Assembly: GCA_900544605.1 (NCBI GenBank)
Contig: UQVP01000002.1
Coordinates: forward strand, 13,709 to 77,708
Length of the DNA stretch: 64,000 nucleotides
Direction of reading: 5' to 3'
Source: an uncultured Mycoplasmatota bacterium
GTDB taxonomy: Bacteria; Bacillota_I; Bacilli_A; RF39; UBA660
Shown: piece after piece, positions 1 through 64,000 of the stretch
Position numbering within the stretch: position 1 is the stretch's first letter
How the letters are laid out: every line of letters begins with the position of its first letter
Notes under the pieces: generated by a model
Databases searched by the model: none
What the model saw: only the letters and a program-made list of their open reading frames with translations
Told to the model about the DNA's origin: nothing
Made by a program: the position numbers and the translations under genes

Positions 1-106
1 AGTATTATTAGTTGCAACAGGTGCTTTGATGTCACCGACGACAGTTAATCAAAAACTAACTATTCCAAGTATTGCGCATGCTATTAGTTTGGAGGTTATA
101 AAATGA
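1..106 (+). CDS. spoVAD: Stage V sporulation protein AD, C-terminal end (5' part lies outside the window)
   Basis: Frame 2 reads [34 protein letters not shown]. The TGA stop at 104-106 overlaps the next start (ATGA). It lies directly upstream of a SpoVAE-like gene, as in spoVA operons. Confidence 0.55.
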
Positions 107-453
107 TTTATTTAAATGCTTTTATCTTTTGTGGTATTGTGTGTGTCTTAGGGCAATTAATTCTTGATAATACTAAACTTACGCCAGGACATGTTACTAC
201 AATATTTGTTGTAGTGGGAGCATTTCTTGACACATTTAATATTTATGACAAAATAATTTTATGGGCAGGTGGCGGAGCACTAGTACCAATAACTAGCTTT
301 GGACATTTACTTATCCATGGAGCAATGGCTAGTGCCAGTGAATACGGTTTTATAGGACTTTTCGCAGGAATATTTGATCTTACCGCATCAGGTATTTCTT
401 CTGCAATTATTTTCTCATTTGTGTTAAGTTTATTTTTTAAACCAAGAGATTAG
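103..453 (+). CDS. spoVAE: Stage V sporulation protein AE-like small membrane protein
   Basis: 116 aa with hydrophobic, Gly-rich segments ([30 protein letters not shown]) typical of SpoVAE/SpoVAEB. Translationally coupled to the preceding gene. Confidence 0.75.
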
Positions 454-472
454 TAACTTAGGTTACTTTTTT
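453..472 (+). terminator. Rho-independent terminator after spoVAE
   Basis: GTAAC-TTAG-GTTAC hairpin followed by TTTTTT. Confidence 0.55.
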
Positions 473-553
473 CTTTTGAAAAATTGTTATATAATATAAT
501 TGTTTTCACAAAGAATACACAATTTTGTGTTATAAAGATAGTGAGGTGTAGAT

Positions 554-1213
554 ATGGCAACAATACTTATCGTTGATGATGAAGAAAGAATTAGAGAAGT
601 AGTTAAAGAATATTGTTTGATGGAAAAATATGATGTTATAGAAGCTAGTGATGGTTTAGAAGCTTTGGAAATGGTTAAAAATAATGATATTGATTTAATT
701 GTTTTAGATGTTATGATGCCAAAATTAGATGGGCTTTCAGCTTTTTCTAAAATTAAAGAAATAAAAAAAATTCCTACAATTATTTTGTCAGCACGAAGTG
801 AAGAGTATGATAAACTAGTAGGATTTGAATTAGGTGTTGATGATTATGTAACTAAACCATTTAGTCCTAAAGAATTGATGGCTAGAATTAAAGTTATCTT
901 AAAACGTAAAAATGGTGATGACAAATTCATTTATAAAGATTTAAAAATTGATTTTTTAGGTCATGCTGTTTATATTAAAGATAAAGAATTAAAGTTAACA
1001 CCAAAAGAATATGATTTATTAGTGTATTTTGTTAAAAATCAAAATGTGGCTTTGTCACGTGAACAGTTATTAAATAAAATTTGGGATTATGATTTTTATG
1101 GAGAAGATAGAACCGTTGATACACATATTAAGATGCTAAGAAATAATTTAGGTAAATATCGTGATTTAATTGTTACTGTAAGAGGAATGGGATATAAATT
1201 TGTTACGAAATAG
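554..1213 (+). CDS. OmpR/PhoB-family response regulator
   Basis: Receiver domain (ILIVDDEE, LDVMMPKLDG, KP) plus a winged-helix output domain (LTPKEYDLLVYF, VRGMGYKF). Confidence 0.9.
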   Translation: MATILIVDDEERIREVVKEYCLMEKYDVIEASDGLEALEMVKNNDIDLIVLDVMMPKLDGLSAFSKIKEIKKIPTIILSARSEEYDKLVGFELGVDDYVTKPFSPKELMARIKVILKRKNGDDKFIYKDLKIDFLGHAVYIKDKELKLTPKEYDLLVYFVKNQNVALSREQLLNKIWDYDFYGEDRTVDTHIKMLRNNLGKYRDLIVTVRGMGYKFVTK

Positions 1214-2585
1214 AACTTATAATTTAAAAAATAAAGTATGGTTTTACTTAATAATATTTTCTTTCTTAATATTTATCTTTTTTTGGACGTTTCAAACCTT
1301 ATTTTCAAATACATATTATGAAGTTAATAAAAAAAGAGAATTAAATACTATTGCTAGAAAGCTTAATAATACGGATAGTATTCTACTTACAACAGAAATA
1401 GATAATTTAGCGTATGACTATGGTGTTTGTATAGAACTTTTTTCTAATAATACGCTTATATATTCCTCTAACTCTTTAGAAAAAGGTTGTATTGAACAAA
1501 AAGATTTAACTTTTTATCAATACAAAAATAAATTTATTTCAGGAGATGAAGAGGAAGGTAGTGCATCATTTTATAATTCAAGATTTAATAATAAAACAAT
1601 AGTCAAAGCTATTAAATATAATAACTATACTATTTTTATTAATGCTTCACTAGAACCGGTAGGAACTACATCACTTATTCTATCTAGACAATTAGCTATA
1701 GTATCTATTGTTGTTTTAGTTCTTTCTTTTTTACTTAGTTATTTCATATCAGAAAATATATCTAAACCTATTGTTAAATTAAATAAAAAAGCAACAGAGA
1801 TTTCAAAAGGGAATTTTGATATAGAAAATGAAAACATTTCTAGAATTGAAGAAATAGAAAAACTTAATAGCACCTTAAATACAGCAGCAAAAGAGTTATC
1901 ACAAACAGAAACCTTAAGAAGAGAATTGCTTGCTAATGTTAGTCATGATTTAAAAACACCACTTACAATGATTAAGGCTTATGCTGAAATGGCACGTGAT
2001 ATTAATTATAACAATAAGAAAAAAAGAGAAGAAAATCTTAATATTATTGTAGACGAGGTCGATAGATTGAATTTACTTGTTAATGATATTTTAGAACTTT
2101 CTAAAGTACAAGCAAACACAGAAAAATATGTAAAAGAAAAAATTGATATTGATGATTTTGTTAGTAATATTGTTAGAAAGTACGATTATTTAAAAGAAGA
2201 TGGCTATGAAATAGTTTACAATGGTATCAAGAATGTAACTGTTAATGAAGATAAAAAAAGACTTAATCAAATTCTAGATAATTTAATTAATAATGCTTTA
2301 AAGTATACTGGAAAAGATAAAAAAGTTATAGTAAATATTGTTGACTTAAAGAAAAAAATCAGAATTGAAGTTGTTGATTCTGGTAAAGGTATTAAAGAAG
2401 AAGAATTAAAATACATTTGGGATAAATATTATAAAATTGATAAAAGTTATCAACGAAATACTAAAAGCACTGGCTTAGGGTTATCCATTGTTAAAAATAT
2501 ATGTGTTCAAAATGATATTGAATATGGTGTAAATTCAAAAGAGAAACTTGGTAGTACTTTTTGGATAGAATTAGAGAAAATGTAA
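1200..2585 (+). CDS. Sensor histidine kinase
   Basis: Two TM segments, H-box SHDLKTPLT, N box NNALKYT, and G boxes DSGKGI / GLGLSIV. The TTG start overlaps the regulator stop, so the exact start is uncertain. Confidence 0.85.
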   Translation: MLRNRTYNLKNKVWFYLIIFSFLIFIFFWTFQTLFSNTYYEVNKKRELNTIARKLNNTDSILLTTEIDNLAYDYGVCIELFSNNTLIYSSNSLEKGCIEQKDLTFYQYKNKFISGDEEEGSASFYNSRFNNKTIVKAIKYNNYTIFINASLEPVGTTSLILSRQLAIVSIVVLVLSFLLSYFISENISKPIVKLNKKATEISKGNFDIENENISRIEEIEKLNSTLNTAAKELSQTETLRRELLANVSHDLKTPLTMIKAYAEMARDINYNNKKKREENLNIIVDEVDRLNLLVNDILELSKVQANTEKYVKEKIDIDDFVSNIVRKYDYLKEDGYEIVYNGIKNVTVNEDKKRLNQILDNLINNALKYTGKDKKVIVNIVDLKKKIRIEVVDSGKGIKEEELKYIWDKYYKIDKSYQRNTKSTGLGLSIVKNICVQNDIEYGVNSKEKLGSTFWIELEKM

Positions 2586-2655
2586 AAATTTCTCTTTTTA
2601 TTTGCTCTTTATTTGTTTTTGTGCTAGAATAATAGCCATTCAAGGGGTGTTTAAA

Positions 2656-3723
2656 ATGAATAGATGGAGTTTTAATAGAGAATTCCTGAAAGAAAAAATA
2701 AAAGAAGGTAATTTAGCACTTCAAGCAACAGATAAAAATTCTGAAGTATATAGGAGTGCTCAAGCAATGGTTATAGAATTTGAAGATTTCTTGGGTAGAG
2801 AGGAACTTCCTATTACTAGTAAGAAAAAGAATCTAGAAGAGATGCTTAATTATCTTAATCATTCTTTAAATATTAATTTAAATATTATAAGAATGGGTGA
2901 TTGGGAAAAAATAAAAGAACTTTGTAAATATGCACCAAAGTTAAAGTTTAAAAAATATAACAGTAGCTTTCTTTCTAAAGATAATGATTATGTAATAAAA
3001 GAAATATTAAATTTTTATAAAAAGACTGATCGAAAAACATATGAAGCTGTACTTAATATTATTAAACATGAATATAGCTTAATTAATATTAAGTCAGAAA
3101 GTGATAGACCTAAAAACGATTTGAATTTTTGTTGTAGTTACTTGAGTTTACCTTTCGTTAATGTTTCTACAAAAAATGATCTAAGATATGTAATACTAGC
3201 TCATGAATTACGTCATGCTGCTGATTATTATCTATATCATAACCAAAAAAATGCTATTCTAAATGAACTATCTGCTATATATTCTGAAATTTTATTTACC
3301 GATTATATTAGTAAGTATAATTCTCCAAATAAACCATTTTATTTATACAATGAAAGAGTTAATAATATAGGTATAAAGATGAAATTTTTATTTTATTATA
3401 TAGAAATATTTGAGAAATTTGATAAATGTGGGCGTAAATTAACTGCTCGCAACTATAAAGATGTTCTTGGTGTTAATACTGAAAAAGAATTTGAAAAAAG
3501 AGCTAATATTTTATTGAAAGAAAAATATATGTCATTTTATGATTATGTGATGTCGATGTTATATGCTTTGCAACTTCGCGAAGAATATTATAATGGAAAT
3601 AAGAAAGTAAATGATAAGATAGAACAAATTTTATTAGGTGATGAAATAGATTTTGATGTTAATATATTAGAAGATAAATTTATCAAGCATACTAAATATG
3701 TTTATTCTTTATCACATAAATAA
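2656..3723 (+). CDS. Hypothetical protein with HExxH motif (possible gluzincin-type metallopeptidase)
   Basis: The track ORF is 2602..3723. ATG 2656 is preceded by a GGGGTG ribosome-binding site. It carries LAHELRHAAD plus a downstream NELSAIYSE glutamate. No closer family was recognised. Confidence 0.5.
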   Translation: MNRWSFNREFLKEKIKEGNLALQATDKNSEVYRSAQAMVIEFEDFLGREELPITSKKKNLEEMLNYLNHSLNINLNIIRMGDWEKIKELCKYAPKLKFKKYNSSFLSKDNDYVIKEILNFYKKTDRKTYEAVLNIIKHEYSLINIKSESDRPKNDLNFCCSYLSLPFVNVSTKNDLRYVILAHELRHAADYYLYHNQKNAILNELSAIYSEILFTDYISKYNSPNKPFYLYNERVNNIGIKMKFLFYYIEIFEKFDKCGRKLTARNYKDVLGVNTEKEFEKRANILLKEKYMSFYDYVMSMLYALQLREEYYNGNKKVNDKIEQILLGDEIDFDVNILEDKFIKHTKYVYSLSHK

Positions 3724-3751
3724 TGTCAATATTTGTAATTGTTAAATTATA

Positions 3752-3776
3752 CCACTGTACTAAACAGTGGTTTTTT
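3752..3776 (+). terminator. Rho-independent terminator
   Basis: CCACTGT-ACTAA-ACAGTGG hairpin followed by TTTTTT. Confidence 0.7.
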
Positions 3777-3807
3777 GATATAATTATTATAGTAGAGAGG
3801 TGGTAAT

Positions 3808-5535
3808 ATGAAGAAAATATTAAATATAATAAATTGTTTAATTATTTTAACAATTACTTTTTTAGTGCCATTTACTAATATTTCGGCTTATGAGCCTTGG
3901 GTTGGATATGTAACTATTCCTACTTCAAAGACAGTACATTCAACTCCAGCTATGGGTGATTTTAATGCAATAGAAGAAATTCCTCCATATATGAGTTTTA
4001 GAGTTATAGGTTCAGAAAAAACAGATGGAGTTTTATTTTATAAAATTGTTTATGGTGATAATAAAGTAGGTTGGATATCTTATTATACAGTTGAAGAAAG
4101 TAGTAAACCTACAAGGAATTATGGAAGGCCTTGGACTACCCCTGGTAAAGCTATTACAGGTGGTGCTGAATATATTTCTGCTGGATATATAAAAATTGGA
4201 CAATATACCTCTTATTTAAAAAAATTTCAAGTAAATCCTAATGCTAGTGTTGGTCTTTATCAACATCAATGGATGACTAATATTAGAGGACCTTATTTTG
4301 AAGCTGCAAAAGCATACACTGGTTATAGTCAGTATTTAGAGAGTAGAGAATTTATATTTTCTATTCCTGTTTATAATAATATGCCAAATGCTACCACTCT
4401 TTCTGGTATGACTAATGTTGGAACTGCTTTAACAAAAGAAGAATTAAATGATGCTAATTTTGAAACGGAAATGGATAGACAAGGTTTTCCTGAAGATTAT
4501 AAAAAATATTTACGTGCTCTTCATAAAACATACCCTAAATGGATATTTAGAGCTTTAAAAACTAATTTAAATTTTGATACGGTAGTTACAAAACAAACGG
4601 GTAAGAATAGTTGTATAGAAACATCATCAGGCCACGGAACAAATGAAGGATGTGGAAATGAAAGTGCGAGATGGGCATTAGCAGATAATGCTTCTATAAG
4701 ATATTTTATAGATCCAAGAAATTTCTTAGATAAACAATCAATTTTTATGTTTGAAGATTTATCATATTCGGATAGTATTACAGAAACAATGGTACAAAGA
4801 ACTTTAAGCGGAACTTTTATGTCAGGCTCATCTGCTAAAGATGGAAAGACTTATGCTAAATTATTTTTAGAAGCAGGACAAAAAAGTGGAGTAAACCCAA
4901 TTTATTTAGCAAGCTTATCACTTCAAGAATTAAGTAGTGATGCAATTCAATTTAAAGGTTCGACTATTGATTATTATGGTATTAGATATTCTTCATTATA
5001 TAATTTTTATAATATTGGAGCATCAGGTATGTTTACAGCTCGTGGTGGTATTGTTTGGGCTAGTGGTGGAGACCCTAGCACATATTCATTTCTTAAAGAT
5101 TTAGATGGTAGTTATAATGGTGGAAGTGAAATAACAACACCAACTAATCTAGATAAATATATAACTAATGTAGGGTATAAAATAAGTGGTAGTTACATAT
5201 ATGGTATTAGTAGTAATACAAGTATAGATGCTTTCAAAAATAAAATAAGTGGTGTTGATGTTTCCATAAGTGGCAATAATGGTAATTTAGTAGGAACTGG
5301 TACAGTTGTTACTTTAAGTAAAGATGGAACAACTTATAGTAAAATAATTGTTGTTTCTGGAGATGTAGATGGCGATGGTAAAATAGCTGCTACTGATTAT
5401 GTCGCCATAAAAAATAGTATTATGGAAATAAAAACATTATCAAATGTTCAAAAATTAGGGGCAGATATGAATAGTAATAATCGTGTTGATGCAGGGGATT
5501 ACGTAGCTATTAAAAATTATATTATGAATAATTAG
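3808..5535 (+). CDS. Secreted cell-wall hydrolase-like protein (SH3b-like, glucosaminidase-like core, C-terminal dockerin-type repeats)
   Basis: Signal peptide; SH3b-like KVGWISYYTV; GVNPIYLASLSLQE resembles the GH73-type core. Two EF-hand-like dockerin repeats: DVDGDGKIAATDYVAIKNSIM and DMNSNNRVDAGDYVAIKNYIM. Confidence 0.6.
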   Translation: MKKILNIINCLIILTITFLVPFTNISAYEPWVGYVTIPTSKTVHSTPAMGDFNAIEEIPPYMSFRVIGSEKTDGVLFYKIVYGDNKVGWISYYTVEESSKPTRNYGRPWTTPGKAITGGAEYISAGYIKIGQYTSYLKKFQVNPNASVGLYQHQWMTNIRGPYFEAAKAYTGYSQYLESREFIFSIPVYNNMPNATTLSGMTNVGTALTKEELNDANFETEMDRQGFPEDYKKYLRALHKTYPKWIFRALKTNLNFDTVVTKQTGKNSCIETSSGHGTNEGCGNESARWALADNASIRYFIDPRNFLDKQSIFMFEDLSYSDSITETMVQRTLSGTFMSGSSAKDGKTYAKLFLEAGQKSGVNPIYLASLSLQELSSDAIQFKGSTIDYYGIRYSSLYNFYNIGASGMFTARGGIVWASGGDPSTYSFLKDLDGSYNGGSEITTPTNLDKYITNVGYKISGSYIYGISSNTSIDAFKNKISGVDVSISGNNGNLVGTGTVVTLSKDGTTYSKIIVVSGDVDGDGKIAATDYVAIKNSIMEIKTLSNVQKLGADMNSNNRVDAGDYVAIKNYIMNN

Positions 5536-5543
5536 GAGGAAGT

Positions 5544-7034
5544 ATGAAAAAAGGAAAATTATTAATTATATTATCATTTATTGCTTGTTTATTTATCGTT
5601 CCAAATACAATAAAAGCAGCATCTTTTTCTGCAAGTGCAAGCAGTTATAATGTAGCAGTTGGCTCAAGTGTAAAAGTATATATTTCAAGCTCTGATTTGA
5701 CAGGAAGGTTTGATGTGTCGTCATCAAGCTCCAGTGTTTTATCAGGAGGGGGTAAAGTTTGGGTAGAAAAAAATAGTCAATCAGTAACATTTACGGCTAA
5801 GTCTGCAGGCCGCGTTAAAGTTAACATTACGCCAACGAATGTTTCTGATAATAGTGGTAAACAATATTCTACTAGTAGATCATTAATTATAAATGTATAT
5901 GTTCCTCGTGCTTTAGAAACAAACAATTACTTATCAAGTTTAAGTGTTGATGGGGTTGAATTAATTCCAAGCTTTAACAAAGAAACAACAGCCTATATTG
6001 TTGACTTAGAACCTGGAACTACTAGTATTAAGGTAAATGCTGAAAAAGAAAATAAATATGCTAGTATTAGTGGGACTGGAGATATTGCCGTAGTAGAAGG
6101 TAGTAATGAAATTAATGTTGTTGTAACAGCAGAAAATGGTAGTAAAAAAACATATACAATTACAGCTAATGTAAAAGAATATGATCCTATTAATGTAACG
6201 ATAGATGGTAGTGATTATACCGTTGTTAGAAAACAGTCTGAACTTGTTAAACCTGATGGTTACGAGGAAACATCTGTTGATATTAACGGTAACCAAGTAC
6301 CAGCTTTTAAAAATGACACTTTAGGATACACACTAGTTGGTCTTAAGGATGTAACTGGCAAAGTAAAATTATTTATTTATGATAATGGCGCATATAAACC
6401 ATATATTTTCTTATCATTTAACAAATTAGATTTAATTATTTTAGATGAAGAAGTAAAAGCACCTAAAGGATTTGTTAAAGATACTATTACAATAGGTGAA
6501 GAAACAGTTACTTGTTATAAAAATAATGAGCTAGGTATTACTATTATTTATGGTAAGAGTATTACAACAGGAGAAGCCAATTTTTATACATTTGAAAATA
6601 CTGATATGACAATTCAAAAATTTAATTATGATATGTATAAGAAAATGCTTAATAAATTTGATTTATATTCGTATATAATTATTGGTGAAGCAGGATTAAT
6701 TTTACTTATTTTATTTATTGTTTTAGTTTCAAGTATTGCTAGAAAGAAAAAATTAACAAAGAAAAAAGAAGAAATAGAAAAAACTATGAAATTAAATCCT
6801 AACGATATAAATAATCAAGTAAAAGAATTAGAAGAAAAAAATCTTTCTAAAAAAGAATTAAAAAAATTAAAGAAAGAACAACAAAAAGAGAAAGAAAAAC
6901 AAGAAGAATTAAATAGAAAAAAAGAAGAAGCTTTAGAAGAACAAAAACGTATAGAAGAAAAAAATAAGAAGAAACTTGAAAAAAAGAATAAAAATAAAAA
7001 ATCAGAAAAAGATGATGATATGTTTTATTTATAG
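5544..7034 (+). CDS. Surface protein with cadherin-like beta-sandwich domain, one C-terminal TM helix and a Lys/Glu-rich cytoplasmic tail
   Basis: Signal peptide. LSSLSVDGVELIPSFNKETTAYIVDL...TAENGSKKTYTITANV matches the cadherin-like repeat pattern. TM helix YIIIGEAGLILLILFIVLVSSIA. The tail is about 100 aa of K/E low complexity. Confidence 0.6.
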   Translation: MKKGKLLIILSFIACLFIVPNTIKAASFSASASSYNVAVGSSVKVYISSSDLTGRFDVSSSSSSVLSGGGKVWVEKNSQSVTFTAKSAGRVKVNITPTNVSDNSGKQYSTSRSLIINVYVPRALETNNYLSSLSVDGVELIPSFNKETTAYIVDLEPGTTSIKVNAEKENKYASISGTGDIAVVEGSNEINVVVTAENGSKKTYTITANVKEYDPINVTIDGSDYTVVRKQSELVKPDGYEETSVDINGNQVPAFKNDTLGYTLVGLKDVTGKVKLFIYDNGAYKPYIFLSFNKLDLIILDEEVKAPKGFVKDTITIGEETVTCYKNNELGITIIYGKSITTGEANFYTFENTDMTIQKFNYDMYKKMLNKFDLYSYIIIGEAGLILLILFIVLVSSIARKKKLTKKKEEIEKTMKLNPNDINNQVKELEEKNLSKKELKKLKKEQQKEKEKQEELNRKKEEALEEQKRIEEKNKKKLEKKNKNKKSEKDDDMFYL

Positions 7035-7056
7035 ACACTTTTGTGTCTATTTTTTG
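7031..7056 (+). terminator. Rho-independent terminator
   Basis: ATAGACAC-TTTT-GTGTCTAT hairpin followed by TTTTT. Confidence 0.75.
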
Positions 7057-7128
7057 TTAAATTATCTTGTTTTGTAGAAATGAGTTTATTTATATGATAT
7101 AATTGAAACATAGAAGGATTAGGAGATT

Positions 7129-8655
7129 ATGAATAAAAATAAACAACTTATTATAAATTTAATTACAACAATTTTTGTGTTATTAATAAACACTTTAATT
7201 AATTTTGGCTTATCAAGTTATATTGTAGAGAAAATAGGAGAAGAAGCTTATGGCTTTATTTCTTTAGCAACTAACTTTGTCAGTTTTGCTACTATTTTTA
7301 CAACTGCATTAAATTCAATGTGTAGTCGTTTTATAACAATAGATATACATAAAAAAAATATGAAAAGTGCTAATGAATATTTTACTTCAGTGCTGTTCGC
7401 TAATGCATTAATAATTTTATTTTTAATAGTACCATCTTTGATTATGATTTTATATTTAGAAAAGTTTATAAAAATATCACCAAACTTAATAGTTGATGTA
7501 AAACTATTATTTACATTTATCTTTTTAAATTTTTTTGTAACACTAATATCTGGGGTGTTTACAATTGCGACTTATTGTAAAAATAAACTTTATTTATCAT
7601 CTTTAAGACAAGCTGAATCATATATTGTAAAGTTATTAGTGATACTTGGTCTATTTATATTTTTTAAACCAGAGGTATTTTATGTAGGTGTAGCCACTTT
7701 TATATCGGGAATATATTTATCATTATTTAACATGTATTACACAAAAAAATTATTACCAGAAATAAAAATTAAAAAAGAAAATTTTTCTTGGAAAAAAATA
7801 AAAATATTACTTTCAAGTGGGTTATGGAATTCTATTACTAATCTTGGAAATGTTTTAACTGATGGTCTTGATTTATTAATTAGTAATTTAGCAATAGATT
7901 CACAGGTAATGGGAATTGTTGCTTTAGCTAAACTTCCAGGAAATGTTTTAAACTCAATGATTTCCAGCATAATGACGGTTTTTCAACCTCCAACACTAGA
8001 ATACTATGCTAAAGACGATATAGAAATGGTAGTTAGTGAAACTAAAAGAAACATGAAAATTAGTGGTATTTTTGGAAATATACCTTTTGCTTATATTCTT
8101 ATATTTGGTTCTTGTTTCTGTATGACTTGGATGCCATCTACAGATACAAAGATTTTAACAATTTTATGTATTATAACATTCATAAATGTTTATGTAGGAG
8201 GACTTATTAGTCCACTTTATAACATATTTACAATTACTAATAAAGTTAGGTTGAACGCTATTTTAAATATTGGAAGTGGTTTATTATCAACATTAATAGT
8301 TTTAATATTATTAAAAACTACAAATCTAGGGGTTTATGCAGTTGTTGGAGTAAGTACGATTATAGGATTGTTAAAGGGCTTTATAATTGTTCCAATATAT
8401 GCTGCTAAATGTTTAAAAAGAGATTGGAAAGAATTTATGCCATCAATTTTAATGTATATATTAACAACATTAGCAATCATTGTCCCAATTTATATATTAA
8501 GATTATTCTATAGTCCAATAGGATGGATGAAAATATTTATGAGTATCATAATTAGTGGATTTATAGGACTGATTATTAATGGTTTGATTTTATTTACTAA
8601 AGAAGATAGGAATGTTTTAAAAAATACGATATTAAAGAAAGTTGGTAAAAAATGA
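7129..8655 (+). CDS. wzx: Polysaccharide flippase (Wzx / MOP superfamily)
   Basis: 508 aa with about 12-14 TM helices. It is the first gene of a glycosyltransferase operon. The N-terminus is typical of polysaccharide biosynthesis (MOP) exporters. Confidence 0.7.
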   Translation: MNKNKQLIINLITTIFVLLINTLINFGLSSYIVEKIGEEAYGFISLATNFVSFATIFTTALNSMCSRFITIDIHKKNMKSANEYFTSVLFANALIILFLIVPSLIMILYLEKFIKISPNLIVDVKLLFTFIFLNFFVTLISGVFTIATYCKNKLYLSSLRQAESYIVKLLVILGLFIFFKPEVFYVGVATFISGIYLSLFNMYYTKKLLPEIKIKKENFSWKKIKILLSSGLWNSITNLGNVLTDGLDLLISNLAIDSQVMGIVALAKLPGNVLNSMISSIMTVFQPPTLEYYAKDDIEMVVSETKRNMKISGIFGNIPFAYILIFGSCFCMTWMPSTDTKILTILCIITFINVYVGGLISPLYNIFTITNKVRLNAILNIGSGLLSTLIVLILLKTTNLGVYAVVGVSTIIGLLKGFIIVPIYAAKCLKRDWKEFMPSILMYILTTLAIIVPIYILRLFYSPIGWMKIFMSIIISGFIGLIINGLILFTKEDRNVLKNTILKKVGKK

Positions 8656-9575
8656 AAAAAAATGGTGAAATAACATTAGTAACCTCGTTTTTTGATATAG
8701 GAAGAAAAAAATATGGGGATTATGCTAGATCAAATAAAAAATATTTAGATGATTTTAAATTTTGGGCTAGAATGAAAAATAATTTAGTTGTTTATACTGA
8801 TAAAGAGATGGCTAAAGAAGTTAAAAAAATTAGAAAAGAGTTTGATTTAGAAGAAAAAACTAAAGTAATTATTATAGAAGATATTACAAAGTTAGAGCCA
8901 AAAATTTTCAACCGTATGCAAGAAGTAGAAAAGAGCGATTATTTTTTAAGCTTTCGTTATAATGAAAATCTACCAGAAAATAAAGCTTTATATAATTATA
9001 TAATGTTAATGAAATCATGGTGCCTTGCTGATGCCATTAAACAAGGCGTTGATACTGATTTTGTGGCTTGGCTTGATTTTGGCTATAATCATGGTGGGGA
9101 CGTATTTATTAATCCTGAAGAATTTTCTTTTACTTGGAAATATAATTTTCCCAAAGATAAAATTATTTATTTTAATAAAGAAAAAATAACTGATAAACCA
9201 ATATTTTATTTAGTTCAATCGATGGATGTTAACATTATGGGTGCTCCTTTTATCGTTCCTTCTAAATTGGCAGAAAAACATTATAGTTTAATAAAAAATG
9301 CGATGATTGAATTATTAGATTTAGGATTAATGGATGATGATCAACTACTTATGCTTATGGCTAGTAGAAAAGAACCAAGTTTGTTTGATATAAAACAAAG
9401 CGATTGGTTTTTACCAATTAAAGATTATGGAAATAAAAATTTAACAACGAAAGAATTACAAGTAGCACAAAAATCAAAAAAAGATGAATTTTTAGATAAA
9501 TTAAGAGTAAAAAAAAGAAATTATTTGTATTTAAAAAGATTTATGAAAAAATTTAAAAAGAACAATTTAGAGTAG
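8652..9575 (+). CDS. HtrL/WlaTC-like putative glycosyltransferase
   Basis: ITLVTSFFDIGRKKYGDYARS...YLDDFKFWARMKNNLVVYTD matches the HtrL_YibB-type N-terminal pattern. Start overlaps the upstream stop. Confidence 0.55.
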   Translation: MKKNGEITLVTSFFDIGRKKYGDYARSNKKYLDDFKFWARMKNNLVVYTDKEMAKEVKKIRKEFDLEEKTKVIIIEDITKLEPKIFNRMQEVEKSDYFLSFRYNENLPENKALYNYIMLMKSWCLADAIKQGVDTDFVAWLDFGYNHGGDVFINPEEFSFTWKYNFPKDKIIYFNKEKITDKPIFYLVQSMDVNIMGAPFIVPSKLAEKHYSLIKNAMIELLDLGLMDDDQLLMLMASRKEPSLFDIKQSDWFLPIKDYGNKNLTTKELQVAQKSKKDEFLDKLRVKKRNYLYLKRFMKKFKKNNLE

Positions 9576-9583
9576 GTGATAAC

Positions 9584-10756
9584 TTGAAAAAGGTTTGTTT
9601 GATAGTTCCTAATAAATTAACCGTTCCAGCAGTTTTAGGTGGGGCAATTGAAACTTTAGTTACATTAATTATAGATGCTAATGAAAAACATAATGAGTTA
9701 GAATTAACTGTTGTAGCACCTTATAATGAGCAGGCATACATATTAAGCAAAAATTATAAGTATACTAAGTTTATTTATATTAAAAAGAATATAAGTTATT
9801 ATTTTACTTCTTGCTTATTTAAATTAATTAATAAAACATTTAAAAAAAATTATTGCACTTATAACCATTTTGTTATTAATAAGATAAAAAATGAAGATTT
9901 TGATTATGTTATAGCAGAAGGTGGAGAATATGCTTCTTATAAGAAAATATTAAAGTATTTTGATAGAAATAAAATGATATTGCACCTTCACCATGAATGG
10001 CACAGTAATAAAATAATAGATGAAACTTTTTCTAAAGTAATAGGTGTAAGCAATTATGTGACTGAAGAATTTAAAAAAAGTTCAAATATAAACACGTATA
10101 ATGTTTTAAAGAATGCTATAGATTTATCTAAGTTTATTAAAAAAAATGACATTAAGAGCAAAAAAGAATTAATTAACAAATTTAAGTTTAAAGAAGATGA
10201 TTTTGTTGTGTTATATTGTGGTAGACTTATAGAAATTAAAGGTGTTTTGGAACTAGTAAAAGCTATTAAAAGTATAGATAATGAACATATAAAATTACTA
10301 ATCGTTGGGTCTTCTAATTTTGCAAATGCTAAAAAAAATGAATATATTTTAAATTTAGAAAAAGAAATAGAAATTTGTAAAGATAGAGTTCAATTTACAG
10401 GATATATTAATAATGTTGATTTATATAAATATTATGAACTAATAGATGTATTATGTGTTCCTTCTATTTGTAATGAGGCAGCAGGACTTACTGCAATAGA
10501 AGGAATGGCTTCAAGTAAACCTTTAATAGTCACTAATAATGGTGGCCTTCCTGAATATATTTGTAAAGATGGTGCTATTGTTTTAAAAACTGACAAGGAT
10601 TTTATTAATAATTTAAAAGAAGCTATTATTTCTTTATATCAAGATAAAAAAAGCTGTGAAGAAATGGGCAGAAAAAATTTATTAGAATCCAAAAAATATG
10701 ATTATTTAAAATTTTATCAGAACTTTGTTAATATAATTAATAATTATAAAGATTAA
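9584..10756 (+). CDS. Glycosyltransferase family 4 (GT-B)
   Basis: GGAIETLV near the N-terminus and a C-terminal EAAGLTAIEGMASSKPLIVTNNGGLPE (E-X7-E type) motif. TTG start with an AGGTGA ribosome-binding site. Confidence 0.8.
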   Translation: MKKVCLIVPNKLTVPAVLGGAIETLVTLIIDANEKHNELELTVVAPYNEQAYILSKNYKYTKFIYIKKNISYYFTSCLFKLINKTFKKNYCTYNHFVINKIKNEDFDYVIAEGGEYASYKKILKYFDRNKMILHLHHEWHSNKIIDETFSKVIGVSNYVTEEFKKSSNINTYNVLKNAIDLSKFIKKNDIKSKKELINKFKFKEDDFVVLYCGRLIEIKGVLELVKAIKSIDNEHIKLLIVGSSNFANAKKNEYILNLEKEIEICKDRVQFTGYINNVDLYKYYELIDVLCVPSICNEAAGLTAIEGMASSKPLIVTNNGGLPEYICKDGAIVLKTDKDFINNLKEAIISLYQDKKSCEEMGRKNLLESKKYDYLKFYQNFVNIINNYKD

Positions 10757-10768
10757 AGGAGTGTTATA

Positions 10769-11695
10769 ATGAAATATAGTATAATAATACCAGTATATAA
10801 TGTAGAAAACTATATTAAAAAGTGTTTAGAATCTATAAAAGGGCAAACATATAAAAATTTTGAAGTTATTATTGTAAATGATGGCTCAAAACAAAACGAA
10901 AAAGAAATAATTAAACCGTTTTTAAAAGATAAAAGATTTAAATACTATGAAAAAGAAAATGGGGGATTATCTGATGCCAGAAATTATGGTGTAGGTTATG
11001 CTGCTGGTGATTATATCATTTATGTAGATTCAGATGATTATATAGAAAAAGATCTATTAACTAAAATTAATAATTTAGTTGAAACAATAGATTATGATGT
11101 TGTTAGATATAACTTAAATGTTGTTTCAGAAGATGGTGAAATAATTTTTAAAAATGATGATATTGATTTAACTTATGACTCAATTAAAGGTATATTATTA
11201 AATAAATATGTTGAGCCAGCTTGGCTTTATGCTTACAAAAAAGATTTTTATTTAAAAAACAAATTTACCTTTCCTAAAGGAAAAATTCATGAAGATTTTT
11301 ATTTGACATTACTAATTTTAGATAAAGCTAAAAATATTGGTGTTATAAATTATAATGGATATAATTATGTCCAGAGAGGTACAGGAATTATGGGAAATAA
11401 AGCTTATGAAAAAGTAAAAATTCGTGTTGAAGACTTTATATCTCATAATAAATATCATCAAAAAAATATTAAAAATAAATATATATTAAGTTACTCTAAT
11501 AGATCTTTAGTTTATAAAATAAGTGAACTAAAGGGTAAAGATTTAGATAATAAAATAAATTATATAGAAAAAAGCAATATATTGTCTAACATTTATTCAT
11601 TAAGTTTTAAACAGTTTCTTATAAATACGTATATGAAATTATTCTTAAGAAAATTTGTTTATTCAAAAAATAATGAATTTTATAAAGGAGAATAA
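10769..11695 (+). CDS. Glycosyltransferase family 2
   Basis: YSIIIPVYNVENYIKKCLESIKGQTYKNFEVIIVNDGS ... YVDSDDY. Confidence 0.85.
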   Translation: MKYSIIIPVYNVENYIKKCLESIKGQTYKNFEVIIVNDGSKQNEKEIIKPFLKDKRFKYYEKENGGLSDARNYGVGYAAGDYIIYVDSDDYIEKDLLTKINNLVETIDYDVVRYNLNVVSEDGEIIFKNDDIDLTYDSIKGILLNKYVEPAWLYAYKKDFYLKNKFTFPKGKIHEDFYLTLLILDKAKNIGVINYNGYNYVQRGTGIMGNKAYEKVKIRVEDFISHNKYHQKNIKNKYILSYSNRSLVYKISELKGKDLDNKINYIEKSNILSNIYSLSFKQFLINTYMKLFLRKFVYSKNNEFYKGE

Positions 11696-11701
11696 AATAA
11701 T

Positions 11702-12655
11702 ATGGATATAAGTATAATAATACCAGCATATAATGCAGAACCTTATATAGATAAGTGTTTAAACACGATATTAAATCAAACTTTTAAAGGTAATTTTGAG
11801 ATTATTATAGTAAATGATGGTTCAAAGGATGATACATTAAAAATTTTAAATAAATATGCTAAAAAATATAAAAAAATTAAGATAATTGACCAAAAAAATG
11901 CTGGACAAGCTGTTGCACGTAATAATGCTTTAAAGGTTGCTTTAGGAAAGTATATAATGTTTGTTGATGTTGATGATTATATAGATGAAACAATGCTTGA
12001 TAAAATGTATAGTGTTGCAATTAAAGAAAATGCAGATATTGTATATTGTGATTATTATGAACATTATAAAGATGATGATAGGATTGTTCATAATTATATT
12101 ACTGAAGATGAAATAAAAAATGCTATTTTAGCGAATTATGCGCCTTGGGGTAAATTATATAATTTAGATTTTTTTAAAAAAAGTAAATTAGAATTTATGA
12201 AAGGTAAGCTGTTTGAAGACATTGCCATAGTTCCAGTGTTGGCAGCATTATCTAAAAAAAGTATTAGAGTACCAGAGGCACTTTATTATTATAATTGTTC
12301 AAATGTTTCTTCAATTCGTAAAAAAAGTTATAATAAAAAATTAGAAGATGTTTTTGATTCAATTGATATTACATATAAAAATTTTAAAGATAAAAAACTT
12401 TTAGAAAAGTATTATACTGAAATTGAATATATTTATTTAGATAGCTTTTTAAAAGGTGGGGTTTTTAGATTTTGTGATTTTAAGGAAGGAATTGAAAATG
12501 CTTCAATATTAAGAAAAAAGATTAAGAAATTATTTCCAAAAATTATAAATAATGTATATTATAAAAAATTACCATTAAATAGCAAAAAATATATTTTTAT
12601 TTCATATTATTTTCCTACTAAACTTATTTATTTAATGAAGAGAGCAAAAAAATGA
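11702..12655 (+). CDS. Glycosyltransferase family 2
   Basis: ISIIIPAYNAEPYIDKCLNTILNQTF...IIIVNDGSKD ... FVDVDDY. Confidence 0.85.
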   Translation: MDISIIIPAYNAEPYIDKCLNTILNQTFKGNFEIIIVNDGSKDDTLKILNKYAKKYKKIKIIDQKNAGQAVARNNALKVALGKYIMFVDVDDYIDETMLDKMYSVAIKENADIVYCDYYEHYKDDDRIVHNYITEDEIKNAILANYAPWGKLYNLDFFKKSKLEFMKGKLFEDIAIVPVLAALSKKSIRVPEALYYYNCSNVSSIRKKSYNKKLEDVFDSIDITYKNFKDKKLLEKYYTEIEYIYLDSFLKGGVFRFCDFKEGIENASILRKKIKKLFPKIINNVYYKKLPLNSKKYIFISYYFPTKLIYLMKRAKK

Positions 12656-13773
12656 AAAAAATATTGATAACAACCAAAACTTTAGCAATAGGTGGAGTGG
12701 AAACATCTTTAGTATTTCTAATAAATAAATTGATTAATGACTATGAAATAGATTTATTGGTTATGGATAAAGGTGAGCTAGAAGCAAAAATTGACAAGAG
12801 AGTTAATATTATTTTGTATAATAGTTTGTTTCCTAATATAAATTTAAAGACAAAACTATATAATATAAATAAAAATATCGCAGTTAAAAAGCTATTAAAA
12901 ATGTATAAAAATATGTTAAATAAAGAATATGATGTTTCTATAGCTTATTATGGCTTTGATAATTATACTGATTTAGTAGCTGCATCAGTAAAAAGTAAAA
13001 AAAAGATTATTTGGGTTCATAACGATTTTAAAAGTGCTATAGAAACTAAAAAATTTAGGATATTATATAAATTTATGTATAAATTAATGGGAAGAAAATT
13101 TAATTATTTTGATTCCTATGTTTGTGTTTCAAAGTATGCTAAACAAAATTTTGATGATTTTTTTAATATTGATTCAAATAAAAGTATTTGTATTCATAAT
13201 TATATATCTGAAAATTATGTTATAGATTTGTCCAAACAGTCTACTAGTGTAAAACTGAATAAAGGAAATTTTAATATTATCGCTATAGGTAGATTAGTAA
13301 AATCAAAAAACTTTGATAAAATTATAACTGTTGTTGCAGAGTTAAAAAAGAAATCGCTTCCAATTCATTTATATATACTTGGCGATGGCCCTGAATTTAA
13401 CAATTTAAATGTTCTGGTTTCTAATTATAAAGCTAGTACTTATATAAGTATGTTGGGAAATCAAATTAACCCTTATAATATATTAAAGCAAGCAGACTTA
13501 TTACTTTCAATGTCGGAATTTGAAAGCTTTGGAAATATATTGATTGAAGGGCTAATATTAAATATACCATATATATCAAATATAAATTCTGGGTCTAAAG
13601 AAATCTTTGAAAATTGTACACCTAAGGGTATGGGCGTTATATGCAAAAATAGTGAAGTGAAAGATAAACTAATAGAATTTTATAATAATAAAGATTTTAA
13701 ATATAATAAGTTTCAAATAAAAAAATATAATAATGAAATAATAGATAAGATTTATGAAATTATAAAAGGATAA
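12652..13773 (+). CDS. Glycosyltransferase family 4-like (GT-B)
   Basis: LAIGGVETSL near the N-terminus, GRLVKSKNFD, and a C-terminal SEFESFGNILIEG motif. Translationally coupled to the upstream gene. Confidence 0.7.
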   Translation: MKKILITTKTLAIGGVETSLVFLINKLINDYEIDLLVMDKGELEAKIDKRVNIILYNSLFPNINLKTKLYNINKNIAVKKLLKMYKNMLNKEYDVSIAYYGFDNYTDLVAASVKSKKKIIWVHNDFKSAIETKKFRILYKFMYKLMGRKFNYFDSYVCVSKYAKQNFDDFFNIDSNKSICIHNYISENYVIDLSKQSTSVKLNKGNFNIIAIGRLVKSKNFDKIITVVAELKKKSLPIHLYILGDGPEFNNLNVLVSNYKASTYISMLGNQINPYNILKQADLLLSMSEFESFGNILIEGLILNIPYISNINSGSKEIFENCTPKGMGVICKNSEVKDKLIEFYNNKDFKYNKFQIKKYNNEIIDKIYEIIKG

Positions 13774-13778
13774 GAAAA

Positions 13779-15188
13779 TTAATTCTTATCCTTTTTATTA
13801 AAGTTTTTACTTGCAAATAAAGAAGTAATAAAAATGGTGAAATATGCTACATCTTTCATATAGAAAATACTTTCTGTGTGACAAGATAATATAATAATTA
13901 CAAGAAGCATAATAGAAAATAAATTTTTGTTTTTTAATAAATAATATAAAATAATTGTAAAAAATATAAGCATTCCTAGAATTCCAATTTCTGCTCCTAG
14001 TTGATAATACATATTGTGGGGGTAAAGATATCTTGATGTAGTATCAAAGCTTTTATCTTTAATATAATCACTAGCATTTTGATTTTCATATATATAATTA
14101 TAAGAACCAATTCCAATTCCTAGAGTAGGATTAGATTTCATTATATTTTTTGCTACAGATTTAAAATATTTTCGACTGTTTAATGAATAATCTATATTTT
14201 CAATTAGTTGTATATCATTGCCTTGTTGATTATCGCTACTATTAGTTTGATTTGGATTTTGTTCAATACTATTGTTTCCGTTATTTGAATTATTGTCAAC
14301 TTTAATTATAAAAATGTTAAAAATAGGCTTAGTGATCTTTGATAAAATGTTGGTATGTGTTTTATTGTCTATTTTATAAACAACATCTTCAAAGTATTTA
14401 GCAGTAGCGCTATATAGATAATTTTGACCAGGAATTATAAATGAAAGTAAGATCATCAAGATTATTAATATTGATATATGTTTTCTCTTTTTTATAAAGA
14501 AATAAATTATCATAATAAAATAAACAATTAATATTATAATTTGTGATGTTCTGCAAAAAGTAAAGAAAAGGTTTAAATTTGCAAGACAGAAAGCTATAAT
14601 TACTAAAGCTTTATTTATCAAATTATTTTTTAATAGAAATAAACAATATAGAATGTTAATTAATAAATATTTATCATATATTGTTGCAATATAGAAAGTA
14701 GAGTTAATTCTTCCTCTTGCTCCAGGATATTTTTCTATACCATTTAAATTTATTCCTAATTTAAATATATATTGTAATACTCCAATAATACACACAAATA
14801 TTAAAAGGTATATAATGCTATAGTTAATTATTTTTTTTTGTTTTTGTGAAAATTCAATTTGGTTTAGTATATATAGAAAGTAAATCATTAAACTAAATTT
14901 TATAAAATTAGAAACATTGTATATTTTATTGCAAATGGAAAAATTCCAAGATAGAAATAATATTACAATAAATATTAACGATAATACGCTAATAAGATTT
15001 AACTTATATTTATTTTGTCCTTTACTATCATAGACTAAACAACCAAATAATGATATTGGTAAAATATAATTTATAATTGTTGCTAGTTTAGAAATATGTA
15101 AAAATGTATTTAATTGTTCATTACCTAACAAAGGTAATAAAATAATATTTAATATTAATAGTATAAAAGTTTTCTTAGTGATTTTCAT
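13779..15188 (-). CDS. O-antigen ligase/polymerase-like (Wzy-type) polytopic membrane protein
   Basis: 469 aa with more than 10 TM helices, a large loop carrying an N/Q-rich insert, and a PHNMYYQLGAEIGILG motif like the Wzy_C family. It is the only minus-strand gene in the locus. Confidence 0.65.
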   Translation of the reverse strand: MKITKKTFILLILNIILLPLLGNEQLNTFLHISKLATIINYILPISLFGCLVYDSKGQNKYKLNLISVLSLIFIVILFLSWNFSICNKIYNVSNFIKFSLMIYFLYILNQIEFSQKQKKIINYSIIYLLIFVCIIGVLQYIFKLGINLNGIEKYPGARGRINSTFYIATIYDKYLLINILYCLFLLKNNLINKALVIIAFCLANLNLFFTFCRTSQIIILIVYFIMIIYFFIKKRKHISILIILMILLSFIIPGQNYLYSATAKYFEDVVYKIDNKTHTNILSKITKPIFNIFIIKVDNNSNNGNNSIEQNPNQTNSSDNQQGNDIQLIENIDYSLNSRKYFKSVAKNIMKSNPTLGIGIGSYNYIYENQNASDYIKDKSFDTTSRYLYPHNMYYQLGAEIGILGMLIFFTIILYYLLKNKNLFSIMLLVIIILSCHTESIFYMKDVAYFTIFITSLFASKNFNKKDKN

Positions 15189-15368
15189 AACGCACCTCTT
15201 TTAAAGTATAACATAACTGATTATTAAAAACAAATATTAGTTTTTAGTTTCTGTATATTTTTGTAAAATGCAGAAAAATCAAAACTTTATTCTGTAAAGT
15301 AGGAAAATAATATTTTTTATATTATTGTAAATAATATATAACGTGTTATAATTAAATAGGTGGTATGA

Positions 15369-17291
15369 ATGAAAAAAAATAAAAAAATGAAATGGAATAT
15401 TAGAAAAGTAGTTGGGGCAGCAACATTACTATTTAATTTAGTGTTGACTATTCTTTTATTAGTGTTAAATGTTCTTCCAATGAAATATTTAATCCCTATC
15501 ATTGTTATATTTATTGGGATAGATGCTTTAATAGTATTATTTGGTTTTATTAAAAAACTAAAGAAAAAAGGAAATATCATTTATATAGTTTTAAATGTAT
15601 TGTGGTGTTTAATTTGTATATTTGGTTCCTTTTATTTATTCAAAACTATTAGTTTCATGGGAGGATTAGGGTCTTCTAATGAAAAAACAGAGAATTATTC
15701 TGTCATTGTTTTAAAGGATAGTTCTTATGAAAAAGTTGAAGATATAAAGAACAAAGAAGTTGGTATTGTTTCTTATCAAAGTGAAGGAAAAGATAAAGCA
15801 AAAGAACATTTAAGTTCTAAAGTAAGTGTTAATTACAAAGATTTTGAAACACCACAAGACTTAGAAAATGCTTTATTAGATAAAGATATCGATGTCATTA
15901 TGGTTGAAGATTCTTATGTTGAAATGTTCAAAGAGATAAATGAAGATTTCGAATCTTTAACAAAAGTTATATATACATTTTCTGTTCAGATGAAGGCGGA
16001 AGATATATCAAAAGATGTTAGTGTAACAAAAGAACCATTCAGTATCTATATAAGTGGTATTGATACTTATGGTAAAATTAGTTCTGTATCACGTAGTGAT
16101 GTTAATATGGTGGCAACAGTTAATCCTAACACTAACCAAGTATTATTGATATCAATTCCTCGTGATTATTATGTTAAATTGCACGGCACAACTGGTTATA
16201 ATGATAAATTAACTCATGCCGGTATATATGGTGTTGATATGTCAGTTAAAACAATTGAAGATCTTCTTGGTATTAATATAAATTACTACGTTAAGGTAAA
16301 TTTTAGTAGTGTTATTAAAATAGTAGATGTTTTAGGTGGTGTTGATGTATATTCTGAATATACTTTCAAATCTTATTCGGGATATAATTTTACAAAAGGA
16401 TATAATCATATGAATGGTGAACAAGCTTTAGATTTTGCTCGTACACGTAAAGCATTTGCGTCAGGAGATAGACAAAGAGGTAAAAATCAACAAGCTGTTA
16501 TAGAAGCATTAATTAGAAAATGTTCTAGTGCTTCAGTTATAACTAAATATAGTTCATTATTAGATAGTTTAAGCGGAAGTTTTCAAACTAATATGAGTAC
16601 TAAAGAAATTACTTCTTTAGCTAAATATCAGTTAGATAAAATGCCAGAATGGACTGTAAAATCAATTTCATTAGATGGTGGAGATTCATATAATTATACA
16701 TATAGTTATGGACGATCTAAATCATATGTAATGACACCTTATGAATCAAGCATTAAAGAAGCACAACAAGCATTATCAGAAATATTAGGTGGTGCTGTTC
16801 AAGAAAGTTCTTATAGTAAAGTTTCAAATGTTAAAACACCAAGTACAAATAAAAATTCTAATAGTAATTTGTCTACAAATAATAGTAGAGATAATCAGGT
16901 ATCAACAGAACCAACAATAAAACTAAGTAGTGATGATATTACTATAGAAGTAGGAGAAATAACTACTTTAACAGCAACTGTGACAAATAGTAAGGAAAGC
17001 GTTAGTTGGTCATCTAGTGATACTAGTGTTGCTAGTGTAAGTAATGGAAAAATAACACCAATAAGAGCAGGAACAGTTACTATTACTGCAAAAGTTGGAA
17101 ATAAATCTGCTACTTGTATTGTTCGTATTAATAAGAAACAAGAAGAGAAAAATCCTCTTCAGCCAATATTACCAAGTGAAGAAGAAAAAATTACAGGAGA
17201 AAATGGTAGTTCAAGCAATAATGAAAAAAATACAGAAAGTGAAACTACAAATTCTTCAAATGAAAAAAATAATGAAGATACTCAAAGTTAA
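15369..17291 (+). CDS. LytR-CpsA-Psr (LCP) family phosphotransferase with C-terminal Big_2-like domain
   Basis: N-terminal TM helices; LCP core (SRSDVNMVATVNP...ISIPRDYYV...LTHAG, ALDFARTRKAF..GDRQRGKNQQ); Ig-like ITIEVGEITTLTATV...VTITAKVGNKSATCIVRI. Confidence 0.85.
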   Translation: MKKNKKMKWNIRKVVGAATLLFNLVLTILLLVLNVLPMKYLIPIIVIFIGIDALIVLFGFIKKLKKKGNIIYIVLNVLWCLICIFGSFYLFKTISFMGGLGSSNEKTENYSVIVLKDSSYEKVEDIKNKEVGIVSYQSEGKDKAKEHLSSKVSVNYKDFETPQDLENALLDKDIDVIMVEDSYVEMFKEINEDFESLTKVIYTFSVQMKAEDISKDVSVTKEPFSIYISGIDTYGKISSVSRSDVNMVATVNPNTNQVLLISIPRDYYVKLHGTTGYNDKLTHAGIYGVDMSVKTIEDLLGININYYVKVNFSSVIKIVDVLGGVDVYSEYTFKSYSGYNFTKGYNHMNGEQALDFARTRKAFASGDRQRGKNQQAVIEALIRKCSSASVITKYSSLLDSLSGSFQTNMSTKEITSLAKYQLDKMPEWTVKSISLDGGDSYNYTYSYGRSKSYVMTPYESSIKEAQQALSEILGGAVQESSYSKVSNVKTPSTNKNSNSNLSTNNSRDNQVSTEPTIKLSSDDITIEVGEITTLTATVTNSKESVSWSSSDTSVASVSNGKITPIRAGTVTITAKVGNKSATCIVRINKKQEEKNPLQPILPSEEEKITGENGSSSNNEKNTESETTNSSNEKNNEDTQS

Positions 17292-17415
17292 GTTGAGTAT
17301 TTTTTTTAACATTAACTATAATTTTTATACTTTTTTTGATGTGTAAAATTGAATTATATTGATCTTAATTCTTGTTTCTTATGTGCTTATATGTTATTAT
17401 ATTATTGGTGATATA

Positions 17416-17886
17416 ATGACAAAGGTTCTTTTTATTTCAAGTACTGGTGGACATTTAGACGAAATGTTACAGTTAAAAGAAATGTTTAAAAAATATGATT
17501 TTCATATTATAACAGAAAAAACAAAATCAAATATGGGATTAAAAACTAAATATCCACACAGGGTTAATTATTTAGTTTATGGAACAAAAGATCATAAATT
17601 AACTTATCCTTTTAAATTATTATATAATTGTTTTAAATCTTTATTTCTATATATTAAAATTAGACCAAAATTTATTATAACAACAGGAGCTCATACTGCA
17701 GGTCCTATGTGTTGTATAGGAAAATTATTTGGTTCAAAAATTATTTTTATTGAATCTTTTGCCAACATACACACTAAAACTATAACAGGAAGACTTGTAT
17801 ATAAATTTGCTGATTTATTTATTGTGCAATGGGAAAGTATGTTAGAATTATATCCTAATGCTGTTTATGGAGGTTGGATTTTTTAA
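17416..17886 (+). CDS. Alg14-like / PssD-type glycosyltransferase membrane-anchor subunit
   Basis: VLFISSTGGHLDEMLQL...ITTGAHTAGPMC...IFIESFA pattern. ATG 17416 was chosen because a GGTGA ribosome-binding site lies upstream. Confidence 0.7.
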   Translation: MTKVLFISSTGGHLDEMLQLKEMFKKYDFHIITEKTKSNMGLKTKYPHRVNYLVYGTKDHKLTYPFKLLYNCFKSLFLYIKIRPKFIITTGAHTAGPMCCIGKLFGSKIIFIESFANIHTKTITGRLVYKFADLFIVQWESMLELYPNAVYGGWIF

Positions 17887-18368
17887 TGATATTGGTAACA
17901 CTAGGTACTCAGGACAAGCCATTTACGAGATTGCTTGATGCTGTACAAGAACAAATTAATAAAGGAAATATAAAAGATAGAGTGGTAGTTCAAGCGGGAT
18001 GCACAACTTATAATAGCAGTGATATGGAAATATTTGATTTAATTCCTAAAGATGATTTTGAAAAATTAATAAGTGAATGTGATTTATTAATCACACATGG
18101 TGGCGTTTCTTCAATTTTAACAGGATTAAAAAATAATAAGAAAGTAATTGCAGCAGCGAGATTAAAACAATATGGTGAACATACCAATGATCATCAATTA
18201 CAAATTATTGAAAATTTTACTAAAAGTGGATATATATTAAGTGTAGATGATTTTGCAGATTTAGGTAAAATTATAAAAAAAGCAAAAAATTTTAAACCAA
18301 AAAAATATAAGAGTAATACTAAAAATATGGTTAAATTAATAGAAAATTTTATAGATAGCTATAATTAA
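17886..18368 (+). CDS. Alg13-like / PssE-type glycosyltransferase catalytic subunit
   Basis: MILVTLGTQDKPFTRLL...ITHGGVSSILTGL...NDHQLQI pattern. The start overlaps the upstream stop (TAATG). Confidence 0.7.
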   Translation: MILVTLGTQDKPFTRLLDAVQEQINKGNIKDRVVVQAGCTTYNSSDMEIFDLIPKDDFEKLISECDLLITHGGVSSILTGLKNNKKVIAAARLKQYGEHTNDHQLQIIENFTKSGYILSVDDFADLGKIIKKAKNFKPKKYKSNTKNMVKLIENFIDSYN

Positions 18369-18400
18369 ATTTTTCTATTATTATTGAAAGAGGTGTGGGT

Positions 18401-20953
18401 ATGAGTAAAAACTTCAAAAAAATCTTAATTCTTTTTTTAACTTTATTTTTATTCTATTTTGCAATAGGATTAGTTTTTTCTTATTTTTTAAATACTCTTG
18501 ATTATTATAATATTTTTTTTGGATCTGATAGTAATCGTGTCTTTATTGATTTAACAGTAAGAGTAGCTAATCATTATAGAACTAGTGTTCATCCGTTGTT
18601 TGTTATTTTATTTCAACCATTAGTTAAAATACTTAACTTTGGTTTAAATAATAGTATTTTATCATCTCTAGCACTTCAAAGTTTTTTCAATGCTGGTTCT
18701 CTAACTATAATTTATTTGTTTTTAGAAAAGATAAATTTAAATAATAAAGTAAAAAAATCTCTATTTTTAATAATGACTATTTCCTTTGGGCAGATAGTTT
18801 ACTCTGCAACCTTGGAAACTTACCCATTTGCGCAATTCTTTTTAATTTTATTGTTTTATTTTGCATATTGTAAAAAAGATAAAACTTTGTTGCTTAGAGA
18901 TTATATTATCTTTACTCTATTAGGTGTAGGTTGCTTATCTGTAACTTTAACAAATTATTTTGTATATTTATTAGTAATGTTTTATATAATATTTTTTAAT
19001 GATAAATCCGGTAAAAAAATAATTAATAAATTAAGCATATTATTTTTGTGTATTTTGGCTTCTTTTGGAATAACTGTTGTTTTATCTGAGTTACAAGCTG
19101 TTTTATTTCCAGATTCTAGTCTATTCTTCTTAGATAATTTAAAAGCTATATTTATGCATTCATCTGAAGAACTTAACTATGTAGAAAAGTTTTCTTTGCT
19201 TTCTGTAGTAAGACAGATAAAAACAGTTTTCTCGTATAGTTTTATATCTCCAAAAGTTGGTTTGATATTTGATGAAACTAATATGGTACTAAATTTTGAT
19301 TCAATGTATTTTATAAATAAATTAATTGTTATTTTTACTATTTTATTAATAGGAATATTGATAGTTAATTTTGTAAAAAAAGAAAAAAGAAATTTAATGA
19401 AACATAGTTTTTTTCTTCTTTTAATAGTTAGTTTTGCGTTTAATTTTTGTTTACATCTTTTTTATGGTAATAATGAAGGTTTCCTTTATATTTTACATTA
19501 TCAATTTCTTTTAATTTTAATTACTGCTTACTTAATACAATTCGTTGATAAAAAGTATCAAAAATTTAGTGAAATTGTTTTGCTTACCTTTTTAATGCTA
19601 GAACTTATTTTAAATTCAATATCGGTATTTAAAATGTTTGATTTATTAAAAAATGTATATGAGATTAGAATGAATATTGATTTAGTATTACTTATAATTT
19701 ATATAATTTGTAGTTATATTATAATTTGTTTAGCAGGTATCCCTAAAAAGTGGAAAATAGCTTCGTGTATAATTTTGACTGTGATTTTGGCTTTTACATT
19801 TAATAAGATAGATTATACTTTAAAAACAAAAAATGAAATGTTGAATTATATAGATGCCACATATGAAAAACAATATGATTTATATTCAAATCAACTTGAA
19901 AAACTAAAAAACGAGTATAATGTAAATGTTGCTTACAATAATAGTGATAAATTATACTTGTTTGGCATGGGAAACAGAAAAAAATTACTTTACACCAATG
20001 GAATATTATATGATTTAAAAAATAAAACAATTTTATATAACTTTTATCCTATAGGTGAAATGATAATTCCAAATATGTATACAGTATCTTTAAAAGATAA
20101 AAATGGAAATAAATATGTTATATATGAAAATGAAGATGGTATCTATTTAAAAACAAATGATGAAGATAAGGTAAGTTTGGATGATAGTGAGAAAATTAAT
20201 TTACCAGATTTTAATAATTTTAAATATTCTGAAATTTTGAAAGTACTGCATCAAGAAATTTTATTTAATATAGATAATAATGAATTAAAACCTAATATAC
20301 TAGTGTATGATAATGGTTGGTATCGCGATGCGATGATGGGTGCGATGGTACTTGAAAAAACCTTTAATTTGAATTTAATTAAACCTTGGGTTGATAGAAT
20401 TAATAATATATATGATGAACAAAACGGAACAAAAGAAGCTGACAATTTAGGAGAACTTTTATATTTGATATCAGTGACAAATAGTAGTAATCCAATTATA
20501 AATGAAATTTTTTCTGAAGTAGAAAGAATAAAAAATGAAAATAATACAAACTATATAATAGGATCCACAGATAATCAAATTTTAGCATACTATCCAACAG
20601 CAGTTTTAAAGTTTGCTTTAGAAAGAGGAAATTATGATGCTTTTGTTGAGCTACCTAAAGAATATGATAATTATACTAGTTTAGTGTGGTTTTATGATAA
20701 AGATAAAAATATCAATGCTGATATTGATGATATTCAATTTCCTTATTTAGGATGGGCTAGATATCATACGAACAAAAAGAGCAACTTATATATTTGCGAT
20801 AGTTTATATCCACTTAGTTATGAAAAAAATGCTGCTTTTGCTGATTATAAAAAATTAGATGAAAATATTAATTTTTATAAAGAAAACAGTATCTCACCAA
20901 CTCACGTATGGGATGCTGCCGAGAAATTTTTGCTTTTATACGAGGTACAATAA
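18401..20953 (+). CDS. Large polytopic membrane protein with ~380-aa extracytoplasmic C-terminal domain (GT-C-like candidate)
   Basis: About 14 hydrophobic helices in the first ~470 aa, then a soluble domain. ATG 18401 follows a GAAAGAGGTG ribosome-binding site. No specific family was recognised. Confidence 0.45.
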   Translation: MSKNFKKILILFLTLFLFYFAIGLVFSYFLNTLDYYNIFFGSDSNRVFIDLTVRVANHYRTSVHPLFVILFQPLVKILNFGLNNSILSSLALQSFFNAGSLTIIYLFLEKINLNNKVKKSLFLIMTISFGQIVYSATLETYPFAQFFLILLFYFAYCKKDKTLLLRDYIIFTLLGVGCLSVTLTNYFVYLLVMFYIIFFNDKSGKKIINKLSILFLCILASFGITVVLSELQAVLFPDSSLFFLDNLKAIFMHSSEELNYVEKFSLLSVVRQIKTVFSYSFISPKVGLIFDETNMVLNFDSMYFINKLIVIFTILLIGILIVNFVKKEKRNLMKHSFFLLLIVSFAFNFCLHLFYGNNEGFLYILHYQFLLILITAYLIQFVDKKYQKFSEIVLLTFLMLELILNSISVFKMFDLLKNVYEIRMNIDLVLLIIYIICSYIIICLAGIPKKWKIASCIILTVILAFTFNKIDYTLKTKNEMLNYIDATYEKQYDLYSNQLEKLKNEYNVNVAYNNSDKLYLFGMGNRKKLLYTNGILYDLKNKTILYNFYPIGEMIIPNMYTVSLKDKNGNKYVIYENEDGIYLKTNDEDKVSLDDSEKINLPDFNNFKYSEILKVLHQEILFNIDNNELKPNILVYDNGWYRDAMMGAMVLEKTFNLNLIKPWVDRINNIYDEQNGTKEADNLGELLYLISVTNSSNPIINEIFSEVERIKNENNTNYIIGSTDNQILAYYPTAVLKFALERGNYDAFVELPKEYDNYTSLVWFYDKDKNINADIDDIQFPYLGWARYHTNKKSNLYICDSLYPLSYEKNAAFADYKKLDENINFYKENSISPTHVWDAAEKFLLLYEVQ

Positions 20954-20954
20954 T

Positions 20955-21506
20955 ATGAATGTTTATGATTTCGATAAAACTATTTATAGAGGAGATAGTA
21001 GTATAGATTTTATTTTATATTTAACTAAAAAACATCCATCATTATTAAAATACTATCCAAAAATTTTTTATACATTTATTAAATATAAGTTAAAAAAGTG
21101 CCCTAAAATTGAGTTTAAAAGTAGTTTTTTTATGATGATTAAGGATATAAATTTAAAAAAAGAAATTAATTTATTTTGGAATGAAAATATTAATAAAATT
21201 AAACCATGGTATTTAGAAAATAAGAAAGCAAGTGATTTAATTATTTCAGCTTCTCCATTGTTTTTAGTAACAAAAGCATGTGAAATATTAAATGTTAAAT
21301 GCATTGCTTCAGAAGTTGATGAAAGAACTGGTAAATATATTAATAACTTCTATGGTGAAGAAAAAGTAAAACAATTTAAGAAAATATATCAAAATAAGCA
21401 GATAAACAAATTCTATTCTGATTCTGTAAGTGATATATATTTAGCCAAAATAGCAAAACAAAGTTATTTAGTAAAAGGAAATAAAATTAGAAAGTGGGAG
21501 ATATAA
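20955..21506 (+). CDS. HAD-superfamily (subfamily IB-like) phosphatase
   Basis: The N-terminal VYDFDKTIY matches HAD motif I (DxDxT). ATG 20955 follows a GAGGT ribosome-binding site. The 5' part of the track ORF overlaps the previous gene. Confidence 0.6.
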   Translation: MNVYDFDKTIYRGDSSIDFILYLTKKHPSLLKYYPKIFYTFIKYKLKKCPKIEFKSSFFMMIKDINLKKEINLFWNENINKIKPWYLENKKASDLIISASPLFLVTKACEILNVKCIASEVDERTGKYINNFYGEEKVKQFKKIYQNKQINKFYSDSVSDIYLAKIAKQSYLVKGNKIRKWEI

Positions 21507-21507
21507 G

Positions 21508-22353
21508 ATGAAAGAATATATTAAATTAATGCGACCAAAGCATTATATAAAGAATTTATTAATTTTTATTCCACTAATTTTCAGTTCAAATTTATTTAAT
21601 TTATCTATTTTAAAAAATAATATATTAGGTTTTGTTTGCTTTTCTTTATTAGCTTCAATTGTTTATATAATTAATGATATCAATGATTGTGAAAGCGATA
21701 AAAAGCATCCTATAAAGAAAAATAGACCAATAGCAGCAGGAAAAGTATCAAAAACGCAAGCTGTCATTTTAGCAATATTTTTAATTTTAATTATTGTATC
21801 GATTTATCTTTTAGGAAGAATAAATATAATTTCAAGTATACTTTTAGTATTATATTTGTTGTTGAATATCTTGTATTCGTTAGGATTAAAAAATATTCCG
21901 ATTTTAGATGTTTTAATACTAGTTAGTGGCTTTGTTATTAGAGTTATATATGGTTCTTTAATAACTAATGTTATTACTTCAAATTGGTTATATTTAACAA
22001 TTATTTCATTTTCATTTTATCTTGGCTTTGGAAAAAGAAGAAATGAAATTTTAAAGAATAAATCAAATAGTAGAAAAGTATTAATGTATTACAACAAAGA
22101 TTTTTTAGATAAAGTTATGTATATGTTTTTAGGTTTATTTATTGCATTTTATTCTCTATGGTCAATTAGTGTTTCATCACCATATATGATTTATACAATA
22201 TTTTGGGTAATTACAATTTCTCTTAAGTATTCTTTGGACATAGAAGGGGAATCCTTTGGCGATCCTGTTGATGTCTTGACGAATGATAAAACTTTAATAG
22301 TACTATGTGGTCTTTATGGACTAACCATATTTGCACTACTATATATATTATGA
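21508..22353 (+). CDS. UbiA-family prenyltransferase, decaprenyl-phosphate phosphoribosyltransferase-like
   Basis: NDINDCESDKKHPIKKNRPIAAG resembles the DPPR-synthase (Rv3806c-type) signature ND..D...D..HP.K..RPIAAG. 8-9 TM helices. Confidence 0.7.
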   Translation: MKEYIKLMRPKHYIKNLLIFIPLIFSSNLFNLSILKNNILGFVCFSLLASIVYIINDINDCESDKKHPIKKNRPIAAGKVSKTQAVILAIFLILIIVSIYLLGRINIISSILLVLYLLLNILYSLGLKNIPILDVLILVSGFVIRVIYGSLITNVITSNWLYLTIISFSFYLGFGKRRNEILKNKSNSRKVLMYYNKDFLDKVMYMFLGLFIAFYSLWSISVSSPYMIYTIFWVITISLKYSLDIEGESFGDPVDVLTNDKTLIVLCGLYGLTIFALLYIL

Positions 22354-22647
22354 TTAACAGTTTAAACAAATAATAAAACTCTAAAAAAAGATTAAAAATT
22401 TGCGGAAAATTATATAATTTAATTGGTGATAAAAAAATGAAATTTTTAAAGAAAATGATATTAAAACCTTTAAGATGGATATTTCATAAAATAGAGAAAA
22501 AAATCCCGATGGACTGGGGATCAGATGATAATATGTTGTAGAAGAACTAGACATTTTACTATATTTATGGTACATTAATTACGCGTAAGTGATTATGTTA
22601 TGCATTTATGCATATAATAACACTGCTACTTGTAGTAATAAAAAGCT

Positions 22648-22715
22648 AGTGATTCACACTATAAGAGGAACTTAAAAAAGAAGTGATTCCGGCTATAACA
22701 GGAACTTAAAAAAGA
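22648..22715 (+). repeat. Two tandem 34-nt direct repeats (30/34 identical)
   Basis: AGTGATTCACACTATAAGAGGAACTTAAAAAAGA followed by AGTGATTCCGGCTATAACAGGAACTTAAAAAAGA. Confidence 0.8.
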
Positions 22716-22745
22716 AACTAGAAAGCAAACTCTAGTTTTATTTTT
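22716..22745 (+). terminator. Rho-independent terminator immediately after the 34-nt repeats
   Basis: AACTAGA-AAGCAAAC-TCTAGTT hairpin followed by TTTATTTTT. Confidence 0.65.
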
Positions 22746-22846
22746 ATGATAGAAAATTTTCAGTAAAATTTAAAAAGTATTGATAAACTTTTGCTCGTTT
22801 TGATACAATTATTATTATAAAGCAACAATTTTATGTTATGATGATT

Positions 22847-23524
22847 TTAATCTATATCTATAGAAACATCATTAGCTTGTTTTTTTAACCATTTTTTTAT
22901 ACATTTTCTTAGTTCTAAGTTATTTTCAAGAAAATTATTTAATGTGTTATTATCTGATATTTTAACTAAACAATCATCTTTTTCTTTTGGTAATATATTA
23001 AGTACAATAAACTCTGAGTCTTTTATTTGTTCTAAAGTATAAGTCTTCATAATCTGAGGTAGTTTTAAAAATTCACTTTTTGTTTTTATTTCTTTTGGTA
23101 GCCAATTTGAATCAAGAAATTTATTAATTTCATGATAAAAATCAAAATATGATTTTAGGGAGTAATATAAAGGTGCATTATAATTTATTATAGCTTCATT
23201 AGCATTTATTTTATTTTTGAAACTCATTATGCCAAAAGCATATGATTCTGCTTTTTGATCTTTGTTTCTAAAAAAATTGAATGTGAATTTTGCTGAATTT
23301 AAAAATTCTAAATATTCTATTACAATATTTATGTTTTTATCAATAATTTTGCTTCCTGCATTATATTTATCAAATAGTGAGATTGTAACTATTAATGTTG
23401 CAAATGTACAAATAAAAGAAGAAATAGAAATTAAATTGTCTAATTTCTCAGTGTTTAGATGATTATAAGAAACTATTAGTAATAAGCATAATATAAGTAA
23501 TAAGACAAAAATTGTTTTTTTCAT
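22847..23524 (-). CDS. Hypothetical membrane-anchored protein
   Basis: 225 aa with two N-terminal hydrophobic helices. Ribosome-binding site GGAAGTGAG. No family recognised. Confidence 0.5.
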   Translation of the reverse strand: MKKTIFVLLLILCLLLIVSYNHLNTEKLDNLISISSFICTFATLIVTISLFDKYNAGSKIIDKNINIVIEYLEFLNSAKFTFNFFRNKDQKAESYAFGIMSFKNKINANEAIINYNAPLYYSLKSYFDFYHEINKFLDSNWLPKEIKTKSEFLKLPQIMKTYTLEQIKDSEFIVLNILPKEKDDCLVKISDNNTLNNFLENNLELRKCIKKWLKKQANDVSIDID

Positions 23525-23643
23525 ATTCTCACTTCCGTTTAAATTATAACAAATAAAAAATGTATTGTCAGTTTTTTATAAAATTTTTGTAAAAAACAAT
23601 AAATATTCAAAATTATATTCATATAATATAGTGACACATCAAT

Positions 23644-23672
23644 TTGACAAAAGTGTAAAAAAATGTTAATAT
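23644..23672 (+). promoter_or_regulatory. Sigma-A-type promoter for the large non-coding RNA
   Basis: TTGACA (23644-23649), a 17-nt spacer ending in TGT, then TAATAT (23667-23672). Confidence 0.5.
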
Positions 23673-23679
23673 TATGGTG

Positions 23680-24305
23680 TGTTGTGAAAAAATGGCACAT
23701 TATTCTAGTCGATGGACTTACTATGAAGGTGGGGCTAAAAATCCACTAAAGAGCACATCTGTGAAACTTCTGGTGTTTGCTTCTTACGCCCAGTCTGGGG
23801 TGGATGCTGGAAGGTAGAATATTGGGCGCTCGTAATGGCATACGATTCCGACCCAGTATTCATGGAGACCTATTTTTGTGTAATACCTATACACTATTAG
23901 TTGATGGATATTATACGAACTAGGCTTGAACCTACTATGTGGGGAAACTTACGAGTAGTGTAGCTTGTCTTGCGTGATGGTGGGGAATAATTGATCTGAA
24001 TAAATAATTTATAGCTAAAATTATTTATTATTGCAATTTGAAACTACTGTTGCAAAAAAGAATTAATAGTAACGAAGTTGTTGAGGAAATCTCCTAGAAT
24101 GTATTATTATAATGGGATTGCAGTGCGTACTAAGTGGCAATCAAGTCGTATATTCGGTGACGATATACCTCTTCTTTAAAGGGAAACCGCTATCCTGGTA
24201 ACGGGAAGTACGAAATGGGGAAATCCAACTTGACCTATGACGCAAAGTTAACTATTGTAGTAGCCATTTTTAAATTTTTAAGGGATAAGATATATCCTTT
24301 TTTAT
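23680..24305 (+). ncRNA. ole: Large (~620 nt) structured non-coding RNA, best hypothesis OLE RNA
   Basis: No ORF of 60 aa or more in any frame. G+C is strongly enriched relative to the flanks. Many local helices are present. A promoter lies at the 5' edge and a weak terminator at the 3' edge. A 4-TM OapA-like gene follows directly. Confidence 0.6.
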
Positions 24306-24325
24306 TTTATAGTTAGAGGAGAATT

Positions 24326-24877
24326 ATGAAAAAGAAAATAAACAAAAAGAAAAGTAATACAGATTATAATTGGGTTATAAAAATAACAGTAGCAGCATTT
24401 ACAATATCACTTGTATTTTCCTTTATTTCTGAAAAAATATTACCAAATGCTAATTTGATAATGGGAATTATTTTAGTTTTAGTATTTATTATAATTGGTG
24501 TTATATTTGATATGATAGGTGTTGCTGTTACGGCATCTGACGAAAAACAATTTCATTCAATGAGTTCTAGAAAAGTTAAAGGGGCTAAAACAGCGGTATT
24601 ATTAAAAAAGAATGCTGAAAAAATGTCATCATTTTGTAATGATGTTATTGGTGATATATGTGGAATTATATCTGGTTCTGCAGGTGTTGTCATTGCATCT
24701 AAATTAGCATCCATATTAAATGTTAATACATTTTTAGTATCTCTTATAGTTACAGCTTTAATAGCAGCTGCAACAATAGGTGGTAAAGCTTTAGGAAAAG
24801 GTGTAGCTATATCAAAAAGTAATGATATATTATTTATGTTTTCTAAAGTCATTGCATTTTTAAAAAAAGAAAAGTAG
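24326..24877 (+). CDS. oapA: Small four-TM membrane protein, OapA-like (OLE-associated protein A candidate)
   Basis: 183 aa (~20 kDa) with four hydrophobic helices and a basic N-terminus and central loop. It lies immediately 3' of the large RNA. Ribosome-binding site GAGGAG. Confidence 0.5.
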   Translation: MKKKINKKKSNTDYNWVIKITVAAFTISLVFSFISEKILPNANLIMGIILVLVFIIIGVIFDMIGVAVTASDEKQFHSMSSRKVKGAKTAVLLKKNAEKMSSFCNDVIGDICGIISGSAGVVIASKLASILNVNTFLVSLIVTALIAAATIGGKALGKGVAISKSNDILFMFSKVIAFLKKEK

Positions 24878-24907
24878 TTGACAAGTAATTTATAAAAATT
24901 ATATAAT
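24878..24907 (+). promoter_or_regulatory. Promoter of rubrerythrin gene with a possible Fur/PerR-type box in the spacer
   Basis: TTGACA 24878-24883, a 17-18 nt spacer, then (A)TATAAT 24901-24907. The spacer TTATAAAAATTATAT resembles the PerR box TTATAATNATTATAA. Confidence 0.4.
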
Positions 24908-24949
24908 TATCATGTAAGTAGTATAACTACTAAGGTAAGGAGGATTAAA

Positions 24950-25492
24950 ATGGAATTAAAAGGAAGTAAAACAGAACAAAATTTAATGGCTGCTTTTGCA
25001 GGAGAAAGTCAAGCTCGTAATAAATATACTTATTATGCATCACGAGCTAAAAAAGATGGTTATGAACAAATAGCTGGTATTTTTGAGGAAACTGCTAATA
25101 ATGAAAAGGAACATGCTAAAATGTGGTTTAAATTATTACATGATGGAGCAGTTCCAGATACTATTACTAATTTAAAAGATGCTGCAGCAGGAGAAAACTA
25201 TGAATGGACAGATATGTATGCAGAGTTTGCTAAAACAGCTCGTGAAGAAGGATTTGATCATGTTGCGTACTTATTTGAAGAAGTAGGTAAAATTGAGAAA
25301 GAACATGAAGCACGTTATAATGCTTTAATAGCTAATATTGAAGGCGGTAAAGTATTTACAAAAGATACACCTAAAATGTGGATTTGTCGTAACTGTGGAC
25401 ATGTTCATTATGGTGAAAAAGCTCCAGAGGTATGTCCGGTTTGTGCTCATCCTCAAAGCTATTTTGAAGTTAAATGTGAAAGCTATAAATAA
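24950..25492 (+). CDS. rbr: Rubrerythrin
   Basis: Ferritin-like diiron motifs ([24 protein letters not shown]) plus a C-terminal rubredoxin CRNCGH...CPVCAHP. Confidence 0.92.
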
Positions 25493-25585
25493 TTTTTATA
25501 GCTTTTTTGTGTAAAGTAGATGAAAAAATGGCATTTTATGTTAGAACTTATCATATTTTTGATATAATGAATGTAGGTGATATAA

Positions 25586-26788
25586 ATGGACAAAAGAATT
25601 AAAGAAGCCTTAGAAAAAGAAAAAATACGACAAAAAAATAATATAGAATTAATTGCAAGTGAAAATTATGTGTCTGATGATGTGTTAGCTTTACAGGGAA
25701 GTATATTTACAAATAAATATGCGGAAGGGTATCCAGGTCGTAGATATTATGGTGGTTGTGTTAATGTTGATACAGTAGAAAATTTAGCTATTGAATATGC
25801 ATGTAAGTTATTTGATGCTAAGTATGCTAATGTACAACCACATAGTGGTAGTAGTGCTAATATGGCAATTTATAAAGCATTACTTACTCCAGGAGATAAA
25901 GTTCTTGCTATGAATTTAGATCAGGGAGGTCACTTAACGCATGGTCATTCTATTAACTTTAGTGGTATAGAATATAGCCCTATATTTTATCCAGTTGATG
26001 AAGAAACTAACTTAATAAATTATGATGTAGTAAAAGAAATAGCACTTAAAGAAAAGCCTAAGATGATTATTGCAGGTGCTAGTGCTTATTCACGTTTTAT
26101 TGATTTTAAAAAGTTTAGAGAAATAGCTGATTTATGTGGAGCATATTTAATGGTAGATATGGCTCATATTGCTGGACTTGTTGCTGCTGGTCTTCATCAA
26201 AATCCCGTAATGTATGCAGATGTAGTAACATCTACTACACATAAAACATTAAGAGGACCACGTGGTGGGCTTATTTTAACTAATAACGAAGATATAATTA
26301 AAAAAATTAATAAAATAATCTTCCCTGGTATACAAGGTGGACCTTTGATGCATGTAATTGCAGCTAAAGCAGAATGTTTCTATGAAGCATTGCAACCTGA
26401 ATTTAAAGATTACGCTAAACAAATAATTTTAAATAGTAAAGCAATGTGTAATGAGTTTAAAAAATTGGGAGTTAAAATAATTACTGGTGATACAGATAAT
26501 CATTTAATGCTAATTGATGTTAAGTCATCATTTGGCTTAACTGGTAAGGAAGCTGAGAAAATTCTTGATGAAATAAATATTACAGTAAATAAAAATACTA
26601 TTCCTTATGATTACGAATCACCAATGGTAACAAGTGGTATTAGAGTGGGAACTCCTGCTATGACAACACGTGGTTTTAAAGAAAAAGATTTTGTTAAAGT
26701 TGCAGATATTATATATAGTGCACTAAAAGAAAATGAAAATAAAGAAATATTAAAAGAAGAAGTACTGAAATTAACAAGTGCTTTATAG
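25586..26788 (+). CDS. glyA: Serine hydroxymethyltransferase
   Basis: [24 protein letters not shown], and [14 protein letters not shown] (PLP-binding lysine motif). Confidence 0.95.
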
Positions 26789-26800
26789 ATTGGGGTAAAT

Positions 26801-27637
26801 ATGATAATAAATGGAAAAGAGATAAGTGAAAAAATAAGAGAAGAATTAAAAGCTGAAGTAAAAACGTATATGATTAAACCTTGTTTAGCAGTTATTCAAA
26901 TAGGAAATGATCCAGCTAGCGATGTTTATATTAAAGCAAAAGAAAAAGCATGTGGTGAGGTTGGAATCTATTTTAAGCATATTAAATTTGAGGAAACAGC
27001 TCGTGAAATTGAAGTTATAAATAAAATCCTTGAATTAAATAATGATGAGTATGTAAATGGTATATTACTTCAACTTCCACTTCCAGAAAAATTCAATACT
27101 GAAAAACTAATTAATTATATAGCTCGTAATAAAGATGTGGATGGTTTAACTGATATTAATGTTGGTAAATTAGTTAATAAAAAGAAATGTTTAGTTTCTT
27201 GTACCCCACAAGGTATTATGGAGCTTTTAAAACAATATGAAATTGAAGTAAGTGGTAAGAATGTTGTTATTGTTGGTAGAAGTAATTTAGTAGGTAAACC
27301 ACTAATTAGTTTATTTTTGAACAGTGATGCAACGGTAACTGTTTGTCATTCAAAAACTAATAATTTGAAAGATTTTACATCTAAAGCTGATATTTTAGTA
27401 GTAGCTGTTGGTCATAAACATTTAATTACTGAAGATATGGTAAAAGAAGGAGCTACAGTAATTGATGTTGGAATTAACCGTGAAGATGGTAAATTATATG
27501 GTGATGTTGATTTTGATAATGTAAAAGATAAAGTAGCGTATATTACTCCAGTTCCTGGAGGCGTAGGCCCTATGACAGTTGCGATGTTACTTAAAAATGT
27601 AAATGATACATATAAAAGAATGATTGCTAGTAAATAA
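26801..27637 (+). CDS. folD: Bifunctional methylenetetrahydrofolate dehydrogenase/cyclohydrolase
   Basis: LAVIQIGNDPASDVYIKAK, GILLQLPLP, VVIVGRSNLVGKP, TPVPGGVGPMTVAML. Confidence 0.95.
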   Translation: MIINGKEISEKIREELKAEVKTYMIKPCLAVIQIGNDPASDVYIKAKEKACGEVGIYFKHIKFEETAREIEVINKILELNNDEYVNGILLQLPLPEKFNTEKLINYIARNKDVDGLTDINVGKLVNKKKCLVSCTPQGIMELLKQYEIEVSGKNVVIVGRSNLVGKPLISLFLNSDATVTVCHSKTNNLKDFTSKADILVVAVGHKHLITEDMVKEGATVIDVGINREDGKLYGDVDFDNVKDKVAYITPVPGGVGPMTVAMLLKNVNDTYKRMIASK

Positions 27638-27715
27638 TACTAGCAATTTTATTTTTGGTGAAATAAAAAAATATGATATGCTATTTATAGTGAAAGATAG
27701 AAATGGAGACTATAT

Positions 27716-28039
27716 ATGGGAAAGAAATATAAAAAAGATACTTTTTTTGATGCTAATGGACAACTAAGAATGACAGGAGATCAGTATTATGATGCTAAGG
27801 GTATTTTAAGACAACCTGGGGACCAATACTATGATGAATCGGGCCAACTTAGAACTCCGATAGAAGAAAAAGAAGAGGATTTTGCTTTAAATAATTCAAT
27901 AAATAATATTCAGATGCCTAGCAATAGTCAAAATAAATATCCATCTGGAAGTTCTGGAATGTCTGATAAACCCATTACTTTAGGGAAAATTTTAGCTAGA
28001 AACTGTCATCAACAATACCATTATTCATTTATTTTTTAA
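27716..28039 (+). CDS. Hypothetical repeat protein (G-x-LR-x-PGDQYYD repeats), possibly truncated by a frameshift at a T-run
   Basis: Contains DANGQLRMTGDQYYDAKGILRQPGDQYYDESGQLRTP. The stop overlaps T6 (28032-28037). Another frame, open 28000..28173, encodes a TM anchor. Confidence 0.45.
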   Translation: MGKKYKKDTFFDANGQLRMTGDQYYDAKGILRQPGDQYYDESGQLRTPIEEKEEDFALNNSINNIQMPSNSQNKYPSGSSGMSDKPITLGKILARNCHQQYHYSFIF

Positions 28040-28304
28040 TATTAACAAAATTTAATTCCAACTCTGACTTGCTAGCAGCAACTTTTATATTTAGTATTGC
28101 TATTAGTTTAGTAGTTTCTTATGTATCATTATTTATTACAAAAATGTATAGAAAAAAGTATAATAGGGGTTAAACTAGTTTATAAAAAAGTAAGCAGTAG
28201 TAATTTTGAAATAAATGCCATTATTATTTTTTAAACGAAATTTTAAATTTAGTATTGTCAATTAAAAATATTTATGATATTATTATATTGTTTACTTAAT
28301 TTAT

Positions 28305-28381
28305 AGCGATGTAGCTCAGCTGGCTAGAGCGTTCGGTTCATACCCGAAAGGTCGTGGGTTCGATCCCCTCCATCGCTACCA
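28305..28381 (+). tRNA. tRNA with CAT anticodon (elongator Met or lysidine-modified Ile2), CCA encoded
   Basis: The cloverleaf folds by hand: acceptor AGCGATG/CATCGCT, D-arm GCTC/GAGC, anticodon stem TTCGG/CCGAA with loop TTCATAC, and T-arm GTGGG/CCCTC (one U-U mismatch) with a TTCGATC loop. Confidence 0.9.
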
Positions 28382-28425
28382 TTTAGATATAACTAACTAA
28401 TTCATAAACGAATTAGTTTTTTTGT
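28377..28425 (+). repeat. Direct repeat copy 1 (tRNA 3' end plus its terminator hairpin)
   Basis: TACCATTTAGATATAACTA(ACTA)ATTC-ATAAAC-GAATTAGTTTTTTTGT. It recurs at 30438-30482. Confidence 0.85.
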
Positions 28426-28695
28426 CATTAAAAGCTATCCTAAAAAAGATGATTTTGAAAGATAAATTTTACCCAATTTAGCAAAATGTATTAAAAACAA
28501 TATGAAAATGTGTTATAATATTTGACAAGTAAAGAGATAAAAATGTGTATATTTATTAGAAGAAAAAAATAGATAATTAGAACAAGCAGAAATAAAGAAA
28601 TTAATAAAAACACAAAATAAATAATTCAATAAGGGCTAGTAATGACTTATTATAATTATAAGGATGCTATGCTCTTTTTAGTAGGAGGAATAAAA

Positions 28696-30195
28696 ATGAA
28701 ATCATATACTAATACGAAATTAAGAAAGAAATTACAAAATAAAGGTATTACCCTTGATGAAAAAAAGAAATCGTATTTTGATAAATATAGTTATTATCAA
28801 GTTATTAATGCCTATAAAAATATTTTTTCTACTAGTATTGAAAATATTGATGATATTGAGAATAATATAAAAAATTCAATTGATATTGATAGATATAAAA
28901 AAAATTTTTCAATTTCTAATGACATCAGTAATAATGCTTTATATAGAGAAATATTAATTAGTATATGTCAAAAATATGGTATTAATTTAAAAAATACTGA
29001 TTCAAATGAAGAACTTAAAGAAAAAATAAAAGGAATAAAATTTTATAATCATTTATATTCTAATAAAGTTATTTATAGTGATTTTATTAGAATTTATAAA
29101 TTTGAACATGAGCTTAGGAATGTATTATTAAAATATACACTAATAATAGAAGAAAGCTTAAAAAACGTTTTGGTCACATATTTAAATAGTGTTGAAGCAA
29201 AAGACAATTTTTTAACAGATATAAATCAATATGATACAACTCCTAAAAATATTACAAATTCTATTAATTCGATACAGAAAATTTTTGGTAAGCAAACTAA
29301 TAAATATTCTAATCCAATTAAAAGAAAGAATGACCAGGAACTTTCAGTACCATACTGGATTATAATAAATGAACTAACATTAGGAGAAACTATAAAGTTA
29401 ATAATTAATTTAGATAGAACTCATATGCAAAGCATTTTGGAAAATTGCGTTAATTGTTTTACTAATGTTAAATTAAATAAAGATGAAATAATAACAAATG
29501 AAGATAAAGAAAAATATTGGAATAAATTAAACGTTATGCGTGAAATATTAAATGTTGTTGGTTTATTAAGAAATAGTTTAGCTCATAATCAACCTATATA
29601 TAATTTTAACGTAAAAGAATACTATTCATCAAAATCAAGTAATGTACATTATATTTTACCAAAAGCACATAATCAACAAGAACAATATGTATTAACAACA
29701 AATTATATGTCTTACTTAGCAGAATTTTTTGGTAGTGATAGATACAATAGTTTTTCTGGTAATACAAATATTAATTTATCATGGGTTATATATATAATCT
29801 ATAAAATTATTTCACATTTAGATAAAAACACTAATATGTATATAGAGTTAGTTTATGTATATCAGAAATATAATATTATTTTAAGACCAAGTAAGGTTGC
29901 AACTAATAAGATAGAATTATATGAAACAATATTATCTAAATTAAATGATTATAGTACTATCGATTTTAATATAAATAATATTAAAGAAAAATATGATAAT
30001 GATAAAAGAATTAAATTAAATTTAATATCACTAAATAAGCAAATCAGGGAGATGCAAAATGAGATGAAATTCTTATTAAACGAGAATAATAAAAATAATG
30101 AATGTATGAAGTATACACACTTCTTATTTGATAGGGCATACACTAAGTATACTGGTATAGATAAGAAGTATTTTGACAAATTAATGAATAATTAA
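28696..30195 (+). CDS. Abi_2 (AbiD/AbiF-like) abortive-infection family protein with long C-terminal extension
   Basis: ATG 28696 follows a GGAGGA ribosome-binding site. The N-terminal KLRKKLQNKGITLDEKKKSYFDKYSYYQVINAYKN matches the Abi_2 signature. At 499 aa it is longer than the typical ~300-350 aa. Confidence 0.7.
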   Translation: MKSYTNTKLRKKLQNKGITLDEKKKSYFDKYSYYQVINAYKNIFSTSIENIDDIENNIKNSIDIDRYKKNFSISNDISNNALYREILISICQKYGINLKNTDSNEELKEKIKGIKFYNHLYSNKVIYSDFIRIYKFEHELRNVLLKYTLIIEESLKNVLVTYLNSVEAKDNFLTDINQYDTTPKNITNSINSIQKIFGKQTNKYSNPIKRKNDQELSVPYWIIINELTLGETIKLIINLDRTHMQSILENCVNCFTNVKLNKDEIITNEDKEKYWNKLNVMREILNVVGLLRNSLAHNQPIYNFNVKEYYSSKSSNVHYILPKAHNQQEQYVLTTNYMSYLAEFFGSDRYNSFSGNTNINLSWVIYIIYKIISHLDKNTNMYIELVYVYQKYNIILRPSKVATNKIELYETILSKLNDYSTIDFNINNIKEKYDNDKRIKLNLISLNKQIREMQNEMKFLLNENNKNNECMKYTHFLFDRAYTKYTGIDKKYFDKLMNN

Positions 30196-30437
30196 GTAAA
30201 ATCATCATAAAATATTAGTGTTACATATTTACATTAATTATAAAATATGATATTATGAATATGTAATGAAATGCCTCTCTTTTTGAGAGGGAAAAAAAGG
30301 AACGCTGTTCCTTTTTTTCGTATTATTTTATAGAATTGATAAAAAAATATTGAAATAAATTATATATACGGTAGAATGAAATTAATGATCAGTTGTTTAT
30401 CAACTATTTCTAAAGTTTCGGACACGTTATTTATCTG

Positions 30438-30482
30438 TACCATTTAGATATAACTAATTCGTTTATGAATTAGTTTTTTTGT
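30438..30482 (+). repeat. Direct repeat copy 2 (duplicate of the tRNA 3' end and terminator)
   Basis: TACCATTTAGATATAACTAATTC-GTTTAT-GAATTAGTTTTTTTGT. The hairpin loop is the reverse complement of the loop in copy 1. Confidence 0.85.
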
Positions 30483-30553
30483 AAAAATTTCTAATTTTCT
30501 AATCTTTATAATTTAAAATGCTTATGATATAATGAAAATAGGAGGAATGTGTT

Positions 30554-30901
30554 ATGAAGAGGGAAATTAAAAATTTTGGTAAGTGGGTAGAAATAATTTT
30601 AATAGTTTTGACTATCATTAGTTTAATAATAAGTGCTTTAGAGTATACAAACCTTATATATAGTGATTCATTTAATACAATCGCACTTAATGATATTTTA
30701 ATAAGTAAACCATTTACTATAACATTGTGGGTTGATAATATATTGATAATTTTAGTTAGTATATTTTATATTATTGATACAATTGAACAAAAGAAAAATT
30801 TATTTTTAAAATTAAGTTTCTGCTTATTTTCTATATGTACTACAATGTTAATGTCATGTCTTATAATTAACGGTATTGCTAGAATATTTGGTATTCTTTA
30901 A
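30554..30901 (+). CDS. Hypothetical small membrane protein (3 TM)
   Basis: 115 aa with three hydrophobic helices. Ribosome-binding site AGGAGG. Confidence 0.5.
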   Translation: MKREIKNFGKWVEIILIVLTIISLIISALEYTNLIYSDSFNTIALNDILISKPFTITLWVDNILIILVSIFYIIDTIEQKKNLFLKLSFCLFSICTTMLMSCLIINGIARIFGIL

Positions 30902-30982
30902 AAAGATGTAGATAGTGTTTAACTCAAGCTTTTAGTTTGAGTTTTATTGTGATATAATATAGTGACAGTTAGGAGAGTTAGT

Positions 30983-31105
30983 ATGAATATATATGATGTT
31001 TTTAAAAAGCTAGATATCAAATATAATGAAATAGAACATCAACCTTTATATACTATAGCTGATACTGAAATAATTAAAGGTAAAATAAAAGGTCATAAAT
31101 TATAA
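30983..31105 (+). pseudogene. 5' stub (40 codons) of a YbaK/ProX-type aminoacyl-tRNA deacylase gene
   Basis: MNIYDVFKKLDIKYNEIEHQPLYTIADTEIIKGKIKGHKL* with a GGAGAG ribosome-binding site. The N-terminal pattern matches prolyl-tRNA editing (YbaK/ProX) proteins, which are about 160 aa. Confidence 0.5.
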
Positions 31106-31109
31106 AAAA

Positions 31110-32294
31110 ATGACATATAAAGAAACAGGTGATAATGTGAATAGTTTGTATGAAACTAATAAAGAGTTGTTTAATAAATATATATTGAAATGTAAAGATA
31201 AAATTGAAAAGTTAAATTTTAATAATAAAGAGTTACAAGAAGGATTTGCTATATATCAAGATTTACTTAATAAAGGTCTTATAACTGGAGATATAAAGGT
31301 TGGTGACGTAATAAAAGATCATCGTTTAAATATGGCAAAAGTAAAGGAAAACCATACATATAGAGTTGTTAATGATACAGAAACTATTTGCAATAAAATT
31401 GAAGTAAATAATGATTTTACAGAAGTTGCTAAGTTGGCATCATTGTTTCACGATATAGCACGTTTTCCTCAAGCTATAACAAGTAATACCTTCCATGATA
31501 AAGAATGTAAGTTGTTTAATGGTTTAAGTCATGCTGAATATGGTTATAAAATGCTTTATATAGATAAAATGCTTAATGATTATCAAATTCCTAAGGAGTA
31601 TCATTATGCATTAGCGCTTGCGGTACTTAATCATCAAAAAAATAATAGTTCTAATATTCATTTCAATGATGTAAAAGAATTAGATGTAAACTTTTTAAAG
31701 GGACAAGAACAATTATCAAAACAAGAATTTATAATTATTTCCACTCTTACGCAATTAGTTAGAGATGTTGATAAAATAGATATTCTGTACCAACATATAA
31801 CAGGAGAATTTCCTGTTGTTAGACCATTTATCAAATATGAAATAAATGGTAAAACTTTAGATGAAATATGTAGCAAATATAATATAGATAAAGAAATATT
31901 AAAAAATTATAATAATTTGGAAAATGATAATCTTGAGAATAGAAAATATATTAACATTCCAAGTGATTATGTTGATCTAAATAAATTAGTTGTTCCTAAT
32001 GATATTAAAGATAGTTTCTTTCAAAATAAAGATTTAGATTTAAAAAAATTACAAAATAGAGAAGATTATAGTTTTATAGTAGGAATGTGGTGGCGTTTAA
32101 ATCACTTTTTAAACGATATTAATTTTGTTGCTAATTTGGAAATATTAAAAGAGAATAATACTCTAGAAAAAATATATAATGAATTTCCTTTGAGATATAA
32201 ATTTTTAGTGACAGAAGCATTTGATTTTACTAAAGAGGAAATCTTGGACAAAAAATTAGAAGAAAATAAGGGAAAAGTATTTGTTAAAAAGTAG
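31110..32294 (+). CDS. HD-domain metal-dependent phosphohydrolase
   Basis: LASLFHDIARFPQ (HD), SHAEYGYKML, LNHQ, and VRDVDKIDIL. An alternative GTG start at 31137 has a better ribosome-binding site (AGGTGA). Confidence 0.65.
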   Translation: MTYKETGDNVNSLYETNKELFNKYILKCKDKIEKLNFNNKELQEGFAIYQDLLNKGLITGDIKVGDVIKDHRLNMAKVKENHTYRVVNDTETICNKIEVNNDFTEVAKLASLFHDIARFPQAITSNTFHDKECKLFNGLSHAEYGYKMLYIDKMLNDYQIPKEYHYALALAVLNHQKNNSSNIHFNDVKELDVNFLKGQEQLSKQEFIIISTLTQLVRDVDKIDILYQHITGEFPVVRPFIKYEINGKTLDEICSKYNIDKEILKNYNNLENDNLENRKYINIPSDYVDLNKLVVPNDIKDSFFQNKDLDLKKLQNREDYSFIVGMWWRLNHFLNDINFVANLEILKENNTLEKIYNEFPLRYKFLVTEAFDFTKEEILDKKLEENKGKVFVKK

Positions 32295-32303
32295 TGGTGA
32301 TAT

Positions 32304-32918
32304 ATGAAAATAAATTATCAAGTAAAATTAGAAGAGATTATAAAAAAAGAAGAAGGAAAAGTTCCTAAATTATTGCTTCATTCTTGTTGTGCTCCTTGTA
32401 GTAGCTATGTTCTGGAATATTTAAGTAAATACTTTAAAATAACTATTGTTTATTATAATCCTAATATTAGTCCTTATGACGAATACAAGAAAAGGTTAGC
32501 TGAACAAATAAGATTAATAAATGAAATGAAAAGTATAAACAAAATATCTTTATTAGAGTGTAGCTATGATAACGAGGTATATGAAGAAGAAATAAAGGGA
32601 TTAGAATTAGAACCTGAACGTGGTAGTAGATGTTTAAAGTGTTATCATCTAAGACTTGAATATACTGCTAAACTTGCTAAAGAAAAGGGCTTTGATTATT
32701 TTGGTACTACTTTAAGTGTTAGTCCTTATAAGAGTTCGGAAGTTTTAAATAGGATAGGAGAAGAACTTTCTTGTGTATACAATATTCCATACTTATACTC
32801 TGATTTTAAGAAAAAAGAAGGTTATAAAAGATCAATAGAACTTTCCAAAATTTATAATTTATATCGTCAAGATTATTGTGGATGTAAATATTCAAAAAGA
32901 AAAGATATCAACGACTGA
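32304..32918 (+). CDS. queH: Epoxyqueuosine reductase QueH (DUF208)
   Basis: LLLHSCCAPCSSYVLE, YYNPNI, CLKCYHLRL, and DYCGC motifs. Confidence 0.85.
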   Translation: MKINYQVKLEEIIKKEEGKVPKLLLHSCCAPCSSYVLEYLSKYFKITIVYYNPNISPYDEYKKRLAEQIRLINEMKSINKISLLECSYDNEVYEEEIKGLELEPERGSRCLKCYHLRLEYTAKLAKEKGFDYFGTTLSVSPYKSSEVLNRIGEELSCVYNIPYLYSDFKKKEGYKRSIELSKIYNLYRQDYCGCKYSKRKDIND

Positions 32919-32925
32919 TATCTTT

Positions 32926-33474
32926 TTATATTAATCTCATTTCTGATTCATCATAGAATTTTTTCTTAGGGTCAATGCGATCATAAAATAATATTCCATT
33001 TAAATGATCTATTTCATGTTGAAAAGCGATTGACAAATCTTCACGTGCTCTAATTCTTATTTTATTACCATCTTCATCATAACCTTCAACAGTAACTCTA
33101 GCATATCTAGGCACATGTCCTTCAACTTCACGATTAACACTTAAGCAACCTTCACCAGCTTCAGCAGCAATCATTTCTTCAGAATTACTTACAATAACAG
33201 GATTAATTACAACATAGTTATCAAAAGTGTTTTCTTCTACTTCATGAACAATAATGATAATACGTTTTTTAATTCCTAATTGTGGAAAAGCAACCCCCAT
33301 ACCAGGTCGTAGATCATACTTTTTTTCATATTCTTCTATTTGACTATATGTTAAATGATCAATAGCTTGTTGTATCAATTTTTTTTCATCTTTTGAGATA
33401 GGAAAAGTAGCATCTTCACTAATTTGTCTTAATATTGGTTCTTTTTCATCTAATATATTTAATTTTTTAAACAT
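32926..33474 (-). CDS. def: Peptide deformylase
   Basis: GVAFPQLG, EGCLSV, and QHEIDHLNG motifs. ATG 33474 (MFKKLNIL) was chosen. The longer track ORF runs into the neighbouring gene. Confidence 0.9.
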   Translation of the reverse strand: MFKKLNILDEKEPILRQISEDATFPISKDEKKLIQQAIDHLTYSQIEEYEKKYDLRPGMGVAFPQLGIKKRIIIIVHEVEENTFDNYVVINPVIVSNSEEMIAAEAGEGCLSVNREVEGHVPRYARVTVEGYDEDGNKIRIRAREDLSIAFQHEIDHLNGILFYDRIDPKKKFYDESEMRLI

Positions 33475-33533
33475 TAATACCAACTCCGATATATATTGTA
33501 CCACAAAATAGAAAAAAAGGAAGTAAAAACTTC

Positions 33534-33698
33534 CTATCTTTGAGTTGGTCCGAATGCACGAGCACCAATAACAATAACTAAAAGAATGAATAATACTAGG
33601 ATTATAGCAGCACCGTATCCAGTACCATAACCGCCACCGTAGTTGCCACCACATCCACAAGCATTACCATATCCTTGGTAACCACCATAGTAATACAT
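33534..33698 (-). CDS. YjcZ-like small Gly/Tyr/Cys-rich sporulation protein with C-terminal TM helix
   Basis: MYYYGGYQGYGNACGCGGNYGGGYGTGYGAAIILVLFILLVIVIGA. Strong ribosome-binding site AAAGGAGGAATTCTATG. Confidence 0.6.
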   Translation of the reverse strand: MYYYGGYQGYGNACGCGGNYGGGYGTGYGAAIILVLFILLVIVIGARAFGPTQR

Positions 33699-33836
33699 AG
33701 AATTCCTCCTTTTCCTAATATAGTTTATTAATTCTAAGCAAAAATGCATATATATATGACCTATATTTTATAAAATAGTAAATTTATTTTTAAAATTTGC
33801 GATAAATGTGTTATTATATTTATAGTAGGTGGATAT

Positions 33837-35009
33837 ATGAGAAACACAATAAGACAAATACGAAAAAATTTTAGAGATATGGATAAACCATTATTTTTTG
33901 TTACTATCGCAATGTTTATATTTGGACTTTTAAGTATAGTATCTGCTTCAAGTAGAGAAGCTGTAGTTAGATATGGTTCAACTTTATATCATTATTTTTG
34001 GCGTCAACTTGCCATGTTAATAATAGGTTTTATTTTATCACTTTTTATTATTAATATTCCATCAAAAAAATATAAGGGATTTGCAGTAATTGGTTTTATT
34101 GGTATAAATGCTTTATTAGTATACTTATGGTTGTTTGGATCTGCTCATAAAGGAGCTCAAAACTGGTTATATATCCCTGGCTTTGGAACATTTCAACCCA
34201 GCGAGTTTGCAAAACCCATTATTATAGTATGCTTATCTTTATTATTTGAAAAATTTTCTAAAAAATTAAATGATCCTAAGTGTCCAAAATGGGATATGAT
34301 AGGTATGATTTTATTTGCAGGATTATCATCTGCTGCGATAATATTTCTTCAAAAGGATTTAGGTACAATGATGATTATTGTTGCTATATTTGGGGTAATG
34401 TTTTTAGCTAGTCCTATTTTAAAAGAAGATAAAATAAAAACAATAGGTATTTTAGTAGTAGTCGCACTTATCGGTATACTGGGAATGAAAGCTATAAAAG
34501 GATATGTTTTAACAGAGGCACAAATGGCTCGTTTTAATTTCTTTAATCCATGTACAAGATATGAAAAAGGTGGTTATCAAGTTTGTAATGGATTTATAGC
34601 TTTGAATGATGGTGGTTTATTAGGCTTAGGAATAGGAAAAAGTAAACAAAAATATTCATATATAGCAGAACCACACACAGACTCTATATTTGCAATCATT
34701 GGTGAAGAGTTAGGCTTCGTTAGAAGTAGTATTATTTTTATTGCTTATATTTTTATTTTATATCGCATTTTAATGCTTTCTAGTAAAGCTAGTACAATAC
34801 GTGGCAAATATATATGCCTAGGAGTTGCTGTTTATTTATTTGCCCATATATTCTTAAATTTAGGTGGTATATTAGGAATTATTCCCCTAACCGGGGTACC
34901 ACTACCATTTTTATCTTATGGTGGTTCATTTACAATATCATTTATAGTTGCGCTTACACTTGTACAAAGAACAGCAATTGAAACTAGTAGGACTAAAATA
35001 AGTTTGTAA
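33837..35009 (+). CDS. FtsW/RodA/SpoVE-family peptidoglycan glycosyltransferase (SEDS)
   Basis: About 10 TM helices; QPSEFAKP, HTDSIFAIIGEELG, and PLPFLSYGGS motifs. Confidence 0.9.
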   Translation: MRNTIRQIRKNFRDMDKPLFFVTIAMFIFGLLSIVSASSREAVVRYGSTLYHYFWRQLAMLIIGFILSLFIINIPSKKYKGFAVIGFIGINALLVYLWLFGSAHKGAQNWLYIPGFGTFQPSEFAKPIIIVCLSLLFEKFSKKLNDPKCPKWDMIGMILFAGLSSAAIIFLQKDLGTMMIIVAIFGVMFLASPILKEDKIKTIGILVVVALIGILGMKAIKGYVLTEAQMARFNFFNPCTRYEKGGYQVCNGFIALNDGGLLGLGIGKSKQKYSYIAEPHTDSIFAIIGEELGFVRSSIIFIAYIFILYRILMLSSKASTIRGKYICLGVAVYLFAHIFLNLGGILGIIPLTGVPLPFLSYGGSFTISFIVALTLVQRTAIETSRTKISL

Positions 35010-35170
35010 TTAAGTAAAATGTAATACGCAAAATTAACTCTAAAAAAGGTACTTAAATTATTAAGTATCTTTTATTTACAATTAAATACTAGGAGTTAAC
35101 TTTGCCTAAAAAAGTAATATATATACACCATTTATTAGCAAAATGTGGTATAATTAATACAGGTGGTAGT

Positions 35171-37726
35171 ATGACTATTAGTGAAGTAGACAAGACAAAA
35201 GTAACGCCTATGATGAGGCAATATATAGATATTAAAGAACAAAATCCTGATGTTATTTTATTTTTTCGATTAGGAGATTTTTATGAAATGTTTTTTGAAG
35301 ATGCAATAAATGTTTCTCATGAATTGGAACTTACTTTAACTGGAAAAAGTGCAGGACTAGATGAAAAAATTCCAATGTGTGGTATTCCTCATCATGCTGC
35401 TAATGTATATATAGAAAAGTTAATTGATAAAGGATATCGTATTGGAATATGTGAACAGTTAGAAGATCCTAGAAATGTTACTAAAGGTATTGTTAAACGT
35501 GATATAGTTCAAATAATTAGTAAAGGTACTGTAGTAGATAGTGAAAACTTAAATGAAAAAGAGAATAATTATATTGGTGATGTGATTGACTTTGAACATG
35601 CTTATGTTCTAAGTTATTCCGACATATCTACTGGTGTTATTTATACTGAATTAGTTGAACATAATATTTCCAAATTGGTAAGTGAAATTGTTAGTATAGG
35701 AATCAAAGAAATAATTACTAATAATAAATTAGATCAAAATATAATTAGTTTATTAAATAACCAATTTAAAATAAGTGTTACAAAAATAGATGATATTGAC
35801 GATATTAAAGAGTATGAGTATATTTATAAAAATTTAAATGATATTAGATATATTACATCAATTAAACATTTACTTACTTATATAACTAATACACAAAAAA
35901 GAAATCTTGCTCATATGCAGGAAGCTATTGTGAAAGAAACAAATAAAGCATTAAAAATGGATATTCATACTAAAAGAAATTTAGAGTTAACAGAAACCTT
36001 ACGTTTAAAACAAAGAAATTATTCTTTAATATGGTTGTTAGATAAAACAAAAACAGCTATGGGTTCACGTATGCTTAAAAACTATATTGAAAATCCTTTA
36101 ATAGATAAAAAAGAAATTGAAGAAAGATACAATATAGTTGAAACACTACTTCAAGAATTTATTTTAAAAAGTGATTTGCAAGAAGCACTATTTGAAGTAT
36201 ATGATTTAGAAAGATTAAGTGGACGTGTTGCTTTTGGTAATGCGAATGCGAAGGATTTATTACAACTTAAAAATTCGTTACGAGTTTTACCTAAAATAAA
36301 AGATATTCTTGATAAAATAAAGTATAAGGAAACTATTGATACTTTGCCTGAACTTTTTGATTTACTTGAAGAAAGTATTTATGAGAATCCTCCAATATCA
36401 ATTAAAGAAGGATATTTAATTAAGGAAGGATATAATAAAGAATTAGATGAACTAAAGGACTTACGTAAAGGTGGTAAAGATTTTGTTGCGCGCTTTGAAG
36501 CTGAAGAAAAAGAAAGAACTGGTATTAAAAATTTACGTGTTGGATATAATAGAGTTTTTGGTTATTATATTGAAGTTAGTAAAGGTAATACAAATTTAAT
36601 TAAAGATGAATATGGATACGAGAGAAGACAAACTTTAAGTAATTGTGAAAGATATATAAGTCCAATATTGAAAGAAAAAGAGGCATTAATATTAAATGCT
36701 GAAGAACGTATAATTGATTTAGAATATAATTTATTTTTAGCTATTAGAGATAAAGTTAAAACATTTATCCCTGCTTTACAAAAAATTTCAAAAATTATTA
36801 GTGAAATAGATGTTTTACAATCATTTGCAACAGTAACAGAAGAAAATAATTATGTACGTCCTTTAATAAGTGACGAAAGAGAAGTAGAAATAATAGATGG
36901 CAGACATCCTGTTGTAGAAAAAGTATTAGATGGTGACATTTATGTTCCTAATGATGTAATATTAGATAAAAATACTAATATACTTTTAATAACAGGCCCT
37001 AATATGGCTGGTAAATCTACTTATATGCGTCAATTTGCTATAACGGTTATAATGGCTCAAATTGGTTGTTTTGTTCCTGCTAGAAGCGCTAAACTGCCAA
37101 TATTTGATGCTATATATACAAGAATAGGGGCTAGTGATGATTTAGTTAGTGGCGAATCAACATTTATGGTAGAAATGATTGAAGCTAATTACGCGATTAG
37201 TAATGCTACAGAAAATAGTTTAATTTTATTTGATGAGTTAGGAAGAGGAACAGCAACATTTGATGGAATGGCTCTAGCTCAATCAATTATTGAATATATT
37301 CATAATGAAATAGGCGCTAAAACATTATTTTCAACCCACTATCATGAATTAACTGACCTTGAAGAAAAATTAGAACATTTAAAAAATATTCATGTTAGTG
37401 CACGTGAAGAAAATGGTAATATAACATTTCTTCATAAAATAAAACAAGGTAGTGTTGATAAAAGTTATGGTATTCATGTAGCGCGTCTTGCTAATTTACC
37501 GGATGCTTTAATTAAAAGAGCTGATGATATTTTAAAAATATATGAAGCTAAAGAGAAAAAAAGAGATATTAAAATACAAGAAACTTTGCCACTTGACGAG
37601 GTAATAATCAAAGAAAAAGAATCTAAGGTGGAAGAAGAATTAAAAAATATTAATCCTTTAGAAATAACACCACTTGATGCTTTAAATATATTGTATAAAC
37701 TAAAAGAAGAAGTAAAAAATAAATAA
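35171..37726 (+). CDS. mutS: DNA mismatch repair protein MutS
   Basis: TPMMRQYIDIKEQ..ILFFRLGDFYEMF, Walker A GPNMAGKST, and DELGRGT. ATG 35171 follows an AGGTGG ribosome-binding site. Confidence 0.95.
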   Translation: MTISEVDKTKVTPMMRQYIDIKEQNPDVILFFRLGDFYEMFFEDAINVSHELELTLTGKSAGLDEKIPMCGIPHHAANVYIEKLIDKGYRIGICEQLEDPRNVTKGIVKRDIVQIISKGTVVDSENLNEKENNYIGDVIDFEHAYVLSYSDISTGVIYTELVEHNISKLVSEIVSIGIKEIITNNKLDQNIISLLNNQFKISVTKIDDIDDIKEYEYIYKNLNDIRYITSIKHLLTYITNTQKRNLAHMQEAIVKETNKALKMDIHTKRNLELTETLRLKQRNYSLIWLLDKTKTAMGSRMLKNYIENPLIDKKEIEERYNIVETLLQEFILKSDLQEALFEVYDLERLSGRVAFGNANAKDLLQLKNSLRVLPKIKDILDKIKYKETIDTLPELFDLLEESIYENPPISIKEGYLIKEGYNKELDELKDLRKGGKDFVARFEAEEKERTGIKNLRVGYNRVFGYYIEVSKGNTNLIKDEYGYERRQTLSNCERYISPILKEKEALILNAEERIIDLEYNLFLAIRDKVKTFIPALQKISKIISEIDVLQSFATVTEENNYVRPLISDEREVEIIDGRHPVVEKVLDGDIYVPNDVILDKNTNILLITGPNMAGKSTYMRQFAITVIMAQIGCFVPARSAKLPIFDAIYTRIGASDDLVSGESTFMVEMIEANYAISNATENSLILFDELGRGTATFDGMALAQSIIEYIHNEIGAKTLFSTHYHELTDLEEKLEHLKNIHVSAREENGNITFLHKIKQGSVDKSYGIHVARLANLPDALIKRADDILKIYEAKEKKRDIKIQETLPLDEVIIKEKESKVEEELKNINPLEITPLDALNILYKLKEEVKNK

Positions 37727-37737
37727 GGAGGGTTCTT

Positions 37738-38127
37738 ATGAAAATTTTAAAACGTGAAAATTGGTGGATATGGTTACTTTTAACGCTCTTTTCACAAGGA
37801 AGCAGTACTTTAGTTTTAGGAGCACTTTTAGATGTTTATAAAAAAGATGCATGGTATGCTAATTGGAAATATTGGGTAATAGGACTTGTGTGTTTTATTT
37901 TTCCAGCTACAATAATGTTATCAATATTTACTATTCAAATATTATGTCAAACAGCTGCTAAACTAGATGTACAAGGTAAAGAAATATATTTAAGTCCATA
38001 TTTATGGTTACTTGCATGTATTATTCCTTTTATTGGATGGGCATGTATAGCAATAGGCTTAATTTATTTAGAAATAGCTATTTTAATTGCTCTTTACCAA
38101 GGAAAAGCTGAAAAGTATATTAAATAA
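37738..38127 (+). CDS. Hypothetical 4-TM membrane protein
   Basis: 129 aa, hydrophobic. Ribosome-binding site AGGAGGG. A terminator follows (AAGGCAA-ACAC-TTGCCTT plus a T-run, 38127-38152). Confidence 0.5.
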   Translation: MKILKRENWWIWLLLTLFSQGSSTLVLGALLDVYKKDAWYANWKYWVIGLVCFIFPATIMLSIFTIQILCQTAAKLDVQGKEIYLSPYLWLLACIIPFIGWACIAIGLIYLEIAILIALYQGKAEKYIK

Positions 38128-38198
38128 AGGCAAACACTTGCCTTTTTCTTTTTTATCTACTATAATAAGCAATATTATTTTTGAAAGAGGGCCTGATT

Positions 38199-38810
38199 AT
38201 GGAAAATAAAGAGAGATTAGAAAAAAATTCTGAGGCAATTATACATTTACAGAGATATATTAGTAGCCAACGTATGAAGATTAAAAACCTTGAAGAGGTT
38301 GATAAGGAATTTATTGAGAAACATATTAAAAGTTTAGAAATTTTAAAAAGCAGTATAGAAAAAGCTCCAGCTTTTAAGCAACAACTAATAAAAAAGATGA
38401 TTATTTATGTAATTATTTCAGTTGTTCCAATCTTATTTTCAGGGATAGCTCTTTTTTTCACGCCTTCAGCATTATTAACCATTCTTATGACTTTAAATAT
38501 TTTTTTAGCTAATTATAATATTATTTCTGATTTGAAAAAAATAATTCATTTAAATAGCATGATTAAAAATTATGATGTTAATAAAATAGATGATTCTATA
38601 AGAATGTGTGAAGCATTATTAGAAAATGTAAATGCTACAATTAAAGAATTAGAAAAAGAGGTAGAAAGTAGTAAAAAATGCGTTAATGATATTCTTTTAG
38701 AATCAAAGAATATAAGGATAGCTGAAAATCAAAAAGCAAATTTAGAAGAAAGAACAGATTTAGAAGATGAATTAGAAAAAGGAACACAGTTTACTAAAAA
38801 AATAAAATAA
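38199..38810 (+). CDS. Hypothetical coiled-coil protein with central TM hairpin
   Basis: ATG 38199 follows an AAGAGGG ribosome-binding site. Two central hydrophobic helices are flanked by charged, heptad-like segments. Confidence 0.45.
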   Translation: MENKERLEKNSEAIIHLQRYISSQRMKIKNLEEVDKEFIEKHIKSLEILKSSIEKAPAFKQQLIKKMIIYVIISVVPILFSGIALFFTPSALLTILMTLNIFLANYNIISDLKKIIHLNSMIKNYDVNKIDDSIRMCEALLENVNATIKELEKEVESSKKCVNDILLESKNIRIAENQKANLEERTDLEDELEKGTQFTKKIK

Positions 38811-38874
38811 TAAATTTAATAAAAAGAGATAGGTAATTCTCTTTTTTTGTGATAGAATGATTATAGGTGGTTTT

Positions 38875-39282
38875 ATGGAACAATTAAATAGAAGTGAATT
38901 AAGAAAAAAAATTATGACTATTTTATATCAAATTAATATATATGAAAAAAATAAAATTAAATTTGATGTTGATAGTGTTATAAAAGAAGTATGTGAAATA
39001 GATAATGAATTTGTTAAAGATATGGTTTATGGAGTTATTACTTACAAAAACGATATTGATGAACTTGCTAATAAATATTTAAATAATTGGACAATAGATC
39101 GTTTAGGTAATACTGATCAAGCTATTCTTAGAATGGGAATCTATGAACTTGTTTATACTGATACACCAGAAGTAGTTGCTATTAATGAGGCTATTGAACT
39201 TGCCAAATTATATAGTGATGATGATGTTAAAAATATGATTAATGGGGTTATGGATAAGATATATCATAGTAAGAAGGATTAG
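38875..39282 (+). CDS. nusB: Transcription antitermination factor NusB
   Basis: RSELRKKIMTILYQ...DRLGNTDQAILRMGIYEL...EAIELAK, about 135 aa. Confidence 0.88.
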   Translation: MEQLNRSELRKKIMTILYQINIYEKNKIKFDVDSVIKEVCEIDNEFVKDMVYGVITYKNDIDELANKYLNNWTIDRLGNTDQAILRMGIYELVYTDTPEVVAINEAIELAKLYSDDDVKNMINGVMDKIYHSKKD

Positions 39283-39283
39283 T

Positions 39284-40570
39284 ATGAATAATAATGATAA
39301 ATATTTAACAATTACTGCTATTACGAGATATTTAAAATATAAATTAGACTCTGATGAGCATTTAAAATGTGTTTTTCTAAAAGGTGAAATATCTAACTTT
39401 AAAGCTCATACAACAGGTCATTTATATTTTTCTTTAAAAGATGAAACTAGTAAAATAAATGCGATTATGTTTTCAAGAAGTGCAACTAAATTAAATTTTC
39501 ATCCTAAAGATGGTGATAAAGTATTAGTGGTTGGTAGAATTAGTGTTTATGAAGCTACAGGTAATTATCAAATATATGTAGATGAAATGCTTGAAGATGG
39601 AGTAGGTAATTTATATGTTGCTTTTGAAAAACTAAAACAAGATTTAGCTAAAGAAGGCTTGTTTGATGAAGCAAAAAAGAAGAAATTACCTAAAATACCA
39701 ACTCGTATTGGAATTGTAACAGCACCAACTGGTGCGGCTATTAAAGATATTATTTCAACAATTAGAAGAAGATTTCCTTTGTGTGAAACAATTCTTTTTC
39801 CAAGTTTAGTACAAGGAGAAAATGCTGCTCCTGATATTGTAAAAAATATAAAACTAGCTAATACTTATGATTTAGATGTTTTAATTGTTGGTCGTGGTGG
39901 TGGATCTATTGAAGACTTATGGCCATTTAATGAAGAAATTGTTGCCCGTGCTATATATGAATCAAGAATTCCTATTATAAGTGCTGTAGGACACGAAGTT
40001 GATTTTACGATTGCTGATTATGTGGCGGATCTTCGTGCTCCAACACCAACTGGCGCAGCTGAAATTGCCGTTCCTAATATAGTTGATGTTAAGAAACATT
40101 TAGAACAATTAAAAATAAGAGCTAACGAAAATATATACAAACAAGTAAATTATAATAAATTATTATTAGATTCTGTAAAGAATTCATTTGTGATAAAAAA
40201 TCCTATGATTATGTATGAAAATAAAAAACAAAATCTTGATATGATAATAGAACGAATCAAAAATATAATTACTAGCAAATTAGATGAAAATAAACATAAA
40301 TTTAATATTTTAAAATCTAATTATCTTTTAAACAATCCATTAGAATTATATAAAAATAAACAAATAAAATTAGACAATATTATAGATAAACTTAATTTAG
40401 TTAATCCTTTAAATACTTTAAAAAGAGGTTATACTTTAACATATAAGGATAATAATATTATTAAAAATATTGATAATTTAAAAATAAATGATAAAATAAC
40501 AACACGTTTAGAAAGTGCAATTATAGAATCAGAAATAACTAATATTATGGAGGTACAAAGTGGAAAATAA
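39284..40570 (+). CDS. xseA: Exodeoxyribonuclease VII large subunit
   Basis: ITRYLKYKLD...GEISNFK.HTTGHLYFSLKD, GIVTAPTGAAIKD, VGRGGGSIEDLW, and GHEVDFTIADYVAD. Confidence 0.9.
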   Translation: MNNNDKYLTITAITRYLKYKLDSDEHLKCVFLKGEISNFKAHTTGHLYFSLKDETSKINAIMFSRSATKLNFHPKDGDKVLVVGRISVYEATGNYQIYVDEMLEDGVGNLYVAFEKLKQDLAKEGLFDEAKKKKLPKIPTRIGIVTAPTGAAIKDIISTIRRRFPLCETILFPSLVQGENAAPDIVKNIKLANTYDLDVLIVGRGGGSIEDLWPFNEEIVARAIYESRIPIISAVGHEVDFTIADYVADLRAPTPTGAAEIAVPNIVDVKKHLEQLKIRANENIYKQVNYNKLLLDSVKNSFVIKNPMIMYENKKQNLDMIIERIKNIITSKLDENKHKFNILKSNYLLNNPLELYKNKQIKLDNIIDKLNLVNPLNTLKRGYTLTYKDNNIIKNIDNLKINDKITTRLESAIIESEITNIMEVQSGK

Positions 40571-40784
40571 AGAAAAGAAATTTGAAGATAAGATTAAAGA
40601 ATTAGAAACAATTATTAATGAACTAGAAAGTGGAAACATTGATTTAGAAGAATCAATTAATAAATATACAGAGGCCATGAAACTAGTAAAAGAATGTGAT
40701 GATAAGTTAAAAAATATTGAAAAACAAGTAAGTAAGATTGTTATGGAAAATGGCGAAGAAAAAGATTTTGAAATAGATGAATAG
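40560..40784 (+). CDS. xseB: Exodeoxyribonuclease VII small subunit
   Basis: 74 aa; FEDKIKELETIINELESGNIDLEESI..Y. GTG start with a GGAGGT ribosome-binding site, overlapping the end of xseA. Confidence 0.85.
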   Translation: MENKEKKFEDKIKELETIINELESGNIDLEESINKYTEAMKLVKECDDKLKNIEKQVSKIVMENGEEKDFEIDE

Positions 40785-40839
40785 AAAAGATAATTATTAC
40801 TAAATAGAAGTTAAGTACCATAGTGGTACTTTTTTCATA

Positions 40840-40869
40840 TTGTCACTAACTAGTCACTTACGTTATAAT
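40840..40869 (+). promoter_or_regulatory. Promoter with GTCACT-N5-GTCACT direct repeat (candidate OmpR-family response-regulator site)
   Basis: TTGTCA 40840-45, an 18-nt spacer, then TATAAT 40864-69. GTCACT at 40842-47 and 40853-58 gives an 11-bp period. Confidence 0.4.
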
Positions 40870-40896
40870 ATAATTAATCTGTAAAGGAGATGTTTT

Positions 40897-41568
40897 ATGG
40901 AAATATTAAGAGTAGAAAATTTAACTAAAATATATGGAAAAGGAACTACTAAAGTTGTAGCTTTAGATGATGTTTCTTTTAAAGTAGATAAAGGAGAGTT
41001 TGTTGCGATAGTAGGAGCTAGTGGTTCTGGAAAGTCCACACTTCTTCATCTTATTGGGGGAGTTGATAGACCTACTAAGGGAAAAGTATATATTGATGGT
41101 AATGATATATATGATTTAGATGATGATAAACTAGCTATATTTAGAAGAAGACAAATAGGGCTTATATATCAATTTTATAATCTAATACCAATTTTAAACG
41201 TAGAAGAAAATATTACTTTACCTTTAGAACTTGATCATCAAAAGGTAGATGTTTTAGAACTTAAAAATTTACTTAAGACTTTAGGACTTGAAAATAGAAA
41301 AAATCATTTACCTAATGAGCTTTCGGGAGGGCAACAACAAAGAACTTCGATAGGAAGAGCACTTATTACTAATCCTGCGATTATTTTAGCGGATGAACCT
41401 ACTGGTAACTTAGATTCAAAGGCAAGTGATGAAATAGTTGATTTGTTAAAAAAATCAAATAGAGACTATAATCAAACAATAATTATGATTACACACAATT
41501 TAGAAATAGCAAAGAGTGCAGATAGAATTATAAAATTAGAAGATGGGAAAATAGTTAAGGAGGTGTAG
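40897..41568 (+). CDS. ABC transporter ATP-binding protein (MacB/BceA-like)
   Basis: Walker A GASGSGKST, Q-loop, signature LSGGQQQR, and Walker B ILADEPTGNLD. Confidence 0.9.
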   Translation: MEILRVENLTKIYGKGTTKVVALDDVSFKVDKGEFVAIVGASGSGKSTLLHLIGGVDRPTKGKVYIDGNDIYDLDDDKLAIFRRRQIGLIYQFYNLIPILNVEENITLPLELDHQKVDVLELKNLLKTLGLENRKNHLPNELSGGQQQRTSIGRALITNPAIILADEPTGNLDSKASDEIVDLLKKSNRDYNQTIIMITHNLEIAKSADRIIKLEDGKIVKEV

Positions 41569-41569
41569 T

Positions 41570-44209
41570 ATGAATATTCTTAACCGTTTAACCCAAAAAA
41601 ATTTAAAACTAAATAAAAAAAGAACAATTGTTACTATTGTAGGAATTATTCTTTCAGTTGCACTTATTACCGCGCTTTCTAGTTTAGTTGTAAGTTTTAG
41701 AAAGAGTTTAGTTTACTTTGAAAAGATGTTACGTGGTAATTTTCATTATGGATACTTAAATGTTTCCTATGATGATTTAAAATATTTTAAAAATAATCCT
41801 AATATTGAATCGTATTATGTAACTGGCAATATTGGATATGCCGAGTTAAAAGAAAGTCAAAATAAGTCTAAACCATATATATTTGTATTAGGAATGAATG
41901 ATTATGCTTTAAAAAATAGTGGTTTAGAACTTATTGATGGTAAATTACCAGAAAATGAAGGAGAAATAGTTATTCCAAATCACTTAAGAACCAATGGACG
42001 TGTTAAAAACTATAATATTGGGGATACCATTAAATTAACAATTGGAAAAAGAATGTTTGATGGAAGAGAATTAGATCAAAATACTATGTATTATGGTAGT
42101 GATGATTTCAACAAGGATGCTGAAGTGTTTGAACCTTCTTTCGAAAGGGAATATAAAATTGTAGGAATTGTTGAAAGACCAAGTTATAATATTGAACCTT
42201 ATTCAACCCCTGGTTTTACTTTTATTACATATCTAAAGGATAGTAATGTTAGTTCATATAATGTTTATACAAGATATACAAAAAATGGAATAAAAAACCA
42301 ATATAAAGTGACTGCTAATATATTAGGAATAGATGAAAATTTATTTGTTAAAACTAAGGGTGGTAGTGAACCAATTGATGAAGAAACGTTTGATAAGCTT
42401 AGAGACGAACTAGAAAAAGCTAAGTATGAAATGACAACAAATGATTATTTAGTAAGTTTAGAATATTTAACTACTGGTGATAATACTCTTAATTTCTTGT
42501 ATACAGTTGCAGGAATAGTAACAATTATTATAATAGTTACTTCTGTTTATTGTATTAAGAATAGTTTTGATATATCAATTACTGAAAAAACAAAACAATA
42601 TGGAATGTTAAGAAGTGTTGGAGCAATTAGTAAGCAAATAAAGAGAAATGTTTTATATGAAGCATTTATATTAGGTATTATAGGTATTCCTATAGGTATT
42701 TTAAGTGGAATTCTAGCTGCATTCATCTTAATTCAAGTATCTAATCATTTACTTGGTGCTACTATACAAATAAGACTTATATTTTCAATTTCTTTTATAT
42801 CTATTGTTATATCTATTTTACTAAGTATATTAACTATTTATCTTTCAGCACGTAAAAGCGCTAGGAGAGCATCTAAAATATCACCTATAACAGCTATTAG
42901 AAACAGTGGTGATATAAAGATTAAATCAAAAAAATTAAGAACACCAAAATTAATCAAAAACATATTTGGTATAGGTGGAGTAGTTTCTTATAAAAATTTG
43001 AAAAGAAGCCGTAAAAAATATCGTACTACTATTATATCTATTATAATTTGTGTCTCTGTTTTTATTGCTTTATATTCTTTTGTTAATTTAGCTTTCCGCT
43101 TCATTAAAGTAGAAATGGGGGAAATTAGTTACAATATAAATGTTAATATGTCTTTAACTAATGATAAAGAAAAATATATAACTGAAATAGTAGAATTAGA
43201 TAATATTAAAAGATATTCAGTAAACAAATATTATAATTTCTATATAGATAAATCTTATATAAATGAAGACTATAAAAGTTTCGCTAATACATATAAAGAT
43301 CAAGCTTTTATAAGTCTGATATCTGTAAGTGACTCCGAATATAGAAGTTATCTAAAAAAACTAAATTTAAGCTATAATGATGCAAAAGATAAAGGAATTC
43401 TTATTAATAATAGTATTATAAACACTTATGAAAATGAAGAACAAAAGAAAATAGAAACAAATATGCTAAATGTAAAAGAGAATGATAATTTAAAAGGAAA
43501 CATAATTATATATACCGATAAAAAGGATGATAAAAATGATGATAAAAAGGTTTCACAAAATATAGATATTGTTAAGACAACTGATATAAGACCTTTTGGA
43601 TTAGAAAATGTATATATGTATCCTATTATCATTGTAAATGAAAATTATATAAAGGATATTGATGCTAATTCGGTAGATATATTTATTGATTCAAGCAATC
43701 CAGATAAACTTCAAGATGAAATAGACAAGTTATTATCAACAGAGGAATATAATCTAAATAATATAGCTAAAAGTGCTAGAGAAATGAATTCACTTTACAC
43801 ATTAATTGCTATTTTCTTATATGGATTTATAGCTGTTATTGCTCTTATTGGGATAACAAACATCTTTAATACAATTACAACTAATATGGAACTTAGAAGC
43901 AGAGAATTTGCTACCTTAAAGAGCGTGGGAATGACAAAAAAAGAGTTTAATCGTATGATTCGCTTGGAAAGCTTCTTCTACGGAATGAAGTCACTACTAA
44001 TTGGTCTTCCTATAGGTATATTCTTATCTTATTTGATATTTAAAGCACTTACATCTGGATCTTTAGTAATTAAATATCAATTGCCTTGGGGAGGAATAAT
44101 CATTAGTGTACTTGCTGTATTGATCTTAATTTTCTTTATTATGAGATATTCAATTAATAAAATTAATAAACAAAACGTAATAGAAACAATAAGAAATGAA
44201 AACATTTAA
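41570..44209 (+). CDS. FtsX-family ABC permease (BceB-like, 10 TM with large extracellular domains)
   Basis: 879 aa with two FtsX-like 4-helix modules (QYGMLRSVGA, EFATLKSVGM) separated by large loops. Confidence 0.85.
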   Translation: MNILNRLTQKNLKLNKKRTIVTIVGIILSVALITALSSLVVSFRKSLVYFEKMLRGNFHYGYLNVSYDDLKYFKNNPNIESYYVTGNIGYAELKESQNKSKPYIFVLGMNDYALKNSGLELIDGKLPENEGEIVIPNHLRTNGRVKNYNIGDTIKLTIGKRMFDGRELDQNTMYYGSDDFNKDAEVFEPSFEREYKIVGIVERPSYNIEPYSTPGFTFITYLKDSNVSSYNVYTRYTKNGIKNQYKVTANILGIDENLFVKTKGGSEPIDEETFDKLRDELEKAKYEMTTNDYLVSLEYLTTGDNTLNFLYTVAGIVTIIIIVTSVYCIKNSFDISITEKTKQYGMLRSVGAISKQIKRNVLYEAFILGIIGIPIGILSGILAAFILIQVSNHLLGATIQIRLIFSISFISIVISILLSILTIYLSARKSARRASKISPITAIRNSGDIKIKSKKLRTPKLIKNIFGIGGVVSYKNLKRSRKKYRTTIISIIICVSVFIALYSFVNLAFRFIKVEMGEISYNINVNMSLTNDKEKYITEIVELDNIKRYSVNKYYNFYIDKSYINEDYKSFANTYKDQAFISLISVSDSEYRSYLKKLNLSYNDAKDKGILINNSIINTYENEEQKKIETNMLNVKENDNLKGNIIIYTDKKDDKNDDKKVSQNIDIVKTTDIRPFGLENVYMYPIIIVNENYIKDIDANSVDIFIDSSNPDKLQDEIDKLLSTEEYNLNNIAKSAREMNSLYTLIAIFLYGFIAVIALIGITNIFNTITTNMELRSREFATLKSVGMTKKEFNRMIRLESFFYGMKSLLIGLPIGIFLSYLIFKALTSGSLVIKYQLPWGGIIISVLAVLILIFFIMRYSINKINKQNVIETIRNENI

Positions 44210-44256
44210 AAAGGGATTTATCCCTTTTTATGTTATAATTTAAGTAGGTGATAAAA

Positions 44257-44913
44257 ATGAATATATTACTAATTGAAGATAACGAAAGTATTATAAAAGG
44301 TTTAGAATATGCTTTTAAACAAAATAATTTTAATTTAGTATATAAAAGTGATTTAAAAAGTGCTAAAGAGTATTTGATAAAAAACAAACCCAATATTATA
44401 ATCTTAGATATATCACTACCAGATGGTAATGGATATATATTTTATAAAAACAATATTAAAGAAAAGAAAATACCAACTATTTTTTTAACTGCTAATGATG
44501 ATGAAGATAATATTGTTAATTGTTTGGAAGATGGAGCAGAAGATTATATTACAAAACCATTTTCAACTAGAGAATTAGTTGCTCGTATTAACAGAATACT
44601 TTCTAAAAATAAAAGTAATAATATAATTAACGTTAAAGATATAACATTTGATTTAGATAAAATGGAAGTTTATAAAAATAATGATAAAATTAATCTGACA
44701 AGTTTAGAGCTTAAAATTTTAAGTTTACTTTTTGAAAATATTAATAAAGTAATTACTAGGAATTATATAATAGAAAATATTTGGAAATGGACTGGTAATG
44801 ATGTAAATGACAATACTGTTACTGTTTATTTAAAACGAATTAGAGAAAAATTAGATTCTGATATTATTATTACTCTAAAAGGAATTGGATATAGGATTGA
44901 TGAACATGAATAA
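44257..44913 (+). CDS. OmpR-family response regulator
   Basis: ILLIEDNE, LDISLPDGNG, KPF, and a winged-helix C-terminus (LTSLELKIL, LKGIGYR). ATG 44257 follows a GTAGGTGA ribosome-binding site. Confidence 0.9.
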   Translation: MNILLIEDNESIIKGLEYAFKQNNFNLVYKSDLKSAKEYLIKNKPNIIILDISLPDGNGYIFYKNNIKEKKIPTIFLTANDDEDNIVNCLEDGAEDYITKPFSTRELVARINRILSKNKSNNIINVKDITFDLDKMEVYKNNDKINLTSLELKILSLLFENINKVITRNYIIENIWKWTGNDVNDNTVTVYLKRIREKLDSDIIITLKGIGYRIDEHE

Positions 44914-46117
44914 TAAAGTATATTTAAAAAAATATTTAAGACTAATTATCATTTTAAGTATTATATCAATTATTAGTTTTACGATAATATCTGGGATACA
45001 ATATAAGAAATATAAAGATAATTTTAATAATAAAATTAATGGTATTATGAACTTGGTTTTAGATAAAAATCCCGATATAACTAAAGATGAACTATTTGAT
45101 ATATTAATTTCAGAAGATAAGTATGATAATATGCTAAAAGAATATGGTTATGATTTAAATAACAATGACCTAATTAAAGAAAATGAATTAACTTTTAAGC
45201 ATCAATTAGTGTTTAATATAATTGTTCTTATTATAACATGGTTAATAATAATTATAATATTTTATTTATATGATCATAATAAAGAAAAGAAAATTAGAAA
45301 AATAACCGAATATATAAAAGAAATAAATAAACGTAATTATAAAATAGATATTGATGATAATAATGAAGATGAATTATCTATTTTAAAAAATGAGCTTTAT
45401 AAAACAACAGTTATGTTAAGAGAACTTGCCGATAATTCTCTTAATGACAAAAAAGAATTAAAGAAAGCTTTAGAAGATATTTCTCATCAATTAAAAACAC
45501 CTCTTACATCAATTATAATTATGCTTGATAATATCATTGACAATCCTAGTATGGATGATAAAACTAAACTAGATTTTATTAACGATATTAAAAGAGAATC
45601 ATTAAACATAAACTTTTTAGTGCAAGCTATTTTAAAGTTATCAAAATTTGATGTTAATGTTATTAAGTTTGATAATAAAGATAATGATTTAAATAAAATT
45701 GTTAAAGAAACTGTTAAAAATGTCTCTAGCATTTGTGATTTAAAAAATGTTTTAATAGAAGTAAGTTATTGTGATAAAGCAATTATCAATTTTGATTATA
45801 AATGGCAAATAGAAGCAATTAGTAATGTTTTAAAAAATGCGATTGAACATTCAAAAGAATTTAGTACTGTTAAAATAAAACTAGAAAATAATAAATTATA
45901 TGCAAAAGTTTCCATCATTGATAATGGTGTTGGTATTGATAAAGAAGATTTAAAACATATATTTGAAAGATTTTATAAAGGAAAAAATTCCTCTAAAGAT
46001 AGTGTAGGAATTGGTCTTGCACTTGCTAAATCAATTATAGAAGCAAGTAATGGTCTTATTGATGTAAAATCAAAAAAAGATGAAGGTACTATATTTGAAA
46101 TAAAATATTTTAAATAA
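44885..46117 (+). CDS. Sensor histidine kinase
   Basis: Two TM helices, H-box SHQLKTPLT, N box NAIEHS, and G boxes DNGVGI / GIGLALAKS. The start is uncertain (ATG at 44900 or 44906 is also possible). Confidence 0.85.
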   Translation: MDIGLMNMNNKVYLKKYLRLIIILSIISIISFTIISGIQYKKYKDNFNNKINGIMNLVLDKNPDITKDELFDILISEDKYDNMLKEYGYDLNNNDLIKENELTFKHQLVFNIIVLIITWLIIIIIFYLYDHNKEKKIRKITEYIKEINKRNYKIDIDDNNEDELSILKNELYKTTVMLRELADNSLNDKKELKKALEDISHQLKTPLTSIIIMLDNIIDNPSMDDKTKLDFINDIKRESLNINFLVQAILKLSKFDVNVIKFDNKDNDLNKIVKETVKNVSSICDLKNVLIEVSYCDKAIINFDYKWQIEAISNVLKNAIEHSKEFSTVKIKLENNKLYAKVSIIDNGVGIDKEDLKHIFERFYKGKNSSKDSVGIGLALAKSIIEASNGLIDVKSKKDEGTIFEIKYFK

Positions 46118-46202
46118 TAGTATTGACAAAAGTGATATTTTTATATATATTTAAAGAGACGTTTTGCAAAGAATCTACAATTTAATAATTACAACAGAGT
46201 AT

Positions 46203-46229
46203 CTACATAGAAATATGTGGTTTTTTGCG
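46203..46229 (+). terminator. Leader hairpin plus U-tract (possible attenuator) upstream of the ABC-2 operon
   Basis: CTACATA-GAAA-TATGTGG followed by TTTTTT. It lies about 50 nt before the start codon and inside a ~110-nt leader downstream of TTGACA-N17-TATATT (46125-46153). Confidence 0.4.
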
Positions 46230-46277
46230 TTATATGAAAACATTTGTTGATTCTTTGCGTGGAGAGGAGTTGATAAA

Positions 46278-47258
46278 ATGTCATTCATCACGGTTAGGCA
46301 CATAAACAAAACTTTTAAGGTGCCTATAAAATCAGAGGGAAAATTTAGTACTCTGAGAGACTTCTTTAATAGAAAGTATAGATATATTAAAGCTATTGAT
46401 GATATATCATTTTCTATTAAAAAAGGAGAAATAGTTGGATATATCGGTCCAAATGGAGCTGGTAAAAGTACAACTATTAAGATTCTTTCGGGAATATTAG
46501 TTCCGGATAGCGGTAACGTAATAATAGATAAAAAAGTTCCGTGGACTAATAGAAAAGAATACGTCTCTGAAATTGGTGTAGTGTTTGGGCAGCGTAGTCA
46601 ATTATGGTGGGATATTCCGGCTATAGATTCATTTAATCTTTTGAAAGATATTTATAAGCTTGATGATAAAGAGTATAAAAAAACATTAAATGAATTAATT
46701 GCTTTGTTAAATCTTAAAGATATTATAAATGTTCCAGTTCGACAATTAAGTTTAGGCTCAAGAATGAGATGTGAAATAGCCGCATCACTTCTTCATAAAC
46801 CTAAAATTTTATTTCTTGATGAACCAACGATAGGTTTAGATGCAGTTTCTAAAAAGATTGTTCGTGAATTTATTAAAAAGATTAACAAAAAAGATAAAGT
46901 AACTATCATTTTAACTACACACGATATGAGTGATATTGAAGCTCTAGCTAAAAGAATTATTTTAATAGGGAAAGGAAAAGTTTTATATGATGGGACTTTA
47001 TCTAAACTAAAGAAAGAATATGATTATTTAAGAAAAATTAAAATAGATACCAAAGATAAAATAAGTGTAGATGAAGACTATGTAGTTTCACAAACTAATA
47101 CTAAAGATAGTATAGAATTTGTTATAGATATCAGAAAGACAGAAATTAGTAGTTTTATAAACTTAATCTCATCCAAAATATCAATTATTGATATAGATGT
47201 TGATAGTGGAAATATTGATGAACTAATCGTTAGATTGTATGAGGATTTTAAAATATGA
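46278..47258 (+). CDS. ABC transporter ATP-binding protein (ABC-2 type, with C-terminal domain)
   Basis: Walker A GPNGAGKST, signature LSLGSRMR, and Walker B LFLDEPTIGLD. Confidence 0.85.
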   Translation: MSFITVRHINKTFKVPIKSEGKFSTLRDFFNRKYRYIKAIDDISFSIKKGEIVGYIGPNGAGKSTTIKILSGILVPDSGNVIIDKKVPWTNRKEYVSEIGVVFGQRSQLWWDIPAIDSFNLLKDIYKLDDKEYKKTLNELIALLNLKDIINVPVRQLSLGSRMRCEIAASLLHKPKILFLDEPTIGLDAVSKKIVREFIKKINKKDKVTIILTTHDMSDIEALAKRIILIGKGKVLYDGTLSKLKKEYDYLRKIKIDTKDKISVDEDYVVSQTNTKDSIEFVIDIRKTEISSFINLISSKISIIDIDVDSGNIDELIVRLYEDFKI

Positions 47259-48058
47259 AATCATATTTATCATATTTTAAGTTAAAATTCACCACAGGAC
47301 TTCAATATCGAGCTGCTGCACTTGCGGGTATGGCAACACAATTATTCTTTGGTTTTGCTTTCATTTCTGTTTATATAGCTTGTTATAATTCTGGGAATAA
47401 TAATCTTCCTATGGAACTTTCAAAGCTTGTCAGTTATTTATGGTTATGTCAGATATTTTTTAGTTTTACATATGTTTTTTATCGTGATAAAGAGATAATT
47501 AATATGATTATATCTGGAAACATATCATATGAACTATGTAGACCCCAAGATTTATATTTTATGTGGTGGGCTAGAATGTATGGTGATCGTCTTTCTAAAG
47601 TAGTTCTTCGCTTTTTACCTATTTTATGTATTGCACTTATACTACCAAACCCTTACAATTTAAATTTAGAAATTAGTTTATATCGCTTTTTAATTTTTAT
47701 CATTATTTTTATTCTTTCAAGTATTTTAATTACATCATTGTCAGTTTTATATCATGTTATATGTATATTTACTTTAGATGATAGAGGAATTATTAACATA
47801 TTTATGGTTATTGCCGATATATTGTCAGGATCTTTTGTTCCAGTTCCTTTCTTTCCAACATTTATTCAAAAAATAAATAATTATCTTCCGTTTAGGTATA
47901 TTAGTGATTTCCCATTTAGATTTTATGTAGGAGATATTAATTTTAATGAATGTTATATTAGTATAATAGTTCAAATTATTTGGATATTTATACTTATGAT
48001 AACAGGAAAAATACTTATGAAAAAAGCTTTAAAGAAAGCTGTTATACAAGGAGGATAA
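47255..48058 (+). CDS. ABC-2 family permease
   Basis: 267 aa with 6 TM helices. Translationally coupled to the ATPase gene. Confidence 0.65.
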   Translation: MKSYLSYFKLKFTTGLQYRAAALAGMATQLFFGFAFISVYIACYNSGNNNLPMELSKLVSYLWLCQIFFSFTYVFYRDKEIINMIISGNISYELCRPQDLYFMWWARMYGDRLSKVVLRFLPILCIALILPNPYNLNLEISLYRFLIFIIIFILSSILITSLSVLYHVICIFTLDDRGIINIFMVIADILSGSFVPVPFFPTFIQKINNYLPFRYISDFPFRFYVGDINFNECYISIIVQIIWIFILMITGKILMKKALKKAVIQGG

Positions 48059-48060
48059 AC

Positions 48061-48837
48061 ATGAAATTATATTTAAAATTTTTAAACGTTCATTTCAAAA
48101 GCGCCTTACAATATAAAACATCATTTATACTATCATTTATAGCTAATATTTTTGATACTTTAGGATATTGCTTTACTATTTATTGCTTATTTAGTAAAAT
48201 TGACAACATTGGAGGTTTTAATTTATACGAAGTGTTATTAACATTTGCTATTATTAATTTTGGGCATTCCTTTTGTTCATCATTTTTTAGAGGTATAGAT
48301 CAATTTGATGACTTAATAATTTCTGGAGGATTTGATAAACTTTTAATTAGACCGCAGAACATTTTATTACAAATATGTGGAGAGCAGATAAGTTTTACAA
48401 AAATGGCCCGTTTTATTTTTTCGACTTTAATACTAATATATGCATCAATAAAAATTGAAATAAATTGGAGTATCTTGAAATTGATAACTTTGTTACTTAT
48501 GATCATCAGCTCTGTTATTGTGTTTTTAAGTATCTTTATATTATCTGCAGCGTACTGCTTTATAACTTTTAAAGGATTAGAAGTAAGAAATGTTTTTACC
48601 GATGGTGGAAAGCACATGGCTCAGTATCCAATTGGTATATTTAATAAAGGCATAATATATTTTTTTACTTTTATTATTCCTTTAGGATTTGTTAATTATT
48701 ATCCGTTATTGTTTTTAATTGGAAAAACCAATAATTATTTTGTTGCTATTTCTCCATTAATAACGATTATATATTTAATACCATCGCTTTTTATTTTTTA
48801 CAAAGGCGTCAAAAAATATTCTAGTGTTGGTTCATAA
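48061..48837 (+). CDS. ABC-2 family permease (second subunit)
   Basis: ATG 48061 (MKLYLKFLNV) lies right after the upstream stop. 6 TM helices. Confidence 0.65.
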   Translation: MKLYLKFLNVHFKSALQYKTSFILSFIANIFDTLGYCFTIYCLFSKIDNIGGFNLYEVLLTFAIINFGHSFCSSFFRGIDQFDDLIISGGFDKLLIRPQNILLQICGEQISFTKMARFIFSTLILIYASIKIEINWSILKLITLLLMIISSVIVFLSIFILSAAYCFITFKGLEVRNVFTDGGKHMAQYPIGIFNKGIIYFFTFIIPLGFVNYYPLLFLIGKTNNYFVAISPLITIIYLIPSLFIFYKGVKKYSSVGS

Positions 48838-48921
48838 TTAATACCACTTTTTTCTTCTAATAATAAAAACATAAATCAACATAATATTAATGTAGTCTGT
48901 GTTATGTAAAGGAGATGTTTT

Positions 48922-49908
48922 ATGTTTTTTAAAAAATTTAAAAAAGCATGTCTAACGCTTCTTCTTTCACTATTTATTATTCCAATAAATGCACTTGCTT
49001 ATTCAGATTACATTATCGCTGGTGGAGAGAATATCGGTATAGAGATTAAAGCAAAAGGAATTATCGTTGTTGGTGTTTATAAAGTAGGAGATAATTATCC
49101 TGCAAGTGAAGCCGGAATAAAAGTAGGAGATATTATTACAAGTATCAATGATGAAGTAGTCGCAAATATCTCTGATTTATCTTCAAAAATAAATACTCGT
49201 GGTGATGATAATATTAAAATTGGATATGTAAGAGACAATATTAGTGATTATACCAATTTAAAATTATATAAAGATAACGATGTTTATAAAACTGGATTAT
49301 ATGTAAAAGATTCTATTTCTGGAATAGGAACGTTAACATATATAGATCCTAACACTCGTCTTTTCGGTGCTTTAGGACATGAAATAATAGAAAAAAGCAC
49401 TGGTAAAATATTAGAAGTAAAAGATGGTAAAATATATGCGTCTAGTGTAACTAATATTGAGCCAAGTGTTAATGGTGTTCCAGGCGAGAAAAACGCTAAA
49501 TTAAATAGTGATGAAGTATTAGGAGATATCTTTGAAAACACGAGTAAAGGAATATTTGGTAATTACAAATTAGAAACAAATACTGGTAAAATATATAAAG
49601 TAGGAAAAATATCTGATATAAAAAAAGGAGACGCTATTATCAGAACTGTTATTGATAAAGACAATGTAGAAGAATTTGCTATTAATATTATTAAAATAAA
49701 TAATAGTGGTGAAACAAAAAATATTGTTTTTGAAATAACAGATAAAAATTTACTTGAAAAAACTGGTGGTATAATTCAAGGAATGAGTGGATCACCTATC
49801 ATTCAAGGTGATTTTATTATTGGAGCAGTAACCCACGTTGTAGTTGATGATACTACAAAGGGATATGGAATATTAATTACTAACATGTTAGAAGAAGCAG
49901 AAAACTAG
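48922..49908 (+). CDS. spoIVB: SpoIVB serine peptidase (S55) with PDZ domain
   Basis: Signal anchor; PDZ (AGIKVGDIITSINDE); GTLTYIDPNTRLFGALGH; GMSGSPI. Confidence 0.85.
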   Translation: MFFKKFKKACLTLLLSLFIIPINALAYSDYIIAGGENIGIEIKAKGIIVVGVYKVGDNYPASEAGIKVGDIITSINDEVVANISDLSSKINTRGDDNIKIGYVRDNISDYTNLKLYKDNDVYKTGLYVKDSISGIGTLTYIDPNTRLFGALGHEIIEKSTGKILEVKDGKIYASSVTNIEPSVNGVPGEKNAKLNSDEVLGDIFENTSKGIFGNYKLETNTGKIYKVGKISDIKKGDAIIRTVIDKDNVEEFAINIIKINNSGETKNIVFEITDKNLLEKTGGIIQGMSGSPIIQGDFIIGAVTHVVVDDTTKGYGILITNMLEEAEN

Positions 49909-49941
49909 ATTTCTAGTTTTCTTTTTGCTATAATATGTATC

Positions 49942-50778
49942 ATGAAGAAGTTTAAAAAAATATATATAGAAATAACAAATAAATGTAACTTAAATTGTTC
50001 TTTTTGCTCCAAAAGCAATAAAAAGAAAAAAGAAATGAGTACAATTGAATTTGAAAATGTATTAAAAAAGATAGATGCTTATGCAGATTACATCTATTTA
50101 CACGTGAAAGGAGAACCTTTATTACATTCTCATTTTAACGATATTTTAACTCTTAGTAAAAAGTATCACAAACAAGTTAATATTACTACAAATGGCACTT
50201 TATTAAAGTCTAAATTGTTTGATATAGTAAATTCAAATGTTGTAAGACAAATAAATATTTCGATGCAAAGTATGGTTAATGAAAACTATTTGAATGATAT
50301 TTTAGAAAGTGTAAAATATATTTTAAGTAATTCAAATATTCAAATTGTTTTAAGATTTTGGGCTTTAGAAAATAATCAGTTTTCTAATTTACAAAAAGAT
50401 ATTATCATGAAGATAATTAAATATTTTAAGCTTGATGCTAACATCATAAAAGATATAAAAGAAAAAAATAATATTACTTTATGTGAAAGATTATATTTAA
50501 ATAAAGAATCTTTATTTGTTTGGCCATCACTTGAAAATGATTATTATAATGAAGTAGGGAAGTGTTATGGACTTAAAACACACGTTGGAATACTTGCAGA
50601 TGGTACTGTAGTTCCTTGCTGTTTAGATTCTGAAGGAATAATTGCTTTAGGCAACATATTTAATGAAAACTTTGATGATATTATTAATTCAAAGCGTAGT
50701 CAGGATATGATTAAAAATTTTAATAATAATAAAGTATGTGAGTTATTATGTAAAAAATGTAGTTTTAAAGATAAATAA
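49942..50778 (+). CDS. Radical SAM protein with C-terminal Cys-rich (SPASM-like) region
   Basis: CNLNCSFCS (CxxxCxxC) near the N-terminus. C-terminal CCLDSEG...CELLCKKC. Confidence 0.75.
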   Translation: MKKFKKIYIEITNKCNLNCSFCSKSNKKKKEMSTIEFENVLKKIDAYADYIYLHVKGEPLLHSHFNDILTLSKKYHKQVNITTNGTLLKSKLFDIVNSNVVRQINISMQSMVNENYLNDILESVKYILSNSNIQIVLRFWALENNQFSNLQKDIIMKIIKYFKLDANIIKDIKEKNNITLCERLYLNKESLFVWPSLENDYYNEVGKCYGLKTHVGILADGTVVPCCLDSEGIIALGNIFNENFDDIINSKRSQDMIKNFNNNKVCELLCKKCSFKDK

Positions 50779-50789
50779 GGAGTGATTTC

Positions 50790-51488
50790 ATGATATATAT
50801 AACAGTAGATAAACACGCAAATTTTTATGAAGTATATAATTTTTGTGAAGAAGAAAAAACAAATATAAATGATTTAATGATAATTTTAGGTGACGCTGGG
50901 ATAAACTATTTTAATGATGAAAGAGATTATAAATTAAAAAACAAATTAAAAGAATGTAATATAACTTTTTTCTGTGTACACGGAAATCATGAAGAAAGAC
51001 CAGAAAATATTAAAACTTATAAGAAAAAGAACTTTTGTAATGGAATAGTATATTATGAAGAAGAATATCCAAATATACTATTTGCTAAAGATGGAGAGAT
51101 ATATAATTTAGATAATAAAAGTGTTTTAACTATAGGTGGAGCATATTCTGTAGATAAAGAATATCGATTAATCTTTGGTTATCAGTGGTATGAATCAGAA
51201 CAACCAAGTGAAGAAACTAAAAAGAAAATACTTGATATTGTTAATAAAAATAAAGATGTTGATATTGTATTAAGTCATACTTGCCCTTATAAATATATAC
51301 CTAGAGAAGTATTTTTATCTGGAATAGATCAATCAAAAGTTGATAATAGTACTGAGTATTTCTTGGATGAAGTTGAAAATAAATTAATATATAAAAAATG
51401 GTATTGTGGCCACTATCATACAGAAAAACAAATAGGTAAAATAGAATTTATGTTTAATACAATTAAAAAGTTTGACGATAAAAAATGA
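50790..51488 (+). CDS. Metallophosphoesterase
   Basis: LGDAG, VHGNHE, GGAYS, and SHTCP..GHYH motifs of calcineurin-like phosphoesterases. Confidence 0.65.
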   Translation: MIYITVDKHANFYEVYNFCEEEKTNINDLMIILGDAGINYFNDERDYKLKNKLKECNITFFCVHGNHEERPENIKTYKKKNFCNGIVYYEEEYPNILFAKDGEIYNLDNKSVLTIGGAYSVDKEYRLIFGYQWYESEQPSEETKKKILDIVNKNKDVDIVLSHTCPYKYIPREVFLSGIDQSKVDNSTEYFLDEVENKLIYKKWYCGHYHTEKQIGKIEFMFNTIKKFDDKK

Positions 51489-51493
51489 GAAAA

Positions 51494-52189
51494 TTAATTC
51501 TCATTTTTTAAGTATCCATATTTTTTCATTGCACTCTCTACTTGCTTATATCTTTGATTAGCTAAATTTTTATTAACATTAGGAGAATAAACAGAAGGAG
51601 CAGCAGGAAGTCCTGCTAACATAATGGCTTCTTCTAGTGTTAAATCGTTCGCACTTTTACCATAATAACCTTTGCTAGCGTTTTCAATTCCATAGTATCC
51701 ATCGCCAAAGTAAATAATATTAACATATAATTCTAAAATTTCATTTTTAGTAAGTTTTTTTTCTAAATCTAGAGCTACAAATAATTCTGCTACTTTGCGA
51801 GTAAATTCTTTTTTTTGACTAAAATACATATTTTTAGCTAGTTGTTGAGTTATAGTACTGCCACCCATTCCTAACGATTTAGTTTTAATATTAGAGAATA
51901 GTGCTCCAAAAGTTGATATTAAATCAATTCCTTTGTGCTTATAAAACCTGTGATCCTCAACTGCAATAACCGCATCTTTATAATATTTTGATACATCTTC
52001 AATTTTTATATAATTGTCTTGCATTTTAATGCTATTAATTTTTTCTTCAATTGATATTTCATTTATTGCAGCTTGATAAGTAATGTATCCCTTATAAAAT
52101 ATTACATTACATATAACAAGAAAAGCAATAAAGATTAGTAGTAAAATTTTAATTATAGGATTTAGAGGTTTTCTTTTTTTCTTTGCCAT
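51494..52189 (-). CDS. mtgA: Monofunctional peptidoglycan glycosyltransferase (GT51)
   Basis: EDHRFYKHKGID, GGSTITQQLAKN, and RKVAELF motifs with an N-terminal TM anchor. ATG 52189 follows an AGGTGG ribosome-binding site. Confidence 0.8.
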   Translation of the reverse strand: MAKKKRKPLNPIIKILLLIFIAFLVICNVIFYKGYITYQAAINEISIEEKINSIKMQDNYIKIEDVSKYYKDAVIAVEDHRFYKHKGIDLISTFGALFSNIKTKSLGMGGSTITQQLAKNMYFSQKKEFTRKVAELFVALDLEKKLTKNEILELYVNIIYFGDGYYGIENASKGYYGKSANDLTLEEAIMLAGLPAAPSVYSPNVNKNLANQRYKQVESAMKKYGYLKNEN

Positions 52190-52273
52190 AAATACCACCT
52201 AATATAATTATATCTCATATAAGTATTAAAACAAATAAAAGATAATAAAAAAAATTATTGCTTTACAATAATT

Positions 52274-52360
52274 TTAAATAAAGATAATTGTTGCTACAAA
52301 AGATCCTATCATTACAAGCAACATTATCCAAACTACTATTTTTTGAACTTTTTTATCCAT
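52274..52360 (-). CDS. DUF4044-like small membrane protein (28 aa), below the ORF-track cutoff
   Basis: MDKKVQKIVVWIMLLVMIGSFVATIIFI* with a GAGGTG ribosome-binding site 5 nt upstream. Confidence 0.55.
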   Translation of the reverse strand: MDKKVQKIVVWIMLLVMIGSFVATIIFI

Positions 52361-52446
52361 AATGCACCTCAACATAATTATAATACATTTTAAAGTTTTT
52401 TGGAATATAAATAATTTACTTTCATATTTTTAATTAGAGGTGAATC

Positions 52447-53076
52447 ATGAAAAAAGTAACGGACAAGTTCAAAATAACTATTAAACATAATAAAAAAGTA
52501 ATATTCTTTCTAGGAATAATAGCTGTAATAGCCATAATATTTGGTTCATTATTTAGTGTTATGTTAAATGAAAGTGATAAAAATTTAACTCTGGAGTATA
52601 TAAATAATTTTTTTGAAAATATCAAAAATAATAATTTAAATTATATTTTAGCTTTAAAAAATGGTAGTATAAGTTCTCTAGGTTTTATTTTAATAGTGTG
52701 GCTTTTGGGAGTATCTATAATTGGAATGCCTATAGTGTTATTTATGTATTTTTCAAAATTTTTTGTAATAGGATTTTCTATTTCAAGTATTATTAAGGGT
52801 TATGGTCTTAAAGGATGTTTACTTAGTTTTGCTTACATATTTCCTCATCATATCATATACATTATAGTTTATACTATTTTAACTGTATATTCTATTAAGA
52901 TGTCTATTAAACTCATTTCAACGATTATAAAAAAAGATAAAATAGATTTTAAACCTATTATTAATAAATATCTTTTAGTACTTTTATTATCTGCTATTAT
53001 TGCTGTTTTAACGCTTCTTTTTGAAGTGTTTATTACTCCTAAATTTATTAACCTTATTTTATTATTAGTAAAATAG
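52447..53076 (+). CDS. spoIIM: Stage II sporulation protein M-like membrane protein
   Basis: 209 aa with 5 TM helices in a SpoIIM-like layout. Ribosome-binding site AGAGGTG. Confidence 0.7.
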   Translation: MKKVTDKFKITIKHNKKVIFFLGIIAVIAIIFGSLFSVMLNESDKNLTLEYINNFFENIKNNNLNYILALKNGSISSLGFILIVWLLGVSIIGMPIVLFMYFSKFFVIGFSISSIIKGYGLKGCLLSFAYIFPHHIIYIIVYTILTVYSIKMSIKLISTIIKKDKIDFKPIINKYLLVLLLSAIIAVLTLLFEVFITPKFINLILLLVK

Positions 53077-53168
53077 GGGAGAAAGACAAGAAAAATCATC
53101 TTGTCTTTTACTTTACACTTGACAATTGACATAGAAGTGTTAAAATGATAATAGGAGGTTTTAAGAAT

Positions 53169-53951
53169 ATGGAAAGATTAAACGAAATATTACATGAATT
53201 AGGTATCTCAAAAGTTAAACTAGCCAAATTTTTAGGAGTTTCTAGACAAATGATTTATAATTATTTAGAACTAGATGATATTAACAAATGGCCAAAAGAT
53301 AAAAAAGTATTATTATTAAATTTATTAGGTATTAAATCACCAGAGGAGTTAAATAATATTAAAGTAGACACCGATTATATATTAAGTGTTGAAAATAGAT
53401 TAAATAGCTTGGTAGAAAGTGAACAAAGTATTCATAATGCAATGGATAAATCTATTTATGAAGGATTAGGTAAAAGTCAAAAGGAACTTTTTCAAAATTT
53501 AATAGATATTATTAAAGAAAAATTAGATGATGAAAAAGATCATGAATCATATTTTGCAATGAAATATCTTTATAACTTTTTACAATCTATGAACTCTTCT
53601 GTAGAGCTTAAATACATGTTAGCGTATGTTGCTAAAGCCACAGGATTTGTTAAACCAAGTGAGTTTGCTTTTAACGAAGATGAACAATTTACTTTTGAAG
53701 CTATTATGTTCTCTGCTATGACATTATATAATGGGGGAGGGGCTTCTAAAGCAAAATTGGCTGAATCTCACAAACGTTTTGTTGCTCATATCGAACATAA
53801 GATGGAAGAAAAAATCAGTCGTACTTTAGAGCTTAATACCATTAAAGTTCAAGCACTAAAGGAATTAAATTATACAGAAATAAATGAACAAAATGCTGCT
53901 GAAGTATTTGAAAAAATAGCTGAAATTCAATCTCGTAATGTTACAAATTAA
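53169..53951 (+). CDS. Helix-turn-helix (XRE-like) domain protein
   Basis: N-terminal ISKVKLAKFLGVSRQMIYNYLE. ATG 53169 follows an AGGAGG ribosome-binding site. The C-terminal ~190 aa are unassigned. Confidence 0.6.
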   Translation: MERLNEILHELGISKVKLAKFLGVSRQMIYNYLELDDINKWPKDKKVLLLNLLGIKSPEELNNIKVDTDYILSVENRLNSLVESEQSIHNAMDKSIYEGLGKSQKELFQNLIDIIKEKLDDEKDHESYFAMKYLYNFLQSMNSSVELKYMLAYVAKATGFVKPSEFAFNEDEQFTFEAIMFSAMTLYNGGGASKAKLAESHKRFVAHIEHKMEEKISRTLELNTIKVQALKELNYTEINEQNAAEVFEKIAEIQSRNVTN

Positions 53952-54366
53952 AATAGGTTAAGACCCCTATTTTTTTGTTTACTCCCCCTACTTTAATATT
54001 TTTTTAAAAAAGGGGAGTTATATTTTAAAAATAACAACTATATAAAATATATAGATTAATTTTAAGCACTTTTTAATTTAAAAGCAATATAGTTGTTAAG
54101 CTCGATTGCTTAAAATTAATCACTAAAATAGAATATAGTTATGTAGTTATGACATACATAATAAATTATTTATAAATATAAGTTAATTTAAATTTAAAAT
54201 TAAAATAATGATATTAATAACAATAAAATAAATTTATAATTCAAAATAATACTACATATGTATTATTAATTATAATTATATAAAATATACATAATATAAT
54301 AGATAACTATATATATTAAAAACATTAAAAAATGCTAAAAAAGCATAAAATTATTAATTAAATTAA

Positions 54367-54394
54367 AATTCGAATAATGAATATTATGTTAACT
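54367..54394. other. dif: dif-like XerC/XerD recombination site candidate
   Basis: AATTCGAATAA-TGAATA-TTATGTTAACT. By hand alignment, 22 of 28 positions are identical to E. coli dif (GGTGCGCATAATGTATATTATGTTAAAT). The XerD arm is 10/11 identical. It lies exactly at the + to - gene-orientation switch. Confidence 0.55.
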
Positions 54395-54465
54395 TCTTAT
54401 AATTAACAAATATTACCACTTATAAATAATAATAGTAGAACAATAATAATACTGGGTGATGAAAG

Positions 54466-54624
54466 ATGAAAAAGAATAAAAAGATGGATTCAAAAAATAC
54501 TAACAGTAAAACAAATAACTGCAAAAATAATTCTTGCAAAGATTGTAAAAACTGTAAGTCAAATGAAAAATCTAGCGAAGCTTCTTATGATGCCAGAGCT
54601 AAAGATTCATTAGATTTTGAATAA
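54466..54624 (+). CDS. Small Lys/Asn/Cys-rich protein (52 aa), below the ORF-track cutoff
   Basis: MKKNKKMDSKNTNSKTNNCKNNSCKDCKNCKSNEKSSEASYDARAKDSLDFE*. Ribosome-binding site GGGTGA. A hairpin follows (AGAAGCA-ATATA-TGCTTCT plus a T-run). Confidence 0.45.
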   Translation: MKKNKKMDSKNTNSKTNNCKNNSCKDCKNCKSNEKSSEASYDARAKDSLDFE

Positions 54625-54675
54625 TTACCCAAAAAAGAAGCAATATATGCTTCTTTTACTTTATTCCCTACTCTT

Positions 54676-55884
54676 TTATATATTAAAATTACCATTTTTA
54701 AATATTAGTTTTTTGCCTTCAATTGTATCTGCTTCTATTTCTAAATCTGATGTTCCAATCATAAAATCAACATGGTAATTAGAAATATTACAGCCTAATT
54801 TTTTAAGCTCATCTGAAGTTAAATTTTTACCATTATAAAAAGCATTTGGGAAACCTCTACCTACAGCTAAATGACAAGATGCATTTTCATCATATAAAGT
54901 TGAATTATATACAACACCTGTGTTTGAAATTGGTGAATCATAGGGAACTAATGCAACTTCTCCTAAATATTTAGTATTGTCAAAATTGTTTAAAAGATTT
55001 TTTAAATACTTCTCTCCTACTTCTGCATGACAATCAACGGCTATCCCGTTTTCAAATTTAATCCAAAAATTTTCAATTTTATTTTCATCATAGATTAAAG
55101 GCTTACTAGAATAAACTATGCCATTTGTTTCACGGTAATCAGGAGTTGTAAATATTTCATAACTAGGCATATTAACAATAACACCACTGTTTTTATCTAA
55201 ATTCATCCATGTATTTTTATCAGGAATTTTAACTGTTAAATCTGTTCCTAAAGAATTTTTATAATGCATATAAGATATTTTTAAATTATTTAATTTTTCT
55301 TTATATATATTATTGCTTTTTATATAATCATTCCAAGCTTTAATTGGATCTTCTTTATCAACCATGCACATTTTCATAATAGATAAATAAAGTTTTTGAT
55401 AAGCATTTGGGTCATTATTAAATACTTCTTTAGCCCATTTTTCATTAGGAAGACTAACTATGCACCATGGGAACAAATACTTAGCTACATTTTCTTTATA
55501 ATATGATATTGTTTTTATTCTTTCTTTAGCTAGTTTAGTAAGTTTTTCATTGTCAATATTTTTCATTAGATTAGGAATAGTTGAAGTTAAAAATAGTAAA
55601 CAGCCACCTTTTTTTGCATACTCATCCCATTTACTTCTATCAACAATTTTATTATTTTTAATGTCTTTTATATTTGTTTTTAGTAAATAATCGTGTACTT
55701 CATATAAATCATTTATATTAATATAAATATCACTAATACCTAATTCTAGCGCACGTTTTTTTACTTTTTCCGCAAATGGTAAATGTTCTTTTAAATCACA
55801 ATTGATTAATAATGAATTGGTATTTTTAAAATTTAAACATCTTTTTAAAATCAAATCAATATATTTATTTTCTAATTCTGTCAT
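54676..55884 (-). CDS. M29-family aminopeptidase (AmpS/PepS-like)
   Basis: 402 aa. The overall pattern fits thermophilic metalloprotease M29 (EIFTTPD, YLGEVALVP, DENASCHLAVG, HVDFMIG). Confidence 0.8.
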   Translation of the reverse strand: MTELENKYIDLILKRCLNFKNTNSLLINCDLKEHLPFAEKVKKRALELGISDIYININDLYEVHDYLLKTNIKDIKNNKIVDRSKWDEYAKKGGCLLFLTSTIPNLMKNIDNEKLTKLAKERIKTISYYKENVAKYLFPWCIVSLPNEKWAKEVFNNDPNAYQKLYLSIMKMCMVDKEDPIKAWNDYIKSNNIYKEKLNNLKISYMHYKNSLGTDLTVKIPDKNTWMNLDKNSGVIVNMPSYEIFTTPDYRETNGIVYSSKPLIYDENKIENFWIKFENGIAVDCHAEVGEKYLKNLLNNFDNTKYLGEVALVPYDSPISNTGVVYNSTLYDENASCHLAVGRGFPNAFYNGKNLTSDELKKLGCNISNYHVDFMIGTSDLEIEADTIEGKKLIFKNGNFNI

Positions 55885-55922
55885 TGAATAAACCTCCTTA
55901 ATGCTTATTATAACATGATTAA

Positions 55923-56669
55923 CTAGAATAAGAAATGATTAATAGCCATAAATATTATTCCTATAACAAAAAATATATAAGATAACGATTTATTTTTATA
56001 ACTTAGTGATTTAGGTAATAGTTCAAAGAATGATATATAGCTCATTATTCCAGCTATCATAGCCATTAATAAACCCATAACCAGATTATTCATGAATGGT
56101 TTTAAAAAAAGAAAGGCAAGTAGTGCTCCGAATGGCTCTGATATTGCAGAAACAAGTGTATAAAACAATGCTTTTTTTCTATTTCCTGTCGAATAAAAAA
56201 TAGGGACTGCAATACTTATTCCTTCTGGTATATTATGTAATGCAATGGCAATAGTTAAAGATAATCCTAAACTCAAATTGGTACTAGTAGTCATAAATGT
56301 AGCTATCCCTTCAGGGATATTATGCATAATAATAGCAAACATAGATATTATCCCTACCCTATATAAGCCTTTTTTAGAATTATTATCAACTTCAGGCATA
56401 CACTTATCTATTTTTCTAGTTAATAATGCTCCTAGCACCATAAAAACAGTAATTATAAGTATTTCTATAATACTTTTATAATTTAAAAGAGTTATAGCTT
56501 CAGGAATTAGATCTAAAATAGATACAGTAAGCATAACTCCAGACGCAAAAGATAAAGAAGCTACTACTACCCTATTTGTTTTTTCTTTAAAAAAAATTAA
56601 AATGGTTCCAATCATTGTAGAAAAACCAGCTATAAAAGTTAAAAGAAAACTATATAATGTAATGGACAT
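55923..56669 (-). CDS. zupT: ZIP-family zinc/metal transporter
   Basis: 8 TM helices, with HNIPEG present twice (MHNIPEGIA, LHNIPEGIS). Confidence 0.85.
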   Translation of the reverse strand: MSITLYSFLLTFIAGFSTMIGTILIFFKEKTNRVVVASLSFASGVMLTVSILDLIPEAITLLNYKSIIEILIITVFMVLGALLTRKIDKCMPEVDNNSKKGLYRVGIISMFAIIMHNIPEGIATFMTTSTNLSLGLSLTIAIALHNIPEGISIAVPIFYSTGNRKKALFYTLVSAISEPFGALLAFLFLKPFMNNLVMGLLMAMIAGIMSYISFFELLPKSLSYKNKSLSYIFFVIGIIFMAINHFLF

Positions 56670-56776
56670 AGTATCACCATTTAATTATATAGCTTTTAAC
56701 TAATATTATGTTTAAAATGTTATAGTTTGTACATATTAAAACAGTAAACTTGTTTTGCATATTTTATGTCAAAATC

Positions 56777-56805
56777 TTGACTTTTAGCATAAAATATAGT
56801 ATATT
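56777..56805 (+). promoter_or_regulatory. Promoter of the type III antitoxin-toxin transcript
   Basis: TTGACT (56777-82), a 17-nt spacer, then TATATT (56800-05). Confidence 0.55.
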
Positions 56806-56837
56806 ATTATTGCATTTGAAGAAGTGCATCAATAAGA

Positions 56838-56950
56838 AAATGTTTCTCGCTCCCGGATGGTGCGAGTAATAAATTATTCCGGTCGACAATGTTTCTCGCT
56901 CTCGGGTGGTGCGAGTAATAAATTATCCCGAATGAAAATGTTTTGAAAAC
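56838..56950 (+). ncRNA. Type III antitoxin RNA array (2 full and 1 partial 49-nt repeats, ToxI/CptI-like)
   Basis: Repeat units start at 56838, 56887 and 56936. Each folds into stem CTCGC/GCGAG with a loop-to-3' pseudoknot. The pseudoknot is preserved by two compensatory substitution pairs between the units. Confidence 0.75.
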
Positions 56951-56977
56951 TTTATCTTAATTGATAGAGTTTTCTTT
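56944..56977 (+). terminator. Terminator between the antitoxin repeats and the toxin gene
   Basis: A 12-bp stem (56944-56955 with 56962-56973, one G-U pair) and loop TTAATT, followed by TTTT. Confidence 0.7.
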
Positions 56978-57014
56978 TACTTTATGATAAAATCATGTCA
57001 AAGGAGTTGATGTT

Positions 57015-64000: not shown

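What the first reader, a model, noticed from the sequence alone, without database searches (positions are those of the whole stretch)
23644..24877. Unannotated ~620-nt structured RNA followed by a 4-TM protein: OLE RNA / OapA-like locus (or a new large ornate RNA)
Seen in the sequence:
- About 800 bp between 23524 and 24326 has no ORF of 60 aa or more in any frame.
- Its core (about 23680-24290) is strongly G+C enriched for this genome. For example, 30 of 60 bases in 23761-23820 are G/C by hand count, whereas ordinary spacers here are nearly pure A/T.
- A good promoter sits at the 5' edge: TTGACA 23644-49, a 17-nt spacer with TGn, then TAATAT 23667-72.
- A weak hairpin plus T-run (about 24285-24310) sits at the 3' edge.
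- Many helices can be drawn: 23818-26/23852-60 (9 bp, enclosing 23830-34/23841-45), 23999-24010/24018-29 (12 bp), 24031-36/24050-55, 24116-21/24137-42, and 24148-53/24163-68.
- The next gene (183 aa) has four hydrophobic helices.

Established knowledge: OLE RNAs are about 610 nt and occur in anaerobic or spore-forming Firmicutes. They are essentially always followed by oapA, a ~21 kDa four-TM protein that tethers the RNA to the membrane. They usually lie among nusB, folD, xseA, xseB, ispA and dxs. Here folD is 2 kb downstream and nusB-xseA-xseB are 14 kb downstream.

Inference: this is an OLE/OapA ribonucleoprotein locus. If the covariance model does not hit, it is an undescribed large RNA with a dedicated membrane partner.
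Basis: partly seen in the sequence, partly recalled or inferred. Interest (0 to 1): 0.85.

Follow-up and report, generated by a model that had tools for sequence, protein, structure and literature searches.

The report
Ordinary OLE RNA with oapA gene

Summary
Window 23676-24283 (+) matches Rfam RF01071 (OLE RNA) end to end at 400.3 bits, against a threshold of 50 (E = 4e-114). No other large-RNA family hits. In this copy, 141 of the 151 consensus pairs present are canonical. In an alignment with 68 homologues, 120 of 151 pairs show compensatory changes.

The next gene, 24326-24877, encodes OapA. It is 40% identical (E = 1e-35) to a published reference OapA. It has the diagnostic DxxxD motif (D106-D110) and four hydrophobic helices. 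It gives only a sub-threshold CNNM hit, and its best structural matches are the CorB entries 7M1T and 7M1U.

Among 80 related oapA loci, 73 carry OLE upstream on the same strand. All 14 of these tested with Rfam score 374-442 bits. A near-consensus promoter sits at the same place in most of them.

The RNA is the full-length type. P7, P8 and P9 are present, and the OapB-binding site (GUGA tetraloop plus a bulged U) is retained. The loop of its long arm is AGCU, a published self-complementary variant.

The element is already known, so interest is low. Expression was not tested.

The parts
23644..23672 (+). Sigma-A-type promoter of ole: -35 TTGACA (23644-49), 17-nt spacer ending in TGn (extended -10), -10 TAATAT (23667-72). 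The predicted transcription start is about 23677-23681.
   Evidence: Found by the promoter scan. The same architecture lies at the same position upstream of OLE in related loci; 57 of 67 score at least 10 of 12 hexamer matches, mostly with TGn. Function is inferred and was not measured.
23676..24283 (+). OLE RNA gene (ole), 608 nt, full-length type.
   Evidence: Rfam RF01071: 400.3 bits, E = 4e-114, model positions 1-616 of 616. 141 of 151 consensus pairs are canonical. 208 of 249 strongly conserved consensus positions are identical. Covariation across 69 sequences.
23728..23747 (+). Hairpin with the conserved A-rich loop GCUAAAAAUC. I equate it with P4 of the published model, a dimer contact.
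   Evidence: 6 of 6 pairs are canonical, and 5 of 6 covary (helix 1). The helix name is inferred from the text of PMC12265935.
23767..23813 (+). 20-bp hairpin with an invariant GCCCA loop at 23788-92 (inferred P5/P5.1, a kissing-loop partner).
   Evidence: The loop is GCCCA in 69 of 69 sequences.
23817..23861 (+). Three-segment hairpin with loop AAUGGCAU (inferred P6/P6.1, a kissing-loop partner).
   Evidence: The loop is AUGGCA in 59 of 69 sequences.
23869..23924 (+). Inferred P7, 17 bp. Its apical part reads CCUAUAC, then a short hairpin, then UGAUGG.
   Evidence: helix 5. The apical motif is shared with 20 relatives.
23932..23958 (+). Inferred P8 hairpin.
   Evidence: helix 6: 10 of 12 pairs covary.
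23967..24062 (+). Inferred P9 long arm, about 33 bp in four segments. Its self-complementary apical loop is UAGCUA (24012-24017; core AGCU 24013-16).
   Evidence: helices 8-12. Relatives carry the palindromes GGCC, AGCU or GUAC at this loop. The GGCC/GAUC/AGCU switching is published as evidence for a loop-loop dimer contact (PMC12286853).
23717..23724 (+). 5' strand of a long-range helix that pairs with 24066-24073. It closes the P4-P9 domain (inferred P3). This helix is not in the Rfam model.
   Evidence: 8 consecutive pairs, 81-97% canonical, each with 3-6 pair types.
24066..24073 (+). 3' strand of the inferred P3 helix.
23693..23708 (+). 5' strands of two further long-range helices: UGGC 23693-96 pairs with GCCA 24263-66, and UAUUCUAG 23701-08 pairs with CUAGAAUG 24094-24101.
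   Evidence: Both are 75-100% canonical, with some covariation.
24105..24262 (+). 3' multi-branch domain (P12-P15 region). The outer helix is 24105-15/24252-62. P12.2-like helix: 24141-46/24228-33. P13: 24148-24168, with bulged U24153 and a GUGA tetraloop at 24157-60 (the OapB-binding site). P14/P14.1: 24169-24217, with a GUAA tetraloop at 24198-24201.
   Evidence: helices 14-19. The P13 loop is GNRA in 66 of 69 sequences and the P14.1 loop in 68 of 69. The binding-site definition comes from PMC7936274.
24280..24308 (+). Weak hairpin (24280-87/24293-24300) followed by a U-run. This is a candidate leaky intrinsic terminator or 3'-end signal between ole and oapA.
   Evidence: RNAfold gives -6.3 kcal/mol. 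A comparable hairpin plus U-run is seen in 25 of 63 related spacers; the rest have only a U-run after the terminal helix. Function is inferred.
24315..24321 (+). Ribosome-binding site AGAGGAG of oapA.
   Evidence: Read directly from the sequence. It ends 4 nt before the ATG.
24326..24877 (+). oapA, encoding the OLE-associated membrane protein A (183 aa).
   Evidence: 40% identity, E = 1e-35, to the reference OapA. DxxxD motif D106-D110 is invariant in 31 homologues. Four hydrophobic segments. Sub-threshold CNNM hit. Best structural matches are CorB 7M1T and 7M1U.

Best explanation
Window 23644-24877 is a compact ole-oapA unit of a low-G+C, spore-forming gut or rumen Bacillota bacterium.

What the sequence shows: a strong sigma-A-type promoter at 23644-72 sits directly before a 608-nt OLE RNA gene (23676-24283). 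A weak hairpin and U-run follow. No separate promoter lies before oapA.

What I infer from that layout: the promoter drives OLE transcription. The hairpin and U-run probably let some transcripts read through into oapA (24326-24877).

What I infer from homologues in Halalkalibacterium halodurans and Clostridium (PMC12265935, PMC12286853, PMC11332333): the RNA folds into the conserved two-domain OLE architecture. It dimerises through its conserved loops, including the self-complementary AGCU loop of the long P9 arm. OapA dimers bind it and hold it at the cell membrane. There the particle helps the cell tolerate stresses such as short-chain alcohols, cold, excess Mg2+ and poor carbon sources.

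The biochemical activity of OLE is unknown in every species. Neither expression nor function was measured for this copy.
For: RNA identity and structure:
- Full-length RF01071 hit at 400.3 bits, and no other large-RNA family in the window.
- 141 of 151 consensus pairs are canonical. 83.5% of the strongly conserved positions are retained.
- On 69 sequences, 87.6% of pair cells are canonical against 38-45% for slid controls. 120 of 151 pairs have double changes. 0 of 500 shuffles reach the observed values.
- Long-range helices of the updated model are supported.
- Dimer-contact loops and the OapB site (GUGA tetraloop plus bulge) are present.

Protein identity:
- OapA homology, E = 1e-35.
- DxxxD motif and four transmembrane segments.
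- CorB-like fold.

Context:
- 73 of 80 related oapA loci have OLE upstream on the same strand.
- 14 of 14 loci tested are called OLE by Rfam.
- The promoter position is conserved.
- Known ole neighbours are present: folD, nusB, xseA, xseB. Sporulation genes are also present.
Against: - There are no transcript data, so the RNA's ends, its abundance and readthrough into oapA are inferred.
- The small hairpin at model positions 424-435 is missing. It is missing in all low-G+C relatives too, so this is a lineage trait and not decay.
- OapB, OapC and bS21 genes are not in the 64-kb window. They usually lie elsewhere in the genome.
- Helix names P3-P9 were assigned from text descriptions, because the figures could not be read.
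Confidence: 0.96

Rival explanations
1. The structured region is only a long cis-acting 5' leader, of riboswitch or attenuator type, that controls oapA. It is not a stable RNA that acts on its own.
For: ole and oapA share a strand. No separate oapA promoter was found, and only a weak hairpin and U-run separate them.
Against: - The sequence is a full-length member of a family shown elsewhere to be an abundant, stable RNA that binds OapA protein (PMC12265935).
- In 11 related loci, 0.4-4.2 kb of other genes lie between ole and oapA.
- The conserved intermolecular dimer loops have no role in a leader.
Confidence: 0.02
2. It is a decaying, non-functional OLE remnant.
For: One small consensus hairpin (model 424-435) is absent, and 41 of 249 strongly conserved positions differ.
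Against: - Most of the differences are G-to-A or C-to-U changes. 141 of 151 consensus pairs remain canonical.
- The score of 400 bits lies in the middle of the 374-442 range of relatives.
- The missing hairpin is absent from all 63 low-G+C relatives.
- oapA is intact, with all invariant residues.
- The promoter is intact.
Confidence: 0.02
3. It is a different or new class of large structured RNA that merely resembles OLE.
For: None was found.
Against: The match covers the whole OLE model at E = 4e-114. No other Rfam family matches. The family-specific loops and the partner gene are present.
Confidence: 0.005

Closest known systems
OLE RNA (Rfam RF01071), e.g. Halalkalibacterium halodurans OLE and the 577-nt Clostridium acetobutylicum OLE solved by cryo-EM (PMC12286853)
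   Same: - Length of about 600 nt and the same order of helices.
- The conserved loops are present: the A-rich loop, GCCCA, AAUGGCAU and the palindromic loop of the long arm.
- P13 carries a GUGA tetraloop and a bulged U. P14.1 carries a GNRA loop.
- oapA lies immediately downstream.
- folD, nusB, xseA and xseB are in the neighbourhood.
   Different: - The helices are much more A+U-rich. The distal P9 stem, for example, is entirely A-U.
- The small hairpin at model positions 424-435 is absent.
- The long-arm loop is AGCU instead of GGCC; this is a published variant.
- The gene has its own near-consensus promoter. In H. halodurans, OLE is reported to be part of a long polycistronic transcript (PMC12265935).
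- ispA and dxs are not nearby.
OapA (OLE-associated protein A)
   Same: - 40% identity over 171 aa to the reference OapA.
- The FCNDVIGDI motif (DxxxD) is shared.
- Four transmembrane helices.
- A basic loop, SRKVKGAKTAVLLKKNAEK.
- Weak CNNM similarity and a CorB-like fold.
   Different: It is a little shorter (183 aa against 194 aa). It has a lysine-rich N-terminus and lacks the reference protein's C-terminal tail.
Variant OLE RNAs of reduced gut lineages: variant 1 (TANB77) and variant 2 (RF39) (PMC11332333)
   Same: The host is an uncultured low-G+C gut or rumen Bacillota. Many of the closest oapA loci are MAGs labelled Bacilli, Mollicutes or Tenericutes.
   Different: P7, P8 and P9 are all present at full length (56, 27 and 96 nt), and the OapB site is retained. 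This copy is therefore the full-length type, not either variant.
CNNM/CorB/CorC/MpfA Mg2+ transporters (Pfam PF01595)
   Same: The transmembrane fold is similar. The top PDB matches are 7M1T and 7M1U (probability 1.0, TM-score 0.49-0.58) and 7CFG (0.53).
   Different: - The Pfam score is below threshold (18.3 against 28.4 bits).
- There is no CBS or CorC_HlyC domain.
- It has the DxxxD motif.
- It has no proline in the CNNM-aligned region.
- It has four transmembrane helices instead of three.

Membership tests
OLE RNA (RF01071) | Matches the curated covariance model above its gathering score, over the full length | tested here: met
   400.3 bits against 50; model positions 1-616 of 616; E = 4e-114.
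OLE RNA (RF01071) | About 600 nt, with many highly conserved nucleotides | tested here: met
   608 nt. 208 of 249 strongly conserved consensus positions are identical. 115 columns are invariant across 69 sequences.
OLE RNA (RF01071) | Ornate secondary structure supported by covariation | tested here: met
   141 of 151 pairs are canonical in this copy. 120 of 151 pairs have double changes. 87.6% of cells are paired against 38-45% for slid controls. 0 of 500 shuffles reach the observed values.
OLE RNA (RF01071) | oapA immediately downstream on the same strand | tested here: met
   oapA starts 43 nt after the end of the model. The same arrangement holds in most of the 73 related loci.
OLE RNA (RF01071) | Host is a Bacillota anaerobe, extremophile or spore-former | tested here: met
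   The SpoVAC/AEB, SpoIVB and SpoIIM genes are in the window. The nearest loci are Bacillota MAGs from gut and rumen. The exact species was not identified.
OLE RNA (RF01071) | Conserved dimer-contact loops (A-rich P4 loop, P5.1 and P6.1 loops, palindromic P9 loop) | tested here: met
   GCUAAAAAUC, GCCCA, AAUGGCAU and UAGCUA are all present. Dimer formation itself was not tested.
OLE RNA (RF01071) | Stable, abundant transcript localised to the membrane | not testable with these tools
   This needs RNA-seq or a Northern blot, plus localisation experiments.
Full-length OLE (as opposed to variant 1 or 2) | P7 and P8 present; P7-P9 not shortened; OapB site (GNRA tetraloop plus a single-nucleotide bulge in P13) present | tested here: met
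   P7 is 56 nt, P8 27 nt and P9 96 nt, each equal to or above the clade median. P13 has a GUGA tetraloop and bulged U24153. The helix names are my mapping from text in PMC12265935 and PMC7936274.
OapA | Sequence homology to an authenticated OapA | tested here: met
   40% identity over 171 aa, E = 1e-35, to the OapA sequence in Supplementary Table 4 of PMC12286853.
OapA | DxxxD motif, which CNNM domains lack | tested here: met
   D106-V-I-G-D110 is invariant in 31 homologues and shared with the reference OapA.
OapA | Four predicted transmembrane helices | tested here: met
   Hydrophobic segments lie at about 17-35, 44-68, 106-128 and 134-152. The AlphaFold2 model has long helices 14-41, 44-70, 97-131 and 135-163, with mean pLDDT 80.7.
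OapA | Only weak homology to the CNNM/DUF21 domain, CorB-like fold, and no conserved CNNM proline | tested here: met
   PF01595 scores 18.3 bits, below its 28.4 cut-off. The top Foldseek hits are 7M1T and 7M1U. The only proline is P40, outside the CNNM-aligned residues 50-180.
OapA | Conserved cluster of basic residues on the loop between transmembrane helices 2 and 3 | tested here: met
   Residues 81-99, SRKVKGAKTAVLLKKNAEK. K95 and K99 are invariant, and R82 and K94 nearly so. The loop's orientation was not tested.
OapA | Binds OLE RNA (two protein copies per RNA) and tethers it to the membrane | not testable with these tools
   This needs a biochemical assay.

The most novel reading that the evidence does not exclude
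The low-G+C gut and rumen lineage to which this copy belongs may carry a distinguishable OLE subtype. Its features would be:
- its own conserved, near-consensus, extended -10 promoter;
- loss of the small hairpin at model positions 424-435;
- in about a third of members, this one included, a conserved apical motif in P7 (CCUAUAC, a short hairpin, then UGAYGG) that could be an extra protein- or RNA-docking site;
- in relatives, a further self-complementary long-arm loop (GUAC), and oapA genes separated from ole by cell-envelope genes.

None of this changes what the element is.
Probability: 0.15. Interest if true: 0.3.

Novelty: already known. Interest (0 to 1): 0.15.

Why it matters
OLE is one of the largest bacterial non-coding RNAs whose biochemical function is still unknown, so every well-defined copy is useful comparative material. 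This copy adds nothing categorically new. It is a standard full-length OLE with its standard partner gene, found by the standard model.

Its practical value is annotation. The 0.8-kb stretch that looks empty should be labelled ole, and the 183-aa hypothetical protein should be labelled OapA. Every named relative of that protein returned by the homologue search is called a hypothetical protein.

The very A+U-rich helices of this lineage, together with the 68 aligned relatives, give many compensatory changes. Those could help refine the family alignment.

Tried and rejected
- NCBIfam scan of the 183-aa protein and of the upstream 225-aa protein: no family.
- Profile search of the OapA alignment against PDB sequences: no hit at E up to 1. 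The similarity to CorB appears only at the fold level.
- tblastn of reference OapC and bS21 (RpsU) against the window: no hit. OapB was not searched for directly, because I had no reference sequence. No Pfam-annotated ORF in the window looks like a KOW protein. Several small ORFs have no Pfam hit and were not examined further.
- The terminator scan found no + strand terminator after OLE. The weak hairpin was seen only with direct folding.
- Six related oapA loci (L005, L006, L022, L057, L068, L070) have no OLE within ±5 kb. This holds with a clade profile and with Rfam at E up to 0.01. In two of the six (L005 and L070), a polysaccharide deacetylase gene lies upstream of oapA, the same kind of gene that separates ole from oapA in L015. 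This hints that ole lies further away, not that it has been lost.
- Species identification: the exact OapA sequence occurs on contigs from run SRR1761721, and the closest genome locus is only 74% identical.
- I considered and rejected variant 1 and variant 2 OLE, a cis-regulatory leader, a pseudogene and a new RNA class (see the rival explanations).

Full report
**Observation**

- The 0.8-kb stretch 23525-24325 has no ORF of 60 aa or more. The longest are 53, 48, 47 and 42 aa.
- Its core is 38.0% G+C. The window as a whole is 25.0%, the upstream spacer 16.6%, and other intergenic stretches 19-28%. The hand count of 30 G/C in 23761-23820 is exact.
- The promoter TTGACA(23644-49)-17 nt-TGn-TAATAT(23667-72) was found by the scan.
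- A weak hairpin (24280-87/24293-24300, -6.3 kcal/mol) followed by a U-run is present.
- The RNA folds more stably than shuffled sequence: -170.4 kcal/mol, z = -3.6.

**Identity of the RNA**

A scan of the whole window against all 4227 Rfam families gave two hits. One is OLE (RF01071) at 23676-24283 on the + strand: 400.3 bits against a gathering score of 50, E = 4e-114, covering model positions 1-616 of 616. The other is a tRNA. No ROOL, GOLLD, raiA, RNase P or tmRNA model matched.

I projected the model's consensus structure onto the window.
- 151 of 159 pairs are present, and 141 of those are canonical.
- The only missing element is a 4-bp hairpin at model positions 424-435.
- There is a 12-nt insertion in one apical loop.
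- 208 of the 249 strongly conserved consensus positions are identical.

Two do not (24031-36/24050-55 and 24116-21/24137-42); those bases pair elsewhere in the consensus.

**Comparative test**

I used an alignment of 31 homologues of the downstream protein to scan one genome per species. This returned 80 loci, mostly gut and rumen MAGs labelled Bacilli, Mollicutes, Tenericutes or Candidatus Scybalousia, plus a few Oscillospiraceae.
- 73 of the 80 carry an OLE match on the same strand upstream of the protein gene.
- Rfam independently called a full-length OLE in all 14 loci tested, at 374-442 bits. The window's 400 bits is therefore typical.

I then aligned 69 sequences and tested the Rfam-derived structure on them. 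That structure was not derived from these sequences.
- 87.6% of pair cells are canonical, against 38-45% when the partners are slid by 1-3 columns.
- 120 of 151 pairs show changes on both sides.
- 0 of 500 shuffles reach any of the five observed measures.

**Features of the updated published model**

The recent literature describes domain 1 (P3-P9) as closed by a long-range P3 helix. It reports dimer contacts through the A-rich P4 loop, the P5.1 and P6.1 loops, and a symmetrical loop on the long P9 arm. It places the OapB site at a GNRA tetraloop plus a one-nucleotide bulge in P13 (PMC12265935, PMC12286853, PMC7936274). I could read only the text of these papers, not the figures, so the helix names below are my own mapping.

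- A scan of the alignment found three long-range helices that Rfam leaves unpaired. The first, 23717-24 with 24066-73, has 8 bp with 3-6 pair types each and is P3-like. The second pairs 23701-08 with 24094-24101. The third pairs 23693-96 with 24263-66.
- The loops GCUAAAAAUC, GCCCA (invariant in 69 of 69) and AAUGGCAU are present.
- The long-arm loop is UAGCUA (24012-17). Relatives carry GGCC, AGCU or GUAC at this position, all self-complementary. Switching among GGCC, GAUC and AGCU is already published as evidence for an intermolecular kissing contact (PMC12286853).
- P13 (24148-68) has a GUGA tetraloop and bulged U24153. P14.1 has a GUAA loop.
- P7, P8 and P9 are 56, 27 and 96 nt, at or above the clade medians.

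This copy is therefore the full-length type. It is not the shortened variant 1 or variant 2 described for the TANB77 and RF39 gut lineages (PMC11332333).

**Identity of the protein**

- Pfam gives only a sub-threshold CNNM/DUF21 hit for the 183-aa product of 24326-24877: 18.3 bits against a cut-off of 28.4. NCBIfam gives nothing. This is the published behaviour of OapA, which is weakly related to CNNM domains (PMC11332333).
- Against the OapA sequence listed in Supplementary Table 4 of PMC12286853, it is 40% identical over 171 aa, E = 1e-35. The motif FCNDVIGDI is shared.
- The DxxxD motif (D106-D110), described as distinctive for OapA, is invariant in 31 homologues.
- There are four hydrophobic segments, a basic loop at residues 81-99, and no proline in the CNNM-aligned region.
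- An AlphaFold2 model (mean pLDDT 80.7) finds the archaeal CNNM protein CorB (7M1T, 7M1U) as its top three PDB matches, with probability 1.0 and TM-score up to 0.58. 7M1U is the entry reported as the best structural match of H. halodurans OapA (PMC11332333).

**Organisation and likely expression (inferred)**

- A near-consensus promoter with an extended -10 lies at the same position before OLE in most relatives; 57 of 67 score at least 10 of 12.
- No separate promoter precedes oapA. It has a good ribosome-binding site (AGAGGAG, 24315-21).
- A hairpin plus U-run in the spacer occurs in 25 of 63 relatives. The others have only a U-run after the terminal helix.
- A perfect consensus promoter (24878-24907) begins right after the oapA stop codon and serves the rubrerythrin gene.

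The simplest reading is a two-gene unit. OLE would be made in excess, and a fraction of transcripts would continue into oapA. This has not been measured.

**Context**

- Downstream lie rubrerythrin, glyA, folD (26801-27637) and tRNA-Met. Further on lie nusB (38857-39282), xseA (39242-40570) and xseB (40560-40784).
- The order ole-oapA-rbr-glyA-folD is shared with the closest locus, L001, and with L018 and L035; L022 has the same oapA-rbr-glyA-folD order but no detectable OLE.
- The window also encodes SpoVAC/AEB, SpoIVB and SpoIIM. This fits the reported correlation between OLE and sporulation genes (PMC11332333).
- OapC and bS21 are not encoded in the window. ispA and dxs are not present either.

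**Mechanism**

By homology, the RNA is expected to fold into the two-domain OLE architecture, dimerise, and be bound by OapA dimers at the membrane. It would then contribute to tolerance of alcohol, cold, Mg2+ and carbon-source stresses, as shown in H. halodurans (PMC12265935, PMC10898510). The proposal that the P3 helix spans the bilayer is a published model, not an established fact. The biochemical activity of OLE is unknown in every organism.

**Verdict**

The finding is real and correctly interpreted, but it is a routine member of a curated, widely surveyed family. Novelty: already known. Interest: low. The minor lineage-specific details are listed as side observations: the lost small hairpin, the P7 apical motif, GUAC loops in relatives, and ole-oapA pairs separated by other genes.

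Noticed in passing
window 23886-23909; also 20 related loci (e.g. L025, L004, L015, L027): The apical part of the inferred P7 stem carries a recurring motif: CCUAUAC, then a 3-4 bp hairpin whose pairs covary, then UGAYGG. It occurs in 21 of 69 aligned OLE RNAs. The Rfam consensus does not mark it as conserved. It could be a lineage-specific docking site.
   Followed up: partly
related loci L038, L014, L037, L019, L016, L011, L026, L065, L008, L032, L044, L048, L064, L036 (alignment A2, columns about 454-460): In 14 relatives the long-arm (L9.3) loop carries the palindrome GUAC (UGUACA), alongside GGCC and AGCU in the others. The text of PMC12286853 names only GGCC, GAUC and AGCU. A further self-complementary variant adds support for the loop-loop dimer contact.
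   Followed up: partly
window 24102-24105; alignment A2, columns 553-561: The small hairpin at Rfam model positions 424-435 is absent from the window and from all 63 low-G+C relatives. It is present only in the five higher-G+C relatives (OLE G+C 0.49-0.60): L069, L071, L073, L050 and L077.
   Followed up: yes
loci L010, L015, L017, L051, L059, L009, L041, L031, L049, L027, L001; and L005, L006, L022, L057, L068, L070: In 11 relatives, 0.4-4.2 kb separates ole from oapA. Where checked, the inserted genes encode cell-envelope functions: sulfatase, polysaccharide deacetylase, GT2 glycosyltransferase, EamA. Six oapA loci have no OLE within ±5 kb, by either a clade profile or Rfam. I could not determine whether those genomes have ole elsewhere.
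   Followed up: partly
window 28305-28381 and 28642-30195: A tRNA-Met (CAT) gene is followed by an Abi_2 (abortive-infection-like) gene, a 115-aa ORF with no Pfam hit and an HD-domain gene. This may be a small defence or mobile island next to a tRNA.
   Followed up: no
window 103-453, 48922-49908, 52447-53076: The sporulation genes SpoVAC/SpoVAEB, SpoIVB peptidase and SpoIIM show that this 25% G+C organism is a likely spore-former. That fits the reported link between OLE and sporulation genes.
   Followed up: yes
window 61579-61816 and 61955-62190: Two direct repeats about 375 nt apart, 70-79% identical, lie in an 0.8-kb stretch with no ORF of 70 aa or more. The stretch is upstream of the minus-strand gene 62209-63810 and has no Rfam match.
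   Followed up: no
window 24878-24907: A perfect consensus promoter (TTGACA, 18 nt, TATAAT) starts on the base after the oapA stop codon and precedes the rubrerythrin gene. It marks a sharp boundary of the ole-oapA unit.
   Followed up: partly
window 3808-5535 and 7129-20953: A dockerin-domain protein lies at 3808-5535. A long cell-wall polysaccharide cluster follows at 7129-20953: flippase, several GT1, GT2 and GT4 glycosyltransferases, Wzy-type ligase, LytR-CpsA-Psr, Alg14/Alg13-like pair. Together they fill the 20 kb upstream of the ole locus.
   Followed up: no
window 22847-23524 (-): A 225-aa protein with an N-terminal hydrophobic segment is transcribed divergently from ole. It has no Pfam or NCBIfam match. 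tblastn found it next to OLE in none of the 80 related genome loci; it does recur beside oapA on the metagenome contig that carries the identical OapA.
   Followed up: partly
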